Assembly (NCBI RefSeq): GCF_050314255.1
Contig: NZ_JBNPMZ010000003.1
Coordinates: 62,204-126,203 of the forward strand
DNA from: Sporofaciens sp. SGI.106
GTDB lineage: Bacteria > Bacillota > Clostridia > Lachnospirales > Lachnospiraceae
Reading direction: 5' to 3'
Length of the DNA stretch: 64,000 nucleotides
Shown: positions 1 to 64,000 of the stretch, piece by piece
Layout of the letters: each line of letters starts with the position of its first letter
Position numbering within the stretch: the first letter of the stretch is position 1
Notes under the pieces: model-generated
Database searches by the model: none
Seen by the model: the letters and a program-made list of their open reading frames with translations, nothing else
Told to the model about the DNA's origin: nothing
Program-made: the position numbers and the translations under genes

Positions 1-469
1 CTGCCTTTTCGTCCAGTATTCCTGTAGTTTCTGTCATATAATCTGCCATACTGCTATATTTATAGCGAACAGGATTCTTTATCATCCCCGCTTTTACCGG
101 ATTTAAATGAATATATCTCAAACACGTCCAGAAATACCTCTCATTTTCGATACATTCACTCATGAAGCGATTCTGGAACACATGTCCATTACGGTGGTGT
201 TTATAATTATAATAAGATGCGTATTCGGCCAAAACTCTAGCCATGAATAAAGATAACGTTTCGATTTCTGCCCTGATAATAAAATGAGCATGATTAGACA
301 TAATACAATATGAATATATTTCAACCTTGATTTTTCCTAAAGTCTTTAGAATAATACTCTTCAAGAATATTTTTTCACGCTGCATATTAAATATTTTCTC
401 TTTATTGATACCTTTTACTACAACGTGATAAATACCGGTTGTACTCTTCTTTCTTCTGTGTGTTGCCAC
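1..469 (-). mobile_element. IS200/IS605-family Y1 (HUH) transposase, RAYT-like, partial (runs off the window start)
   Basis: Minus-strand translation from GTG at 469 reads ...TTGIYHVVVKG...CIMSNHAHFII...YKYSS, i.e. YHVV and HxH motifs of Y1 transposases. GGAGGG RBS 6 nt upstream. ORF continues past position 1. Confidence 0.65.
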
Positions 470-484
470 CTTATCCCTCCTTTT

Positions 485-571
485 TATGCAATTAGGGACA
501 GGTACAAATACAATTGGGTACACCACAAATGTTAATTCAGGACGTAGCAAAATGCATTTTGCTACGTCCCC
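485..571. repeat. IS200-like end / REP-like element: two CAATTGGGTACA-type direct repeats followed by a 30-bp perfect palindrome (540-569)
   Basis: GGACGTAGCAAAATGCATTTTGCTACGTCC is a perfect palindrome. Immediately upstream of the transposase start. A second copy is at 56590-56690. Confidence 0.6.
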
Positions 572-576
572 TTTTT

Positions 577-885
577 TTAGCTAAGTTCAACTTTTACTGC
601 CTCTTCCGGCTTAAACTCATTCTCCAGATCATAGATATTGTGTCCTGTAGATTCTCCCAGAACTCTTCCCTCCAGAGAATAGCAGCGGATAAATCTCTTC
701 ACATCGATGCTGGACCAGTGCTCTACATCCCAGCTCATGTATCCGTCTGCATCTGATTTTTTCTCTCCCAGATACAAGTCTACCTGGCGGCCGTTTCTCA
801 TCAACTCAATGAGACCTTTGGTTCCATCCACTTCTAACTCTTCTTTTTTTACTGAATCGTACACTTTCATGCTTATTCCCTCCAA
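577..885 (-). CDS. hypothetical protein (102 aa)
   Basis: ORF only. No recognisable motif. Confidence 0.3.
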   Translation of the reverse strand: MEGISMKVYDSVKKEELEVDGTKGLIELMRNGRQVDLYLGEKKSDADGYMSWDVEHWSSIDVKRFIRCYSLEGRVLGESTGHNIYDLENEFKPEEAVKVELS

Positions 886-932
886 TGCATTTTTGAAAAT
901 TCTGATACTAAGAATTATACCTTTTTTACCTG

Positions 933-1616
933 CTAATGTAAAGAGTCCCGCTCCGCGAGCAATAGCTTTTCACTATATTTAAGAAGCTTCGCCGTATCCT
1001 TCATCAATGCAGATATTCTGATATGCTCAAGTGCCGGAACATTATTCTTCATGGAATCATAGGTCTTCTCATCGATACGAAATCCAAACTGGATTGCAAA
1101 GCGGATTGCGCGGAATATTGTTCTTGGATTTTTCTCGATACTTCTTTCATCGCAGCATCTGATGATTTTATTTTCCATATCCTCTTTTCCACCCATGTAA
1201 TCCACGATTTCCCGACTGTCAATATCATAAGCCATAGCATTCATGGTGAAATCCCGATTACATAGATCTTCTTCCAGACTATTTCCTTTGAATTTGACAA
1301 GATCAATTTTTTCATTATTAATGATAGCGATCACATATCCGACGATACTGCCGGATGCATCGTATTCAATGTTGTTCTCCTTCAATACCTGAACAATTTC
1401 TTCCGGTGATGCTGAGCAGCAGAAATCATAATCATCCGGCGTGCGTTCCAATAACATATCTCTGACGCATCCTCCTACTAAGTATATTTCATATCCCCTT
1501 CTTTTCATCAGATTATGTATCGTCACGACATAGTCCGGAAGTTCACAGTTGTGTTTATATGTTCTTTTTTCCTTCATTCTTAACCTCTTTTTCTTCTTCA
1601 ATCCTTTATCAACCAT
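933..1616 (-). CDS. poly(A) polymerase / CCA-adding-enzyme family nucleotidyltransferase, short (head domain only)
   Basis: GGCVRDMLLERTPDDYDF matches the GGxVRDxLLG...DxD head-domain motif. At 227 aa it is shorter than canonical CCA enzymes. Start may be the internal Met at 1577. Confidence 0.55.
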   Translation of the reverse strand: MVDKGLKKKKRLRMKEKRTYKHNCELPDYVVTIHNLMKRRGYEIYLVGGCVRDMLLERTPDDYDFCCSASPEEIVQVLKENNIEYDASGSIVGYVIAIINNEKIDLVKFKGNSLEEDLCNRDFTMNAMAYDIDSREIVDYMGGKEDMENKIIRCCDERSIEKNPRTIFRAIRFAIQFGFRIDEKTYDSMKNNVPALEHIRISALMKDTAKLLKYSEKLLLAERDSLH

Positions 1617-1712
1617 TTGCAGGACTCAGCCTTTCAAGACTTGCTCGCGAGTCTTGAGAGGGATTCGGGCCTTTACTAATCCGAATCCCTGCACATCTTC
1701 GCACAGCGCATA

Positions 1713-3572
1713 CTATGCCTGCTCCAGCACACCGGCATAAAGATTGTAATATATACCTCTTTTATCAATAAGCTCCTCATGTGTACCGGTCTCTACCACA
1801 CGCCCCTGATCAAGAACTACGATTTTATCCGCATTTTTAATTGTAGAAAGTCTGTGTGCAATCACGAAAACGGTTCTGCCCTTCATCAATGTATCCAGCC
1901 CGCAGTCGATAAGCATCTCCGTTCTTGTATCGATAGAGCTTGTCGCCTCATCCAGTATCAGCACCGGGAATTGTCCGACAGAAGCTCTGGCAATGGCAAG
2001 AAGCTGTCGCTCTCCCTGGCTCAGAGCTGCACCGGCATGTGTCAGAACCGTATCATATCCATCAGGGAGATTGCCAATAAAATAATCGGCATTGGCCAGC
2101 TGTGCAGCCTTTCTGACATCCTCATCTGAGGCATCCAGACGTCCATATCTGATATTTTCTGCAACAGTGTCGGTAAATAAATGTGTTTCCTGAGGAACCA
2201 TACCTGCAGCACGCCTCAAATCCGACTTCTTAATATCCCGGATATTGATGTCATCAAAATATATTTCTCCCGAACGGATTTCATAAAGCCTGTTCAGCAG
2301 GTTAATGATTGTCGTTTTTCCCGCTCCTGTAGTGCCCACAATAGCAATCTTCTGTCCCGGTTGGGCATGCAGATTAAAATCCCGAAGCACGGTCTGATTT
2401 TCCGTATAACCGAATACAACATGTTCAAAGGAAATCTTTCCCTCACAGGGTATGCAGGTTCCATCTTCCAGTTTCCATGCATATTTTCCTGTGTACGTTT
2501 CACACTCCTGTACGTGTTCGCCATCCATTGTGCAGTTGACAAGTGACACCTTTCCTTCATCGATTTCCGGTTCCTGATTCAGAAAATCAAATACTCTCTC
2601 TGCTCCTGCCAGTGCTGAAAACAGATTATTTACCTGCTTGGAAATTCTGGTTACCGGTGAGATCAGGTTCCGGTAATACACAAGAAAGGCTCCGACCGTG
2701 CCCACATCCGCCGCGCCATACAGGGACAAGGCACAACCGCAGGCTGCCACGATCGTATATCCGATATTCGTAAGTCCCTTTGTGAGACTGAACATGCTGT
2801 CAGCAAAAAAATCCGACTTACCGGCTGTCTGAAAAAGCTCTTTATTGATATCACCGAATTTCTTCTTTACTTTTTCTTCCCGTGTAAATGCCTTTATCTC
2901 CATTTTACCATTGATCATTTCCTCCCCGTAAGCATTCAGCTCACCAAGAGAACGCTGCTGACCGATAAAATACACTGCTTTGTTACCAACCAGAAACTTT
3001 AAAGTCAGGGCAAGAAGTGACACACATAGAACAACTACTATTGCCAACGGAATATTTACGAAGAAAATGGTCAGCAAAATGGATAGGCACGTAACCACTC
3101 CTTCAATAATTCTTGGAAAGCTCTGTCTTAACATATTGCTTAATGCATCCACGTCATTAGAATAATAGCTCATAATCCTTCCATTATTGTTCGTACTGAA
3201 ATACGAAACAGGAAGCTTTTCCATTGCCTCAAACATTTCGCTTCTGACCTGACACATAATATTATTACTGATTCCGGCCATAATACCATTCTGTATAAAT
3301 AACGTTGTTACCGAGCAAAGATAAAGCACCGCCATGATAGACAGTATCCGCAAGAATCCGGACATATCCGGATTTTTCTGCCCAATCAGAGGCACAATAT
3401 AATCATTGATAGCCGGTTTTAGATAATAGGTTGCACGTACACCGCTTATGGAACTGATAATTACACATATAAAAACAATGAACAGGCGCACCCTGTAGGA
3501 AGCCATGTATTTGAACAACCTGAAAAAGACCTGTTTAGCATTATTCGGTTTGTTTCTTTTCTTACCGCCCAT
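1713..3572 (-). CDS. ABC transporter ATP-binding/permease protein (exporter half-transporter), with Cys4 insert in the NBD
   Basis: 6-TM N-terminal domain. Walker A GTTGAGKTT, signature LSQGERQ, Walker B ILILDEAT. Start moved to MGGKKRNK (ATG 3572) with GGAGG RBS. Confidence 0.85.
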   Translation of the reverse strand: MGGKKRNKPNNAKQVFFRLFKYMASYRVRLFIVFICVIISSISGVRATYYLKPAINDYIVPLIGQKNPDMSGFLRILSIMAVLYLCSVTTLFIQNGIMAGISNNIMCQVRSEMFEAMEKLPVSYFSTNNNGRIMSYYSNDVDALSNMLRQSFPRIIEGVVTCLSILLTIFFVNIPLAIVVVLCVSLLALTLKFLVGNKAVYFIGQQRSLGELNAYGEEMINGKMEIKAFTREEKVKKKFGDINKELFQTAGKSDFFADSMFSLTKGLTNIGYTIVAACGCALSLYGAADVGTVGAFLVYYRNLISPVTRISKQVNNLFSALAGAERVFDFLNQEPEIDEGKVSLVNCTMDGEHVQECETYTGKYAWKLEDGTCIPCEGKISFEHVVFGYTENQTVLRDFNLHAQPGQKIAIVGTTGAGKTTIINLLNRLYEIRSGEIYFDDINIRDIKKSDLRRAAGMVPQETHLFTDTVAENIRYGRLDASDEDVRKAAQLANADYFIGNLPDGYDTVLTHAGAALSQGERQLLAIARASVGQFPVLILDEATSSIDTRTEMLIDCGLDTLMKGRTVFVIAHRLSTIKNADKIVVLDQGRVVETGTHEELIDKRGIYYNLYAGVLEQA

Positions 3573-3573
3573 A

Positions 3574-5298
3574 TTACACTGACCTCCGCTGACTTTCATA
3601 AATCTCACCATATATCCTGCTCTTGGCCAACAGTTCCTCATGACTTCCGACAGCGTCTATTTCTCCGTCATTGAGCACCACAATTTTATCGGCATTCTGT
3701 ATAGAAGACAAACGCTGCGAAATCATAACAATCGTTGTATCCTTATACTCTTTTAACAGAGAATTGATGATTCTTCCTTCTGTAGCATTGTCCACAGCAC
3801 TCAGGCTATCATCAAAGATGAGGATTTTCGGCCTTTTCAACAATGCACGGGCAATACAGAGTCTCTGCCTTTGCCCGCCGGAAACGGTCAATCCTCCCTG
3901 TCCAATCTGCGTGTCATATCCGTCCGGAAACGACATGATAAAATCATTGGCATCAGCTGCGCAGCAGGCCTTTACAATTTCCTGAGGGGATGCGTCTTCA
4001 TTTCCCCACAGAAGATTCTCTTTTATCGTCCCGGAAAAAAGAACACAATGCTGGGGAACCAGTCCGATTGTCTGCCGCAGCGTTCCAAAACTGTAATCCC
4101 GTATATTCCTGCCGCCAACCTCAATCGTTCCACTCATACACTCATAAAATCTGGGAATGAGATTAATCAAAGAAGTTTTTCCCGAGCCGGAAGAACCGGT
4201 AATCCCTACAAATTCTCCTGATTTGATGTGAATACTAATATTCTTCAAAACCCGTTTTGTCTCATCATTATAGTAACTGAATTTTACATTTTCAAAAATG
4301 ACCGAGCCATCTTCCGGTAAAATGTCAGCATTTTCCATATCTTCAAAGGCGGGTTCTGTATTGATAATCTCGAAAACTCTATCCAGAGAAATCTGTGCAC
4401 TCAGCACCGGAACCATAATCAGTGCAACAATATAAATCTGCAAAAGAATCTGATTCGTGTAACTGATCACACAGAAAAGGTCTCCCGCCTGCATGTTGCC
4501 GGCAATAATTGAGCGGCCCCCCACATACATGATCAGGAGGATGCAGATATTCATTACCATGTGAAGAAGCGGGTCATTTAATACCGTAATGCTTTCTGCC
4601 GCAAATGATTCTTCCTTAAGCTCGTTAGCTTTTCTTATAAACTTTTCATTTTCATACTGCTCTCTGGAAAAGGCCTTGACCGTTCTCTCTGCCGTCACAG
4701 CCTCCTCCAATATGTTACTCAATTCATCATACCGCACAAACATCTGGCGATAATGCTTTAAGGCTACCCGAACAATAAAGAAGAGGATAACTACAAACAA
4801 CACGGCAGCAACAATAAATATCCATGACACATTTGCATAGACACGGACCGTCATAAAAATGGTACATGCGATCATAATCGGACATCGAATCATGGAATGA
4901 TACATTCCCAGAGCTTTTTTTATAAAATTCATGTCTGTGGACATTCTGGTAAGAATCGTCGCAGGCCCATATTTGTCAGTATCAGAAAAGGGAAGCTCCT
5001 GAACCTTCTCAAACAGGGCGTTTCGAAGATTTCTGGTAATCCCCGATGACCAGGTCGCAATCAGATAGCTTTCCAGCATCCCCACAAATACAAGTATGAC
5101 AGAAGCACCGATCATGAGCACACCTTTACTTATGATAATACTCATGTCCTTCCTGTTGATTCCCAGATCCAGCATATCACTCATAAGATATGGAATCAGA
5201 ATTTCCAGTGCCACATCTACCAGAATGGCAAATGGCAGAAGTGCCAGAGCATATTTATATTTACCTGAATAATTCCATAATAATTTAATTCTTTTCAT
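3574..5298 (-). CDS. ABC transporter ATP-binding/permease protein (exporter half-transporter, partner of 1713-3572)
   Basis: TMD plus NBD with GSSGSGKTS, LSGGQRQ, ILIFDDSLSAVD. Confidence 0.85.
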   Translation of the reverse strand: MKRIKLLWNYSGKYKYALALLPFAILVDVALEILIPYLMSDMLDLGINRKDMSIIISKGVLMIGASVILVFVGMLESYLIATWSSGITRNLRNALFEKVQELPFSDTDKYGPATILTRMSTDMNFIKKALGMYHSMIRCPIMIACTIFMTVRVYANVSWIFIVAAVLFVVILFFIVRVALKHYRQMFVRYDELSNILEEAVTAERTVKAFSREQYENEKFIRKANELKEESFAAESITVLNDPLLHMVMNICILLIMYVGGRSIIAGNMQAGDLFCVISYTNQILLQIYIVALIMVPVLSAQISLDRVFEIINTEPAFEDMENADILPEDGSVIFENVKFSYYNDETKRVLKNISIHIKSGEFVGITGSSGSGKTSLINLIPRFYECMSGTIEVGGRNIRDYSFGTLRQTIGLVPQHCVLFSGTIKENLLWGNEDASPQEIVKACCAADANDFIMSFPDGYDTQIGQGGLTVSGGQRQRLCIARALLKRPKILIFDDSLSAVDNATEGRIINSLLKEYKDTTIVMISQRLSSIQNADKIVVLNDGEIDAVGSHEELLAKSRIYGEIYESQRRSV

Positions 5299-8159
5299 TA
5301 TACATACTTCCTGAATTCATCAAGATACAGATTGATAAAATGTTCCACGTTTTCTTTCTTATAAAGAGACGCATGATATTTGAACAGTATCACAGGCTTC
5401 TCATCCCTGTCTCCTTCCAGCATGATGACGTAAAATACATTCGTATTTGCTTTATTATTGTTGATCAGAGACTCTGATCTGACACCATCCGGTATCCACT
5501 GATGTTCTGCCTTCTCGTCACATGGAATATAATTTACGGTAATTGTGTCATCCAAAACAGGACGGGTATCAAAATCTCCCGGTGACAGATCGCTGTATTC
5601 CATATTTTCCTGATTAATGCGGCGTACTTCCTGAATGATGGACTCCATACTTTCAAATTCGGACAGATCCATTGCCACCGGCAGGGCAGTGATCAAAAGT
5701 CCTGTCATATCCTGTTTCAGCCTCGTATTTCTGCCGCCGTACAGCCAGTTTACCACTTCCCTGCTGCTTCCATTGTAGCGTCCCATGGTTCTGAGGGTCA
5801 GCGCGATAAGAAACTCTAATGGCGTAGCATCAATTCCGGACAGCTTCGCCTTAAATTCCTCTGCTGAAACATCCAGCGTAACTGCAATTGTCTCTATCTC
5901 ACAGGAGTCTTCATCATAATCAAATTCAGGATGACGATCAAAGGTTTCATCCGGTTTCACTATATTTTTTATATTACTTCTGATATCGGATAAATATTGT
6001 AAATAGGAGCAATAATAATCCGGAGCCAGCTCTTCGCCCTTCAGAACAGAAAAAATATCTCTTACCGTGATATCCATAGAGCTTTTATCCGAAATAATAT
6101 GCTGCATGTCCAAAAACAGATAAATCGTTTCCGGCGTACAGTAAATCCTGCTTCGATACAAAGGACCGTCTAACAGATGAAATGGCTGTACCATTTTCTG
6201 TTTTTCTTCCTCAAATTCTTCTTCCGAAAAATATATAATCTCAGGTACCGTTACCACTTCAGGCGCTATCCTCTGAACAACACTTCCGTCTTCCTGTCTG
6301 CTCAGGACCAGACTGTAGGAAGGATGATATCTGAGGACCTGATACACGGCTTCTGCCAGCTTCTCCGGATCCACTGTACCGGATGGGATGCTAATCAGCT
6401 GTGGTGTATTGGCCAGAACAATCCCCGGAAAGGATTCCCAGTATCCAAAATAATGCTTCTGATATTCACTCAGCTCGTAGGTTTTCTGTCTGTAAGCGGC
6501 ATCATTTTTCCAATCGATATACTTACCTTTATTCAATTTCAATGCAATCTTCTTCGGTGTCCTGCTGTTTACGATATCCTTTACAAGAAGTCCGTCATCA
6601 TCCAGCATTGCAATCAGCTCCATGACCGACAAAGAATCTCCTCCGATATCGAAGAAATCATCGTTGCGTCCAATTTTCGGAAGATTCAGTATTTTCTCCA
6701 TCGCAGCACAGATCTTTTTTTCCTTCTCATCTGCCGGTGCCTCATAGTCGCGCTGATACGTCTTCTGTTGCGGCGCTTCCAGCCTCTTTCTGTCATATTT
6801 TCCACTGACAGTCAACGGGAATTCATCCATTTCCACAAAATAGGCAGGAATCATGAAAGGCGGCAGCTTCTCTCTTATGTTCGTCTCAATGACTTCCCGT
6901 GTCACATCTTTCCGGTCCGTAATATAGTATGCACAAAGATATGGCTTACCGGATGCATCCCGGAATCCTTTTACAATACTTGCTTTTACACCAGGAACGT
7001 TGCAGATTGCAGCTTCTACTTCAAAAGGCTCCACTCTCTGCCCGTTGATTTTAATCATCCAGTCTTTGCGGTTGACATACACAACATTTCCATTCTCATC
7101 CTTATATCCCATATCGTTGGTTCGAAGCCTGGTCATTCCGTTTTCAAGCTTCTCAAAGGCTTTTGCCGTTTCTTCGGGCTTATGATAATATCCCTCTGCC
7201 ATATAACCGGTCACACAGATTTCCCCTTCTGTAAGATTCGGAACCTCATGTCCTTCTTCATCCAGAATTTCCACTGTAAATCCTCCAAATGCTTTTCCTA
7301 CCGGTGTATTGTCGTATTTCTTATCAATAATGAAATATGTCAGAGCGGTAAATGCTTCTGTCATACCATAAATATTGTAAATCTCGTGCTCGTCCGAATG
7401 TATTCCTACAACTCTCTGCCCGAAAGTAAGCACTCTCTTCAACCCTCTGGTGTGTCCGAAAAAGCGGAGCATACCGGGATTGATGCCACTGCATACGATG
7501 TTATGCTTATTAAAGTAGTCCGTCATAAGATTCACATCCTTGCGAACCTCTTCACTCAGTAAATGAACCGTTCCTCCAAGATAGAGCGGCCCCAGGCAGT
7601 CATGAGAAAAAGCCGCAAAAGACATGGATACTGCCGCAGCTGCAATGATTTCGTCAAGTCCCTCAAACAGCATAGCAGAACGCTTAATATTTTCATCCAC
7701 ACACTTCATGCTGTAATATACCCCTTTGGGATGTCCTGTAGAACCGGAAGTATAATTCATACAGACAATCTGATCCCAGGGAATATCGTTTTCCATATAA
7801 GGTTCGAATTCTTCAATATCCTCAAAAAAGGATTCTGTGATTACCAGCGGTGAGCCACAGTCATTCATAATATACTGTATCCGATCCTCCGGGTATTCTA
7901 AAACTGCAGGCACCAGAGCCAGCCCGGCCCGGATGACTCCATAATAAGCGGCGACGTATTCCGCACATCTTCCCATGCGGATAACAATAAAGCTTCCTGC
8001 AGGGAAATCTAAACTTCTCAGCTTGGACGCAACACGGCCAACCAGTATATCAAAGTCTTTGTAGCTTATGCTTCTTTTCCCGTTCTGATCCACAATAGCG
8101 ATCGTATTCGGGATTCTGTCTGCGGTTTTCGTAAGTACTTCAAGAAAATTCTCCATCAT
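5298..8159 (-). CDS. single-module non-ribosomal peptide synthetase, A-T-C architecture
   Basis: Adenylation core motifs YTSGSTGHPKG, YGMTEA, YRTNDMG, GRKDWMIKINGQRVE, LPPFMIPAYFV...SGKYDRK. Carrier motif FFDIGGDSL. C-terminal ~420 aa condensation-like domain starting LSEYQKHYFGYW, with QHIISD in place of HHxxxDG. Start set to MMENF (8159) with AGGAGA RBS. Confidence 0.8.
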   Translation of the reverse strand: MMENFLEVLTKTADRIPNTIAIVDQNGKRSISYKDFDILVGRVASKLRSLDFPAGSFIVIRMGRCAEYVAAYYGVIRAGLALVPAVLEYPEDRIQYIMNDCGSPLVITESFFEDIEEFEPYMENDIPWDQIVCMNYTSGSTGHPKGVYYSMKCVDENIKRSAMLFEGLDEIIAAAAVSMSFAAFSHDCLGPLYLGGTVHLLSEEVRKDVNLMTDYFNKHNIVCSGINPGMLRFFGHTRGLKRVLTFGQRVVGIHSDEHEIYNIYGMTEAFTALTYFIIDKKYDNTPVGKAFGGFTVEILDEEGHEVPNLTEGEICVTGYMAEGYYHKPEETAKAFEKLENGMTRLRTNDMGYKDENGNVVYVNRKDWMIKINGQRVEPFEVEAAICNVPGVKASIVKGFRDASGKPYLCAYYITDRKDVTREVIETNIREKLPPFMIPAYFVEMDEFPLTVSGKYDRKRLEAPQQKTYQRDYEAPADEKEKKICAAMEKILNLPKIGRNDDFFDIGGDSLSVMELIAMLDDDGLLVKDIVNSRTPKKIALKLNKGKYIDWKNDAAYRQKTYELSEYQKHYFGYWESFPGIVLANTPQLISIPSGTVDPEKLAEAVYQVLRYHPSYSLVLSRQEDGSVVQRIAPEVVTVPEIIYFSEEEFEEEKQKMVQPFHLLDGPLYRSRIYCTPETIYLFLDMQHIISDKSSMDITVRDIFSVLKGEELAPDYYCSYLQYLSDIRSNIKNIVKPDETFDRHPEFDYDEDSCEIETIAVTLDVSAEEFKAKLSGIDATPLEFLIALTLRTMGRYNGSSREVVNWLYGGRNTRLKQDMTGLLITALPVAMDLSEFESMESIIQEVRRINQENMEYSDLSPGDFDTRPVLDDTITVNYIPCDEKAEHQWIPDGVRSESLINNNKANTNVFYVIMLEGDRDEKPVILFKYHASLYKKENVEHFINLYLDEFRKYV

Positions 8160-8169
8160 TTCCCGTCTC

Positions 8170-8739
8170 CTATTTCTGTTCTTTTCTCCATTCCCGGGCT
8201 GCATCTTTCAGCTCCTCCATAAACTGAGCCTTTGCCGGTCCGTACTTGGACGGCTCATCTGCATATTGGGAAATCAGTTTCCGCTTAAGCGCAATATATG
8301 CCTCCCTGGCTTCAGCGTTCGCTGTACAGTAATCCCTTAAATTAATATAGTCATTCCATTTCTTCGTATCCTTTAATACCACATGGATATGACATGCGCG
8401 TTCTGTCGTTCCCGGATTATCCTTATAAAACTCTCTCTGCCCTGTAATAACCTCTCCTGAATAATGGATACCAAGTTTTTCCAGGTCATCCACATATGGA
8501 AGCACATCTTCCAGATTGTTCACAGCAACCGCTATATCGATCAACGGTTTTGAGTACATCCCCGGAATAGCAGTGCTGCCCACATGCTGTACATCCACCG
8601 CATCCTTCATCACACTTTTCAAAACGTCTACCATCTCCTGACCGAGAACTGCCCAATTCGGATCATATTCCTCCATCTGAAGTTTTCCATCTTCTACACC
8701 AAGTCCCATTGTATCTTCCTCCTTTTTTGTATTTACCAT
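8170..8739 (-). CDS. GrpB family protein (nucleotidyltransferase-fold, UPF0157)
   Basis: EEYDPNW... and VQHVGSTAIPGMYSKPLIDI motifs typical of GrpB. Start uncertain. Confidence 0.7.
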   Translation of the reverse strand: MVNTKKEEDTMGLGVEDGKLQMEEYDPNWAVLGQEMVDVLKSVMKDAVDVQHVGSTAIPGMYSKPLIDIAVAVNNLEDVLPYVDDLEKLGIHYSGEVITGQREFYKDNPGTTERACHIHVVLKDTKKWNDYINLRDYCTANAEAREAYIALKRKLISQYADEPSKYGPAKAQFMEELKDAAREWRKEQK

Positions 8740-8751
8740 CCGAAACCTCTA

Positions 8752-10068
8752 TTAGTGATTCCGGATAAACTTCATCCACGCCTTGATTTCTTTTTCTTTT
8801 CCGTTGTCACTCGCCTCATAGAACCGCGTATCTTTTATTTCTTCAGGAAGATACTGCTGCTCTACAAAATGATTTGGATAGTCATGAGCATATTTATATC
8901 CGATTCCATGTCCCAGATTTTTTGATCCGCCGTAATGAGCGTCCTGAAGGTGAGCGGGAACCGTTGTCTTATAGTTTTTTACATTTTCCATGGCCGCTGA
9001 AATGGCATTTACTGCCGAGTTGCTCTTGGGTGCCGTTGCTACGTAGAGCACTGCCTGCGACAGTATAATCTGGGCTTCGGGCATTCCTACCCGCTCAACG
9101 GCCTGAGCTGCCGACACAGCTACTGTAAGCGCCATGGGATCTGCATTTCCCACATCCTCTGAGGCACAGATCATAATCCTGCGGGCGATGAACTTGATAT
9201 CCTCCCCGGCATACAGCATTTTTGCCAGATAGTACACCGCAGCATCCGGATCGGATCCCCGCATGCTTTTGATAAATGCGGAAATGGTATCATAATGGTT
9301 GTCACCTGTTTTGTCGTAACGGACTACCCGCTTCTGGATACATTCGCTGGCCACATCCAGCGTCAGGTGTATCTTTCCATCTGCACTCCTCTCCGTAGTG
9401 AGAATGCCAAGTTCCACTGCGTTCAATGCATTTCTGGCATCTCCACCGGCAATGTCGGCCAGAAATTCCAGCGCATCCTCATCGATTACCGCCCGGTAGC
9501 TTCCCATCCCTTTCTCTGTATCATAAACCGCGCGCTTCAAAAGCACTTTAATATCCTCTTTATCCAGAGGATGCAGCTCAAAAATGCTGGAACGGGAAAT
9601 GAGAGCCCCATTCACCTCAAAATATGGATTTTCCGTGGTTGCTCCAATCAGGATAATCGTTCCGTCTTCCACAAACGGCAGAAGATAATCCTGCTGCCCC
9701 TTATTGAAACGGTGAATCTCATCTACAAAGAGGATCGTCTTCTTTCCATACATTCCCTGCAGTTCTTTTGCCTTTTTCACCACTTCTTCCATATCCTTCT
9801 TGCCCGCCACCGTCGCATTGATCTGTGTAAATTCCGCGCTGGTGGTATTGGCAATCACCTTCGCCAAAGTGGTCTTTCCTGTTCCCGGAGGACCGTAGAA
9901 AATGATCGAGCTTATTTTATCTGCTTTTATGGCACGATATAAAAGCTTGTCCTTTCCTATAATATGCTGCTGCCCCACCACTTCATCCAGCGTGGTCGGA
10001 CGGAGTCTGGAAGCCAAAGGCGACTCCTTCTCCATATTCTGTTCCCGCATATAATCAAATAAATCCAT
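8752..10068 (-). CDS. rarA: replication-associated recombination protein A (AAA ATPase RarA/MgsA)
   Basis: LASRLRPTTLDE, Walker A GPPGTGKTT, and a MgsA C-terminal region. Start set at MDLFDY with GAGGA RBS. Confidence 0.9.
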   Translation of the reverse strand: MDLFDYMREQNMEKESPLASRLRPTTLDEVVGQQHIIGKDKLLYRAIKADKISSIIFYGPPGTGKTTLAKVIANTTSAEFTQINATVAGKKDMEEVVKKAKELQGMYGKKTILFVDEIHRFNKGQQDYLLPFVEDGTIILIGATTENPYFEVNGALISRSSIFELHPLDKEDIKVLLKRAVYDTEKGMGSYRAVIDEDALEFLADIAGGDARNALNAVELGILTTERSADGKIHLTLDVASECIQKRVVRYDKTGDNHYDTISAFIKSMRGSDPDAAVYYLAKMLYAGEDIKFIARRIMICASEDVGNADPMALTVAVSAAQAVERVGMPEAQIILSQAVLYVATAPKSNSAVNAISAAMENVKNYKTTVPAHLQDAHYGGSKNLGHGIGYKYAHDYPNHFVEQQYLPEEIKDTRFYEASDNGKEKEIKAWMKFIRNH

Positions 10069-10113
10069 TTCCTCACCTGTCCTGTTTCTTTTCAAAATCA
10101 CATCTGTCCAAAA

Positions 10114-10830
10114 CTATTTCAGAAGATCCCGCACTGTTTCTCCTGCAATAAGAAGACCTGCCACCGGAGGCACGAAAGAAATACTTCCCGGGACCGATCT
10201 GCGGCTTCCCTTGTCTTCTCCTGTATCTCTCCCGGAAATATCCACAGGTTTTTCCTTAGAATATAATACTTTCAAATGATAAATCCCTCTTGCCTTCAGC
10301 TCCCTGCGCATAACCTTGCACAAAGGGCAGACCGAGGTTTTGCTGATATCCGTAATTTCAAATAATTCTCCGTGAAGCTTATTGCCGGTTCCCATGCTGC
10401 TGATCATGGGAATCCCCCGCTTTTTCGCCTCCTCCACCACAACCAGTTTGGCTGTGACGGTATCGATTGCATCAATAATATAATCTATTTTCTCTTCAAA
10501 TAACTGTTCCACATTATCCGGCAGCACGAACATCTCATAGGTTTTCACCTGAATTTCCGGACAAATGTCCGCAATCCGCTTCTCCATTACCTTTGTTTTA
10601 TACTGGCCTACCGTACTGTGATAGGCGATAGACTGGCGGTTAATATTGGTAAGTGATACCGTGTCGTTATCCACCAGTATCAGCCTTCCAACGCCGCAGC
10701 GGGCCAGCGCCTCGATACAGTGTGAGCCGACACCACCCACTCCCAGCACCATCACTGTGGCACTTTTTAATTTTTCAATTCCTTCTTCCTCCAATAAAAG
10801 CTCTGTTCTTGAAAATTCATTTATCATCAT
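10114..10830 (-). CDS. tcdA: tRNA threonylcarbamoyladenosine dehydratase (ThiF/MoeB-family E1-like)
   Basis: VLGVGGVGSHCIEALARCGVGRLILVDNDTVSLTNINRQ Rossmann/E1 motif. Size about 240 aa. Confidence 0.8.
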   Translation of the reverse strand: MMINEFSRTELLLEEEGIEKLKSATVMVLGVGGVGSHCIEALARCGVGRLILVDNDTVSLTNINRQSIAYHSTVGQYKTKVMEKRIADICPEIQVKTYEMFVLPDNVEQLFEEKIDYIIDAIDTVTAKLVVVEEAKKRGIPMISSMGTGNKLHGELFEITDISKTSVCPLCKVMRRELKARGIYHLKVLYSKEKPVDISGRDTGEDKGSRRSVPGSISFVPPVAGLLIAGETVRDLLK

Positions 10831-10862
10831 ACAAACTTCTTTCTTACAAATTATGTAACAGT

Positions 10863-11654
10863 TCAATTTAAAATCAGCTCATCCACGGTTACAAATTCAT
10901 ATCCTTTTTCCTGCAGAATATCAATAACCCGAAGAGCGGCATCCACCGAGCTGTCATAGCAGTCATGCAATAAAATAATATCATTTTCCCCGGTTTCCGT
11001 CACTACTTTATTCACAATTTCATCCGCATTCTTTGTTGTCCAGTCCAGAGGATCCACGCTCCACATGACCGGAAGCACATCCATCTCCATCTCCAATTCT
11101 CTCTGCCAGGATCCAAAAGGAGGACGCATAAACTCCGGACATGTTCCGGTAATCTTTTCTATCACCTGGTTTGCCTCTTCTATTTCCCTGTATGCTGTCT
11201 CATTACTCACCCTGGATATTTCCACATGATGATAAGTATGGTTGCCGATCAGATGTCCTTCCTCGTCAATGCGCTTCACAATTTCCGGATACCTTTCTGC
11301 ATTTTCTCCGATCAGGAAAAAAGTAGCCTTCACTCCCCGTTCTTTGAGTCCGTCCAAAAGTCTGGGGGTACAGGCAGCACTGGGTCCATCGTCGAAAGTC
11401 AGCGCAATCTGAGGCTTTTCCATTGTCACCGAGGCACTCACATAAGAAACCGCCTCCCTGGTCTGAGCCGGAGTAAGCTGTTTTTCCTTTTTTACTATAT
11501 CCTGCCTGAAAAATCCACCGTCCCCGATTCCTCCCTGTATTTTCGCAGACAAAACGACCAGTATTCCCAAAGCAAATATTCGTATCCATTTTGTTCTATT
11601 TTTACAGGTTCTTTCCAAATGCCACATTTTTTCATACCCTATACGCTCAATCAA
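10863..11654 (-). CDS. polysaccharide deacetylase (NodB-homology domain), membrane-anchored
   Basis: ALTFDDGP motif and HTYHH motif. N-terminal TM segment. Confidence 0.8.
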   Translation of the reverse strand: MIERIGYEKMWHLERTCKNRTKWIRIFALGILVVLSAKIQGGIGDGGFFRQDIVKKEKQLTPAQTREAVSYVSASVTMEKPQIALTFDDGPSAACTPRLLDGLKERGVKATFFLIGENAERYPEIVKRIDEEGHLIGNHTYHHVEISRVSNETAYREIEEANQVIEKITGTCPEFMRPPFGSWQRELEMEMDVLPVMWSVDPLDWTTKNADEIVNKVVTETGENDIILLHDCYDSSVDAALRVIDILQEKGYEFVTVDELILN

Positions 11655-11744
11655 CTATGATACCTACGGATTGTTCCGTGCTTTGCACTCCCACAATCCT
11701 GGTATCCTATTATATGAAAATAACAAATCTCATATGTTGCACGT

Positions 11745-11772
11745 TGCATTATAAATTGGGGAATGTTATAAT
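11745..11772 (+). promoter_or_regulatory. sigma-70-like promoter (TTGCAT-16-TATAAT) for the MATE gene
   Basis: TTGCAT at 11745 and TATAAT at 11767, about 75 nt upstream of the ATG at 11847. Confidence 0.4.
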
Positions 11773-11846
11773 GAAAAACGTTGTGTGAAAACGAAAAATA
11801 AAATGTAAAACTACGAAAGACAAATGAAATCAATGGAGGAATTCTG

Positions 11847-13211
11847 ATGACCGAAACGACAATGCAGGAAAATAAGATGGGGGTAATGCCTGTCCCCAAA
11901 CTTTTAATCACCATGTCACTTCCCATGATGATTTCCATGCTGGTACAGGCTCTTTATAATATCGTAGACAGTATGTTCGTTGCCAAACTAAGCGAAGAAG
12001 CCCTGACAGCGGTATCTCTGGCTTTCCCTGTTCAGAACCTGATGATTGCTGTAGCTGCCGGCACCGGAGTAGGTATCAATGCGTTATTGTCCCGCAATTT
12101 GGGTGAAAAGAACTTTGAGGGAGCGAATAATGCTGCGAAAAACGGTATTTTTCTAGGATTAATGAGCTGTCTGCTATTTGCCCTAATCGGCGGATTGAGC
12201 GCTCATACATTTTTCCGGGCGCAGACCGATAACCCGGTAATCTTAACCTATGGAACGCAGTATATGACCATCATCTGCGTGATATCCGTCGGAATTTTTA
12301 TGCAGGTTACTTTTGAGCGGCTGATGCAGTCTACCGGAAAGACCATTTACAATATGATCAGCCAGGGAACCGGAGCCATTGTGAACATTATCCTGGATCC
12401 GATTCTTATCTTTGGATTATTCGGTCTTCCCAGGCTGGAAGTCGCCGGTGCAGCTATCGCTACCATTATCGGTCAGCTGGTTGCTGTCAGCATTTCCTTT
12501 TATTTTAATCTGACAAGAAATAAAGAGATCAACATTAACATGATGCATTTTCGTCCTCACGCCAGGACGATCGCAGCCATTTATGCAGTGGGCGTTCCAT
12601 CCATCATCATGCAGGCAATCGGTTCCGTCATGACCTTTGGTATGAACAAAATACTCCTGATGTTCTCTTCCACTGCGGCAGCCGTATTCGGTGTATATTT
12701 CAAGCTGCAGAGCTTCATTTTCATGCCGGTATTCGGACTGAATAATGGTATGATTCCGATCATCGCCTATAACTACGGTGCGAGAAACAAAAAAAGGATC
12801 ACACAAACGATCTGGCTGAGTGTAGTGATTGCCGTAAGCCTGATGCTGGTAGGGCTGGTCATCTTCCAGACCATGCCGGAATTCCTGCTTCGCACTCTAT
12901 TCGATGCCTCAGATCACATGGTAGAGATCGGAGTCCCGGCACTGCGCATCATTTCCTTAAGCTTTTTATTTGCCGGATTCTGTATCGTGGCAGGTTCCGT
13001 ATTCCAGGCTTTGGGAAATGGAGTTTACAGTCTGATCGTATCTGCGGCAAGACAATTATTTGTTATCCTTCCGGTAGCATACATCTTTGCCCGGGTATTC
13101 GGACTTCACATGGTATGGTGGTCCATTGCCATCGCAGAGATTGTCTCCCTGACATTCTCCTCACTTCTGCTTCGCAGGATATATGTAAAGAAAATAAAAC
13201 CATTGCCATAA
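11847..13211 (+). CDS. MATE family efflux transporter
   Basis: 12-TM protein with MATE-like N-terminus (PVPKLLITMSLPMMISMLVQALYNIVDSMFV). Confidence 0.85.
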   Translation: MTETTMQENKMGVMPVPKLLITMSLPMMISMLVQALYNIVDSMFVAKLSEEALTAVSLAFPVQNLMIAVAAGTGVGINALLSRNLGEKNFEGANNAAKNGIFLGLMSCLLFALIGGLSAHTFFRAQTDNPVILTYGTQYMTIICVISVGIFMQVTFERLMQSTGKTIYNMISQGTGAIVNIILDPILIFGLFGLPRLEVAGAAIATIIGQLVAVSISFYFNLTRNKEININMMHFRPHARTIAAIYAVGVPSIIMQAIGSVMTFGMNKILLMFSSTAAAVFGVYFKLQSFIFMPVFGLNNGMIPIIAYNYGARNKKRITQTIWLSVVIAVSLMLVGLVIFQTMPEFLLRTLFDASDHMVEIGVPALRIISLSFLFAGFCIVAGSVFQALGNGVYSLIVSAARQLFVILPVAYIFARVFGLHMVWWSIAIAEIVSLTFSSLLLRRIYVKKIKPLP

Positions 13212-13228
13212 ACTCAAAGTTATCATAA

Positions 13229-13275
13229 AAACCAGGCGACTACTGCTATCCGATGGCAGTAGCCTCCTGGTTTTC
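13229..13275. terminator. bidirectional intrinsic terminator-like hairpin between convergent genes
   Basis: CCAGGCGACTACTGC ... GCAGTAGCCTCCTGG stem flanked by A/T runs. Confidence 0.4.
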
Positions 13276-13277
13276 TT

Positions 13278-14054
13278 TTATACCGGTATTGATTCCAGTA
13301 CCTGTGACAACTCGGCAAAGTTAATCTCAAGTCTTCCATCATAGATACGAACCGGCACTTTATCATGAAAGGAATAAATGAGTGGAATCGGATCTTCTTC
13401 AAAGAAGTAAGTTACTACTTTCCTCTTCTGCAGATCAACTATCCAGTATTCTCTCACACCTGCTTCCATGTATTTTATCATTTTCTTTGTATAATCCATC
13501 TTTCTTGTTGATGTTGAAGTAATCTCTATCACCAGGTCAGGTGCTCCATAAAGTCCCTGCTTTAGCAACCGTTCTTTTCTGCATGTCACAACAAGATCCG
13601 GCTGAACTATCGTCCTGTCATCACAGTCCAGCTGTACGTCAAAGGGCGCCGGGATCACCAAACAACCTCCCTGATTTTCCCTGATGAACAATTCAAACAA
13701 AAACGCCAGTTTCATCACAAGAATCTGATGACCGGTCTGTGGCGCTTCCATGAAAATAAGTTCCCCGTCTATCAGTTCAGCCCTCACATCCTCCGGCAAT
13801 CCCCGATAATCTCCTATGGTATACGTGTTTTTCTTTTCGTAAGCCATACTTGTTTCACGGGTTTTATTCAATTCTTCGGTTTCATTGTCCAGCAAAACTC
13901 TCTCCAGTGCCATTTTCGTATCGTATTGTGGTGATTTTATCTCTCCGCTCAATATTTTTTTAATCGTTTCCACCGGCACCCCGGAAAGCTCCGCAAGTTC
14001 TTCTGTAGTAATCCCCTTTTCTTCTTTTTTTTGTTTCAGAATATCAACTATCAT
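13278..14054 (-). CDS. XRE-type HTH fused to Uma2-family (DUF820, PD-(D/E)xK) putative endonuclease
   Basis: N-terminal ELAELSGVPVETIKKILSGE HTH. C-terminal ELIDGEL...PDLVIEITSTSTRKMDYTKK...EYWIVD, typical Uma2. Confidence 0.7.
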   Translation of the reverse strand: MIVDILKQKKEEKGITTEELAELSGVPVETIKKILSGEIKSPQYDTKMALERVLLDNETEELNKTRETSMAYEKKNTYTIGDYRGLPEDVRAELIDGELIFMEAPQTGHQILVMKLAFLFELFIRENQGGCLVIPAPFDVQLDCDDRTIVQPDLVVTCRKERLLKQGLYGAPDLVIEITSTSTRKMDYTKKMIKYMEAGVREYWIVDLQKRKVVTYFFEEDPIPLIYSFHDKVPVRIYDGRLEINFAELSQVLESIPV

Positions 14055-14073
14055 ATAGCTTCACTCCTCACTA

Positions 14074-14200
14074 ATGACACCACGCAGATCACACCTGATT
14101 CCAGTATTGCTCAACATATTTCCACGCGTCTTCACTGGATTTGATTGCTTCTATACGCCTCTGCATGTCTTTAATCCGGTTGTTCTTACAATGACTGCTT
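14074..14200 (-). pseudogene. remnant of an Rpn-family recombination-promoting nuclease gene (internally deleted copy of 16657-17556)
   Basis: 14090-14135 matches 16660-16700 (C-terminal codons). 14138-14200 matches 16935-17000. No intact ORF remains. Confidence 0.6.
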
Positions 14201-14207
14201 ACTTCTT

Positions 14208-14420
14208 TCATTATACGAAAAATCGCAACAATTTACAACTTTTCTTATCTGAAATGTAAAAAATTGGATACACATGAGAGATACTCTCGATACTCTGACC
14301 GACTACACAGTCGATTAGAAAATAAGATATCTGAGTATTATTAACCTGAATGGTCTTATCAAATTCTCAAATGAATTGAAACGATTATATCAAAAATTTT
14401 ATTTTATGTCAATTATTATT
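14208..14420. repeat. about 213-bp segment duplicated at 17568-17780 (upstream region of the Rpn gene)
   Basis: Near-identical strings (cattatacgaaaaatcgcaacaatttacaacttttcttatctgaaatgtaaaaaattggataca...) at both places. Confidence 0.75.
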
Positions 14421-14477
14421 CATTCCCCTGCCTCTTCATTTCTGAAGAAGCAGAGGAATCTTAGTCCTTCTTGATAT

Positions 14478-15440
14478 TTAATACTGAATATCTATATTAT
14501 TAATCAAAATCGTATCATAATTAAGAAGAAAATTAACACTTTCCTCTCCATCCGCTGAACCATACTGAATATATCCCTGTGACTCACCGCAAATCTCTGC
14601 AATCATCTTATTGCTGTCCCATCCAAGACTTTCACATTCCTGAATTGCTTTATCAATCTGCCTGTCACGGATATATTCTACAATCACCTTCCGTTCAATG
14701 TCTTCCGGTGCCTCTTCTACTTTTTGACCTCTTTCCCATATAACCAGACAATCCTTTTCTGTCTTTCCACGGTAAATGATTTCCCGGCAATATTGCGTAA
14801 TCTCTTTATCAGTTTCCACCACAGTACCCTTTCTCTGAGTTGCAAATACAGCTGCCAGTCGATACATTTCAGGTACATTTCCACTCTCCCACGGAGTCAC
14901 TTGCCGAAAACTGATCTCAAGCCGGACATCTTCTGTAGACTTCTCATACGCATAATCCGGTATAATCCAGTCACTGGCAGATTGAATCCCTATCTTCTTA
15001 TCCGATCTCAGCTCACAATAAATATCACCATTTTTCAGCTGATAGATCTGTGTCACCTCTACCCGGTCACTCGGGATTCTGTAAATCATGTCCACGATTC
15101 CCCAATACCCTCCGGACAGATGCTGACAGATTGAATCGGCCGCAAGAACCGCTACGAGGAGCAAAGTAAGTATAACACTCAAAATGATCTTATTTTTGCG
15201 GGTAATTCTCTTTTTCAACTTTTTCATTATTGCAACAGCTGCATCCTCCTGTTCTGCCTCAGTTTGTTCTGTCACTTCACAGCTTATCGATAATTCTTTT
15301 CCGGTGTTTTCATAAATCTTCATGCACTCCTCACACCCCCGGATATGCTCCTCAATCATCTGCATACTCTCTTCCTGCAGCATCCCATCTTCATAAAGCA
15401 CAAGAAGATCCTGCACGATAGCACACTCTCTATTTTTCAT
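14478..15440 (-). CDS. anti-sigma factor, zf-HC2 type, single-pass membrane protein
   Basis: N-terminal CAIVQDLLVLYEDGML...HIRGCEECMK (zf-HC2), a TM helix near residue 90, and a large extracytoplasmic domain. Shares start/stop context with the ECF sigma gene (ATGA). Confidence 0.7.
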   Translation of the reverse strand: MKNRECAIVQDLLVLYEDGMLQEESMQMIEEHIRGCEECMKIYENTGKELSISCEVTEQTEAEQEDAAVAIMKKLKKRITRKNKIILSVILTLLLVAVLAADSICQHLSGGYWGIVDMIYRIPSDRVEVTQIYQLKNGDIYCELRSDKKIGIQSASDWIIPDYAYEKSTEDVRLEISFRQVTPWESGNVPEMYRLAAVFATQRKGTVVETDKEITQYCREIIYRGKTEKDCLVIWERGQKVEEAPEDIERKVIVEYIRDRQIDKAIQECESLGWDSNKMIAEICGESQGYIQYGSADGEESVNFLLNYDTILINNIDIQY

Positions 15441-15983
15441 CTATGGCACCTCCTTTATCAGTTCCTGAATCTTTAATTTTGCTCTGTGATAAGTCACTCT
15501 CGCCCATCCTTCCCCGTGTCCGAATATCTCACCGATTTCCCGGTAGGAAAGATCTCCCAGCGTTCTCAGCGTAAATACTTCTTTATACGGCTCGTCCAAA
15601 ATGTGAAGAATCTTATAGATGGACAGAGTTTCTTCTTTTCGGATGTACATGGCCTCCGGCACATTTCTTTCTGCATGTCCTGCTTCTCCTGCATCCATGA
15701 TACGCTCCTCCTGAATTTCCCCATTCGAGAGATGCTTCTGCTTCTTTATCCAGGACAGATATGTATTTTTTGCAATCTGACAGAGCCAGGTCTTCAAATG
15801 GCAGTTTCCCTTAAATCTGTGTATATTTTGCAGAGCCCTGTAAAATGTCTCCTGCGTAAGCTCTTCTGCAGTCTGGGGATTCCCACTTAAAGACAGGAGA
15901 AAATAATATACATCACGATAATACAGCTTATATACATCTTCGAATTGCAAGCATCTCACCTCCCTCTTTTCTCTTTCGTACAC
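15441..15983 (-). CDS. RNA polymerase ECF-type sigma-70 factor
   Basis: Region 2 (YYFLLSLSGNPQTAEELTQETFYRAL) and region 4 HTH (LSYREIGEIFGHGEGWARVTYHRAK). Confidence 0.85.
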   Translation of the reverse strand: MYEREKREVRCLQFEDVYKLYYRDVYYFLLSLSGNPQTAEELTQETFYRALQNIHRFKGNCHLKTWLCQIAKNTYLSWIKKQKHLSNGEIQEERIMDAGEAGHAERNVPEAMYIRKEETLSIYKILHILDEPYKEVFTLRTLGDLSYREIGEIFGHGEGWARVTYHRAKLKIQELIKEVP

Positions 15984-16022
15984 CTATTAGACTCCTCTGC
16001 TCACACTTCGTTACAAAGATTT

Positions 16023-16577
16023 TCATATTTTAATTAACTCTTCAATCTCTTTTCCCTCTTTCCATTGCTTATAGCATATGTCCGAACACTTTTTATACTG
16101 TTCAAATGTCCTCTTTGCCGCCTGCACATCCCCATACACCTTCCAGTATCCGGCGAATTTATAGTTTTTTGCATGATTCTCAATGAATCCCCTCACATCC
16201 TCCGGCGGATATCCCAGAAAAAGCCCAATCTCATGCGGAAATTCCCCGGATTGACACAGACGCATTTGAAGCCTCTCAATGCATTTTCTCATATTATCCA
16301 CAGAATAACCACATCTCCTCAGAATCCCGGCTACCTTTTCTGAGCTTAAGTCAGCCTTAAGCTTCTCCGGACGGAAAATATAGATTAAAATCCTGTTCTC
16401 AGACATAGTGAAAGGCATCACGCAGATTCCACGTGATGCCAGTCTTTGAGCCATATTATTCACTGTTTCTAAAAAAGATTCTCTGTCTGCACAGGTACAG
16501 TTCATCAGATTTCCTGTTTTTATTCCCGCGAGCGTCGGAGCACAATACCTTACCATCATTTCATCCAGCATAACCAT
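16023..16577 (-). CDS. DUF3793 family protein
   Basis: MVRYCAPTLAGIKTGNL N-terminus typical of DUF3793. A decayed copy is at 17790-17905. Confidence 0.55.
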   Translation of the reverse strand: MVMLDEMMVRYCAPTLAGIKTGNLMNCTCADRESFLETVNNMAQRLASRGICVMPFTMSENRILIYIFRPEKLKADLSSEKVAGILRRCGYSVDNMRKCIERLQMRLCQSGEFPHEIGLFLGYPPEDVRGFIENHAKNYKFAGYWKVYGDVQAAKRTFEQYKKCSDICYKQWKEGKEIEELIKI

Positions 16578-16656
16578 ACCTCCTGTGAGATATTGGTGTC
16601 CAAATGATGTACAGATTATACCCTGCTGTCAGTGTGAAAAAAGAGTACAATTTTCT

Positions 16657-17556
16657 TTACTTCCAGTATTGCTTAACATATTTCCACGCATCTTCACTGG
16701 ATATCTGACATTTATTTATCACCTTTGTTACTGTATCCTCTTTAGACATCCCAAATTCTCTATAAGTTTCTACCAGAGTCATGATTGTACCCTCAACTCT
16801 ACCCTGCTCTATTCCTTCTGTTCTGCCCTGCTCTATTCCTTCTGTTCTGCCCTGCTCTATTCCTTCTTCCCTTGCTTTCCGCTGAACCAATATCTTTTCT
16901 TCCCACGCCTGCATATATCTTACACCTACCTCTTCACTGGATTTGATTGCTTCTATTCGCCTCTGCATGTCCTTAATCCGGTTACTCTGACAACGATTGC
17001 TTACTTCTTCCGAGGTATGTTCTATGTAATGCAGCAATTCAACAAGTTCCTCACTGACTTCTCCAGCATTCGTACCGCGTGTATTTAAGAAAATCCTTGT
17101 CGCATCGTCTTCCAGTGATATTTCCGGTCTTTCTTTACATTTCATCTCAAAAGTATACTTATAAAGTCCTTTGCCGAATAAATCAAACGGCGTAATCATA
17201 ATAACAAAGACTTTATTCAACCTGTTGAAATCAATCTCACCTGGTTCCAGCAGCTTAACATCGATCATCGCCTGATACAGACGGCTTCTCTTCGGAAGGT
17301 TCTTCGTATCCTCTTTTTGAACCTCAGTATCATACACGACGTCGTCTGTATCCCATGCCCACACATCCAGTTTTACAAATCGTTTGAGTGGTGACGTGCG
17401 TTGCTCCTTCTCCGTATGCGGAAGATACTTTAATGCAATTTCTTTCCCCAAAACAATTTCAAGCACAGATTTTACAATTACCGGATCTTCCATAGCCTCA
17501 GCAAAAAGAAATCTGTCCAGAAGATTCAAATCCCTTAAATTTTTTCTTTTTTCCAT
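16657..17556 (-). CDS. Rpn family recombination-promoting nuclease / putative transposase (PD-(D/E)xK)
   Basis: LLDRFLFAEAMEDP... N-terminus and C-terminal EEGIEQGRTEGIEQGR repeats typical of the Rpn/YhgA family. Confidence 0.75.
   Translation of the reverse strand: MEKRKNLRDLNLLDRFLFAEAMEDPVIVKSVLEIVLGKEIALKYLPHTEKEQRTSPLKRFVKLDVWAWDTDDVVYDTEVQKEDTKNLPKRSRLYQAMIDVKLLEPGEIDFNRLNKVFVIMITPFDLFGKGLYKYTFEMKCKERPEISLEDDATRIFLNTRGTNAGEVSEELVELLHYIEHTSEEVSNRCQSNRIKDMQRRIEAIKSSEEVGVRYMQAWEEKILVQRKAREEGIEQGRTEGIEQGRTEGIEQGRVEGTIMTLVETYREFGMSKEDTVTKVINKCQISSEDAWKYVKQYWK
16800..16872. repeat. 24-bp tandem repeats x3 encoding EGIEQGRT repeats inside the Rpn gene
   Basis: ctgccctgctctattccttctgtt repeated three times. 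Confidence 0.75.
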
Positions 17557-17567
17557 CCTGTGTCTCC

Positions 17568-17780
17568 TTTCATTATACGAAAAATCGCAACAATTTACAA
17601 CTTTTCTTATCTGAAATGTAAAAAATTGGATACATATGAGAGATGCTCTCGATACTCTGACCGACTGTACAGTCGATTAGAAAATAAGATTTATGAGTAT
17701 TATTAACCAGAATGGTCTTATCAAATCCTCAGATGAATTAAAGAAATTATATCAAAAATTTTGTTATATGTCAACTTTTA
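17568..17780. repeat. second copy of the 213-bp segment (see 14208-14420)
   Basis: Direct sequence comparison. Confidence 0.75.
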
Positions 17781-17789
17781 TGCTGTCCA

Positions 17790-17905
17790 AATATCCTCTT
17801 TGCTTTCTGCACATCCACATACACCTTCCAGTATCCGGAGTGTTCATAGGCATAGTGAAAGGCATCACGCAGATTCCGCGTGATGCCAGTCTTTGAGCCA
17901 TATAT
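17790..17905 (-). pseudogene. remnant of a DUF3793 gene (internally deleted copy of 16023-16577)
   Basis: 17800-17850 matches 16100-16150. 17850-17905 matches 16400-16455. Confidence 0.5.
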
Positions 17906-17918
17906 TTCATTTACACCA

Positions 17919-18881
17919 TTAATTATTTACTTCATTTCTATAATCCATGAACGCGTCATAGGTGTCTTCTTCCAGCTCCAGAGATTCCATGACCTGTTTT
18001 GCAATATCACTGTCTATCGCGATACAGAACATGGTAATAGACAGATAGTGATCTCCACCGTCCACATCCATAAGGAACTGAGCGCTTGGCAGATCAGACC
18101 AGGTGAATGTCAAAGCTCTCCAGGTATAATCTCCATAGGTCACTTCTCCCACATCTTCATACCCTGTATCTCTTCCTAATTGAGATTCCACCGCTTCGTC
18201 CACCGTTCCTTTTTTCATATAGAAACCGATTCGCTGATCATCAGAGCCATCAAAGTTTTCCTGAAATTTTTCATCCTGCAGTGTAAATCCATCCGGCACA
18301 TCAAAGGAATAATATCCGTCATAGAGTTTTCCCTTTTCCTCTGCTTCTTTCTCTTCAACCTCTTCTTCCTCAGTCTCTTCTTCCTCCGTGTACTCGCCAA
18401 ACACGATGCTTTCCATCATGGTTGTCACATCCTCCGAATCAATATCCAGCACATCTCCGCCGACCACACAAACCACATGAGGAATACCATTTACAAGGGT
18501 AATATAGTGATAGGAAGCTTCTGCGTTAGTTGTAACATCCATACGCATATAATCATAGGACCCCACTGTCACTTCTGTCGGATTGGAAAATACATTCGGA
18601 CGTTCTTCGATATCTGTATTAATATCCTCTTTCAAAGCATCCATCGTATATTCTTCTCCCGATACATAGCCAAAGGTTTCAGCAAAGATATTTCCAACAT
18701 CGTTAGGACCGGCAATCTCTATATAATCACTGTTCGTGCTCTTGCTGCCTTCCGGTGCGATGGTAAGTACCTCCTGACTTTCAGATACCGTTACTGTATA
18801 CCCTTCTAACGGAGTCACCTCAATCACCCCGTGAGCGGATTTTACAGAAACAGGAGCCTTTGCTTCCTCATTTTCAAGCAT
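17919..18881 (-). CDS. hypothetical protein with poly-acidic stretch (TEEEETEEEEVEEKEAEEK)
   Basis: ORF with a 26-nt gap to the upstream lipoprotein gene. No signal peptide. Confidence 0.45.
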   Translation of the reverse strand: MLENEEAKAPVSVKSAHGVIEVTPLEGYTVTVSESQEVLTIAPEGSKSTNSDYIEIAGPNDVGNIFAETFGYVSGEEYTMDALKEDINTDIEERPNVFSNPTEVTVGSYDYMRMDVTTNAEASYHYITLVNGIPHVVCVVGGDVLDIDSEDVTTMMESIVFGEYTEEEETEEEEVEEKEAEEKGKLYDGYYSFDVPDGFTLQDEKFQENFDGSDDQRIGFYMKKGTVDEAVESQLGRDTGYEDVGEVTYGDYTWRALTFTWSDLPSAQFLMDVDGGDHYLSITMFCIAIDSDIAKQVMESLELEEDTYDAFMDYRNEVNN

Positions 18882-18907
18882 TTTCTCCTGATTATTCTTA
18901 CTGTCTT

Positions 18908-20356
18908 TTATTCATCCAACCAGAGCTGTGCGCTATAGCCACCGAAATTCTCACCCGGTGAGAACCAGCACTCGAAGGATGTGTTATAGAACCGGTAATT
19001 TCCGTCGGAATAATAATACCTGTATTCACAGCTGTTAAGATCCTTATCCAGATTCTGGTTCCACTCATCCAGCGTATAATAAGTTGACTCCATGAAAAGG
19101 TAATCCCCATCAATAAATTTTGCTCCATTATTGACATATTCAGACATCTCTGTCTCCCATGTGCGAAGATTCACTCTGCCCAAATGATACTGTTCAAAAT
19201 CCTCTGTTGTATCAAAATACAGATATTCTCCGCAGATCACAGGATTATAAGAACGTACCTCTGTGATCTTCTTCTCGATCTTCTCTCCCACATGGTAAAC
19301 GTGAAGCGTCTCTCCATCCGCATCATCCTGAAATACGATCCATCCGTCTCCCACCTGATACGGGTAGTACACTTCCCTGTCATCAATGATCGGTGTGATA
19401 TTCTTACCATCCAGATCCATAGAACAGTAATGATGGTTTTCATCCGTAAAATATAGTTTCCCGTCGTAGACCTGCTGATACTCTACAGCCTTATCATACA
19501 GAAACTCCGTCTTGTTGTTCTTTACATTAATTTTGACAATACCCAGATTTTTCTCTCCGTTTACCGTAGCATATACATATCCTTCCTCATACTGGAAGTT
19601 AGCCGGATTACAAATCTCGCCGTCAAGAAGAGCCTGCACATCATCCAGGACTACATCTGAACCGTCTTTGCTGATCTTGGCACAGGCAAGCTTTCCATGG
19701 GCTTCATAGCCATATGCCATGTCATCTGCAACAATGGCGTAGCCGCCACTGGAAAAGGCACTCATTTTTCTCACATCTTCCTCGGTAAATTCCGGAGCAA
19801 AGTTGTAAATGCTGACCTTGGGCTCACCCGCATACTCAAACTGGTACGCCTCGTCACCCTCTCCTGCTGCTGATTTTAGAGTCAGGATGAGGATCTCGCC
19901 GTCAAAGGCTGCCGCCGCGCCGCTGTAGGATTCTGTCACCTCCGGATTCTCAAGGGTAAGCGTATAGCTGTCATTCTCTTCTGTCCACAACATCGCCAGT
20001 TCCGCTGTTCTTTCTTCCCCTTCTTCGTCCTCCTCTATCACAGAAAAAGCACAGTTCCCTGTCTCCCATCCTGTGAAAGAGATCGTAGCAAGCATGTCGT
20101 ATCCCAGCAGTTCCTTACAGTCCTCACTGGTCAGCGTTCCCAGATCATCCGTTGTCATAGACGTACACTTCCACTGACCTACGATGTCGCCCGCCTCATG
20201 TGCCGGTTTCTCCGGCTCAGCCTCCTCTTCTGATTCCTTTTCTTCCTTTGCCGTATCTTCCTTCGGTGCTTCTTTCTTGTCAGAACCGCAGGCACACAGG
20301 CCAAGCACCATCGACAATACCAATAATACTGTCAACAGTTTTCTTTTCATAAACAA
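18908..20356 (-). CDS. lipoprotein, hypothetical (possibly beta-propeller-like)
   Basis: Signal peptide plus lipobox LGLCACGS. Acidic linker. Repeated aromatic-rich segments. Confidence 0.55.
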   Translation of the reverse strand: MFMKRKLLTVLLVLSMVLGLCACGSDKKEAPKEDTAKEEKESEEEAEPEKPAHEAGDIVGQWKCTSMTTDDLGTLTSEDCKELLGYDMLATISFTGWETGNCAFSVIEEDEEGEERTAELAMLWTEENDSYTLTLENPEVTESYSGAAAAFDGEILILTLKSAAGEGDEAYQFEYAGEPKVSIYNFAPEFTEEDVRKMSAFSSGGYAIVADDMAYGYEAHGKLACAKISKDGSDVVLDDVQALLDGEICNPANFQYEEGYVYATVNGEKNLGIVKINVKNNKTEFLYDKAVEYQQVYDGKLYFTDENHHYCSMDLDGKNITPIIDDREVYYPYQVGDGWIVFQDDADGETLHVYHVGEKIEKKITEVRSYNPVICGEYLYFDTTEDFEQYHLGRVNLRTWETEMSEYVNNGAKFIDGDYLFMESTYYTLDEWNQNLDKDLNSCEYRYYYSDGNYRFYNTSFECWFSPGENFGGYSAQLWLDE

Positions 20357-20370
20357 CTTCCTCCCTTCTG

Positions 20371-21636
20371 TCAGAATTTTCCTCCACTTCCTCCATGCGT
20401 CGTTCCGGAAGAGCTGGTATGAGTACTGCTTCCTCCGCTGTCCTCTTTTACAATTTTTCTTTGTGTCACGGTCTTATTCACCAAGCGATCCCAGTTAGCA
20501 GTCAAGATCATGCTTCCCGGCACAGCATAATCACGCGCATTCGTCTTTCTTACGACTGATTTCAGGCTTGCCTTCTTCTTCGTGCCGAGAATAAATGCAA
20601 TCACAATTCCGATCAGCACAGAGATGGGAATCATAACCGGAGAAATGGTACCTTTGGGGAGATTTCCCTTATCATAAGGTTCTCCGGACTTTGCCTGTGT
20701 AATAAATTCATCACAGAGCGTAGCATATTTTGTAAATGCCTCGCTGTAAAACCCGTCACTGAGCAACGGGGTAAATTTGTCAGCCATGTAGTCCATGCCT
20801 GCATCGGTGAATGCGGTAATTCCATAGCCACAGGTACTCATATGCCAGTCACGTTCCTCCATGCTGATAAGCAACAGGATACCGTCCCTGTTTTCTCCGA
20901 ATCCATAACCGTTATAATCATAGAAATCATCGGCGTATTCCATGGCTGTTCTGCCTTGTAAACTGTCCGTCGTCACCACCACGACATCACACTGCTGCCG
21001 CTCACTGATCTCGTCAAGCATTGCCAGAAGCTCTTCTTCTTCGGAATCGGTCAGAAGGTCTCCGTTATCCACCAGACGCGACTGAAGTCGTTCAGTAGGA
21101 ATGCCGCCTGCCTCCGGCTCTTCAGCCTCTGCCTGAGCCTCAGCCTGAGCAGCCTCCAATGCAGCTTTATCCATGACGATTCCTGTTTTTACTTCCAGTA
21201 TCTCCTGTGCCTTATCCAGATAAGCGTCTACAGCCTCATCATAATATCCGTAATAATCATATTCCGCCCACAGTGCGTCCTCATCTTCAACCGTAATAAG
21301 ATCTACCGCACTTCCGGACTTATACAAGTACCACTCCTGATCCTCCGTACTCTCGATCAGCATGATTCCGTCCGCTTCTCCGAAGCATCCCTGATAGATC
21401 TGCTCAGAATAAGCCACTGTTCCCTGTCCTCCGGTTGACTCTGTCAGCAGGATGCTCACAGTGAACCCATAAGTATCTGAAATCACAGATGCCTTCGCAT
21501 TCAATTCCGGTATAAAACCGGTCACACATCCCCGCTGATCGATTATATAGAGCATACTGTCAACGGCTGATACCGGAAGCACCATAAGGAGCGCCAGGAG
21601 AACTGTTAAAAATATTGATACGATCCGTTTCTTCAT
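20371..21636 (-). CDS. TPM-domain protein (YgcG/UPF0603-like), signal peptide, C-terminal TM and Gly-rich tail (cassette A)
   Basis: Signal peptide. Two TPM-like units (GxxLxLxxxxxxDxxxx pattern, DDFYDYNGYGFGE..GILLLISMEERDW). TM helix. GGSSTHTSSSGTTHGGSGGKF tail. Paralog at 29481-30299. Confidence 0.75.
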   Translation of the reverse strand: MKKRIVSIFLTVLLALLMVLPVSAVDSMLYIIDQRGCVTGFIPELNAKASVISDTYGFTVSILLTESTGGQGTVAYSEQIYQGCFGEADGIMLIESTEDQEWYLYKSGSAVDLITVEDEDALWAEYDYYGYYDEAVDAYLDKAQEILEVKTGIVMDKAALEAAQAEAQAEAEEPEAGGIPTERLQSRLVDNGDLLTDSEEEELLAMLDEISERQQCDVVVVTTDSLQGRTAMEYADDFYDYNGYGFGENRDGILLLISMEERDWHMSTCGYGITAFTDAGMDYMADKFTPLLSDGFYSEAFTKYATLCDEFITQAKSGEPYDKGNLPKGTISPVMIPISVLIGIVIAFILGTKKKASLKSVVRKTNARDYAVPGSMILTANWDRLVNKTVTQRKIVKEDSGGSSTHTSSSGTTHGGSGGKF

Positions 21637-21649
21637 CTATATGTCCCTC

Positions 21650-22762
21650 CTAAAACAGCAGCAGCCTTATCCACAGCAGAGCATAGATAAGTGCTCCGAT
21701 GATTACGCCTCTTGCCGTAACATATTTCCAGAATGCTCCGTTATCCGCCGGAAGGTCTCCTACCATCTTACCGGTCTGTCCATTCATGGCAAAGATATAT
21801 TTCTCACCCTTCCATGTAGTATTCAGGATCCATACCGGATACAGCGCATACAGGTACCGCGCATTGTAGATGTTCACATTACTCTCTACCGGTGTCACAG
21901 AATGATATCCCGTCACTGTATCTTCAAATGACTGCTGCGCACTTTTTTTGATCCGCTCCTTTGCCCGCACCAGTCGTTCTTCCATGTCCACATCGTAGCG
22001 GTCAGCCACGTATCCTGCCAGATAGGCTGGCTGGAACGGTACTGCTTCCGAAAAGTCATACGGCTCAATAGATTCCATCAGATCATCATCCATCTTTCTG
22101 GAACCATCTGCGGGGATATGCTCAAAACGGATGCCTCCGGATCTCTTCACCTGATAATGTTCATGCTCCGTGTATTCAATATCTCCGCTTTCCCATACCT
22201 GCACACGCTCCGCACTATATGTAATATCTGCCTTTGTATCTGCATCAAACAACCAGAACGGCACATACACACCCTTGATCTCATCAATATGGTTCTCCTG
22301 CTTAAACACCTTCGGCAGGAACTTCTTTCCATGCAGGTGCTTATGATAAGCCTCCTTTGCAGCCTTCTTATCCAGCTTGAAGGGGATGATATAGTCCGGC
22401 TTCAGATCTCCTGAGAACTGTCCCTTCATAACCACACGGTTCCCGCAGAACGGACAGCTTGTAGCTCCGGTATTCTCATCTGCCACGATCTCGCCGCCAC
22501 AGGATTCGCAGGCATATACCCTCATGCCGTTTGTCTCGCCTTCACTCCACTGTCCATCACTGGCTGCCTGCCAGTTCACATCATCCGAAGCACTTCCGCC
22601 CGGTGCATTTTCTGCACCGTCCTGTTTTCCCTGCTGCGTCTGCTGGAATTCTTCAATGCTCATCTCTGTATCACAGTACGGACATTTCATCTTCTGGCTC
22701 TTACTGTCAAATTCCATGGCACCACCACAGGCCGGACATTTATATTCCATTATGTCAGACAT
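21650..22762 (-). CDS. double zinc-ribbon protein with C-terminal TM anchor (cassette A)
   Basis: CPACGG...CPYCDT and CESCGG...CPFCGN zinc ribbons. C-terminal hydrophobic helix. Paralog at 30321-31385. Confidence 0.7.
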   Translation of the reverse strand: MSDIMEYKCPACGGAMEFDSKSQKMKCPYCDTEMSIEEFQQTQQGKQDGAENAPGGSASDDVNWQAASDGQWSEGETNGMRVYACESCGGEIVADENTGATSCPFCGNRVVMKGQFSGDLKPDYIIPFKLDKKAAKEAYHKHLHGKKFLPKVFKQENHIDEIKGVYVPFWLFDADTKADITYSAERVQVWESGDIEYTEHEHYQVKRSGGIRFEHIPADGSRKMDDDLMESIEPYDFSEAVPFQPAYLAGYVADRYDVDMEERLVRAKERIKKSAQQSFEDTVTGYHSVTPVESNVNIYNARYLYALYPVWILNTTWKGEKYIFAMNGQTGKMVGDLPADNGAFWKYVTARGVIIGALIYALLWIRLLLF

Positions 22763-22783
22763 AGCTTTCTCCTTTCCTGCATG

Positions 22784-23725
22784 CTAGCAGATATCATTTA
22801 TATCAAAAGGATCTCCGCACTGTGGGCAGAATTTCGGAATATTATTAGGATCTTCCGGAACCCACCCGCACTTGTCACATCGAACCATTCTTCTTTGTTG
22901 CTGCATGCCCTGCTGCATTCCCTGGTTCATCCCATTCATCTGCTGACCGTACATTCCGTTATTCATCATGCCGCCCTGCATTCCCTGATTCATTCCATTC
23001 ATCTGCTGACCGTACATTCCGCCATTCATCATGCCGCCCTGCATTCCCTGATTCATCCCATTCATCTGCTGGCCATACATTCCGTTATTCATCATACTGC
23101 CCTGCATTCCCTGATTCATTCCGCCCATGGGCTGAGCACAGCCGGTAAGAGCTGCCACGATCTGATTTCCTGTATTTTCCATCATCATCATCTTGTTACG
23201 GTCACTATCCTCAATAGAAAATGTATTGAGCTGGAAGTCCATGTCGTCAAACCACGGAGAGTTTACTCCGATCTTGATCCAGTAATCATAGGAATATTTG
23301 TATCTCGGCGGATTGTAGCTTCTCATATTACCGTCATTGTCCTCATACTGCTCTTCATCACAATCCTGCTTAATCTCCAGTCTGCAGCTGGTTATCTGGG
23401 AAAGTGAAACAATATCCGGATTGGTATCAACACTCATTCTGGTAGCAATTGCGAACTGTCCCTTTGTATCGTCAACAAAAACATGATAGCGTTCTCCTGC
23501 CAGATCCCTGGTAATCTGGAAATTTTTTACCTTTGCTTTGTTGGCTTCACGGTAAGCCAACTGCTCTTTAATAGATGCGACGGTGCTGTGGCGGCGCTCT
23601 TCAAACCACGGGGAAAGCTTCTTTGCACATTCTTTACAGAGGTTACCGTCATCCAGCTTCCGGTTACCAAGCATTCCTATCTTTTCTCCACAAATATCAC
23701 AGTATTTCTTATCAAATAATCCCAT
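22784..23725 (-). CDS. DUF4428-like zinc-ribbon protein with M/G/Q/N-rich 21-aa repeats and C-terminal zinc ribbon
   Basis: [15 protein letters not shown]...CKEC N-terminus. Four [21 protein letters not shown] repeats. C-terminal [31 protein letters not shown]. Confidence 0.6.
22894..23135. repeat. 63-bp tandem direct repeats x4 (coding, inside the DUF4428 gene)
   Basis: ctgcattccctgRttcatYccattcatctgctgRccRtacattccg... recurring at 22912, 22975, 23038 and 23101. Confidence 0.8.
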
Positions 23726-23744
23726 ATTCTTTTCCTCCTTTTGC

Positions 23745-25166
23745 TTATACTATGTCGTTCTCATTAAAAGGATCTCCGCACTCCGGACAGAATCTCGGTG
23801 GATTCTTCGGATCTGCAGGCTCCCATCCGCACTTGTCACAGCGGTATAATGGCGCTCCTGCCGGTTTCTTTGCTCCGCATTCCGTGCAGAACTTTCCTTT
23901 ATTGACTGCTCCACAGGAACAGGTCCAGCCTTCCTCAGTCGGTTTCGGAGAACCACACTCCGGACAGAATTTACCGGTAACCGTTGCACCGCAGGAGCAT
24001 TTCCATGCATCTGCCTTCACTGGTTCCGGCTTTTTAGCCCCACACTCCGGACAGAATTTGCCGGTTGCTGTTGCCCCACAGGAACACTTCCACCCTGCCG
24101 GAACCGCTGCTGCAGGTGCAGCCTGTTGCTTCATCTGCTGTGCCTGCTGCATCTGTTGCTGCTGACCCATGGCAAACAGATTCTGTGCATTTATGCCGCC
24201 TGCCTGCTGAGCCATTCCCATTCCCATAAATCCCATCATAGCTCCGTTTGGATTATTTGCCGCTGATTTCATTGCCTCAGACTGTGCTCCAACCAGTGTT
24301 GCTGCTGCCATAGTAGGATCTCGCATGATGGCTGCCCTCTGTGCCTGCTTGATCATCTCTGCATCCTCTTCCGGAAGTGTGATCGGATTCATCGCAATAG
24401 ACACAACAGAAAGTCCTCTAAGTTCTACCCATTTTTTTGTCAGTGCCTCGTTCATTGCCTCTGAAAGCTCTTCCGCATGTCCCGGAAGTGCACTCGGGCG
24501 GATCTGAAGCTCAGAAATTTTTGCAAATGCCGGCTGGAGAGCACTGATAAATTCCGTCTTTAACTGACTCTCAATCTCTTCCCGATTATATTCCTGCTCC
24601 ACATTTCCGCACACGTTCGTATAGAACAGAAGCGGGTTGGTAATTTTGTAGGAATAAACGCCGGAACACCTTACAGATACATCAATATCCAGACCGATAT
24701 TGCGGTCTACTACCCGGAACGGAATCGGATTCGGTGTGCCGAATTTATTATCGATCAGTTCCTTTGTATTAAAGTAATACACCCGCTGATCTTTCCCGGT
24801 ATCTCCTCCATACGTAAAACGCTTACCTATGGTCCTAAAAGTTGCTTTAATACTGTCTCCCAGGTCTCCTGCAAAGATACTTGGTTCTGTAGATGTGTTA
24901 TATGTATATTCACCGGGTTCAGCACACACTTCAACAATCTTTCCCTGTTCTACGATCATCATGCACTGTCCGTCTGCCACAGCAATGCCGGAACCGTTGG
25001 AGATAATATTGTCATTCCCTTTCGTATTGGACGAACGTCCTGTGATCCGTTTCTGCCCTTTTTTCACCATTACATCTTTGTCCAGCGCTTCGCAGTAGAA
25101 AAATTCTTTCCACTGATCTGCCATTGCACCGCCAAATGCTCCCATTCCTGCTTTGATAAGTCCCAT
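23745..25166 (-). CDS. SPFH/band-7 domain protein (COG4260-like) with four C-terminal zinc ribbons (cassette A)
   Basis: [13 protein letters not shown]...ADQWKEFF N-terminus typical of this SPFH family. Three [18 protein letters not shown] repeats plus a terminal [31 protein letters not shown]. Confidence 0.8.
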
Positions 25167-25246
25167 AACTTATCCTCCTTTCGATTTCACTTTGTTCGTT
25201 TTATCCGTATTTCCCGTACTCTTATTCCGTGAATCTGCATCCTTAC

Positions 25247-25636
25247 TTATAATGAATCCAGCGCCGCCGCAAGATACTCGGCTGTCACAGAAGCATAGAA
25301 AAATGCGTCAATCTTTCCTGCCTGCTTCGCCCGCATTACATCACGTGCCAGCTCCGGATATGCTATCTCATCACAGAGCAGCACCATCTTACACGCAGAC
25401 AGCTCTCTGCGCATTTTATCAATCAATGCTAACCGTCCCTCCAGTCTGGTCTCCAATGACGAGGGTGTCACATCCATTAATAATATGTCTGGTCCGGCAG
25501 CCTGGCATTCAATCAGGATCATCTCCTGCTGCCGTGGCGGAACATATAGCGGATGAAAATCGCCGGTCTGTTTCAGCATCAAATAAACACTTTCCGCAAA
25601 AACACGATTAGAGATACTGATTGCAATTTTCTTCAC
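25247..25636 (-). CDS. degenerate receiver (REC)-like domain protein
   Basis: ILLMDV aspartate context and a K near the C-terminus, but it lacks the N-terminal acidic pair. Stand-alone 129 aa. Confidence 0.35.
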   Translation of the reverse strand: MKKIAISISNRVFAESVYLMLKQTGDFHPLYVPPRQQEMILIECQAAGPDILLMDVTPSSLETRLEGRLALIDKMRRELSACKMVLLCDEIAYPELARDVMRAKQAGKIDAFFYASVTAEYLAAALDSL

Positions 25637-25868
25637 TTTCTTTTCCCCTTTCCATAAAACTTCTTACTTTAGACACACTTTATTCCTCATATTATTTTCA
25701 GTCTATTCTATATACCATTATATGAGATTCTGAAAATTGTACATGACACGAAAGTACTATAAAGGAACAAAGAGTTCCGCCCATGGAGGGTTTTTGCTTT
25801 ATGGAAACGCAGTTTCCTATAGAGCAAAAAAGATTGCGCACCAGGCGCAATCTCAGACACTGCAATCT

Positions 25869-26498
25869 CTAATCAATATTTACTACAATTCCGCTGACCC
25901 TTGCCTCAATAGCAAGTTCCGTCCTGCTTCCACATCCGGTTTTTTCCATCATATGACGAATGTGATTCTTCACAGTATTTTCTGTGATTCCAAGCTTCTG
26001 TGCAATGATGGCATTGGACACCCCTGTCGTCATTACACGAAGCACTTCCAGCTCCCGCTCGGTAAACTCCCCGCTGTTGCTAAGACCTAATTTTACCATT
26101 GGCACATGATCCGGATAAACCGATTCTCCAGCCATTGTCCGGTCCATCACTTCGAGAATGGTCTCACTGGATGCCTCCTTAAACCAGAAGCTTTCGATGC
26201 CTATTTTCCGCGCCCTGTTAAGCCAGGATGCTTCCGGCATAGACGTAACAGCAATGATTTTTATATTCGGACGGTTCTTCTTGATTCTTGCAGCAGCTTC
26301 CAATCCATTGGATCCATCATTCATTAAAATATCCATAAGCACAAGGTCAATCGAGTTCTTCAGTACAAAGGTATCAGCAAAGGCCGCCGATTCTATTGCA
26401 TATACCAACTCATAGTTTTCTGATGACTTTACATACATCTCAAAAAGCTGTCGTGAGATATATTGATCATCTACAATCATTACTCTTGTTCTGCCCAT
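25869..26498 (-). CDS. response regulator, NarL/LuxR family (LiaR-like)
   Basis: REC domain (VMIVDDQ...LVLMDILM) plus LuxR HTH (LTERELEVLRVMTTGVSNAIIAQKLGITENTVKNHIRHMMEKTG). Confidence 0.85.
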   Translation of the reverse strand: MGRTRVMIVDDQYISRQLFEMYVKSSENYELVYAIESAAFADTFVLKNSIDLVLMDILMNDGSNGLEAAARIKKNRPNIKIIAVTSMPEASWLNRARKIGIESFWFKEASSETILEVMDRTMAGESVYPDHVPMVKLGLSNSGEFTERELEVLRVMTTGVSNAIIAQKLGITENTVKNHIRHMMEKTGCGSRTELAIEARVSGIVVNID

Positions 26499-27802
26499 TC
26501 CTCTTCATCCCCTTTCGGAAGTAACACCCGCAGTACAAAACGGGGCATACTCTCTATCTTCATGTCTCCACCTGCCGATTCTACCATATGACGAAGATTT
26601 TTTAAACCTCCGGTCTCTCTGATCTCGCCAGCCGGAGAGTGCCCGTTGTTGGAAAGCTCTGCCATAATATTCCTGTCACTTTGTCTGACTGCAATAATCA
26701 ATCGGTTACCGTCTGCATGCTTAACTGTATTTGTCAGGCATTCATGGATTGCAGCCATCAGAACGGCTCTGTTCTTCTTATCTTCCGGAAATTCCCCGTC
26801 TCGAACAAGAGCCACATCCACAGATTCTGCCGCCTCCAAAAGCATCTCCCAGTCATTATTCTGCGCTGGCAGCGCAGCCTCATTCTTCATCACAGAAATA
26901 GTATGTCTCCATAAAATCAGCAGTTTATCGCGGTCCCTCATCTTTCCTGACTGAGCAAGGTAAGAACGAAATGCAAGCAATGACCGCCCCACATCGTCAT
27001 GCACCCGCATCTTTGCAGCCAAAATCTCCTTCTCTCTTGTGATATGTTCTACCTCCCGGCTGTACCTGCGCAGTCTCTCATTTACGCAACTAAGCGCCTC
27101 ATTTCGTTCCTCCAGCTCTCTCCTAAGCCCATACTGCTTTGTCACATCGTAAGCCACCAGCTCCTGTAATCTCTGATGTCCTACCTTCAGTATGTTCCTG
27201 TGAAAATCCCAGACCTTTTCGTCTCCGGTCCGGGCAATTACAGTTGGCTCTGTACGAATGATCTCACTGTCTTCTCCGACTGTTTTTCTTTTCAGTCTGT
27301 CAAAAAACAACTCACCATTCAAAATCTCCGTGTCAACCAATTCTCCACTAAGTTTTTGCATCTGTTCATTAACCAGAAGTGGCTGTCCATCTTCAGCAAA
27401 AAAACAGATTCCGTCCGGCAGTGCATCAAGACTCTCTTTAATAGCATCAGGTGTCAGCATATTTTTACGTTTCTGCTTAATCTGGATAATAAATTTCACT
27501 TCAGCAATACTTATCACCGTCATAAGGAAGACAATCCCTAACCACGGGAGATTTCCCACCACAATAGCAAAAAATGAAAACGAAAACCCACATTCCAAAC
27601 TTATGCCTGTATCCGCAAGTCCCTGCAATAAAAACAAGGCTGACAGCGCCAACATACCGGAAATCCCCCGGTATTTCCATTGAAGCTGCATTACATAGGA
27701 ATTTACAAAAATCAGCAAAGCCGCTGTTAAAACCAGCACCCCACATATTCCAAGCGGCAATATCTGCATACTGGAAAGCTCACGGCATATCGTCATAACC
27801 AT
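26480..27802 (-). CDS. sensor histidine kinase, HisKA_3 (NarX/LiaS/DesK) type
   Basis: Multi-TM N-terminus. H-box RVHDDVGRSL. HATPase_c C-terminus (ECLTNTVKHADGN...GGLKNL). Overlaps the RR gene by 19 nt. Confidence 0.85.
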   Translation of the reverse strand: MVMTICRELSSMQILPLGICGVLVLTAALLIFVNSYVMQLQWKYRGISGMLALSALFLLQGLADTGISLECGFSFSFFAIVVGNLPWLGIVFLMTVISIAEVKFIIQIKQKRKNMLTPDAIKESLDALPDGICFFAEDGQPLLVNEQMQKLSGELVDTEILNGELFFDRLKRKTVGEDSEIIRTEPTVIARTGDEKVWDFHRNILKVGHQRLQELVAYDVTKQYGLRRELEERNEALSCVNERLRRYSREVEHITREKEILAAKMRVHDDVGRSLLAFRSYLAQSGKMRDRDKLLILWRHTISVMKNEAALPAQNNDWEMLLEAAESVDVALVRDGEFPEDKKNRAVLMAAIHECLTNTVKHADGNRLIIAVRQSDRNIMAELSNNGHSPAGEIRETGGLKNLRHMVESAGGDMKIESMPRFVLRVLLPKGDEEEWAEQE

Positions 27803-29472
27803 TCACCTCCCAATGGCAAAGCAAGAGAAATATACTCTGTCTGCTGATCCTTTTCTATCTCCAGCGTTCCATGTAATTTTTCAATCTTATCCTGAATACT
27901 GCGATTTGACAGCACCTTCCTCGGATTGTTCAGTTCCATTCTTAAAGCAAGTACGTCTTCCGATATATTCAGATTAACAAGTACCGCATCTGTACCGGGA
28001 ATCCCCGCTTCCAGTACCGCCTCAACCAGTTCATATGCTGTCAGGATACTCTCTCCCGGAAGGGTTCCTTTCACACGATAGGACCCATAAGTCTTAATTC
28101 CGTACAGTCGCACATATTCCAGTGATTCTGCAATCGCCAGATGAAGCTCTTCGCCATGAATCTCCCGCCCCTGATGACAAAGAAGCAAAAGATTCGAATG
28201 GCGTTTAATGTATGCATTCAGAATACAGGCAAATTTCATTGTCTGCTCAAACTGCTCTTCTTCAGACGAAAGACCATCCAGCAAACTGCTCAGTCTGTCA
28301 ATCTGAAGACGGACACTCTCTGTAATACTGTCATATAATTTGTTCTGCTGCTCAATACGAAACCGGCTCTCCGCCAGTTTATTTTCCGCATCCAGCATAG
28401 CATTTTCTTCAGCCAGTACATCTCCCAGTTCTTCAAGCTCCCGATTCAGATGATTAATCTCTGAAATATCTCTGGTCCAGTACCCATAACCTCCCTGTAC
28501 TGCATGGCTTCTCAGACTGACATTGCCATCCTTAAGCAATACTTCATGTTCCTGCGCTTCCAGGATCTGTTCCGGGGATGGTGACACATTCTGTTCCGAG
28601 CGATAGCGGATCACTCCATCTTTATCCATAATCCCTGCACCTATTGACGACGCATTCCAGAAGTCACCGTATCCGTCATTCGAAGGAAGAAGATGTGTCG
28701 CGATAAGTCCCTCCATAAATGCGGCAAATATCACGCAGACCATTTCCGGTACCCTGAACATAAATTGCAGAATATTATCCGGATCAACAAAAAACATCAC
28801 AAGATAACAGATTCCAACACCTAACGGCACCAGTGATATCCAGACCTTTCTGCGCCTTCCCGGTACGGCACACCGAATCAGTACAATCGCCAATATGGCA
28901 GTGAAAAGCACAAAAATCCACAGCAGAGCTGCAAAATAAAATGGACCATGTATATATGGTGTATCACTCGAGTTTATCATACCCTCCGGGAACCGAAATG
29001 CCAGCTGGTGCATATCGTTGGTCAGAATTCCGGCTGTAATAATAATCGCAGGTATGTAAAGCAGTTTCCACAACCGACTGATGGGACGGTCATACGGACG
29101 CCCAATATAAAGTACTGAAAAAAACATCAGAAGCACACAAAATGTCTGAGGAATGTAGTACAGATACCAGGCATATCGCTCTGTAAAATGTCCCCTCAAA
29201 AGGAACATATACTTTACAGTCCGAAGCCCCATCCAAAAAACCATCAGATATGCAGCCGCAATTAGATTCCTTCGCACTTCCGGCTGAAGAACACGCCTTC
29301 TGATCTGCGAGATCCAGATAAACGCTGCTGTCGAATAAAATGCATAAATAATAATATTATGAGTAATCTCTGTTCCGTACAGCAAAAGACGTGCCACGCC
29401 GGAAAACAACACCAGCATAATACAGACTGTATTCAGAATTTTCGTTTCTTTACTTCCAGCATAATTTAACAT
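27793..29472 (-). CDS. multi-pass membrane sensor protein with coiled-coil and degenerate histidine-kinase-like C-terminal domain
   Basis: About 8 predicted TM helices, then a coiled-coil (LNRELEELGDVLAEENAMLDAENKLAES). A C-terminal ATPase-like region with no clear H-box. Confidence 0.4.
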   Translation of the reverse strand: MLNYAGSKETKILNTVCIMLVLFSGVARLLLYGTEITHNIIIYAFYSTAAFIWISQIRRRVLQPEVRRNLIAAAYLMVFWMGLRTVKYMFLLRGHFTERYAWYLYYIPQTFCVLLMFFSVLYIGRPYDRPISRLWKLLYIPAIIITAGILTNDMHQLAFRFPEGMINSSDTPYIHGPFYFAALLWIFVLFTAILAIVLIRCAVPGRRRKVWISLVPLGVGICYLVMFFVDPDNILQFMFRVPEMVCVIFAAFMEGLIATHLLPSNDGYGDFWNASSIGAGIMDKDGVIRYRSEQNVSPSPEQILEAQEHEVLLKDGNVSLRSHAVQGGYGYWTRDISEINHLNRELEELGDVLAEENAMLDAENKLAESRFRIEQQNKLYDSITESVRLQIDRLSSLLDGLSSEEEQFEQTMKFACILNAYIKRHSNLLLLCHQGREIHGEELHLAIAESLEYVRLYGIKTYGSYRVKGTLPGESILTAYELVEAVLEAGIPGTDAVLVNLNISEDVLALRMELNNPRKVLSNRSIQDKIEKLHGTLEIEKDQQTEYISLALPLGGEWL

Positions 29473-29480
29473 ATTCCCCG

Positions 29481-30299
29481 TCAGAATTTTCCGCCTCCGC
29501 CTCCGTGTGTTCTTCCTGATGAACTGGTGTGAGTGCTGCTTCCTCCACTGTTTTCATTTCTCTCAATCTTCCTGGTTGTGACGGTCTTATTCACCAGATG
29601 ATCCCAGTTTTTTGTAAGAACCATACTTCCCGAAACCATATAGTCCTGCGCCTGTGTATTTTTAACCACTGATTTCAAAGCTGATTTTTTTATCATACCA
29701 ATAATAAGCGCAATCACAAATCCAATCAACAGATCCACGAATATCCAGAAAGCCGGAACCGTTCCTTTGGGAAGATTTCCCACATCATATGGCTCCCCGG
29801 TCCTTGCCTGTGTAATAAAATTGTCGCAAAGCTCTGCATATTTTTCAAATGCGTCACTGTAATCTCCGTCACTGAGCATTGGTAAGAATTCATCTGCCAC
29901 ATACTCTATACCTGCATCAGTCAGTGCTGTAATTCCGAAACCACAGGTAGAAATATACCAATCTCTTTCCTCCATACTGACCAGAAGCAGGATACCGTCT
30001 TTTTCCTCGCCGAACCCATAACCATTATAATCATAGAAATCATCGGCATATTCCATGGCACTCTTACCATCCAACCCGTCGACCGTCACTACTGCAACAT
30101 CACATTCCTGCCGTTCACTGATCTCATCGAGCTGCTCCAAAATATCTGCCTCTTCCTCATCTGTCAGGAGATCCGCTTCATCTACAAGACGCGGCAAAAG
30201 CCGCTCGGGTGGCATTTCTTCCACTGCTGCTGATACCGGAAGTACTGTGGAGAAAATCAAAATAACTGTAAATAATATCGTAAATAACCGTTTCTTCAT
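29481..30299 (-). CDS. TPM-domain protein (YgcG-like), signal peptide, TM and Gly-rich tail (cassette B)
   Basis: C-terminal two-thirds near-identical to 20371-21636 (DDFYDYNGYGFGEEKDGILLLVSMEERDW...GGSSTHTSSSGRTHGGGGGKF). Confidence 0.8.
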   Translation of the reverse strand: MKKRLFTILFTVILIFSTVLPVSAAVEEMPPERLLPRLVDEADLLTDEEEADILEQLDEISERQECDVAVVTVDGLDGKSAMEYADDFYDYNGYGFGEEKDGILLLVSMEERDWYISTCGFGITALTDAGIEYVADEFLPMLSDGDYSDAFEKYAELCDNFITQARTGEPYDVGNLPKGTVPAFWIFVDLLIGFVIALIIGMIKKSALKSVVKNTQAQDYMVSGSMVLTKNWDHLVNKTVTTRKIERNENSGGSSTHTSSSGRTHGGGGGKF

Positions 30300-30320
30300 T
30301 TTCCTGTCCGCCCTTCCATT

Positions 30321-31385
30321 CTATATCAGCATGATTACCCACGTGAGAGCATACAGGATTGCCCCTGTAATTACTCCCCATGTTGCAACAAATCGCCAGA
30401 AAGCTCCTTTGTCTGCAGGAAGATCACCTACCATCTTTCCGGTCTGTCCATTCATGGCAAAAGTATATTTTTCACCATTCCATGTAGTATTCAGAATCCA
30501 TACAGGATATAGCGCATAACTATATTTTGCATTACAGATATTTACATGACTCTGTGCCGTCATCACGGAATGATATCCTGTTACTGTATTTGCAAATGAA
30601 TCCTCTGCACTGCGTTTCATTCTTTCTTCGGCACGCTTCATCCGTTCATCTTTATCCACATCATAGCGGTCGGCCACATATCCGGCCAGATATGCCGTCT
30701 GAAACGGAACAGCCTCCGAGAAATCATAAGGCTCTATGGATTCCATCAGCGTATCGTCCATTTTTACTGACCCATCCGCCGGAATGTGCTGAAAGCTGAT
30801 TCCACCGGCTCTTTGTGCCTGATAAAAGGAATGTTCCGTATATTCCACATCACCGGTTCTCCATACCCGCGTCTTCTGGGCATTATATGTAATATCTGCT
30901 TCCACATCCGCGTCAAACAGCCAGAACGGAACATAGACTCCTTTGATTTCATCAATATGGTTTTCCTCTTTGAAAATAGCAGGCAGAAACTTCTTTCCAG
31001 ATAAATGCCTGTGATAGGCTTCTTTCGCATCCTTCTTATCCAGTTTAAATGGAATAATATAGTCTGGCTTTAAGTCTCCGGCAAACTGACCTTTCATTAC
31101 TACACGGTTACCACAGAAAGGACAGGTAGTTGCACCGGTACTGTCATCTGCAATAATTTCCCCACCGCAGGATTCGCAGACATAGATGTGCATTCCATCC
31201 GTCTCACCCTCCTGCCAGTTTCCGTCACCTTTTGCCTGCCAGTCTGCCTGCTGTTGCTGCATCTGCTGATACTCTTCAATACTCATCTGTGTATCACAAT
31301 ACGGGCATTTCATCTGCTGGCTCTTACTGTCAAATTCCATGGCTCCGCCACAGGCAGGACATTTATATTCTATTATATCTGACAT
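30321..31385 (-). CDS. double zinc-ribbon protein with C-terminal TM anchor (cassette B)
   Basis: Paralog of 21650-22762 (MSDIIEYKCPACGGAMEFDSKSQQMKCPYCDTQMSIEE...). Confidence 0.7.
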   Translation of the reverse strand: MSDIIEYKCPACGGAMEFDSKSQQMKCPYCDTQMSIEEYQQMQQQQADWQAKGDGNWQEGETDGMHIYVCESCGGEIIADDSTGATTCPFCGNRVVMKGQFAGDLKPDYIIPFKLDKKDAKEAYHRHLSGKKFLPAIFKEENHIDEIKGVYVPFWLFDADVEADITYNAQKTRVWRTGDVEYTEHSFYQAQRAGGISFQHIPADGSVKMDDTLMESIEPYDFSEAVPFQTAYLAGYVADRYDVDKDERMKRAEERMKRSAEDSFANTVTGYHSVMTAQSHVNICNAKYSYALYPVWILNTTWNGEKYTFAMNGQTGKMVGDLPADKGAFWRFVATWGVITGAILYALTWVIMLI

Positions 31386-31399
31386 AGATTTCTCCTCTC

Positions 31400-32602
31400 C
31401 TAACGGATGTCATTTTCATTAAAGGGATCACCACATTCCGGACAGAATTTCGGAGGATTCTTCGGATCTGCAGGCTCCCAGCCACATTTATCACAGCGAT
31501 ATAACGGAGCTGCTGCAGGTTTCTTCGCCCCACACTCTGTACAGAATTTGCCTTTATTTACCGTTCCACATGTACAGGTCCAGCCTCCCTGTTGCTGCTG
31601 TCCCATGGCAAACAAATTCTGTGCATTTATGCCACCTGCCTGCTGAGCCATGCCCATTCCCATGAATCCCATCATGGCACCATTGGGATTATTTGCCGCT
31701 GCTTTCATAGCATCAGCCTGTGCTCCTGTAAGTGTTGCAGCTGCCATAGTAGGATCACGCATGATTGCAGCTTTCTGTGCCTGCTTGATCATCTCAGCAT
31801 CTTCTTCCGGAAGCGAAATGGTATTCATAGCTATGGATATAACAGAAAGCCCGCGAAGCTCTGCCCATTTTTTTGTAAGAGCCTGATTCATTGCCTCTGA
31901 CAGCTCCTCTGCATGACCCGGAAGTGCATTCGGCCGAATCTGCAGTTCGGAAATTTTTGCAAATGCCGGTTGAAGAGCACTGATAAATTCTGTTTTTAAC
32001 TGGCTTTCAATCTCTTCGCGATCATATTCCTGTTCCACATTTCCACACACATTTGTATAAAACAGAAGCGGATTAGTGATTTTATAAGAATAAACACCGG
32101 AACATCTGACAGATACATCAATATCCAATCCAATATTGCGGTCAACCACCCGGAACGGGATCGGATTCGGTGTGCCGAATTTATTATCCATCAATTCTTT
32201 CGTGTTAAAATAATAAACGCGCTGATCTTTTCCCGTATCTCCACCATACGTGAAACGTTTTCCAATGGTCCGGAAGGTTGCTTTAATGCTGTCTCCGAGA
32301 TTTCCCGCAAAAATACTGGGCTCTGTAGATGTATTGTAGGTATATTCTCCCGGTTCTGCACATACCTCTACAATCTTTCCCTGCTCTACAATCATCATAC
32401 ACTGGCCATCTGCCACCGCAATTCCCGATCCGCTGGAAATAATATTGTCATTCCCTTTCGTATTGGAAGAACGACCGGTAATACGCTTTTGTCCCTTTTT
32501 CACCATCACTTCTTTGTCCATTGCCTCGCAGTAGAAAAACTCCTTCCACTGATCTGCCATTGAACCGCCAAGAGCTCCCATTCCTGCTTTAATAAGTCCC
32601 AT
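31400..32602 (-). CDS. SPFH/band-7 domain protein (COG4260-like) with two C-terminal zinc ribbons (cassette B)
   Basis: N-terminus more than 90% identical to 23745-25166. C-terminal [18 protein letters not shown] plus [31 protein letters not shown]. Confidence 0.8.
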   Translation of the reverse strand: MGLIKAGMGALGGSMADQWKEFFYCEAMDKEVMVKKGQKRITGRSSNTKGNDNIISSGSGIAVADGQCMMIVEQGKIVEVCAEPGEYTYNTSTEPSIFAGNLGDSIKATFRTIGKRFTYGGDTGKDQRVYYFNTKELMDNKFGTPNPIPFRVVDRNIGLDIDVSVRCSGVYSYKITNPLLFYTNVCGNVEQEYDREEIESQLKTEFISALQPAFAKISELQIRPNALPGHAEELSEAMNQALTKKWAELRGLSVISIAMNTISLPEEDAEMIKQAQKAAIMRDPTMAAATLTGAQADAMKAAANNPNGAMMGFMGMGMAQQAGGINAQNLFAMGQQQQGGWTCTCGTVNKGKFCTECGAKKPAAAPLYRCDKCGWEPADPKNPPKFCPECGDPFNENDIR

Positions 32603-32605
32603 ATC

Positions 32606-33232
32606 TTATCTTCCTTTCGTTTTTACTTTTCCGGAATTTTTCCGTTTCTCAGGTCTTCCGGTTTTCTTCTTTTTCACAACACTGTACCCAAATGTCCCTA
32701 TCTTCCTGCCAAGGCCAAGATATGTCCCGTGGGAATAAGCCAGAAGGCCCGTATCGTTCAGTTCGAACTTTCCGTTTTCCTTCATATATGCCTCATCTAC
32801 ATGAACTGCCACAACCTCCGCCAGAAACATATGATGACTTCCAAGCTCTTTTATTTCCACCACACGGCACTCAATATTTACCGGGCTTTCTTTTATAAGC
32901 GGAGCATACTGAAGCTTCTTGGCCTTCTCCGGTGTCAGCTTCATTTCCTTCCACTTATCACCATCTCTTCCGGATTTCACTCCGCACCAGTCCGTTGCCC
33001 GCGCCAGCTTCTCCGTCGTAAGATTCACCACAAATTCTTTTGTTTCGCGTATCATACGGTAGGAATACCTCTCCGGTCTCACAGATATATAGAGCATGGG
33101 CGGGTTGGTACACACCGTCCCCGTCCATGCTACTGTGATAATATTCTGATTTCCTTCCCGGTCTGCAGCACTTACCATAACCGCCGGAAGCGGATAAAGC
33201 ATATTGCCTGGTTTCCATGTTTGCTTTGCCAT
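32606..33232 (-). CDS. flavin reductase-like (FMN-binding split-barrel) protein with Lys-rich C-terminal tail
   Basis: MLYPLPAVMVSAAD...NIITVAWTG...PPMLYISVRP pattern typical of the flavin reductase-like domain. Tail KKKKTGRPEKRKNSGKVKTKGR. Its stop is 3 nt from the SPFH-B start. Confidence 0.65.
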   Translation of the reverse strand: MAKQTWKPGNMLYPLPAVMVSAADREGNQNIITVAWTGTVCTNPPMLYISVRPERYSYRMIRETKEFVVNLTTEKLARATDWCGVKSGRDGDKWKEMKLTPEKAKKLQYAPLIKESPVNIECRVVEIKELGSHHMFLAEVVAVHVDEAYMKENGKFELNDTGLLAYSHGTYLGLGRKIGTFGYSVVKKKKTGRPEKRKNSGKVKTKGR

Positions 33233-33249
33233 AACTTTATTTTCCTCTC

Positions 33250-34896
33250 TTACTGTTGCAGCGCTCCCACCAGCGTTGGTATCAGCTGCTTCTTACGGGA
33301 TACCACACCCTTTAATATCATGTGAGATCCATCTTCCGGCAGATTGAAGGCGTCAATGATCGGTGCTTTTGCTCCCTGACCACAGCAGAGAAGCTCTGTC
33401 GATTCATCCAGAATGTCCGTCAGCATAAAATAAATCATATTCAGATTATGCTCTTTCAATGCTTTTGGAAGATGCGGTGTCAGCATTTCCTTGATTTCTT
33501 TCAATTCATCCTTACTCATGGAATTGATCTGGCCCACACCAAAGACCTTTTCTCCCACCGTAAACTGCTTGAAATCCTGGAAACAGATTTCCTCCGGTGT
33601 CTTTCCCTTAAGATTGCTTCCCGCATTGAACATCTCTGCAGCCAGCTCATCCAGATTGACATCTGCAATCTTCGCAAGCGTCTGTGCAGCCAGTTCATCT
33701 ACCACCGTACAGGTTGGGGAGCGGAATAACAGTGTATCTGACACAATAGCGGAGCAAAGCAGTCCGGCTATCGTCGGTGTAATCTCCACACCTGATTCCT
33801 GATACATCTGATAGACAATCGTAGCCGTACATCCCACCGGCTGATTCCGGAAAAATACCGGTCCCATTGTTTCAATATTTCCCAGTCTGTGGTGATCGAT
33901 GATCTCCATGATCTCTGCTTCTTCAATACCGTCCACCGCCTGAGATTTCTCATTATGATCCACCAGAATCACCCGCTTCTTGCTCACACTCATGAAACGG
34001 CGTCTGGAAATAAATCCCTTGAAATTGCCATGACGATCCAGGATCGGGAAATCACGGTATTTCTTCTGAGTCATAACTTCCTTAATGTCATCTACATAAT
34101 CATTCATCCGGAAAGTCACCAGCGGTCCCTTACTCATAAAATATTTCACCGGAATACTCTGATTAATAAGCCGGGCTGCCGTAAATGTATCATAAGGAGT
34201 TCGTATAATAACAATACTCTGCTCCTCTGCCTTACGGATCAATTCCTCCGAAACCTCTGCATTCTGGCAGATGACCATACAGCTGGCATCGATATTAACC
34301 GCGCAGGCCTGAGATTCATAACGGTTTCCCAGAATTACCAGGTCATCCTTCTGTATAAATTCCTGCATCATATCCGGGCTGGACGCACCGATGGTTACCT
34401 TTCCTTTTACAAAATATCCATGCTCGTTTCCCGTCACCAGAGTTCCATCCAGAGTTTCAATAATATTCTTATACTGGGTTCTTGCCTCTGCAAGAATCGT
34501 ACTTCCATACACATCCATATAAGATGTAGCAATATCTCCTGTAGAAATAACACCCATCAGCTCTCCATCCTTCAGTACCGGAATCGTCTTTACCCCTTCT
34601 TTTTTCATTAATTCCCAGGTATCTTTGATGGACACATTCGGTGCAACACCTTTGATCTTATGAATATCCATATCCTTTACCTGCAGCTTTACATCTGCAA
34701 GATATCTTGGCGCATCCACCTTAAATCTGCGGAGCACATACTGTGTCTCCTCATTAATCTGACCGGCCCGCTTTGCGATATAGTCTCCTCCGGTCATTTC
34801 TCTCTTCAAATGTGCATATGCAATGGCGGAACAAATGGAATCTGTATCCGGATTCTTGTGTCCCACTACGTATATTTTCCCTGATTTTTTTTCCAT
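33250..34896 (-). CDS. ppaC: CBS-domain-containing manganese-dependent inorganic pyrophosphatase (family II, DHH/DHHA2)
   Basis: YVVGHKNPDTDSICSAIAYA DHH N-terminus. CBS pair insert. DHHA2 region with GGGHxxAAG-like motif (GQGAKAPIIDAF...). Confidence 0.85.
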   Translation of the reverse strand: MEKKSGKIYVVGHKNPDTDSICSAIAYAHLKREMTGGDYIAKRAGQINEETQYVLRRFKVDAPRYLADVKLQVKDMDIHKIKGVAPNVSIKDTWELMKKEGVKTIPVLKDGELMGVISTGDIATSYMDVYGSTILAEARTQYKNIIETLDGTLVTGNEHGYFVKGKVTIGASSPDMMQEFIQKDDLVILGNRYESQACAVNIDASCMVICQNAEVSEELIRKAEEQSIVIIRTPYDTFTAARLINQSIPVKYFMSKGPLVTFRMNDYVDDIKEVMTQKKYRDFPILDRHGNFKGFISRRRFMSVSKKRVILVDHNEKSQAVDGIEEAEIMEIIDHHRLGNIETMGPVFFRNQPVGCTATIVYQMYQESGVEITPTIAGLLCSAIVSDTLLFRSPTCTVVDELAAQTLAKIADVNLDELAAEMFNAGSNLKGKTPEEICFQDFKQFTVGEKVFGVGQINSMSKDELKEIKEMLTPHLPKALKEHNLNMIYFMLTDILDESTELLCCGQGAKAPIIDAFNLPEDGSHMILKGVVSRKKQLIPTLVGALQQ

Positions 34897-35071
34897 ACTT
34901 TTCTTCCTTTCACAATTAAGGCACCAAAACCTCTCAAAGTAAGATTAACATTTTTTTAAGCCCCCCTCAACCTGAAAATAAGACTTTCCTCTTTTTTTCT
35001 TTCAAATACACCTCCTTATGTGCTATACTATCCTTATGAAAAAATTACGGAATGAGAAAGGACTATTCACT

Positions 35072-35755
35072 ATGAGCGAAGAATTGTTACAGGAAAACCA
35101 GACAGAAGAATCCATGGCCGATTATGAAGCACACTTTGATGACGCCAATCCATGGAATGTTGTACAGGATTATATGGAAAAAGGCACCAATCTTCCGGTC
35201 AAGGTAGAGGGTATCGTAAATGGCGGTGCCATTGCAATGGTAGAAGGTCTGCGCGGCTTTATCCCTGCTTCCAAACTGTCTCTCTCCTATATCGAGGATC
35301 TGGAATCCTATCTTCTTAAAGATATCGAGGTTCGGGTTATTGATGTAGACCAGGCTGAGAACCGTCTGGTATTATCCGCACGGGAGATTCTGAAGGAAAA
35401 GGAAAAACAGGAAATGGAAGCAAAGCTTGCCAGCGTCAAAGTAGGAAGTGTTCTTAACGGAACAGTAGAGAGCCTTCAGAATTACGGCGCGTTCGTACGT
35501 CTGGAGAACGGATTATCCGGTTTGGTACACGTATCCCAGATCAGCCAGAAGCGTGTAAAATCACCGAAAGATGTATTAAATACCGGTGATGAGGTTACCG
35601 TAAAGGTTATCGGCGTCAAAGACGGCAAGATCAGCCTCAGCATGAAAGCACTGGAGGAAGTAGTCGAGGAACCGGAAGAAAAGGTAGAGATACCAAAATC
35701 CGAAAACATCGGCACGAGCCTCGGTGACTTATTCAAAGGGCTGAAGCTTTCATAA
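35072..35755 (+). CDS. S1 RNA-binding domain protein (two S1 repeats)
   Basis: VEGIVNGGAIAMVEGLRGFIPAS and GTVESLQNYGAFVRLENGLSGLVHVSQIS S1 motifs. Start moved to ATG 35072 after GAGAAAGGA RBS. Confidence 0.75.
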   Translation: MSEELLQENQTEESMADYEAHFDDANPWNVVQDYMEKGTNLPVKVEGIVNGGAIAMVEGLRGFIPASKLSLSYIEDLESYLLKDIEVRVIDVDQAENRLVLSAREILKEKEKQEMEAKLASVKVGSVLNGTVESLQNYGAFVRLENGLSGLVHVSQISQKRVKSPKDVLNTGDEVTVKVIGVKDGKISLSMKALEEVVEEPEEKVEIPKSENIGTSLGDLFKGLKLS

Positions 35756-35766
35756 AAGCAGTATAT

Positions 35767-35819
35767 AAAGGGGCGTTACAAAAAGATGACTACTCATCTA
35801 TTTTGCAATGCCCCTTTTA
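35767..35819. terminator. intrinsic terminator-like hairpin between convergent S1 and C_GCAxxG_C_C genes
   Basis: AAGGGGCG ... GCCCCTTTT stem. Confidence 0.45.
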
Positions 35820-35829
35820 CGTGGGATAA

Positions 35830-36243
35830 TTACATATCCTTCAGAAATTCATCCACGATCTCTGCCGCATCTTCCACACACCGGATACAGCAATGTACCG
35901 GCTGCTGACCTTTATCTGTTAGAAGATCCCTGCAATAAATTGATGGATGCTTTTCTTTGAATTTTGCCGCTGCTGCCTGGAATTTAGCATAAGTATCCAT
36001 CTTTGTAAGCTTCGGCTGAGTCATATCTCCCGCACTGTTGGCAAGACTTAATGTCAGAAACATGCCTGTCACCGCACCGCAGGTATCTTTAAGCCCTCCC
36101 ATTCCGGAACCAAATCCCTCCGTCATACGGAAAACATCCTCTTCTTTTACACCAAAGGATTCACAGTAAGTACATGCCACTGCCTGACAGCAGTTATATC
36201 CTTTTTTAAACTTCTCTACTGCTATTTCTTTTCTCTGTTCCAT
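35830..36243 (-). CDS. C_GCAxxG_C_C family redox-motif protein
   Basis: YNCCQAV...TCGAVTG...CC motif arrangement. Confidence 0.7.
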   Translation of the reverse strand: MEQRKEIAVEKFKKGYNCCQAVACTYCESFGVKEEDVFRMTEGFGSGMGGLKDTCGAVTGMFLTLSLANSAGDMTQPKLTKMDTYAKFQAAAAKFKEKHPSIYCRDLLTDKGQQPVHCCIRCVEDAAEIVDEFLKDM

Positions 36244-36271
36244 CCCGGTTTCCCCTTTCTGGCATTACCGA

Positions 36272-38200
36272 CTATGCATCTGCCTCAGGCTGAATCTTCT
36301 CCAGATCCCGGATCCAGCTTGCCACACACGCGTCACTTGGCATTCTCCAGTCACCTCTCGGTGACAGAGCAACACTACCTACCTTCGGACCATCCGGCAG
36401 ACAGGATCGCTTGAACTGCTGACTGAAGAATCTCCAGCAGAAGGTACGAAGCCATTTCAGAATAGTAGCATCGTCATATTCTCCTGCAAATGCTCTCTTT
36501 GCGAGCCGGAATATTTTTGTCGGTTCGTATCCGAAACGAAGCATGTAATACAGATAGAAATCGTGCAGCTCATATGGTCCTACCAGATCCTCTGTCTTCT
36601 GTGCGATCTCTCCATCCTTCGGTGGAAGCAGCTCCGGACTTACCGGAGTATCCAGCACATCGTACAGAACCTCCCGAAGTTCCTGATCCTCTGTAGTATC
36701 TGCATAATAACGTACCAGATGGCGCACCAGTGTCTTCGGAATAGAACCATTTACACCGTACATGGACATATGGTCTCCATTATAGGTTGCCCATCCCAGT
36801 GCCAGCTCAGACATGTCACCTGTACCGATAACCATACCATTTTCCTGATTGGCAATATCCATCAGCACCTGGGTTCTCTCTCTGGCCTGTGCATTTTCAA
36901 ATGTTACACTGTGATCTTCCATATCATGTCCGATATCTTTAAAATGCTGTGTCACAGAATCTGCGATCGGTACCTCCCGAAGAGTGGCACCCAGTTTTCT
37001 CGTCATCTTGCAGGCGTTATTGTAAGTTCTTCCCGTTGTTCCAAAACAGGGCATGGTCACTGCTATAATGTGATCTCTGCTGATCTCAAGTGCATCGAAA
37101 GCCTTTACCATCACCAGAAGTGCCAGAGTTGAATCCAGTCCTCCGGAGATACCTACAACTGCGCTCTTTGCATGAGTATGAGCAAGTCTCTTCTTCAGAC
37201 CCATTGCCTGAATGGTCAGGATTTCTTCACATCTTTTTGCCCTTTCTGCCTCCTGACTCGGAACAAATGGTCTGGATGCAAAATATCTGGTCAGGACTGT
37301 TTCCTCAATCTTTACAGAAAATGGAACCCGAATCAGCGTGCGCTCCTTCGCAGTCTGGAAAGTGGTATTTCTCCTTCTCTCGCTTACGAGACGTTTCACG
37401 TCAATTTCGGAATAAACTACTCCGTTCTGATATCTCTTTGTCGCACCGAGTATTGCTCCATTCTCCGCAATAATATTGTGCCCTCCAAATACCAGGTCAG
37501 TGGTAGACTCTCCATCACCGGCATTGGCATACACGTATCCCGCAATCAGTCTTGCAGACTGTCCCGCAATCAGGCTCTTGCGATAATCCGCCTTTCCGAT
37601 CGTCTCATCACTGGCGGAACAGTTTACAATAATTGTTGCTCCCTCGCGGGCAGCCTTGATGCTTGGCGGAATCGGAGACCAGACATCCTCACAGATTTCT
37701 GCGGACACGATCAGCTGCTCCATCCCTTTTGCCGTAAACAGGATCTGAGGACCGAAAGGTACCTTCTTCCCGTCAAATTCTATCTCTCTTGCCACATCCG
37801 GGCCGGCACTGAACTGACGCATCTCGTAGAATTCGCCGTAGTTTGGCAGAAATGTCTTGGTGGTAAGTCCCAGGATTTCTCCATGGTTCAGCGCAGCTGC
37901 CACATTATAGAGTTCTCCTTCCACGGATAACGGTACACCTACGAAAATCAACGCGTCCTTTTCTGCCGTATACGCTGTAATTTCCCGGAGTGCCTCTCTG
38001 GCGTGATCCAGGAGAACCTCCTGTGTAAATAAATCGCTGCAGGTATAACCGGTAATACAAAGCTCCGGAAATACCACTATCTTAGCTCCCTCTGCTACGG
38101 TCTCATCAATCATCCGGCAAATCTGCTCTGTGTTATACTGAACATCTGCCACACGGATATCCGGCGTCACAGCAGCCACTTTTATAAATCCCTGTTTCAT
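36272..38200 (-). CDS. nadE: glutamine-dependent NAD+ synthetase (CN-hydrolase plus PP-loop synthetase)
   Basis: N-terminal nitrilase-like domain. ISGGLDSTLALLV PP-loop. Confidence 0.9.
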   Translation of the reverse strand: MKQGFIKVAAVTPDIRVADVQYNTEQICRMIDETVAEGAKIVVFPELCITGYTCSDLFTQEVLLDHAREALREITAYTAEKDALIFVGVPLSVEGELYNVAAALNHGEILGLTTKTFLPNYGEFYEMRQFSAGPDVAREIEFDGKKVPFGPQILFTAKGMEQLIVSAEICEDVWSPIPPSIKAAREGATIIVNCSASDETIGKADYRKSLIAGQSARLIAGYVYANAGDGESTTDLVFGGHNIIAENGAILGATKRYQNGVVYSEIDVKRLVSERRRNTTFQTAKERTLIRVPFSVKIEETVLTRYFASRPFVPSQEAERAKRCEEILTIQAMGLKKRLAHTHAKSAVVGISGGLDSTLALLVMVKAFDALEISRDHIIAVTMPCFGTTGRTYNNACKMTRKLGATLREVPIADSVTQHFKDIGHDMEDHSVTFENAQARERTQVLMDIANQENGMVIGTGDMSELALGWATYNGDHMSMYGVNGSIPKTLVRHLVRYYADTTEDQELREVLYDVLDTPVSPELLPPKDGEIAQKTEDLVGPYELHDFYLYYMLRFGYEPTKIFRLAKRAFAGEYDDATILKWLRTFCWRFFSQQFKRSCLPDGPKVGSVALSPRGDWRMPSDACVASWIRDLEKIQPEADA

Positions 38201-38225
38201 AGTTATCCTCCTGCATTATTTTTGT

Positions 38226-39125
38226 TTATTTGCTGCGTTTAATGATATCTTTTAACTCCTCGATGGTATAGGTGTATGCGGTATTACAGAAATGGCATTT
38301 CACTTCTATATCCTTACCTTCATCAATCATTTCCTGGATTTCTTTTCTTCCGATACTGACAACAGCCTGCTCCACACGCTCTTTGGAACAGTTACAGTAA
38401 AACCGGGTCGGCATGGTATCCGTAATCTCAAGCCCCAGATTGCCCAGAAGCTCCTCCAGAAGCTGTTCCGGTGTATAGCCTTTGTCAAGAAGCTCTGTTA
38501 CGGAAGTTACCCTTTTTAAATTCTCCTCCAGCTGGTCAATGGTCTTATCCTCAGCAAATGGCATAAGCTGAATGATAAATCCGCCTGCACACTTTACCTT
38601 ATTGTCCTTTTCCATCAGAACTCCCAGCCCTACGGAAGAAGGCACCTGCTCAGAATTAGCGAAATAATAAGTCAGGTCTTCCGCAATCTCACTGGTCACC
38701 AGTATGGTCTGTCCTACATAAGGCTCTTTCAGTCCCATATCTTTTATAACGTTCAGAAGCCCAATACCCACAGCACCGCCTACATCCAGCTTTCCATTCT
38801 TCGGCGGCATCATTGCCTCCGGATTCAGCACATAGCCTTTGGCATTTCCCTGACTGTCTGCCGTGACCGTAATCCCCCCGAGCGGACCGTCACCACGCAC
38901 CTGAAGGGTCAGCATATCCGTATCATTCTTCATCATGCTTCCCATCATGGCACCTGCCGTCAGTAGCCGGCCCAGTGCCGCCGTAGCCACAGGACTTGTC
39001 CCATGGTGCTCTCTGGCAGTCTCCACCATTTCTCTCGTTGTAGCTGCAAATGCACGAATCTGATTATTTGCAGCCGTTGCTCTCACTATATAATCTGTCA
39101 TAAATCTATTATCCCTCGTTTTCAT
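38226..39125 (-). CDS. hslO: Hsp33 family redox-regulated chaperone
   Basis: C-terminal CNCSKERV ... CHFCNTAY zinc centre. Hsp33-like N-terminal domain. Confidence 0.9.
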   Translation of the reverse strand: MKTRDNRFMTDYIVRATAANNQIRAFAATTREMVETAREHHGTSPVATAALGRLLTAGAMMGSMMKNDTDMLTLQVRGDGPLGGITVTADSQGNAKGYVLNPEAMMPPKNGKLDVGGAVGIGLLNVIKDMGLKEPYVGQTILVTSEIAEDLTYYFANSEQVPSSVGLGVLMEKDNKVKCAGGFIIQLMPFAEDKTIDQLEENLKRVTSVTELLDKGYTPEQLLEELLGNLGLEITDTMPTRFYCNCSKERVEQAVVSIGRKEIQEMIDEGKDIEVKCHFCNTAYTYTIEELKDIIKRSK

Positions 39126-39887
39126 TTATTTTCCATGCTCCCGGGCAATCACACAGATACGTTCGCTATCCTCACCCGGCGCGTTTCTTGTATAGGCATC
39201 ATAGGCCGTCTCAAACACAAGCCCGGATTCTTCTATCAGACGCTTCATGGTATCCAGTGTATAGGCCTTTTGGAAATGCTGCTCCTGATATTTGCGGTAC
39301 AGACCTTCCTTCTCCCGGATAAACAGAGTCAGTTCATATTCATTGATCTGATCCTCTTCATCATAATAATTATCCCAGATAAAGCTACACTCTTCCCGAT
39401 CCTCCGCAATCGTACTCTCTCCCAGAACTTCCCGGTACTTGTATTCCGTATTGAAATCAAAGAGAAAAATGCCCTTCGGATCCAGATAATTATTCACCAG
39501 GCGAAATACCTGCACAAGCTCCTCCTCTTCCGTAATATAATTGACGGAATCACAGGCACTGACTACCGCCCGTACCGTACCATAAAGCTCGAATTCACGC
39601 ATATCCTGAAGAAGATACAGGATGTCAGCTCCGCTCTTTTCTCTTTTATCCATGGCAATCTCCAGCATTTCGCCGGAATAATCCACGCCGATCATGTCAT
39701 ATCCACGACCTGCCAGCTCCTGAGTCATGCTTCCGGTGCCACAGCCAAGATCCAGCACCAGCCCATCTTCGATACCGTACTCCTTCAGTATATCCTCTAT
39801 ATAGTCAGCCCACTCTTCGTAAGGCACATTATCCATGAAAATGTCGTAAACTTCCGCAAAACCGGTATACGCCTCCATGATATTCAC
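39126..39887 (-). CDS. class I SAM-dependent methyltransferase
   Basis: VLDLGCGTGSMTQELAGRGYDMIGVDYS motif I. Confidence 0.75.
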   Translation of the reverse strand: MNIMEAYTGFAEVYDIFMDNVPYEEWADYIEDILKEYGIEDGLVLDLGCGTGSMTQELAGRGYDMIGVDYSGEMLEIAMDKREKSGADILYLLQDMREFELYGTVRAVVSACDSVNYITEEEELVQVFRLVNNYLDPKGIFLFDFNTEYKYREVLGESTIAEDREECSFIWDNYYDEEDQINEYELTLFIREKEGLYRKYQEQHFQKAYTLDTMKRLIEESGLVFETAYDAYTRNAPGEDSERICVIAREHGK

Positions 39888-39965
39888 ATCCTTTACTCAA
39901 CCAGCACTTCGTGCTAATTATAACACGACAAATGGATATTTGCCACCAAAATAACGAAAGAGACA

Positions 39966-40022
39966 AAAAGGGGACGGTTCTCTCTCCTGTCTGCTGACAA
40001 GCCAGGACAGAGAACCGTCCCT
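39966..40022. repeat. about 57-bp hairpin / terminator-like element, copy 1 (second copy 45078-45136)
   Basis: GGGGACGGTTCTCT...CTGCTGACAAGCCAGGAC...AGAGAACCGTCCC. Arms and loop both conserved between copies. Confidence 0.55.
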
Positions 40023-40023
40023 A

Positions 40024-42183
40024 TTAATCTTCCACTCCTACCGTCTCTATGATGAATTTGGTGCTTCCCTGCATACCATCTTTGATTCCTGCGAATGAAC
40101 GGTAGGATGATCCCAGATCACTCATCGCCTGAATCCTTGCAGTCACTTTACTGATATCTCCGTCAAATATTTCTGCCAGTTTATCCACACCTTCGGCTTT
40201 GAATTCTGCCATTCCATCTGCGAGAGTACGGTTACCTTCAGCCAAAGCCGATGCTCCTTTGGCCAGTTCAGACGCACCGCCCGCCAGGGTTCCGGCTCCT
40301 TTGGCTGCCGTATCGGCTCCCTCTGCCAGCTGGCTCACACCGGAGGCCAGAGCAGCTCCGCCTTCTTTCAGCTTTGATCCGCCGATGTTCAGAAGACTGC
40401 TGTTCTGATTCAGCCCTTCGGCGCCCTGTGCCAGAGCTTTCGTACCGGCTGCCAGAGTTCCGGCACCTTCCGCAAGAGCAGCACTTCCATTGCTTAATCC
40501 GTCATTACCGGTCGGTCCATCTCCAAGACCGGTCTGGAGACTGAGTGCTCCCGCATACAGCTGATTCATTGCTGACTGCAGACCCTGCTGAGGATCTGTG
40601 ATTTTACCATTAATCTGACCGATTCCATCCAGAGCACCGCTTAAATATGCATTTGCCGCCTCGGTACCGCTGACTGTTACTGTCTGGTTATTCAGTGTGC
40701 TGTCCACTGCACCGCTGATTGCTTCCCGAACACTGGATTCAATGGCGGCTCTCTGTTCTTCTGTCAGATCTGCCGGAAGGGAACTGATTACATTCTGTGT
40801 TGCCGAAGCTACAATTGCAGTTTTTGAATCCTCTGTGATCACAGAACTTCCTGTAATACTACCCAGGCTATTCTTCGCTGCTCCAACCGCACCAGCCACA
40901 CTGTCCAATCCTTCCGGAAGACTGTCCACACCATTCTTCGCTGCTCCAAGTCCTGCTGCCAGAGCATCTGCACCGGATTTTGCACTTGCAACACCCACTT
41001 GAAGTCTTGCTGCTCCATCGGATATCCCCTGAGCGCCATCTGCCAGAAAAGCACTCTTAGATGCCAGTTCACTCACACCTCCGGTGTAGGCAGTAATGCC
41101 ATCTGCCAGATCATTTACGCCACTGATCAGGTCTCCGGATTTCTCATTCAGAGTGTTGACACCCGAGGCCAGAGACTGGTTACCGGCAGCCAGCGTTCCG
41201 GCTCCCTCTGCCAGTGTATCGGCACCTTCTGATAAGGTTGCGGCTCCCTTGGCTGCCTCTTCTGAACCATCTTTCAGCTGCTGTGCAGCATTGACAAGCT
41301 CATCGATGGAACCTCCAAAGCTGTCGAAATCTGTCACATCGCTGAGTCCGAATTTCTCCATAATATCGGAAGATGCCACTGTAATTGTCGGACCTACGGA
41401 AGCATTTTTCACATCCGCAGTAATCGTAACACTCTCCGGAATATCAATATCCAGGTCTTCCAGATTCAGGTTTTCCGTAAGTCCCGGAAAACCAAGTCCC
41501 ACCACAATATTTTTATCCGCATCGGAAACGATTTTTCCACTGTCTATCGTCACATTCGTATACTCATCCGTTGGAAGCATCATTGCCGTGATCATGGTAA
41601 ATGGTGTGAACATCTCCTCCTCATTTCCATTTACAGAAACGATCTCTTTGGAATGATTCAGATATTCGATATGAATTTCCACTTTACCGCTTTTTCCCTT
41701 TAAATCTTCCGGAGTGATCTCTTTTCCATCCAGTTTGTAGGACAGCTTCACCTCCACCGGCAGTTCTTTCTTCGTCGTTCCCTGATAATAAATGTCCTGT
41801 CCTTCTGATTTCCAGCTGAGGCTGCCATTGCTTCCCTCTGTAAATGTCTCATCGCCTTTGATATTTTTGATATCGGATAGCTCTGATACATCGGAAAGCT
41901 CTCCGCTTCCCGGATTCCTAAGCCACTCTGTAACAGTAGTCAAAGTTACATTTCCCGTCGTATCCGCCTTTACATACACAGATTCTTCCTTTCCCGTTTC
42001 ATTACCGTTAAGTCCGGTAGAATCTCCCAGTGCATCCTGAGCCATCTGCTGAAGCTCGGTTGTCTCAGCCGCATACACCTGATTCAGATATCTCTGATAA
42101 CCATAAGTTCCTGTCATTCCCATCGTCAGAATGAATGCCATGGAGCCTGCTACTACTTTTTTTCTTATATTCTTCTTCATCAC
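40024..42183 (-). CDS. YhgE/Pip-like surface protein with Ala/Gly-rich heptad (xxxLxxG) repeats, signal/anchor N-terminus
   Basis: N-terminal hydrophobic segment. Long LAEGAGTLAAG / LSEGADTLAEGAG repeat region. No C-terminal TM bundle. Adjacent to an MMPL gene. Confidence 0.5.
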   Translation of the reverse strand: MMKKNIRKKVVAGSMAFILTMGMTGTYGYQRYLNQVYAAETTELQQMAQDALGDSTGLNGNETGKEESVYVKADTTGNVTLTTVTEWLRNPGSGELSDVSELSDIKNIKGDETFTEGSNGSLSWKSEGQDIYYQGTTKKELPVEVKLSYKLDGKEITPEDLKGKSGKVEIHIEYLNHSKEIVSVNGNEEEMFTPFTMITAMMLPTDEYTNVTIDSGKIVSDADKNIVVGLGFPGLTENLNLEDLDIDIPESVTITADVKNASVGPTITVASSDIMEKFGLSDVTDFDSFGGSIDELVNAAQQLKDGSEEAAKGAATLSEGADTLAEGAGTLAAGNQSLASGVNTLNEKSGDLISGVNDLADGITAYTGGVSELASKSAFLADGAQGISDGAARLQVGVASAKSGADALAAGLGAAKNGVDSLPEGLDSVAGAVGAAKNSLGSITGSSVITEDSKTAIVASATQNVISSLPADLTEEQRAAIESSVREAISGAVDSTLNNQTVTVSGTEAANAYLSGALDGIGQINGKITDPQQGLQSAMNQLYAGALSLQTGLGDGPTGNDGLSNGSAALAEGAGTLAAGTKALAQGAEGLNQNSSLLNIGGSKLKEGGAALASGVSQLAEGADTAAKGAGTLAGGASELAKGASALAEGNRTLADGMAEFKAEGVDKLAEIFDGDISKVTARIQAMSDLGSSYRSFAGIKDGMQGSTKFIIETVGVED

Positions 42184-42195
42184 ACGAACCTCCCG

Positions 42196-44277
42196 TTATT
42201 TTACTGCTGCCCCTTTTGGCAGAAAATCCTTACTTGTCTTCACAATTACTTTGTCAAATACCATGAACATGGATGGCAGAACCAGCACAACCACTACCAT
42301 ACTGACAATTGCTCCTCTCGCCATCAGAATGCAGAGAGAACTGATCATATCAATATTCGAATAAAGTCCTACACCTACGGTTGCTGCAAAAAAACTCAGC
42401 GCACTTACGATAATGGACTGGGCTGATGCCTGATGCGCCGTTGTGATCGCGTGGAATTTATCTGCACCTCTACTCCGCTCCCGTTTGTACCGGGTCGTCA
42501 TCAGAATCGCGTAATCCACCGTTGCTCCAAGCTGTATGGTTCCAATTACAATAGATGCCACAAATGGCAGCGTCGTTCCTGTATAAAACGGAATACCCAT
42601 ATTTACAAATATGGCAAATTCAATGACTCCTACCAGAATCACCGGAATGGTAACCGAACCGAACAGAATCATAATAATCACAAATATAATTCCGATGGAT
42701 ACGGCACTGACTGTCTTAAAATCTCTATCTGTGATGGAAATCAGATCGCTGGTCAGCGGTCCTTCTCCTACCAGCATGGCATTTTCGTCATACTGATCCA
42801 TAATATCGTTAATCTCTGCAATTTGTGCATTGACCTCATCACTTGCCACCTTGTATTCCGAATTGATCAGGACCATCTGATATTTATCATTTTTCAGCAT
42901 CTTTGTCACAGAATCCGGAATCATATCCGAGGGGATTCCCGGTCCTACCAGTTTATCCAGACCAAGAGCCCATTTCACACCATCTACATTCTCAATCTTC
43001 TTCAGCATTTTATTGACATCCGAAGACGGAACAGCGCTGTCTATCAAAAGCATATGAGTGGTATTCATATCATAATCTTCCTTCAGCTTCTCATTTGCAA
43101 TGATACTGGGCAGATCTTTTGGAAGCGTCTCATCCAGGTTGTAATATACTTTCGTATGACTGTTTCCGTAGATTGCCGGAACCAGAAGAACCAGGAATAT
43201 CACAACATACACCAGATACCGTTTGGTAACCTTTTCCGATATCTTGCTGATATCCGGAAGCAATGGTTTGTGCTTTGTCTTCTCGATCAGCTTATCACAG
43301 CAGAGGATCATGGACGGGAGAATAGTCACACAGGTAATGACTCCGAAAATAACTCCCTTCGCCATAACAACTCCGATATCTTTTCCCAATGTAAAGCTCA
43401 TGAAGCAAAGGGCGATAAAGCCTGCCACTGTGGTAACCGAACTTCCGATTACCGATGAAAATGTCTGGGAGATGGCATGTGCCATTGCTCTTTTCTTATC
43501 TCCGTCATAGCGAACCTGCTGTTCCTCATAGCTGTGCATCAGGAAAATGGAATAGTCCATGGTAACTCCAAGCTGAAGAACCGCCGTCAGCGCTTTTGTA
43601 ATATAGGAAATCTCTCCCAGGAAATAATTGCTTCCCAGATTATATAAAATTGCCATACCGATACTCAGCAGGAATAAGATCGGTACAAAAAAGGAATCCA
43701 TGGTAAGGCCAAGCACCAGTGTGGAAAGCGCTACCGCAATCAGTACATAAATCGGTGTCTCCTTTTCTGCCAGGTCTCTGGTATCTGTAACGATTGCCGA
43801 CATCCCGCTTAAAAAGCACTGCTTCCCTGCCAGCTTTCTGATATCGGCAATGGCATCCATGGTAGCATCCGCGGATGTTCCCTCATCAAAAAAGATTGCC
43901 ATCATCGTTCCGGTATCTGAATTAAATACTTTGTAAATTTCATCCGGCAGCATACTCTCCGGAACAGAAATGTCTGCAACAGAATCATACCAGAGCACCT
44001 TCGTCACATGATCCACCTGCTCAATCTCTGCTTTTAGTTTCGCGACATTTTTATCCTCCATACCATCAACGATGAACATGGAAAATGCTCCTGTTCCGAA
44101 GTCGTCTATCATGATCTCCTGCCCCTTCATTGTCTCAATATCTTCCGGGAGGTAGGTCAGTACATCGTAGTTTACTCTGGTGTTCACATAGCCGAATACC
44201 GAAGGAATCAAAAGCAGAATGCTGATGATCAGAATCGGTATCCTGTATTTCACCACTTTCTTTCCGAATGCAACCAT
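42196..44277 (-). CDS. MMPL/RND-superfamily membrane transporter (YdfJ-like)
   Basis: Two 6-TM blocks, each preceded by an extracytoplasmic domain. 693 aa. Confidence 0.8.
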   Translation of the reverse strand: MVAFGKKVVKYRIPILIISILLLIPSVFGYVNTRVNYDVLTYLPEDIETMKGQEIMIDDFGTGAFSMFIVDGMEDKNVAKLKAEIEQVDHVTKVLWYDSVADISVPESMLPDEIYKVFNSDTGTMMAIFFDEGTSADATMDAIADIRKLAGKQCFLSGMSAIVTDTRDLAEKETPIYVLIAVALSTLVLGLTMDSFFVPILFLLSIGMAILYNLGSNYFLGEISYITKALTAVLQLGVTMDYSIFLMHSYEEQQVRYDGDKKRAMAHAISQTFSSVIGSSVTTVAGFIALCFMSFTLGKDIGVVMAKGVIFGVITCVTILPSMILCCDKLIEKTKHKPLLPDISKISEKVTKRYLVYVVIFLVLLVPAIYGNSHTKVYYNLDETLPKDLPSIIANEKLKEDYDMNTTHMLLIDSAVPSSDVNKMLKKIENVDGVKWALGLDKLVGPGIPSDMIPDSVTKMLKNDKYQMVLINSEYKVASDEVNAQIAEINDIMDQYDENAMLVGEGPLTSDLISITDRDFKTVSAVSIGIIFVIIMILFGSVTIPVILVGVIEFAIFVNMGIPFYTGTTLPFVASIVIGTIQLGATVDYAILMTTRYKRERSRGADKFHAITTAHQASAQSIIVSALSFFAATVGVGLYSNIDMISSLCILMARGAIVSMVVVVLVLPSMFMVFDKVIVKTSKDFLPKGAAVK

Positions 44278-44304
44278 AATTTCAGCTCCTTTTCTTTTAT
44301 CTAA

Positions 44305-44395
44305 TTCATTTAATGACTATTAGTCATTTATCACATTAGGCACTATACACCATAAATGACTATTAGTCAATATATTTTATGACTTTTGGTCATTT
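44305..44395. promoter_or_regulatory. three palindromic operator-like sites (AAATGACTATTAGTCATTT x2, ATGACTTTTGGTCAT) in the TetR / MMPL divergent region
   Basis: Seen directly at 44309-44329, 44354-44371 and 44379-44393. Confidence 0.5.
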
Positions 44396-44478
44396 TTTAT
44401 TTCCAGGTACTTGCATTTCCATTAAAATCCGTTATAATTACAACTAATCAATCTTGAATAAAGAAGGGAATTGTGGTT

Positions 44479-45075
44479 ATGGGAAAAGTAGATGATAATA
44501 AGAAAAAAAAGAAAGAAGCCCTCTTCAATACGGCATACGAATTATTTACCACCAAGGGACTGAATTCTACCGCAATCTCCGATATTGTACAGAAAGCCGG
44601 AGTTGCCAAGGGAACCTTCTATCTGTATTTTAAAGATAAATATGATATAAAAAATAAACTGGTCGCTCACAAGACCCATGAACTCTTTGACGCTGCCTGG
44701 ACTGCTTTGGACGCATCCGGCATCAGGGGTCTGGAGGACCAGCTTATCTTTATTATTGATCAAATTATACAGACACTGATGGAAAATAAAGAACTTCTGA
44801 ATTTTATTTCCAAAAATCTGGTAATGGGCGCTTTGAAATCAGCCCTGTTAACCGGTGAAAATTCCGACAGAGATATTTACGACCGCTTTCTCACCATGGT
44901 CAGCCAGGACGAACACGAGTATAACGATGTAGATGTCATGCTTTTTACCATCGTAGAACTGGCCGGTTCAACCGCCTACAATTCCATCATATACTCCGAG
45001 CCCCTTCCCATCGAAGAGTACAAGCCATTTCTGTATCGGACAGTACGACTCATAATAGAAAGCCACCGCCGTTGA
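44479..45075 (+). CDS. TetR/AcrR family transcriptional regulator
   Basis: N-terminal HTH (FTTKGLNSTAISDIVQKAGVAKGTFYLYF). Start at ATG 44479 after AAGAAGGGAA. Confidence 0.85.
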   Translation: MGKVDDNKKKKKEALFNTAYELFTTKGLNSTAISDIVQKAGVAKGTFYLYFKDKYDIKNKLVAHKTHELFDAAWTALDASGIRGLEDQLIFIIDQIIQTLMENKELLNFISKNLVMGALKSALLTGENSDRDIYDRFLTMVSQDEHEYNDVDVMLFTIVELAGSTAYNSIIYSEPLPIEEYKPFLYRTVRLIIESHRR

Positions 45076-45077
45076 TA

Positions 45078-45136
45078 AAAAGGGGACGGTTCTCTGTCCC
45101 GGCTGCCGACAAGCCAGGACCAAGAACCGTCCCCTT
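45078..45136. repeat. about 57-bp hairpin / terminator-like element, copy 2
   Basis: AAAAGGGGACGGTTCTCTGTCC...GACAAGCCAGGACCAAGAACCGTCCCCTTT between convergent genes. Confidence 0.55.
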
Positions 45137-45140
45137 TACT

Positions 45141-45797
45141 TCAAAGTTCTTTTTTCTCCATGATACGGACAGATACCTGATAGGAAATTACCAGCAAGGC
45201 TATCCCAATAAGAACAAGTATGATAAATGTTCTTGCCAGGCTATCCTGAAAGAGACCATCTAAGACAGCCTCCAGATTCACACCTGCAGCTTCCGTAGCT
45301 TTCACTGTCAGAAATCCGATCAGCACGGCAATACCCATCACCAGTAAAAGGGCAACTCTGCTTCTTTCTGCCCCGAATTTCAGCTGAACAGGTAAAGAAA
45401 ACGCGAGGATAAAGCTTGCCATCACAAGACTCATTGCTGCTACCGATACGAACTCATCCATGCTAAATTCAATCTTCTGGACAGCTCCGATTCCGAAAGC
45501 AATTGCTGCTGCCGCCACAAGAGCCAGAAACGTAGACAAGACTCCAAAAAGATACTTTTCCATCACATATTCCCTGCGGCTGATGGGAAGCGTAAAAAGA
45601 TAAGCCATTCCATTTTCATAATCATCATAACTGATCGTGCTAATTGTAAATATGGAAACCAGAGAGGTAGCATATCCTATAGCAAAGAACGGGTTTTCCC
45701 ACATGGCAGAAAATGCAATGCTCATAAAAATAATCGCAATAAAAAACATCATCTGATTCTTCATTAATTTTACATCTTTAATCAACATACCCTTCAT
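45141..45797 (-). CDS. ABC-2 family transporter permease
   Basis: 6-TM hydrophobic protein directly downstream of the ABC ATPase, with a 1-nt overlap. Confidence 0.7.
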   Translation of the reverse strand: MKGMLIKDVKLMKNQMMFFIAIIFMSIAFSAMWENPFFAIGYATSLVSIFTISTISYDDYENGMAYLFTLPISRREYVMEKYLFGVLSTFLALVAAAAIAFGIGAVQKIEFSMDEFVSVAAMSLVMASFILAFSLPVQLKFGAERSRVALLLVMGIAVLIGFLTVKATEAAGVNLEAVLDGLFQDSLARTFIILVLIGIALLVISYQVSVRIMEKKEL

Positions 45798-46651
45798 TAC
45801 TTTTCACCTCGAATCATCATCATAATCAATTCATCAACATTTCCTTTTTCCACCACAATACCCGGGTAATTTTCCAGATAGAACTGCTTTTGATTGGTCA
45901 GGCAGCTGTATCCGTATTCTTCTTTCTTATGGCGCAGAAGATATTCTTTATCCAGTGTCTGATACTGTTCTGCCGTCACTTTCAGAATTGCATATTCGGA
46001 AAGCAGTACATCTGTTTCCTCATAGAGCACGATTTTTCCGTCATCTATCATGTAGATATCATCACAGAAACTCTCCAGATCACTGGAAATATGAGAACTG
46101 ACAAGAATGGATCTGTCTCCCTGCTCCATATATTCCCGCAGCATCTCCAGAAGTTCATCTCTGGCAATCACATCTAATCCCGCTGTTGGCTCATCCAGAA
46201 CCAGTAGCTTCGCATCGTGGGAAAGAGCCGCCAGCACCTGAAGCTTCCGTTTCATTCCTGTTGAGAAATCCTTGATTTTCTTATCCAGAGGAAGACCGAA
46301 CTGTTCACATTTTCTCACAAAATCTTCTTTCACAAACCGGCTATACAGACTATCCATAACCGGAATCAGATCCTTAATCGTCAGATAGCCGCTGAACCCG
46401 GAATCCGCAAGTACCACACCAATATTTTCCTTATCTTTGGATTTCAGCTGTGATACAGGCTTTCCAAACATCTCAATCTCACCGCCATCAGTGGAAATCA
46501 ATCCAAGCAGTGCCTTAAAAGTCGTACTCTTGCCAGCTCCATTCTTACCGATCAATCCGGTTACAGAACCTTCCTGAACTTCCATCGTACAATCCAGTGT
46601 AAAATTTTTATAATTCTTTTTAACGTTCTTCAATTTTAACATTGCTCTCAA
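45797..46651 (-). CDS. ABC transporter ATP-binding protein
   Basis: GKNGAGKST, LSTGMKRKL, LLVLDEPTAGLD. Confidence 0.9.
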   Translation of the reverse strand: MRAMLKLKNVKKNYKNFTLDCTMEVQEGSVTGLIGKNGAGKSTTFKALLGLISTDGGEIEMFGKPVSQLKSKDKENIGVVLADSGFSGYLTIKDLIPVMDSLYSRFVKEDFVRKCEQFGLPLDKKIKDFSTGMKRKLQVLAALSHDAKLLVLDEPTAGLDVIARDELLEMLREYMEQGDRSILVSSHISSDLESFCDDIYMIDDGKIVLYEETDVLLSEYAILKVTAEQYQTLDKEYLLRHKKEEYGYSCLTNQKQFYLENYPGIVVEKGNVDELIMMMIRGEK

Positions 46652-47019
46652 TCCTCCAAAACAATCTGAAACAACTCTGTAATCTCCTGATTACTCATTC
46701 CGCAGCTTCTGCCTTTTCGGATGGCCATTTCCAAATCAGCTTCTACTTCCTTTTTCTTCTCCTCCAGCATCAACTCCTGATTGGCCAGAGTAACAAAGCT
46801 TCCCTTGCCATGGACGGTAACGACAAATCCTTCCGTCTCCAGAGCATCATATGCCTTCTTCACGGTCAGGGCACTGACCTTTAATTCTTTAGCTAAAGTA
46901 CGAACTGATGGGAGCATCTCTTCTTCCCGCAATTCCCCATGCATGATCTTCGACTTCATCTGCGTAACAATCTGTTCATAGATCGGCTGCATGGAAGAAT
47001 TATTGATAATCAACTTCAT
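46648..47019 (-). CDS. GntR family (YtrA-like) transcriptional regulator
   Basis: LPSVRTLAKELKVSALTVKKAYDALE winged HTH. 123 aa. Overlaps the downstream ABC gene. Confidence 0.85.
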   Translation of the reverse strand: MKLIINNSSMQPIYEQIVTQMKSKIMHGELREEEMLPSVRTLAKELKVSALTVKKAYDALETEGFVVTVHGKGSFVTLANQELMLEEKKKEVEADLEMAIRKGRSCGMSNQEITELFQIVLED

Positions 47020-47047
47020 GTTACCCCTCCTTCGTTGTAAACAGTAT

Positions 47048-47068
47048 ATAACAGTTTATAACTGTTGT
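47048..47068. promoter_or_regulatory. palindromic operator-like site AACAGTTTATAACTGTT upstream of the GntR operon
   Basis: Perfect 7-3-7 palindrome about 30 nt upstream of the GntR start. Confidence 0.4.
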
Positions 47069-47147
47069 CAACTGTTATATGGTGTTTATTTGATTTTTTT
47101 AAAAAGTGGTATTGTGCTTGCTGAAAAAGCGAGCTTTTACACAATAA

Positions 47148-47400
47148 TTACGTGTCAAAGTTTTATTTTTCATTATTTACATGTAGAAAAAACTAGTATA
47201 TACATGTCAGATGAGAAAAAGGCCATTTTTCCACGTAAAAAATAACAAACGCTACGTGTGAAAGAAAAAAAATAGTAATTTTCCATGTAGAGTTAGCCGA
47301 AAACTACGTGTCAGATGGAAGAAAATGAGATTTTCCACGTAAGGAACTCCAAAATATACGTGCTAAATGTAAGAAAAGTAATTATCCCACGTAAAAAGGG
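47148..47400. repeat. five tandem imperfect about 52-bp repeats, each a dyad TACGTGTCA...N26...CCACGTAA
   Basis: Units start near 47148, 47201, 47252, 47304 and 47356. Confidence 0.6.
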
Positions 47401-47419
47401 CATTGCAAAATAGATAAGT

Positions 47420-47452
47420 GAAAAAAGCGCAACCGAAGCTGCGCCTTTCATA
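47420..47452 (-). terminator. intrinsic terminator of the alcohol dehydrogenase gene
   Basis: Minus-strand RNA GGCGCAGC-UUCG-GUUGCGC followed by UUUUUU. Confidence 0.55.
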
Positions 47453-47457
47453 TATTT

Positions 47458-48603
47458 TTACATCAGTTTTCTAAATAAATCTTTCAAATCTTCTACGCTT
47501 GTGTCTTTCGGATTTCCCGGTGCACAGGCATCTGCAAATGCGGATTCTGCAAGGAACTGTAAATCCTCCTCCTTTAATGCTTCCAGTTTTGTCGGGATTC
47601 CTACATCAACAGAAAGCTGCTGAACAGCATCTACTGCTGCCTTTCTGTATTCTTCTACAGACATCTCGTCCACACCTTTTACTCCCATCGCTCTGGCAAT
47701 CTCACGATATTTCTCACCGGTGCACTCAGCGTTATACTCCATTACGATTGGAAGCATCATTGCACATGCCACACCGTGTGGTGTATCATAAACAGCTCCC
47801 AGAGTATGTGCCATGGAATGTGCGATTCCAAGACCTACGTTAGAGAATCCCATACCTGCAATGTACTGTCCCAATGCCATTCCCTCGCGACCTTCTTTCT
47901 CGTTGGCAACTGCTCCGCTTAAGGACTTGGAAATGATCTCAATTGCTTTGATATGGAACATATCTGTCATCTCCCATGCTCCCTTAGTTGTATATCCTTC
48001 GATCGCATGAGTCAGAGCATCCATTCCTGTAGAAGCTGTCAGTCCCTTTGGCATAGAAGACATCATATCCGGGTCAACCACTGCGATAACCGGCATATCA
48101 TGCGGGTCTACGCACACAAATTTTCTTTTCTTCTCAACATCAGTGATAACGTAATTAATCGTAACCTCTGCTGCTGTTCCGGCTGTTGTCGGCACTGCAA
48201 TAATCGGTACACATGGGTTCTTTGTCGGTGCAACACCCTCGAGACTTCTTACATCTTCAAATTCCGGATTTGCAATAATGATTCCTACTGCTTTTGCTGT
48301 ATCCATGGAAGAACCGCCGCCGATTGCAATAATATAATCTGCCTCAGCTTTTTTGAATGCTGCAACACCATTCTGTACATTCTCGATAGTCGGATTTGCC
48401 TTGATATCGGAATAAATCTCATAAGCAAGACCTGCCTCGTCCAACACATCTGTTACCTTACCTGTTACTCCGAACTTAATCAGATCAGGGTCAGAGCATA
48501 CGAACGCTTTGCGAAATGCTCTTGCTTTCGCTTCTGCAGCAATCTCCTTGATTGCTCCGGCACCATGGTAAGAAGTTTCATTCAACATAATTCTGTTTGC
48601 CAT
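47458..48603 (-). CDS. iron-containing alcohol dehydrogenase (lactaldehyde / propanediol oxidoreductase-like)
   Basis: GGGSSMDTAKA, three-His iron-site context (HAIE..., HSMAH), 381 aa. Confidence 0.85.
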   Translation of the reverse strand: MANRIMLNETSYHGAGAIKEIAAEAKARAFRKAFVCSDPDLIKFGVTGKVTDVLDEAGLAYEIYSDIKANPTIENVQNGVAAFKKAEADYIIAIGGGSSMDTAKAVGIIIANPEFEDVRSLEGVAPTKNPCVPIIAVPTTAGTAAEVTINYVITDVEKKRKFVCVDPHDMPVIAVVDPDMMSSMPKGLTASTGMDALTHAIEGYTTKGAWEMTDMFHIKAIEIISKSLSGAVANEKEGREGMALGQYIAGMGFSNVGLGIAHSMAHTLGAVYDTPHGVACAMMLPIVMEYNAECTGEKYREIARAMGVKGVDEMSVEEYRKAAVDAVQQLSVDVGIPTKLEALKEEDLQFLAESAFADACAPGNPKDTSVEDLKDLFRKLM

Positions 48604-48786
48604 TTTTGTTCTCTCCTTTTTTTAATATCGATCAGTTTCTATGTCTATATTTTAACAATCTCACATGTAAATGGAAAGTTACAAAACAGCAAATCTGTCA
48701 CTTGCATAATAAAAAAGAGAGTGTCACATCATCACTGGTGATTTTGCGATACTCCCTCGCGCCTTCGGCGGTTGCCTGCGACATCA

Positions 48787-49350
48787 TTATATTAAATGCA
48801 AACTTCGAAAAACACCGGCAAGCTCCATGGGCATCGCTTCCACCAGCGACCTGGCCAGCTCCTGAGGCGTTGCCTTCTTTCTTCCAAGCACCCACTGTAC
48901 TGTCATATAAATCGATCCCTGACAATACATTTCCAGAAGAAATTTCAGTTCTTCCGTCATCTTCTTTCCGGACTTCGATTCTATCTTATTCGTGTAGAAT
49001 TCTGTGATCAGCTGAAAATCATGATCCTTCAGACAATTCTGTTCATCAGATTTGAAAGCCGCACGGAAGAACAGTCTCTCCTGCGAAATAAATTCAAACT
49101 TCTTTACAAGCCCCTCGTAGACGGTTCTTCCCTCTCCCATATGCTCAAAGGATTCCTGGAGGATCTTATCAAAATACCAGTTGATCAGATCATATTTATC
49201 CTGAAAATTCCGGTAAAAGGTCTGTCTCGTTGTCCCACATGTTTCAACAATTTCCTTTACCGTGATTCGCTCCACCGGTGTATCCTTCATACACTTCTTC
49301 ATGGCTTCCGCCAGCCGGTATTTCATCTGCTCCTGTTTTCCTGCTTCCAT
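48787..49350 (-). CDS. TetR family transcriptional regulator (DhaS-like)
   Basis: ITVKEIVETCGTTRQTFYRNFQDKYDL HTH. Confidence 0.8.
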   Translation of the reverse strand: MEAGKQEQMKYRLAEAMKKCMKDTPVERITVKEIVETCGTTRQTFYRNFQDKYDLINWYFDKILQESFEHMGEGRTVYEGLVKKFEFISQERLFFRAAFKSDEQNCLKDHDFQLITEFYTNKIESKSGKKMTEELKFLLEMYCQGSIYMTVQWVLGRKKATPQELARSLVEAMPMELAGVFRSLHLI

Positions 49351-49353
49351 ATC

Positions 49354-50379
49354 CTAGCAAACTACATGAATCCATCCTTCTGGAGCTTCGATACGTCCCA
49401 TCTGGATTCCGGTCAGTGTATCATATAATTTCTTAATTGTCGGTCCCATCTCTTCCATTCCGCTTGGGAAGCAGATATCTGTACCATGATCAACAATCTT
49501 TCCTACCGGTGAGATAACGGCTGCTGTACCACACAGGCCGCACTCTGCGAAGTCTTTCACTTCATCCAGGTATACTTCTCTCTCTTCCACTTCCAGCCCA
49601 AGATATTTCTCTGCCACATACATCAGAGAACGTCTGGTAATAGATGGAAGAATTGTGCTGGACTTCGGTGTTACCACTTTATTGTCTTTTGTAATAAAGA
49701 TAAAGTTTGCTCCGCCTGTCTCTTCTACCTTTGTTCTGGTAGCTGCATCCAGATACATATTCTCATCATATCCCTGCTTGTGAGCATCTACGATTGCATG
49801 AAGGCTCATAGCATAATTAAGTCCTGCCTTTACATGGCCGGTACCATGCGGAGCTGCACGGTCAAAATCACACACTCTAATGGTAATCGGCTTTGCGCCG
49901 CCCTTGAAATATGGTCCTACCGGTGTGGTGAATACACGGAACTGGTACTCATCTGCAGGTTTTACACCGATAACCGGATTGGAACCAAACATGTACGGAC
50001 GAACATAAAGTGTTGCTCCGGAACCAAACGGCGGAACATACGCTGCATTAGCCTCTACTACTTTATGAACTGCCTCTACAAATCTGTCCTCCGGAAATAC
50101 CGGCATTTCCAGTCTTTCTGCAGAACTTGCCATTCTGGATGCATTCAGATCCGGACGGAACATTACGATATGTCCATCTTCTGTTGTATATGCCTTCAAT
50201 CCCTCAAAACAGGTCTGTGCATACTGAAGCACGCCTGCACATTCGTTAATTACTACATTTGCATCGGAGGTCAGCACGCCTTCGTCCCACGCTCCATCTT
50301 TATAATTGGAAACGTATCTCTTATCTGTCTGTACATAACCGAACCCAAGGTTCTTCCAGTCAATATTCTTCTTTTCCAT
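49354..50379 (-). CDS. ilvE: branched-chain amino acid aminotransferase
   Basis: Fold-type IV aminotransferase pattern. 341 aa. Downstream of ilvBN. Confidence 0.9.
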   Translation of the reverse strand: MEKKNIDWKNLGFGYVQTDKRYVSNYKDGAWDEGVLTSDANVVINECAGVLQYAQTCFEGLKAYTTEDGHIVMFRPDLNASRMASSAERLEMPVFPEDRFVEAVHKVVEANAAYVPPFGSGATLYVRPYMFGSNPVIGVKPADEYQFRVFTTPVGPYFKGGAKPITIRVCDFDRAAPHGTGHVKAGLNYAMSLHAIVDAHKQGYDENMYLDAATRTKVEETGGANFIFITKDNKVVTPKSSTILPSITRRSLMYVAEKYLGLEVEEREVYLDEVKDFAECGLCGTAAVISPVGKIVDHGTDICFPSGMEEMGPTIKKLYDTLTGIQMGRIEAPEGWIHVVC

Positions 50380-50502
50380 CGAAAATTCCTCCGTTCTTTG
50401 ATGACTTTTTCATTCTAGTGTCATTATAATACGATTATTTTTAAAATTCAAGAGTGCGCTCTGTTTTTTCTGTAAAAACATGGAAGCCCTCTTCATGTCT
50501 CT

Positions 50503-51012
50503 CTATCGTTCCATCATGCTGATAGACTCGATTCCCACGCTTCCGCCTCTTACAACCTCAATACTGCGGAATTCTTCCTTCATCAACTTGATAACCGCGT
50601 CATTTTTCGTTGCTGTCTGAACAAATTCCAGGAGCAGGCTGTCTTTTCCGTAATCAATAACCTTGGCCTTGAATGTCTCTGCGATCTGGAACAGCTCCAC
50701 CTTATCCTCCGGTGTACATTTACGTACCTTTACATAGAGAATCTCCTTCATTCTTACAAACACATCTGTGAAGTCGATAACTTTGATTACCTCCACCAAT
50801 CGATTCAGCTGCTTTTTAATCTGTTCAAATGTCTCATCGTCACTGACTGTAGCAATGGTCATTCTGGATACAGTCGGGTCTTCTGTTGTTCCAACAGTCA
50901 GACTGTCCAGGTTATAACATTTGCCGGAAAATAATCCGGAAATCTTCGAGAGAACACCCACCTGGTTCTCCACATACAGGGATATCCATCTTTTTTTCAT
51001 TCCGTTACTCAT
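50503..51012 (-). CDS. ilvN: acetolactate synthase small (regulatory) subunit
   Basis: ACT domain ISLYVENQVGVLSKISGLFSGKCYNLDSLTV. Confidence 0.85.
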   Translation of the reverse strand: MSNGMKKRWISLYVENQVGVLSKISGLFSGKCYNLDSLTVGTTEDPTVSRMTIATVSDDETFEQIKKQLNRLVEVIKVIDFTDVFVRMKEILYVKVRKCTPEDKVELFQIAETFKAKVIDYGKDSLLLEFVQTATKNDAVIKLMKEEFRSIEVVRGGSVGIESISMMER

Positions 51013-51028
51013 CTTCTCCCGCTCCTTC

Positions 51029-52750
51029 CTAACAATCCATAATCATGTCTTCCAGTGTTCCACCTGGCTGAATCATCGGATAAACCAGATCTTCCGGATC
51101 GATCTCAAATTCTATAATGGTCGGCACCTTTGTACTCTTTCTTGCCTCTTCAAATGCCGGTACGATTTCTTCCTTCTGTGTTACCCGGATTCCCTTCGCG
51201 CCATAGCTTTCTGCGAGTTTGATAAAATCAGGAGTGTACGGAGGACATGGGACTTCTCCACATTTTCCTCTGCAGGCTGCACCGGAACGAAGACAGGTCA
51301 TGGAATATCTCTTTCCATAGAAAAGTTTCTGCCACTGACGAACCATTCCCAGATTACTGTTATTAAAAATACAGCAAATGATCGGCAATTCCTCAAGTAC
51401 CGCTGTTGCCAGCTCCTGGATATTCATCTGCATACCACCGTCACCGGAAATAGAGATAACCGGAGTATCCGGATTGCCGATCCTGGCTCCGATTGCTCCC
51501 GGCAGGCCGTATCCCATGGTTCCCAGTCCACCGGACATCAGAAGCTTCTTATTCTCATCCAGCTCCAGGAACTGAGCTGTAAACATCTGATGCTGACCTA
51601 CATCCGTTACCACAATTGCTTTATCAAACATTGTATTAATCGTCTCAATTATATCCTGTGGTGTCATGATCGGTTTTTTCTTCATGGTCAGAGGATATCT
51701 GTGTTTCCACTCTCCGATCTCATCCAGCCATTTCTTTGTATCACACGCTTCCACATATTCCAGCATTTTGGTAATGGCCTCTTTTGCATCGGCAACGATC
51801 GGTACATCTACCTGTACATTTTTGGAAATTGCAGCTGTATCAATATCAATATGTACAATCTGCGCATTTGGTGCAAATGAATGAAGCTTACCGGTAATAC
51901 GGTCATTAAATCTGGTACCGATGGAGAACAGAAGATCGCATTCTCCCACAGACATATTTGCCGCATAGGCACCATGCATACCCAGATTTCCAATGAACAG
52001 CGGATGGTTAGTAGGAATTGCCCCACGTCCCATGACGGTTGTAATAACCGGAACATTGGTAAGCTCTACCAGCTTCTTAAATTCTGCATTTGCACCGGAA
52101 ATATTTACGCCGCCTCCTGCAAGAAATACCGGACGCTCTGCCTTATTCAGCATCTTGATGGCACGCTTCAGCTGTCCGATATGGACGCTGGTATTCGGTT
52201 TGTAACCGCGGATATTTACATCCTCCGGATACTCATTGCTTCCCATCTCCGCCATCATATCTTTTGGAAGGTCCACAAGAACCGGTCCCGGACGTCCTGT
52301 TCTGGCAATGTAAAATGCTTCCTTTATAATTCTTCCCAGATCCTCTCTCCTGCGGACGGTTACACCATATTTGGTAATGCTTCTCGTAATTCCTACGATA
52401 TCAACCTCCTGGAAAGCATCATTTCCGATCAGATGTCTTGCCACCTGACCGGTAAAGCACACCAGCGGCACACTGTCATAATATGCAGTCGCAAGTCCTG
52501 TTACCAGATTGGTCGCTCCCGGACCGCTGGTTACCAGACAAACGCCCACCTTTCCCGTAGACCGTGCATAGGCATCCGCCTCATGCACCAGTGCCACTTC
52601 CTGTCTCGGAAGAATGACCTTCGTATAGTCCTGCTTATAAAGCTCATCGCTGATATCAATGGTACATGCACCCGGATAACCGAAGATTGTATCAACACCT
52701 TCTTCTTTCAGCGCTTTTACCAACAATTTGTTTCCTGAAATCTTTTTCAT
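51029..52750 (-). CDS. ilvB: acetolactate synthase large subunit (biosynthetic type)
   Basis: ThDP enzyme motifs (GDGGMQMNIQELAT), FAD domain. Followed by ilvN. Confidence 0.9.
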   Translation of the reverse strand: MKKISGNKLLVKALKEEGVDTIFGYPGACTIDISDELYKQDYTKVILPRQEVALVHEADAYARSTGKVGVCLVTSGPGATNLVTGLATAYYDSVPLVCFTGQVARHLIGNDAFQEVDIVGITRSITKYGVTVRRREDLGRIIKEAFYIARTGRPGPVLVDLPKDMMAEMGSNEYPEDVNIRGYKPNTSVHIGQLKRAIKMLNKAERPVFLAGGGVNISGANAEFKKLVELTNVPVITTVMGRGAIPTNHPLFIGNLGMHGAYAANMSVGECDLLFSIGTRFNDRITGKLHSFAPNAQIVHIDIDTAAISKNVQVDVPIVADAKEAITKMLEYVEACDTKKWLDEIGEWKHRYPLTMKKKPIMTPQDIIETINTMFDKAIVVTDVGQHQMFTAQFLELDENKKLLMSGGLGTMGYGLPGAIGARIGNPDTPVISISGDGGMQMNIQELATAVLEELPIICCIFNNSNLGMVRQWQKLFYGKRYSMTCLRSGAACRGKCGEVPCPPYTPDFIKLAESYGAKGIRVTQKEEIVPAFEEARKSTKVPTIIEFEIDPEDLVYPMIQPGGTLEDMIMDC

Positions 52751-52789
52751 GCAAAAACCTCCTTATTACGTATATAGATTGCGTGAATG

Positions 52790-53200
52790 CGCAATCTTTG
52801 CGCGCGAGCGGACTGCAAAGCAGTGTTTTCATCTCCGCAAGCTGCGCATCATCGCACGAAGTGCTTTTTTATGTAGCAGGAAATTCCAGAAGAATTTCCT
52901 GCTACATAAAAAGCCCTAAGCCAGATATAGCTTAGGGCGAATCTTACAATCCGTGTTACCACCTAAATTCAGAGAATGTCTTCTCTGCACTCTGCCAATA
53001 CGGGAATCTGCCTGCTGTTCTTTCCTTATACAGCTGCCACTCCGATACTGCTCCCCTTTAACGCTGGGACTGCGTTGAAGTCTACTGGCATCCACTACGA
53101 TTCTACAGGCAGATGTGTTCGGTTCACTGCTCAAAGGCTACTTCCATAAGCACTTCATAAGGATTCTCACCGGCCATCCTCTCTCTTTGCTTCCGAATAC
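52790..53200 (-). promoter_or_regulatory. T-box leader with intrinsic terminator upstream of ilvB
   Basis: Minus strand AAUUUAGGUGGUAACACGG (T-box consensus AAnnnGGGUGGnACCGCG) at 52951-52969. Terminator GCCCUAAGC-loop-GCUUAGGGC-UUUUU at 52908-52938. An additional 22-bp perfect hairpin at 52866-52912. Confidence 0.6.
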
Positions 53201-53306
53201 TTATGTACTCCTCCTTGTCATAGCATTTCTCTGATAATTGTAAATATTATAGTTGATGAAGTACCTCTCTGTCAACCATTGTTAGAAATTTGTCCGATAC
53301 CTATTT

Positions 53307-53951
53307 CTATATATCTTTCAGAAATTTATCCACATCCAGGACATGATATTTTCCATCTTTATAATATGCCGGTTTTAGATTTTTCTTCGTAAAGGCAGCA
53401 ACCAGTTCTTCCACCGTATGCACCTCTTCCGGAAAATAAGTCGCATAGACGCCCACTTTTTCCGGCACATGGCAGTCGCTTGCCCCTACCGGAACCAGAT
53501 CCAGTGCCCGGGCATATTCTGCCGCTTTCTGGCATGCGGCTTTCAGCGTACTTCCATTCAGGACCTCAATGCCATCCAGCCCACGCACTTCATTTAAGTG
53601 CTCTTCCAGACCACGCCGGTTATTACGGAATGGATGAGCGCTGTAACAGACGCCGCCCTGTGCTTTCACAAAATCGATAAATTCCTGTGCGCTGATCCTG
53701 TGATCCGGATAGGAATCAATACCAAATGCAATAATGTCTCCCTGAAGAGAGAAAAATTCAATCCCAACAAAAATCGGGAAATTTACTTTTTTCGAATAAG
53801 ACGCCGCAAATTCCCTGAGTCCCATACTGTCATGGTCTGTGATGCAAATTCCATCCAGCCCTTTTTCTTTCGCAATCTCTACGATTTCTTCCAGAGGAAG
53901 AAAGCTGTCCCCTGAGTAACGCATCTCATGCATATGTAAGTCGATAAACAT
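53307..53951 (-). CDS. PHP-domain metal-dependent phosphoesterase
   Basis: MFIDLHMHEMRYSGDS...CITDHD motifs. Start at ATG 53951 after AAGGAGGA. Confidence 0.75.
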   Translation of the reverse strand: MFIDLHMHEMRYSGDSFLPLEEIVEIAKEKGLDGICITDHDSMGLREFAASYSKKVNFPIFVGIEFFSLQGDIIAFGIDSYPDHRISAQEFIDFVKAQGGVCYSAHPFRNNRRGLEEHLNEVRGLDGIEVLNGSTLKAACQKAAEYARALDLVPVGASDCHVPEKVGVYATYFPEEVHTVEELVAAFTKKNLKPAYYKDGKYHVLDVDKFLKDI

Positions 53952-53970
53952 TGGTGTCCTCCTTACCCTC

Positions 53971-55227
53971 TCAATTTTTCTTTTCTGTATCCATCTGATT
54001 CTGACATCTGTCATTTTCCCTCAGAACGATGCTACAGATATTTCCCCATGATATCTGTGTGAGATCCGGACTTTCCGTCACTCTCATCTGTGCACATTCC
54101 TGAATTTTCTCTGCCAGTTCCCGCTCAAACCCCGGGAGGCTCTCCGGTACCGGCTCATCTGTATTATACATCTTTGGCGGCTGCACGTAGACGATCGGTG
54201 CATCCGGCACATGCTCTTCTACCCAGGATGGGATTCCCGGGAGAGCAGTGATCACTACCCTGTCTCCACAGGCCATGGCCTCGATCATCGTAAGAGGCAT
54301 CCCATCGAAGAAAGACGGGAGCACAAAGATGTCACTGCTTCGATATTCTTCAGCCAGCTCTTCCTGTGAGATCCGCCCTGTGAATCTCACAGGATAAGGT
54401 GCTTCTGCTGCCAGACTTCGAATCTGTGCGTACTCTTCCTCATTTCCATATCCGCCTGCAAGAACCAACTCTGCCTCGTCCGTCTTCCATGGAAGATAGG
54501 AAAGGCTCCGAAGAAGGCTTATGACTCCCTTCTTCTCTGACAGCTTACCTGCAAAAATGAGACGAAGCTTTTTCTTCTCCGACTGATTCTTATTTTCTTC
54601 TGCGGTCTCATTTTTCTCCGCCATTCGGAATAAATGGTGATTATATCCCGTTCCGACTGTGAAAATTTTCTCTCCGCTCATGTCATATATCTGACAGATT
54701 TCCTCTTTCTGCTCTTCATGAATTGCAAAAACTGCATCCAGCTTCGGAATTTGGGAACGGATATATTTCCGCTGAAAATCCGTCTTCTGCATCTGGCGAA
54801 GATCTGTATTATGGCAGAATCCAAATACCCGGTATCCCTCCAACTCCTCTCTGGCAAGTGCCGTTACCAGATACAGATGATGGCAGATAACAAGATCCGG
54901 TCCGAACTCCTCCGCCGCCTTGCGGATTACCCGTCTGAATGCTCTCACAAAAGCCTCTGTCATCTCCGGTGTCATCTGGCCATACACCGTGCTTTCATAG
55001 GGCATCTCATCCGACATTCCGGCTATTGGAAATGGAAGCTCGTCTGTCTTAAAATAAACAGGATACAGCTTCACTCCTTCCGGGGATTCCACTGTGTCCT
55101 CCTGATAAATACCTGCGATCACTGCCTGTTCATGTCCAAGCCCGGCAAACTCTTTTACGAGCTCTGTCAGATATACCCCGCTCCCCGTGCTGTTCGGCTT
55201 CTGAGCTGTAATGCTTAATATTTTCAT
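53971..55227 (-). CDS. glycosyltransferase family 4 (group 1)
   Basis: C-terminal SDIFVLPSFFDGMPLTMIEAMACGDRVV GT4 signature. Confidence 0.8.
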   Translation of the reverse strand: MKILSITAQKPNSTGSGVYLTELVKEFAGLGHEQAVIAGIYQEDTVESPEGVKLYPVYFKTDELPFPIAGMSDEMPYESTVYGQMTPEMTEAFVRAFRRVIRKAAEEFGPDLVICHHLYLVTALAREELEGYRVFGFCHNTDLRQMQKTDFQRKYIRSQIPKLDAVFAIHEEQKEEICQIYDMSGEKIFTVGTGYNHHLFRMAEKNETAEENKNQSEKKKLRLIFAGKLSEKKGVISLLRSLSYLPWKTDEAELVLAGGYGNEEEYAQIRSLAAEAPYPVRFTGRISQEELAEEYRSSDIFVLPSFFDGMPLTMIEAMACGDRVVITALPGIPSWVEEHVPDAPIVYVQPPKMYNTDEPVPESLPGFERELAEKIQECAQMRVTESPDLTQISWGNICSIVLRENDRCQNQMDTEKKN

Positions 55228-55228
55228 G

Positions 55229-55720
55229 CTATTTAACTATCCTCTCATATACCGTAAAATAATACTCCAGATTAAAGCAGGTCTGCTCCTCACTGATTTT
55301 TGTCATCCTCCATCCCTCATCCTCATCCAGATTCGGAAAATAGGTATCTGCATCATAAGCGTGATCAATCTTCGTCACCAGAGCCGTATCGCAATACGGA
55401 AGCATTGCCCGGTAAACACTCTCGCCACCGATTACAAACACTTCTCCTTCATATTTTTTACTTTCTTCAATAGCCTCTTCGATACTGTGTACCAGAACCG
55501 CTCCTTTTACTTTATAGTCCGGATTCTTCGTAATAACAATATTCACCCGGTTTGCCAGCGGCTGCCCCTGCGGAAAGCTCTCCAGAGTCTTTCGACCCAT
55601 GATCACGATATTTCCCTTTGTCGTCTCCCGGAAATACTTCATATCCGCCGGGATACTCCACATCAGTTTATTGTCCTTTCCAATTGCCCAGTTTTTATCT
55701 ACTGCAACGATTAATTTCAT
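55229..55720 (-). CDS. folA: dihydrofolate reductase
   Basis: MKLIVAVDKNWAIGKDNKLMWSIPADMKYFRETT. Confidence 0.9.
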   Translation of the reverse strand: MKLIVAVDKNWAIGKDNKLMWSIPADMKYFRETTKGNIVIMGRKTLESFPQGQPLANRVNIVITKNPDYKVKGAVLVHSIEEAIEESKKYEGEVFVIGGESVYRAMLPYCDTALVTKIDHAYDADTYFPNLDEDEGWRMTKISEEQTCFNLEYYFTVYERIVK

Positions 55721-55739
55721 AAAAATTCTCCATTCTGTT

Positions 55740-56588
55740 CTATATTGCTACCGGAATATTCCGAATCTGCTCATGCGTCTGATAGTCGATAAGTTTCACA
55801 TCATCCGGCGTAAAATCATAGAAATCCTTCACTTCCGGATTCAGCCAGAACTTCGGTGCCGGAAGCGGCTCTCTACTGATCAATTCCTCAATCAAAGGAA
55901 CGTGCCTGTCATAAATATGGGCATCTGCAATCACATGAACAAATTCACCCACCTCCATGTCACACACCTGCGCCAGCATATGCATCAGCACAGAGTACTG
56001 GCATACATTCCAGCTGTTTGCCGCCAGCACATCATTGGAACGCTGATTCAGGATTCCGTTTAAGGTCAGCTTCTCATGTCCCGGCTTCTTCGTCACATTA
56101 AATGTCATACTGTATGCGCAGGGATACAGATTCATCTCATGAAGATCCTGATGCACATATATATTGGTCATAATCCGCCGACTGTAAGGATTATTTTTCA
56201 GGTCATAGATCACACGATCCACCTGGTCATACATTCCTTCTTTATACTGATGCTTGACTCCCATCTGATACCCGTAGGCTTTTCCGATTGAACCTTCCTC
56301 GTCGGCCCAGCTGTCCCAGATATGGCTGTTCAGATCATGGATATTATTCGATTTTTTCTGCCATATCCACAAAAGCTCGTCCGTACAGCTCTTAATAGCA
56401 GTTCTTCTAAGTGTCAGCGCCGGGAATTCTTGGCTCAGATCGTAGCGATTCACCACACCGAATTTCTTAATCGTATAGGCAGGTGTGCCGTCTTCCCAGA
56501 CCGGGCGCACCTTTTCACCTCTGGTGTCCGTGCCGTTGTCGATAATGTCGCGGCACATGTCTATAAATATTTTATCTGCATAACTCAT
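55740..56588 (-). CDS. thyA: thymidylate synthase
   Basis: ThyA motifs (...RRIMTNI..., LNQRSNDV, PCAY/H). Start at MSYADKIF (ATG 56588) with AAGGAGG RBS. Confidence 0.9.
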   Translation of the reverse strand: MSYADKIFIDMCRDIIDNGTDTRGEKVRPVWEDGTPAYTIKKFGVVNRYDLSQEFPALTLRRTAIKSCTDELLWIWQKKSNNIHDLNSHIWDSWADEEGSIGKAYGYQMGVKHQYKEGMYDQVDRVIYDLKNNPYSRRIMTNIYVHQDLHEMNLYPCAYSMTFNVTKKPGHEKLTLNGILNQRSNDVLAANSWNVCQYSVLMHMLAQVCDMEVGEFVHVIADAHIYDRHVPLIEELISREPLPAPKFWLNPEVKDFYDFTPDDVKLIDYQTHEQIRNIPVAI

Positions 56589-56589
56589 A

Positions 56590-56690
56590 TTTAACCTCCT
56601 TGGGGACGTAGCAAAACGCATTTTGCTACGTCCCCAGTTGCATTTTGCCCTGTACCCAATTGTATCACACCCTGTACCCAATTGACAATC
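56590..56690. repeat. solo copy of the IS200-end / REP-like element (34-bp palindrome 56602-56635 plus two CAATTGGGTACAGGG direct repeats), inverted relative to 485-571
   Basis: GGGGACGTAGCAAAACGCATTTTGCTACGTCCCC. Directly abuts the thyA RBS. Confidence 0.6.
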
Positions 56691-57131
56691 TCAAGGCTCA
56701 GCCACATTATAAAGCACTTTATTAAGCATTTTCTGCAATGCCTGTATTTCTTTTTTGGTCATTCCAATCGTCAGATTCTTATCGATTTTCCTGCGGTCAG
56801 ACTCCATACGTTTCTGAATGTCGTAGGCTTTCTCTGTCAGATACACATTCTTGCGTCTCTTGTCCTTAGCATTTGGAACGATCAGTATGAACCCTTTCTC
56901 ATCCAGCCTTTTCAGGATTCCGGTTACCGTAGGATTCTTCAGGCTTAATGCCTTCTCGATGTCTCTCTGATTCACTTCCTCTTTCTGGCAGTTGAAGAGA
57001 TAATCCAGCACTTCGCACTGGGATGACGTGATTCCCAGCCTCCGCAGTCGATTGTTGAAATCCTTCTCATATACATTATTAATCTGCTTGAACAGAAATC
57101 CTATTGGCAGTCTCTCCTGCATATTTCTCAC
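56691..57131 (-). CDS. MarR family transcriptional regulator
   Basis: LGITSSQCEVLDYL...NPTVTGILKRLDEKGFI winged HTH. Confidence 0.85.
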   Translation of the reverse strand: MRNMQERLPIGFLFKQINNVYEKDFNNRLRRLGITSSQCEVLDYLFNCQKEEVNQRDIEKALSLKNPTVTGILKRLDEKGFILIVPNAKDKRRKNVYLTEKAYDIQKRMESDRRKIDKNLTIGMTKKEIQALQKMLNKVLYNVAEP

Positions 57132-57245
57132 CCTTCCCTTATTATCAGGAACATCTGACGCCCCACCACTCTCATTTAATAGTCCCCTGTTAAAAGATAG
57201 TATGCTATATTTTTATCAAAAAAACAAGTGGGAACAGAAGATTTT

Positions 57246-58622
57246 TCAATCTTCTGCCGTCCGCATTATTTTCAGTTCCCGCAGCGCAAATCCAACAGCA
57301 ACTGCTGCCGATGCACCATCTGCAATAGGTCCCGCATACATCACACCGTCAATTCCCATAAATATTGGAAATATCACAATCAGCGGAAGCAGAAACAGCA
57401 CCTGTCTTGTAAGTGAAACAACGATTCCCAGTCTCGCCTTACCGATAGAAGTGAAAAATCCGGAAGACATGGGCTGAATTCCATTGATGAACGTCATGAA
57501 CATGTAAATTTTAAAATACCGCTCTGCAAAATAAAAATAGGCTTCGCTTCCTGTTCCGAAGATGCTCACCAATTGCCTTGGAAATGTCTGAAAACACCCG
57601 AAAAAGACTATTCCCACCATAAGGGATACCGTTGCTGCCTTCCGGTAGGTTTCTCTTACTCTTCCATAATTCTCCGCCCCGTAATTGAACCCCCATATAG
57701 GCTGGCATCCCTGCGATATTCCAATGCAGATTGCCATGAACACCATATTTACCTTGGAAATTACGCCGACGCAGGCGAGAGGGATATCCGTGCCGTACAT
57801 GGACATAGCTCCGTAATGCCGAAGCGTATTATTCATCACAATCTGAACCACAGCCATTGAAATCTGATTGATGCAGGATGCCATTCCCAAAGATACAATT
57901 GCTTTCAGGGCATGTCCCCTGGGGATCAGCATCTCTGCCTTCAATTCCATATTACAGCGTTTTGCAAAATAAAATATGACCATCATGCCGGATATCACCT
58001 GTCCGATCACCGTCGCCCATGCTGCACCTTGAATTCCCCAATGAAATCCAAATATAAACAGGGGATCCAGTATGGTATTGATAATAGCGCCCGTGAGCAT
58101 ACATGTCATGGAATAGGTTGGGCTTCTGTCCGCGCGGATCAGATGATTCCCACCGGTAGTCAGCACCAGAAAGGGAATTCCCCATGCCGTAATCCCCGTA
58201 TAATCCTGCGCAAAAGGAAGCACCTCCGGCGTTACTCCGAACAGCTGTAACAGCGGATTCAAAAAAAGAAGTACGATTACAGCGATAATACATCCACAGA
58301 TCACCAGCATGGAAAGCCCTGTTCCGGCAATGCGGACCGCCTCTTCCTTTCTGCCTGCCCCCGACTCAAGATTAAAATTAGATGCACTTCCGATTCCCAG
58401 AAGCAGAGCTGTTGCCGTACAGATAATGGAAATCGGAAATGCAATATTTGTTGCCGCATTTCCCAGCATTCCGACTCCCTGACCGATAAAAATCTGATCC
58501 ACTATATTATACAATGAACTAACCAGCATACTGATAATTGCCGGTATGGCAAATTTTGCAATCAGGCGGCTAATCCTCTCTGTGGCAAGTGGATTCGTCG
58601 TCTGCCCGTTTTTCATCTCCAT
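57246..58622 (-). CDS. MATE family efflux transporter
   Basis: 12 TM. MATE-like N-terminus (RLIAKFAIPAIISMLVSSLYNIVDQIFIG). Start chosen at MEMKNGQ. The longer ORF start lies in a repeat motif. Confidence 0.8.
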   Translation of the reverse strand: MEMKNGQTTNPLATERISRLIAKFAIPAIISMLVSSLYNIVDQIFIGQGVGMLGNAATNIAFPISIICTATALLLGIGSASNFNLESGAGRKEEAVRIAGTGLSMLVICGCIIAVIVLLFLNPLLQLFGVTPEVLPFAQDYTGITAWGIPFLVLTTGGNHLIRADRSPTYSMTCMLTGAIINTILDPLFIFGFHWGIQGAAWATVIGQVISGMMVIFYFAKRCNMELKAEMLIPRGHALKAIVSLGMASCINQISMAVVQIVMNNTLRHYGAMSMYGTDIPLACVGVISKVNMVFMAICIGISQGCQPIWGFNYGAENYGRVRETYRKAATVSLMVGIVFFGCFQTFPRQLVSIFGTGSEAYFYFAERYFKIYMFMTFINGIQPMSSGFFTSIGKARLGIVVSLTRQVLFLLPLIVIFPIFMGIDGVMYAGPIADGASAAVAVGFALRELKIMRTAED

Positions 58623-58812
58623 AACAATCTCTCTTTCTTTTCTCAACTTTCCCGTTACATGAACAAAGAGTTCCGCTCGCGGAACTCTCGCGCCTCCGGC
58701 GGTAGCCTGCGACATCTTCTGCTCACGCCGGAGTGCGTATCCCCCGGAAGGTTTTGTCGAATGTACGACAAAAACAAAAGACTTCTTGATTTCTCAAGAA
58801 GTCTTTACCAAG

Positions 58813-58885
58813 AGCGACAGACGGGGTTCGAACCCGCGACCCCGACCTTGGCAAGGTCGTACTCTACCAACTGAGCCACTGTCGC
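58813..58885 (-). tRNA. tRNA-Gly (anticodon GCC), no encoded CCA
   Basis: Minus strand GCGACAG-UG-GCUCAGUUGGUAGAGU-AC-GACCUUGCCAAGGUCG-GGGUC-GCGGGUUCGAACCCCGU-CUGUCGC-U. Cloverleaf with 7-bp acceptor stem. Anticodon loop UUGCCAA. Confidence 0.85.
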
Positions 58886-58995
58886 ATTTCTTATTTTGTG
58901 TTCCTCAGAACAATACATACTATACTACAGTGGCTCATGTTTGTCAACATCTTTTTTAAACTTTTTTTATTTTTTTTGCTTTTATTATTTTCCTG

Positions 58996-59433
58996 CTATT
59001 CTATAACCGGATCAGGGAATTCCGGCATATCACTTTCATCCATATCAGGTCCCGGTGTAACTGTCTTCTGTACAAAAGTGACCTGCATATCCTCACTGAC
59101 TTCAAACTCATAGGACACAGCATAAAGATACTCATTTTCTTCCCACTCTCTGCCGTAATAAAAATCCACAACCGTGCTGCCGGCATGTTCCGGGGAAAGA
59201 ACGAATTTCTGCACTCCCGGAGCACCGAGTTCATCGGACTCTGACGGAATCATCTCATCCTCAATCTCGAAAATCTCTTCACCGGATACCTCTTTCTGTT
59301 CGTCATCCCACTCGTACCCCGTTGTCGGATTTGACTCCAGTTCAATGGTAACCTTCTGTGCCTTTGTCGTGGAACAGCCTGTAAGCGCAAGCCCCAGGAC
59401 CAGAATAATAGATAGTATTCTGCTTCTCTTCAT
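58996..59433 (-). CDS. lipoprotein, chagasin-like (I42 family) protease inhibitor
   Basis: Lipobox LTGCS. NPTTGYEW motif characteristic of the chagasin family. Confidence 0.55.
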   Translation of the reverse strand: MKRSRILSIILVLGLALTGCSTTKAQKVTIELESNPTTGYEWDDEQKEVSGEEIFEIEDEMIPSESDELGAPGVQKFVLSPEHAGSTVVDFYYGREWEENEYLYAVSYEFEVSEDMQVTFVQKTVTPGPDMDESDMPEFPDPVIE

Positions 59434-59445
59434 ATTTTTCTCCTT

Positions 59446-61236
59446 TTACTCTTCCTCTGGTACAACTGTAAGTCCCAGTTCATCCAACTGCTTCTGATCC
59501 ACTCTGGCAGGTGCTTCCGTCATCAGGTCAGATGCATCCTTTACCTTCGGGAACGCAATGACATCACGGATACTGTCCTCTTTTGCCATCAGCATAACCA
59601 GACGATCCAGTCCATAAGCCAGTCCTGCATGTGGCGGTACGCCATATTTGAACGCCGTCAGAAGGAATCCGAACTGCTCCTGTGCCTGTTCCGGTGTAAA
59701 TCCAAGCACCTCGAACATCTTGCTTTGAACCTCCGGATTGAAGATACGCACACTTCCTCCGCCAATCTCATTTCCATTTAATGTAATATCATAAGCCTTT
59801 GCGCGGACACGTCCCGGATCACTGTCAATATACTGTAAATCCTCTTCCATCGGCATGGTAAACGGATGATGCATTGCGGTGAAACGGTTCTGCTCTTCAC
59901 TCCACTCCAGAAGCGGGAATTCGGTAATCCACAGGAACTTGTATTCATTCTTATCAAGAAGATCCATCTGGCGTGCCAGCTCCAGACGAAGTGCTCCCAG
60001 CACATCCCATACTACTTTATTTTTATCAGCTGCAAATAACAGAAGGTCTCCATTTTCTCCGCCCATGGCCTCGATCAGCGCCTTCATGCCTTCCTCTGTC
60101 ATAAATTTTGCAAAAGAAGATTTCACAGTACCGTCTTCCTGAATTGCGATATAAGCAAGACCCTTTGCACCGTAATCCTTAGCAAAATCAACCAGCTTGT
60201 CAATTTTCTTTCTTGGCATTGCGCCCTGGCCCTTCGCGTTAATACCACGGACAGTTCCTCCATTTTCAATTGCATTTTTAAATACAACAAACTCACAGTC
60301 TTTTACTGTTTCCGTTACGTTCTGAAGCTCCATTCCAAAACGGACATCCGGTTTATCAGAACCGTAACGATCCATTGCCTCCTGCCAGGTCATTCTCGGA
60401 ATCGGCAGCTCGATTTCCAGACCGAGAACCTCGTTAAATAATTTTGCAAGAAGTCTTTCATTTACATCAATAACATCGTCCACATCTACGAAGGACAGCT
60501 CCATATCAATCTGGGTAAATTCCGGCTGACGGTCTGCACGCAGATCCTCGTCACGGAAACATTTTACAATCTGGAAATAACGGTCATATCCGGAGCACAT
60601 CAGAAGCTGTTTGAAAATCTGAGGTGACTGCGGAAGCGCATAGAAATTCCCCGGATGAACACGGCTCGGCACAAGATAGTCTCTTGCGCCTTCCGGTGTA
60701 CTCTTAATCAGGAAAGGAGTCTCGATCTCCAGGAATCCTTCCTCTGCCAGGAACTGACGGGTAAGAGTTGCCACCTGACTTCTCATCATCAGATTTCTCT
60801 GAATGTCAGGTCTTCTAAGGTCCAGGAAACGATATTTCAGTCGAAGTTCTTCCTTTGTCTTGGAATTCTCCTCAATCGGGAACGGTGGTGTCTCGGACTC
60901 GGACAAAACACGAAGCTCTGTCGGCAGAATCTCGATCTCACCGGTTGCCAGATTCGTATTCACTGCACCGGAGCGCTTTTCTATTTTTCCCACCATTGCC
61001 ACAACATATTCAGAACGGAGGCCTGCCGCTTTCTCAATTAATGCGGCATCGCAGCTTCCCTCCTCGAATACTGCCTGTATAATACCGGAACGGTCTCTTA
61101 CATCTACAAAGACCAGTCCACCTTTGTTACGATTCTTCTGCACCCATCCCATAATGGTTACAGTCTCACCCACATTTGCTGCAGATAATTCGCCACAGCG
61201 GTGAGTTCTCTTTAATCCCTGCATTGTTTCAGCCAT
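59446..61236 (-). CDS. aspS: aspartate--tRNA ligase
   Basis: Class II aaRS motifs (FRDEDLRADRQPEFTQ..., GGGSVRI, GLDRLVM). OB-fold N-terminus. Confidence 0.95.
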   Translation of the reverse strand: MAETMQGLKRTHRCGELSAANVGETVTIMGWVQKNRNKGGLVFVDVRDRSGIIQAVFEEGSCDAALIEKAAGLRSEYVVAMVGKIEKRSGAVNTNLATGEIEILPTELRVLSESETPPFPIEENSKTKEELRLKYRFLDLRRPDIQRNLMMRSQVATLTRQFLAEEGFLEIETPFLIKSTPEGARDYLVPSRVHPGNFYALPQSPQIFKQLLMCSGYDRYFQIVKCFRDEDLRADRQPEFTQIDMELSFVDVDDVIDVNERLLAKLFNEVLGLEIELPIPRMTWQEAMDRYGSDKPDVRFGMELQNVTETVKDCEFVVFKNAIENGGTVRGINAKGQGAMPRKKIDKLVDFAKDYGAKGLAYIAIQEDGTVKSSFAKFMTEEGMKALIEAMGGENGDLLLFAADKNKVVWDVLGALRLELARQMDLLDKNEYKFLWITEFPLLEWSEEQNRFTAMHHPFTMPMEEDLQYIDSDPGRVRAKAYDITLNGNEIGGGSVRIFNPEVQSKMFEVLGFTPEQAQEQFGFLLTAFKYGVPPHAGLAYGLDRLVMLMAKEDSIRDVIAFPKVKDASDLMTEAPARVDQKQLDELGLTVVPEEE

Positions 61237-61266
61237 GATTTTCTCCTCTTTCTTCTCTCTTCTATT

Positions 61267-62538
61267 CTACAGACGATCCACGGAATCTGCATAACAGTCA
61301 ACGATCTCTGTATATCCTTCTGCTTCCAGCTGTTCCTTCTGGAATTTCTTATTCTTCTTCATATTTGCGATCAGAGTCTGACATCCTGCTTCACGGTCTG
61401 CCTTTGCCAGTGAAAGCACCTTCAGCATGCCTTCCTTCGGCATCTTCTTCTCAATCAGATATGCTTTCTTCTTACCTGCACTTGGCACCTCGTATCCATT
61501 TTCCAGAAGCAGCATGACAATACGCTCAAATCCAATGGAGAATCCACATGCCGGCGTATCCTGTCCGGTAAATTTGCCGATCATCTTATCGTATCGTCCG
61601 CCTCCGGCAACGGAGCCTCCGAAGTCGTCCATGGTAATCTCGAAAATAGTTCCTGTATAGTAGGACTGACCGCGTACAAGGGTCGGATCAAAACGAATCT
61701 GGAATTCTGCCTCTTTTGCCGCCTCAACACTGGAAATGATCATCTCCATACCATCTGCGGTCTCATCCTTCAGGCAGTCGCCGAGCTTCTCCTTCAGATA
61801 ACGGATACCGGCTATATCCGGAGTTACCTCATCGAACAGTCCGAGATATGCATCCACACTGGCTTTTGCATAACCCATTTCTTCCAGTTCTGCAGCAACG
61901 CCGTCTTTGCCGATCTTGTCCATCTTGTCCAGGATAATGAATACTTCATCATAATCCTCTTCCCTGAATCCACAGTATGCTGCCATTGCCTTCAGGATAT
62001 TTCTGTCATTGATGTTCACAGTAAAGTTCCTGAAATTCAATTTACCAAGCATGGCAGTCGTTGCCAGGATCAGCTCGATCTCCGCAAGATTTCCTGCCTC
62101 ACCCAGAATGTCGATATCGCACTGGGTAAACTGGCGGAATCTTCCTCTCTGCGGACGGTCTGCGCGCCATACGCTTCCGATCTGCATCGCCTTAAATGGT
62201 GAAGGAAGTTCATTGGCATGATTGGAATAATATCTTGCAAGCGGAACGGTCAGGTCATAGCGAAGTCCGCCGTCCACCAGATCATTTTCCTCTTTTGCCT
62301 CAGCAATCTTAAGCTTCTCTCCACGCTTTAAGATCTTGAAAATTAACTTCTCATTGTCACCGCCCTGCTTGCTGCAGAGATTCTCAATATGCTCTACGCA
62401 AGGGGTCTCCATAGAAGAAAATCCGTATGTTTTGTAAGTTTCCTTAATCAGGTGAATTACATAATCGCGAATCTCCATCTCCTTTGGAAGGATGTCCTTC
62501 ATTCCTGTGACCGGTTTTTTCTTTAACGCCATAACCAT
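61267..62538 (-). CDS. hisS: histidine--tRNA ligase
   Basis: GMKDILPKE, class II motifs, HGG-like insertion, 423 aa. Confidence 0.9.
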   Translation of the reverse strand: MVMALKKKPVTGMKDILPKEMEIRDYVIHLIKETYKTYGFSSMETPCVEHIENLCSKQGGDNEKLIFKILKRGEKLKIAEAKEENDLVDGGLRYDLTVPLARYYSNHANELPSPFKAMQIGSVWRADRPQRGRFRQFTQCDIDILGEAGNLAEIELILATTAMLGKLNFRNFTVNINDRNILKAMAAYCGFREEDYDEVFIILDKMDKIGKDGVAAELEEMGYAKASVDAYLGLFDEVTPDIAGIRYLKEKLGDCLKDETADGMEMIISSVEAAKEAEFQIRFDPTLVRGQSYYTGTIFEITMDDFGGSVAGGGRYDKMIGKFTGQDTPACGFSIGFERIVMLLLENGYEVPSAGKKKAYLIEKKMPKEGMLKVLSLAKADREAGCQTLIANMKKNKKFQKEQLEAEGYTEIVDCYADSVDRL

Positions 62539-63989
62539 TCTCCTTTTCGCTCTATCATTTCATCAATACGGGAAATATAGGATCTGATATCCTTCACATT
62601 CTCCACACGCATTAATGTTGTCTTTCGCTTATTTTTGCTGCCCGGAACTTCCATCGGCTCATCCAGCACGATCTTCGTAGAGGCCCCTGCTCCTGCCGCA
62701 GCAATGGATTGCTTTTCTTCCATAATAAGTATATTGTATATTCCGGCTTTGTCAACCTTTGCATAACCAACATTTTCAAAATTACCGGCAATATTTTTCT
62801 GACGATACAGGTAGTAGGGCACCAGTCCCAGATCCCCGGCCGCTTCATACGCAAGCTCGATCATATCAGACAGCGAACGGGCCATTTTCTGCGGTTGCCT
62901 CTTAAGTTCTTCCATTCCTTCTACAAATCCTCTGACCGTCTGCTCCTGCCCCATCTTCGCCGCCCGTTTGATAGCTAAAGAGTGAACCGTCAGGCTATCC
63001 GGCCTCATTTCTTTAATCTGGCGCAGCGTATCAGCCATATCCGTGACATTCTCTCCCGGAAGCCCGGCAATCAGATCCATGTTAATATTATCAAAGCCCA
63101 GCGAACGGGCCATCTCATAGACTCTTCTGATGTCCTCCACCGTGTGTTTCCTTCCGATCACATCCAGCGTTTTCTGCTGCATGGTCTGCGGATTGATGGA
63201 AATACGGGTAATATCATGCTCTCTCAGAACCCGGAGCTTTGCTTCCGTAATACTGTCAGGACGCCCCGCCTCCACCGTATATTCCAGAAGATGCTCTCTG
63301 GAAAATGTCCGGTCGATGCAGGATAGAAGTCTGTCCAGCTGTTTTTCAGTCAGCGTCGTCGGAGTACCGCCTCCGATATAAATCGTATTCAGTTTCTTAT
63401 TTTCAGATACACTTCCGATAAAGGCAATCTCCTTACACAATGCATCCAGATATGCATCCACATAATCCTTCCATTCGGAAATGGCACCGGAACTGAATGA
63501 ACAATAGCTGCACACGGTCGGGCAGAAAGGGATCCCGACGTAGAGGCTGTAGCCGTTCTGATAATCTAGAGGCCGGAGAATTTCCCGTTCTCTGAGGGCA
63601 ATCTCGTAAGCCAGCTTTGCCTTTTTTTCACTGACCAGCGAATCACTCTGGAACCATTTGATAAAGGATTCCCGATCCATCCCCTCTTCCACCTTCTGCA
63701 TGGCAATTTTGGTGGGACGGACGCCGGTCAGAATTCCCCATGCAAGAGAACGGCCGGTCTTCTCCTCCAAATTCTGATACAGCCAGGTATCGATCAGATA
63801 TTTACGCTGTCTGCGCAGATTCTCTGAACGTTCAGCCCCAGGCTCTTCCTGCCGTATTTCCCTGTTTTGTTCCAGATCCTCTATATTTACTTCCATCTGC
63901 TGTCCATCCGGAAGCGTAATTTTCAAAAGCCTGTCAGCTTCCGCATCCACCTGCTGTCGTACTTCCTCTCCCGGGAAAAAGGCCTTCAC
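62523..63989 (-). CDS. radical SAM protein, HemN/HemZ (coproporphyrinogen dehydrogenase)-like
   Basis: GIPFCPTVCSYCSF CxxxCxxC motif after an N-terminal extension of about 150 aa. Confidence 0.7.
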   Translation of the reverse strand: MKAFFPGEEVRQQVDAEADRLLKITLPDGQQMEVNIEDLEQNREIRQEEPGAERSENLRRQRKYLIDTWLYQNLEEKTGRSLAWGILTGVRPTKIAMQKVEEGMDRESFIKWFQSDSLVSEKKAKLAYEIALREREILRPLDYQNGYSLYVGIPFCPTVCSYCSFSSGAISEWKDYVDAYLDALCKEIAFIGSVSENKKLNTIYIGGGTPTTLTEKQLDRLLSCIDRTFSREHLLEYTVEAGRPDSITEAKLRVLREHDITRISINPQTMQQKTLDVIGRKHTVEDIRRVYEMARSLGFDNINMDLIAGLPGENVTDMADTLRQIKEMRPDSLTVHSLAIKRAAKMGQEQTVRGFVEGMEELKRQPQKMARSLSDMIELAYEAAGDLGLVPYYLYRQKNIAGNFENVGYAKVDKAGIYNILIMEEKQSIAAAGAGASTKIVLDEPMEVPGSKNKRKTTLMRVENVKDIRSYISRIDEMIERKGEWLWR

Positions 63990-64000
63990 AAGGTGATAAA

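Follow-up and report, generated by a model that had tools for sequence, protein, structure and literature searches.

A two-component system encoded with putative pseudo-kinase and pseudo-receiver paralogues between two SPFH cassettes

The locus analysed here raises the question of what two proteins that resemble a sensor kinase and a receiver, both apparently degenerate, are doing beside an intact kinase and regulator and between two cassettes of SPFH genes. Our analysis leads us to favour, with moderate confidence, a four-part envelope-signalling module, in which a live pair is tuned by a catalytically dead paralogue of each partner. The data show how the genes are arranged, the protein folds, the paralogy, the missing catalytic residues, the conserved synteny, the terminator and a conserved operator/promoter geometry. 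Which proteins touch, in which direction regulation runs, what binds the operator and what is sensed (membrane or envelope state) is our inference.

Gene layout and conservation

ORF analysis of the window (the whole 64-kb stretch of DNA that was analysed) placed the four ORFs of the system on the minus strand, with coordinates matching those of a preliminary description. The host is a gut Clostridium. The genes and cassettes are as follows.

29481..32602, minus strand: upstream cassette SPFH400-ZnR354-TPM272 (from Pfam and sequence)
27793-29472, minus strand: P559, 559 aa, putative 7TM pseudo-histidine kinase
26480-27802, minus strand: HK440, 440 aa, HisKA_3-class histidine kinase
25869-26498, minus strand: RR209, 209 aa, NarL/LuxR-family response regulator
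25247-25636, minus strand: R129, 129 aa, GTG start, putative stand-alone pseudo-receiver
17919..25166, minus strand: downstream cassette, co-transcribed with R129 (from Pfam and gaps without terminator), comprising the six genes below
23745-25166, minus strand: SPFH473, Band_7_1 domain and zinc ribbons
22784-23725, minus strand: DUF4428 protein
21650-22762, minus strand: ZnR370, double zinc-ribbon membrane protein
20371-21636, minus strand: TPM421
18908-20356, minus strand: DUF5050 lipoprotein
17919-18881, minus strand: X320, 320-aa protein

The overlaps claimed earlier were found again: HK440 shares 10 nt with P559 and 19 nt with RR209, and the spacer between RR209 and R129 (25637-25868) is 232 nt long. 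We refined the start of HK440, whose probable true start is Met3 (ATG at 27796-27794), with a GGAGGTG ribosome-binding site 7 nt 5′ of it. This start gives a 4-nt ATGA stop/start overlap with P559, which 55 of the 84 related loci share. In one natural case P559 and HK are fused in frame, though an indel within this overlap, introduced by assembly or sequencing, could also account for it. The upstream cassette shares a transcription unit with P559-HK440-RR209, being separated from P559 by 8 nt, and a Flavin_Reduct gene lies upstream of SPFH400 at a distance of 3 nt.

Each of the four proteins belongs to a conserved family that is clearly under selection and counts hundreds to thousands of homologues, which is more than chance. 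The order P559-HK-RR (the triad) was kept in essentially all 85 loci, down to 29% identity, and occurs in at least 552 species; a relative was found in at least 552 species genomes and at least 1550 clusters at 50% identity. Judging from this comparison, the three genes are obligately linked.

The HK440-RR209 pair

By its sequence, HK440 is a bona fide histidine kinase of the HisKA_3 class (DesK/NarX/LiaS/DevS type). A hydrophobic N-terminus (residues ~14-106) is followed by a PAS-like domain, a DHp hairpin, which carries H268, and a CA domain. The hydropathy profile showed that the N-terminus is short and without a sizeable extracellular domain. The motif RVHDDVGRSL reported before is present, and its H268 is invariant across the family; E354, N358, N385, G387 and G398/G399 are likewise invariant or nearly so. 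A single-sequence PDB search matched the DHp and CA domains of DesK (residues 226-429, E 2e-4) as well as the CA domains of DosT, DevS and VraS, and the family profile matched DesK (E 3e-11) and DevS (E 8e-14). In the Pfam search, HATPase_c scored 18.8 bits, below the cut-off of 26.4, and HisKA_3 gave no match.

RR209 is, on its domain matches, a canonical NarL/LuxR-family response regulator with a receiver (Response_reg, E 6.5e-16) and a GerE helix-turn-helix domain (E 1.6e-17). In NCBIfam it came closest to NarL and MadR, with every score falling far short of the equivalog cut-off. Across 70 relatives, D11, D56, T85, S86 and K107 are kept. With their catalytic residues conserved, both HK440 and RR209 look functional.

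The system had been called LiaSR-like. This held at the level of class only (a HisKA_3 kinase with a NarL regulator). Orthology to LiaFSR was rejected, as the system has no LiaF and HK440 scored 22.8 bits against the NCBIfam LiaS model, whose cut-off is 450.

P559 and R129

Alignments and structure models indicate that P559 is a degenerate sensor kinase and a diverged paralogue of the adjacent HK440. In its predicted architecture a HisKA_7TM sensor is followed by a small PAS-like domain, a helical hairpin resembling a DHp and a CA (ATPase-like) domain that is degenerate. HisKA_7TM, at residues 48-241, was its sole Pfam match (34.6 bits vs a cut-off of 28.6); neither HisKA nor HATPase_c was found in P559, and no Pfam kinase domain in any of the 120 homologues listed. 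The AlphaFold2 model (pLDDT 79.7) has seven TM helices, a beta sheet (279-335), helices (337-434) and an alpha/beta domain (437-553), and its top Foldseek matches in the PDB were WalK, YF1, VicK, ThkA, EL346, DesK, ChpT and DivL. Pairwise BLAST of P559 against HK440 found nothing, so it is comparisons of profiles and folds that support the paralogy. Two hhalign runs against the HK440 family gave Prob 95.5% (E 1.5e-8) and 92.3% (E 5.7e-7), and both placed the LYD of P559 under the V/IHD of the kinases, with Y380 under H268.

The earlier remark that the 559-aa protein has no H-box was thus borne out: the fold is that of a histidine kinase, and Tyr380 occupies the phospho-His position. Among 77 relatives, this column is Y in 68, M in 5, F in 3 and H in 1, and the 30 closest homologues all have Y380. 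E488 takes the position of the N-box Asn, and alignments showed that this Asn and the G1 and G2 boxes are missing across the family. Because Tyr replaces the phospho-His and the ATP-binding boxes are lost, P559 most likely cannot autophosphorylate.

R129 is, by profile and model comparison, a degenerate receiver and a paralogue of the RR209 receiver. Neither it nor any of the 120 homologues listed had a Pfam match, and R129 itself matched nothing in NCBIfam or among PDB sequences. The AlphaFold2 model (pLDDT 95.2) has a (beta-alpha)5 topology and matched receiver domains best in Foldseek (AraT, Spo0A, FrzS, DesR, DivK). Among detectable relatives the RR209 receiver comes nearest, hhalign giving Prob 96.7% and E 4e-10 for the RR209 family. 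As had been noticed before, the acidic pair is gone from this receiver fold, S7 and N10 standing in its place. C88, part of a C88-D89-E90 motif invariant in the family, is found at the Thr position, and A115/S116 at the Lys position; the alignment showed that the acidic pair, Thr and Lys are missing from all family members. C44 and C82 are nearly invariant.

Could the degeneracy be an artefact of divergence, P559 being an ordinary, highly diverged active kinase and R129 a canonical receiver? The overall kinase fold of P559 would agree with this, one distant relative (L081) does have a His at the position in question, as LHD, and residue 55 of R129 is D in most members and E in some. With D55 so often kept, phosphorylation of R129 by some unusual route is still just conceivable. 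However, 76 of the 77 P559 relatives lack the His, and no other His is conserved in the DHp (H425 is H in just 11 of 77). Domain calls returned neither an ordinary kinase for P559 nor a canonical receiver for R129. Together with the family-wide losses described above, the alignments already contradict this explanation, which we regard as very improbable.

The degenerate partners had earlier been suggested to act as a phosphatase, a pseudo-kinase regulator or a decoy. A second explanation takes P559 to be kinase-dead and to do nothing but remove phosphate from RR209~P, as a phosphatase or a co-factor of one, through a receiver-docking DHp surface that it has kept; net output would then be set by the P559:HK440 ratio and the 7TM signal. 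In bifunctional HisKA_3 kinases (NarX, DesK), phosphatase activity uses the DHp surface, and the motif for it is DxxxQ/H beside the His. P559 has kept the DHp scaffold and the acidic residue beside the His position (65 of 77 relatives share D381), and the stretch after Y380 is strongly conserved in the family (L379, Y380, D381, I383, V387, P389, Q390). But P559 reads D381-x-x-x-K/E and HK440 reads D269-x-x-x-R, so that the canonical Gln/His is found in neither. Moreover DivL, the precedent for Tyr in place of His, is without phosphatase activity (PMC4211667). We therefore consider a phosphatase role possible but unlikely.

The R129 operon, its candidate operator and a possible mechanism

The spacer between RR209 and R129 contains the following elements.

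25830..25854, minus strand: intrinsic terminator, ending the operon whose last gene is RR209
~25790-25829, minus strand: second hairpin after the terminator, containing a GGAAAC...GTTTCC repeat
25740..25761, minus strand: candidate RR209 operator TATAGTACTTTCGTGTCATGTA, an imperfect 7-4-7 palindrome
25717..25722, minus strand: probable -10 hexamer TATAAT of the R129-SPFH operon promoter, read from sequence

The terminator has a 10-bp stem (5 G-C pairs) and a T run and was the best-scoring one in a 16-kb scan. Folding of the 232-nt spacer RNA gave z = -3.9, with both hairpins seen. No terminator was found in the 80 nt after R129, nor in the intergenic gaps of the downstream cassette (13-80 nt). 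This layout indicates that R129 is the first gene of the putatively operator-controlled downstream SPFH operon, which is YdjGHI/SamGHI-like: the published architectures of B. subtilis YdjI, YdjG and YdjH match the proteins of the cassette (PMC11237479, PMC8581546). YdjGHI/SamGHI is a membrane-stress complex (PMC8581546; bioRxiv 10.64898/2026.02.06.704340).

The 129-aa protein had been described as embedded between the two cassettes. It is no orphan there: R129 opens the second cassette's operon, with the terminator upstream of it, and in other genomes it is a specific satellite of this system. All look-ups from distant R129 homologues found it beside the triad only. Of the 63 genome loci whose sequence extends 1.2 kb or more past the regulator gene, 21 carry R129; since two thirds lack it, R129 is either not essential to the core mechanism or encoded elsewhere in those genomes.

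R129 might alternatively be a part of the SPFH/YdjGHI-like membrane module (e.g. an adaptor or assembly factor), leaving P559 as the sole kinase accessory. It is co-transcribed with SPFH473 in the window and directly 5′ of SPFH, zinc-ribbon or TPM genes in three other loci (L002, L069, L082), and its conserved C44, C82 and C88 with the invariant CDE suggest a role other than kinase docking. Yet R129 follows the regulator gene even where the SPFH module is absent: small membrane proteins come after it in L004 and L092-94, and a solute-binding protein with a GerE membrane protein in L089-91. In the look-ups from R129 homologues the triad, not SPFH, is the constant neighbour, and the nearest detectable relative of R129 is the RR209 receiver, as stated above. 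On balance we give this explanation little weight, about as much as the phosphatase.

Inverted repeats in the spacer had been proposed for a search. The GGAA-N7-TTCC repeats found there are not conserved in other loci and form the second hairpin. The conserved candidate operator (25740-25761) is a distinct sequence, found as a de novo motif upstream of R129 orthologues. Its 3′ end lies 17 nt 5′ of the -10 hexamer, so that its centre falls near -40.5 (about -41), the same position as for a class II activator. The operator-TATAAT spacing of 15-18 nt is conserved across genera, and TATAAT was found at the same distance in L002, L004, L007, L009, L020 and L074. In a position-weight-matrix scan the operator (21.8 bits) was the only strong site in the window, while shuffled windows averaged 0.5 sites at ≥14 bits. 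Untrained loci had 16 sites in the 82 kb that directly follow the regulator gene vs 9 in 1512 kb elsewhere, a 33-fold enrichment (p = 3e-15). We infer from proximity and co-variation only that RR209 is the protein that binds it: the half-sites vary in step with the recognition helix of RR209, a co-variation confounded by phylogeny, and some loci have further GerE-type regulators encoded nearby.

The system had also been proposed to control the flanking SPFH modules. Comparison backs a link between the two: a conserved operator stands before the downstream cassette, and about 22 of the 85 related loci have SPFH, zinc-ribbon, TPM or DUF4428 genes no more than 8 kb away. In L028 and L034 the operator is directly 5′ of SPFH genes; L034, a Solobacterium metagenome-assembled genome, has the same order SPFH-ZnR-TPM-P559-HK-RR, with the operator-like site 55 nt 5′ of the SPFH gene. 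The upstream cassette is co-transcribed with the system and not visibly controlled by it; the scan of the window found no operator upstream of this cassette or of the system's own operon.

In the four-part module that we favour, HK440, anchored by a few hydrophobic helices, would carry the phosphoryl flow together with RR209. P559 is made from the same mRNA as HK440 and is translationally coupled to it. As a diverged kinase copy that kept the PAS-like/DHp/CA scaffold and gained or kept a 7TM sensor, it may be the input for a membrane signal and may set the kinase/phosphatase balance of HK440 by direct contact, either as a heteromer with HK440 or with a receiver domain docked on the Y-D surface that it has preserved. 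DivL, RetS, LiaF and VraT offer the closest analogies for such an action; DivL, a pseudokinase with Tyr in place of His, docks DivK~P (PMC4211667). Phosphorylated RR209 would bind the 7-4-7 palindrome near -41 of the promoter just past the terminator, and this would activate the R129-SPFH473-DUF4428-ZnR370-TPM421-lipoprotein-X320 operon, a YdjGHI/SamGHI-like membrane-stress module. R129, as a non-phosphorylatable copy of the RR209 receiver, would most likely exert feedback by filling the receiver-docking site of P559 or HK440, much as Osp acts on CckA and DivK on DivL. Osp, which resembles a receiver, inhibits CckA in a feedback loop, its gene being activated by the regulator of that same pathway (PMC9430884).

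The genes after the operator vary by genome and include SPFH modules, surface LRR/fn3 proteins, solute-binding proteins and small membrane proteins. Because they differ in this way, SPFH control is not a universal role of the system. The module itself is found in hundreds of species.

Gene order and the kinase-regulator pair

Our analysis confirmed the layout reported in the preliminary description, including the coordinates, the overlaps of 10 and 19 nt and the gap of 232 nt. The four ORFs are:

27793-29472, minus strand: P559 (559 aa), the putative pseudo-kinase; identical to the Sporofaciens sp. SGI.106 record "histidine kinase N-terminal 7TM domain-containing protein"
26480-27802, minus strand: HK440 (440 aa), the adjacent kinase; 10-nt overlap with the P559 ORF
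25869-26498, minus strand: RR209 (209 aa), the regulator; 19-nt overlap with the HK440 ORF; identical to a Sporofaciens sp. SGI.106 record
25247-25636, minus strand: R129 (129 aa), the putative pseudo-receiver, beyond a 232-nt spacer after RR209; identical to the Sporofaciens sp. SGI.106 record "hypothetical protein"

Translation of HK440 probably begins at the third codon of its ORF, an ATG at 27796. This start makes an ATGA stop/start overlap with P559, and a GGAGGTG ribosome-binding site is located 7 nt upstream of it. The 4-nt overlap between the P559 and kinase genes is common to 55 of 84 related loci.

No match of Pfam HisKA_3 to HK440 was found at E < 0.1, and HATPase_c scored 18.8 bits, below its gathering score of 26.4. 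When the single sequence was searched against the PDB, it matched the DHp and CA region of DesK and the CA domains of DosT, DevS and VraS. The profile of 24 relatives matched DesK DHp and CA over residues 232-430 (E 3e-11) and DevS (E 8e-14), and the CA domains of DevS, DosT and VraS matched this profile at E 1e-13 to 8e-9. H268-D269 was invariant among the 24 relatives and also among 72 relatives, while E354, N358, N385, G387 and G398/G399 were invariant or nearly so. HK440 therefore has both marks of the HisKA_3/HPK7 class, a phospho-accepting His-Asp on the DHp domain and a GHKL domain with the N-box Asn and the G1/G2 glycines. On this sequence evidence we assign it to the HisKA_3/HPK7 histidine kinases, though it is too diverged for Pfam. 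Hydropathy analysis of its N-terminal ~106 residues revealed only a few hydrophobic segments and no space for a real extracellular domain, which is the layout of "intramembrane-sensing" kinases. In RR209, Pfam Response_reg (E 6.5e-16) and GerE (E 1.6e-17) were both above their cut-offs, and D11, D56, T85 and K107 were conserved in 70 relatives. From its domains and residues, RR209 is classified as a canonical NarL/LuxR response regulator.

The interpretation given in the preliminary description was largely right, and four corrections were needed. One of them concerns the term "LiaSR-like", which is correct at the class level (a HisKA_3 kinase with a NarL regulator) but not beyond it. HK440 was rejected as a LiaS orthologue: the NCBIfam model Strep_LiaS gave 22.8 bits, far short of its cut-off of 450, and LiaF is not encoded here, the gene upstream encoding instead the putative HisKA_7TM pseudo-kinase.

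Sequence and predicted structure of P559 and R129

The sole region of P559 recognised by Pfam was HisKA_7TM (PF16927; residues 48-241, 34.6 bits against a cut-off of 28.6). Sequence searches of the PDB with P559, either as a single sequence or as a family profile, gave no meaningful match. Its AlphaFold2 model (pLDDT 79.7) consists of:

Seven TM helices
Residues 279-335: PAS-like small sheet
Residues 337-434: long helical hairpin
Residues 437-553: alpha/beta domain

Upon Foldseek search of this model against the PDB, all of the 50 matches listed were histidine kinases or kinase-derived proteins (E 6e-8 to 3e-5). They include WalK, YF1, VicK, ThkA, EL346, DesK, the ATP-less phosphotransferase ChpT, the pseudokinase DivL and a plant phytochrome kinase-related domain. 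The modelled P559 has the histidine-kinase fold (PAS-DHp-CA).

Pairwise BLAST showed no similarity between P559 and HK440, and their kinship was visible by profile-profile and fold comparison only. Comparison of P559 with the HK440 family gave Prob 95.5% and E 1.5e-8 over 348 columns in one profile-profile alignment, and Prob 92.3% and E 5.7e-7 in an independent second one. Both alignments placed Tyr380 of P559 (L-Y-D) under the phospho-His of HK440 (V/I-H-D). Among 77 relatives (29-99% identity), column 380 was Y in 68, M in 5, F in 3 and H in only 1. The lone His occurs in the most distant member, which fits descent from a real kinase. H425, the sole other His of the hairpin, lacks conservation. 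At the N-box, Glu488 stands in place of Asn; the G1 box is absent, with ME-N-P at the DxGxG position; the ATP-lid/G2 segment is deleted; and no match to HATPase_c was found among 120 P559 homologues. The phospho-accepting His and the N, G1 and G2 boxes of an active kinase are thus all missing from P559, which bears out its earlier description as a degenerate sensor. The Y-D surface is invariant, and so is K423-R424-x-x-N427 on the second DHp helix, which points to a preserved interaction surface and not to decay. We interpret P559 as a pseudo-kinase paralogue of HK440, of the DivL type in that a Tyr (Y380) replaces the phospho-His on a kinase scaffold.

The family is large. A scan of one genome per species detected P559 relatives in at least 552 genomes, and an exhaustive HMM search (E <= 1e-30) found at least 1550 clusters at 50% identity, nearly all of ~555 aa. 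The hosts are mostly gut and rumen Clostridia. The P559, kinase and regulator genes (the triad) followed each other in one order and on one strand in all 85 loci examined where the contig was long enough. On a metagenome contig (L095; Logan SRR8925740), a single ORF of 961 aa at 4001-6886 comprises a P559-like pseudo-kinase in frame with an HK440-like kinase, the latter having 27% identity to HK440 over 437 aa (E 4e-58). Next come the genes for a regulator and a 128-aa degenerate or weak receiver. This fusion may be Rosetta-stone support for an interaction between the two proteins, or an indel or assembly artefact at the ATGA overlap.

Membrane one-component regulators in which HisKA_7TM is joined straight to GerE were also seen beside the triad in several genomes (6932-7876 of L001 and 3816-4832 of L058, two of the related loci). 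The 7TM sensor of P559 thus also serves in proteins that signal without a phosphorelay.

R129 had no sequence match in Pfam, NCBIfam or the PDB. Pfam Response_reg was also silent on its homologues, one relative reaching 18.5 bits against the cut-off of 30.2. Its AlphaFold2 model (pLDDT 95.2) is a (beta-alpha)5 structure with the topology E-H-E-H-E-H-E-H-E-H, and the best structural matches were the receiver domains of AraT, Spo0A, FrzS, DesR and DivK (TM-scores 0.68-0.77). The family profile aligned with the receiver of the RR209 family (Prob 96.7%, E 4e-10), and the unusual aromatic beta5 strand was within this alignment. Across the R129 family (35 homologues), the acidic pair is occupied by S7/N10, the Lys position by A115/S116, and the Thr position by C88, which is inside an invariant C-D-E motif. 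Position 55 is Asp in R129 and Glu in several members; C44 and C82 are nearly invariant. Compared with canonical receivers, R129 has the CheY-like (beta-alpha)5 fold but not the full set of catalytic residues, the acidic pair, Thr and Lys all being replaced, so that the earlier claim of a degenerate receiver was upheld. The profile match and the modelled fold argue that R129 is a pseudo-receiver paralogue of the RR209 receiver.

The three cysteines of R129 (C44, C82 and C88), together with the invariant C-D-E at the end of beta4, could serve metal or redox sensing, rather than R129 being a passive decoy alone.

Of the 63 genome loci whose sequence extends at least 1.2 kb past the regulator gene, 21 had a pseudo-receiver. 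When three distant R129 homologues were looked up, the triad adjoined every time. R129 is therefore a satellite of the triad and not of the SPFH genes.

A small protein of 90-124 aa, rich in Cys with several CxxC pairs and unmatched in Pfam, recurs with the system. In L086 it is encoded between two tandem R129 paralogues. Its sites in four related loci are:

L012, 15320-15691: small Cys-rich protein
L001, 14652-15020: small Cys-rich protein
L089, 6515-6883: small Cys-rich protein
L086, 1893-2165: small Cys-rich protein

Transcription units, candidate operator and SPFH cassettes

Analysis of the spacer between RR209 and R129 revealed the following elements:

25854-25830, minus strand: strong intrinsic terminator after the RR209 gene
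25761-25740, minus strand: candidate operator, TATAGTACTTTCGTGTCATGTA

R129 had been placed between the two cassettes in the preliminary description. It instead heads the operon of the downstream cassette (SPFH473, DUF4428, ZnR370, TPM421, a DUF5050 lipoprotein and a 320-aa protein): a terminator precedes R129, none follows it, and the intergenic distances from R129 through the cassette are 13-80 nt. The upstream cassette, SPFH400-ZnR354-TPM272, is in one transcription unit with the triad, 8 nt from P559. No Rfam family (riboswitch or small RNA) was above the gathering threshold near the spacer.

The preliminary description had also proposed a check of the spacer for LuxR-box-like inverted repeats. 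The visible GGAA-N7-TTCC repeats (25764-25778 and 25803-25817) were rejected as LuxR boxes, being found in 0 of 25 orthologous R129 upstream regions. They are part of a second hairpin beyond the terminator, which contains a GGAAAC...GTTTCC repeat. The real candidate operator is a different sequence, an imperfect 7-4-7 palindrome of ~20 bp identified by de novo motif search in the orthologous R129 upstream regions. This search was confined to the region from -146 to -16; earlier sampling had converged on the final, conserved stretch of the regulator coding sequence. Since the operator ends 15-18 nt from the TATAAT (17-18 nt in most loci), its centre lies near -40.5.

With a score of 21.8 bits, this is the only strong site in the 64-kb window. 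At loci outside the training of the matrix, the 1.5 kb downstream of the regulator gene showed a 33-fold enrichment of sites (16 vs 9 elsewhere, p = 3e-15). The half-sites vary with the recognition helix of the regulator; for example, ENT..HIR is paired with GTGTCAT, EST..HIH with GrTTCAT, and ENT..HIQ with GGTGAT. This tracking fits cognate binding, with shared ancestry as a confounder. Operator-like sites of 12-14 bits in both SPFH coding regions (24474 and 31910) were discarded, as the same coding sequence is found in the two paralogues and in L001, and they are attributed to coding conservation or chance.

The flanking SPFH modules had been proposed to be under the control of the two-component system. 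This was retained for the downstream cassette, which the operator precedes, but not for the upstream one. The matrix scan found no operator upstream of P559 or SPFH400 in the window, so autoregulation of the triad's own operon was also rejected here. An operator for the whole operon was found only in loci such as L034, a Solobacterium genome where an operator-like site lies ahead of the identical six-gene order. Elsewhere, the genes behind the operator include those for surface LRR or fn3 proteins, DUF6935, small membrane or Cys-rich proteins, and a solute-binding protein with a membrane GerE regulator. The common theme of these genes is the cell envelope, not SPFH as such.

According to Pfam and hydropathy, both cassettes share three architectures: Band_7_1 with C-terminal zinc ribbons, two N-terminal zinc ribbons with a C-terminal TM, and a membrane TPM protein whose tail is of low complexity. 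These are the architectures of B. subtilis YdjI, YdjG and YdjH (SamGHI), whose complex recruits PspA and signals membrane stress (PMC11237479; PMC8581546; bioRxiv 10.64898/2026.02.06.704340). The cassettes are YdjGHI/SamGHI-like in this sense, the likeness being one of architecture compared with published descriptions. Among the scanned cassette genes, none matched a PspA domain. Unlike B. subtilis pspA-ydjGHI, neither cassette has pspA inside it, and the module is duplicated, is extended by DUF4428, the DUF5050 lipoprotein and the 320-aa protein, and would have two-component control instead of sigma-W. SPFH, zinc-ribbon, TPM or DUF4428 genes were located within 8 kb of the triad in ~22 of 85 loci. 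PADLOC gave no defence-system match apart from a generic helix-turn-helix similarity of RR209, and on this result an anti-phage defence role for the SPFH/TPM/zinc-ribbon cassettes was rejected.

The two SPFH proteins, SPFH473 (23745-25166) and SPFH400 (31400-32602), have 94.7% identity over the first 284 residues, whereas the zinc-ribbon pair (21650-22762 and 30321-31385) is 74% and the TPM pair (20371-21636 and 29481-30299) 68% identical. This contrast suggests that, after duplication of the cassette, recent gene conversion affected the SPFH gene in its 5' part alone. SPFH473 contains three tandem zinc-ribbon repeats (23745-24200, minus strand) which SPFH400 does not have. The DUF4428 protein (22784-23300, minus strand) contains a long Met/Gln/Gly-rich repeat in several copies, followed by the zinc ribbon common to both SPFH proteins.

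Several other elements were observed in the window. A perfect sigma-70 consensus promoter (TTGACA-17-TATAAT with extended TG; 17746-17774, minus strand) just past the last gene of the downstream cassette marks the start of the next transcription unit. The Flavin_Reduct gene (32606-33232) ends 3 nt before SPFH400 (32603-32608 region), its product having a Lys-rich C-terminal tail past the domain. This gene and the DHH-CBS-DRTGG pyrophosphatase gene upstream of it (33250-34896) may share a transcript with the upstream cassette and the triad. A T-box leader (110.6 bits; 52930-53230, minus strand) and a tRNA gene (58813-58885, minus strand) are unrelated to the triad. GC skew was negative in all 2-kb bins and the genes examined are almost all on the minus strand, a pattern that fits the minus strand as the leading strand here.

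Known systems and a proposed mechanism

The Tyr-for-His pseudokinase DivL of Caulobacter crescentus docks the single-domain receiver DivK~P and allosterically controls the real kinase CckA (PMC4211667; PDB 4q20). Like P559, it has the PAS-DHp-CA scaffold with Tyr at the phospho-His position; it is without kinase activity and was among the fold matches of P559. DivL differs in being of the HisKA class and not HisKA_3, in having a recognisable CA domain with weak ATP binding, in not being 7TM, and in sharing no operon with its target kinase. It is also alphaproteobacterial and devoted to the cell cycle, and its partner DivK, unlike R129, is a genuine phosphorylatable receiver.

RetS of Pseudomonas combines a 7TM-type input with a kinase-like transmitter and modulates GacS by transmitter-transmitter contact, not via its own regulator. 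P559 and HK440 may be likened to RetS and GacS, as a 7TM-type sensor modulating a second, genuine kinase. RetS, however, has retained its catalytic residues as well as receiver domains, is encoded apart from gacS, and belongs to another 7TM family (7TMR-DISM).

LiaF and VraT are accessory proteins of intramembrane-sensing HisKA_3 kinases (PMC7191749; PMC11237479). The LiaFSR/VraTSR systems of Firmicutes resemble the triad in their HisKA_3 kinase with a minimal membrane anchor and NarL-type regulator, in the overlap of the kinase and regulator genes, and in an extra membrane protein gene directly upstream in the same operon, whose product in LiaFSR/VraTSR controls the kinase. Their targets are likewise membrane-protecting proteins related to the Psp network. 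The accessory protein is LiaF/VraT (Toastrack/DUF2154; PMC11237479) in those systems and a 7TM kinase paralogue here. Further differences here are the PAS-like domain of HK440, the predicted YdjGHI-like SPFH output instead of liaIH, and the added pseudo-receiver. Osp of Rhodobacter sphaeroides is a single-domain receiver-like inhibitor whose gene is activated by the pathway's own regulator and which acts on the CckA transmitter (PMC9430884). R129 is similar in being the first gene behind the predicted RR209 operator. It differs in lineage and kinase class and in its own CDE and Cys signature, and its mechanism is a proposal of ours.

Starting from the observed structures, evolution and promoter geometry, we infer for a probable mechanism which proteins make contact, in which direction the regulation works and what the stimulus is. 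Phosphoryl flow would be carried by HK440 and RR209. P559 would be produced at a fixed ratio to HK440, its 7TM domain supplying the membrane input, and would control HK440 via direct contact or via a receiver docked on the Y-D surface. RR209~P would activate the promoter at 25740-25717, and R129, as the first product, would act back on P559 or HK440.

A far more speculative extension, to which we give little credence, is that P559 and R129 form a phosphorylation-independent "shadow" two-component pair. R129 would be made only when the real pathway fires and would bind the Tyr-bearing DHp of P559, and the complex would set the gain or memory of HK440-RR209 according to the state of the SPFH (SamGHI-like) complex. 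A bolder variant of this extension has HK440 phosphorylating Tyr380 of P559 in trans within a heterodimer, as a Tyr switch driven by a His kinase.

Our literature search found no paper on the P559 pseudo-kinase family. Pseudo-kinases are a major theme of eukaryotic signalling, and the bacterial examples, such as DivL, are few and special. The separate concepts are already known, but not their combination: in hundreds of Clostridia, a 7TM pseudo-kinase with Tyr for His is the obligatory partner of its active paralogue, and a pseudo-receiver paralogue of the regulator often joins them. P559 represents a large family in which the DivL-like replacement of His by Tyr recurs together with a 7TM sensor and with obligatory linkage to the genes of a real kinase and regulator, and one third of the loci add the pseudo-receiver. 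With the triad and R129, the pairing of kinase with pseudo-kinase and of receiver with pseudo-receiver can be studied in a natural setting, and the predicted operator and regulon make the pathway directly testable. Through its regulation, the YdjGHI/SamGHI SPFH membrane-stress module, so far poorly understood, also becomes accessible in gut anaerobes of high abundance. If the proposed mechanism is true, it would give a general account of how input reaches the "intramembrane-sensing" kinases of Clostridia, which have no sensor domain.
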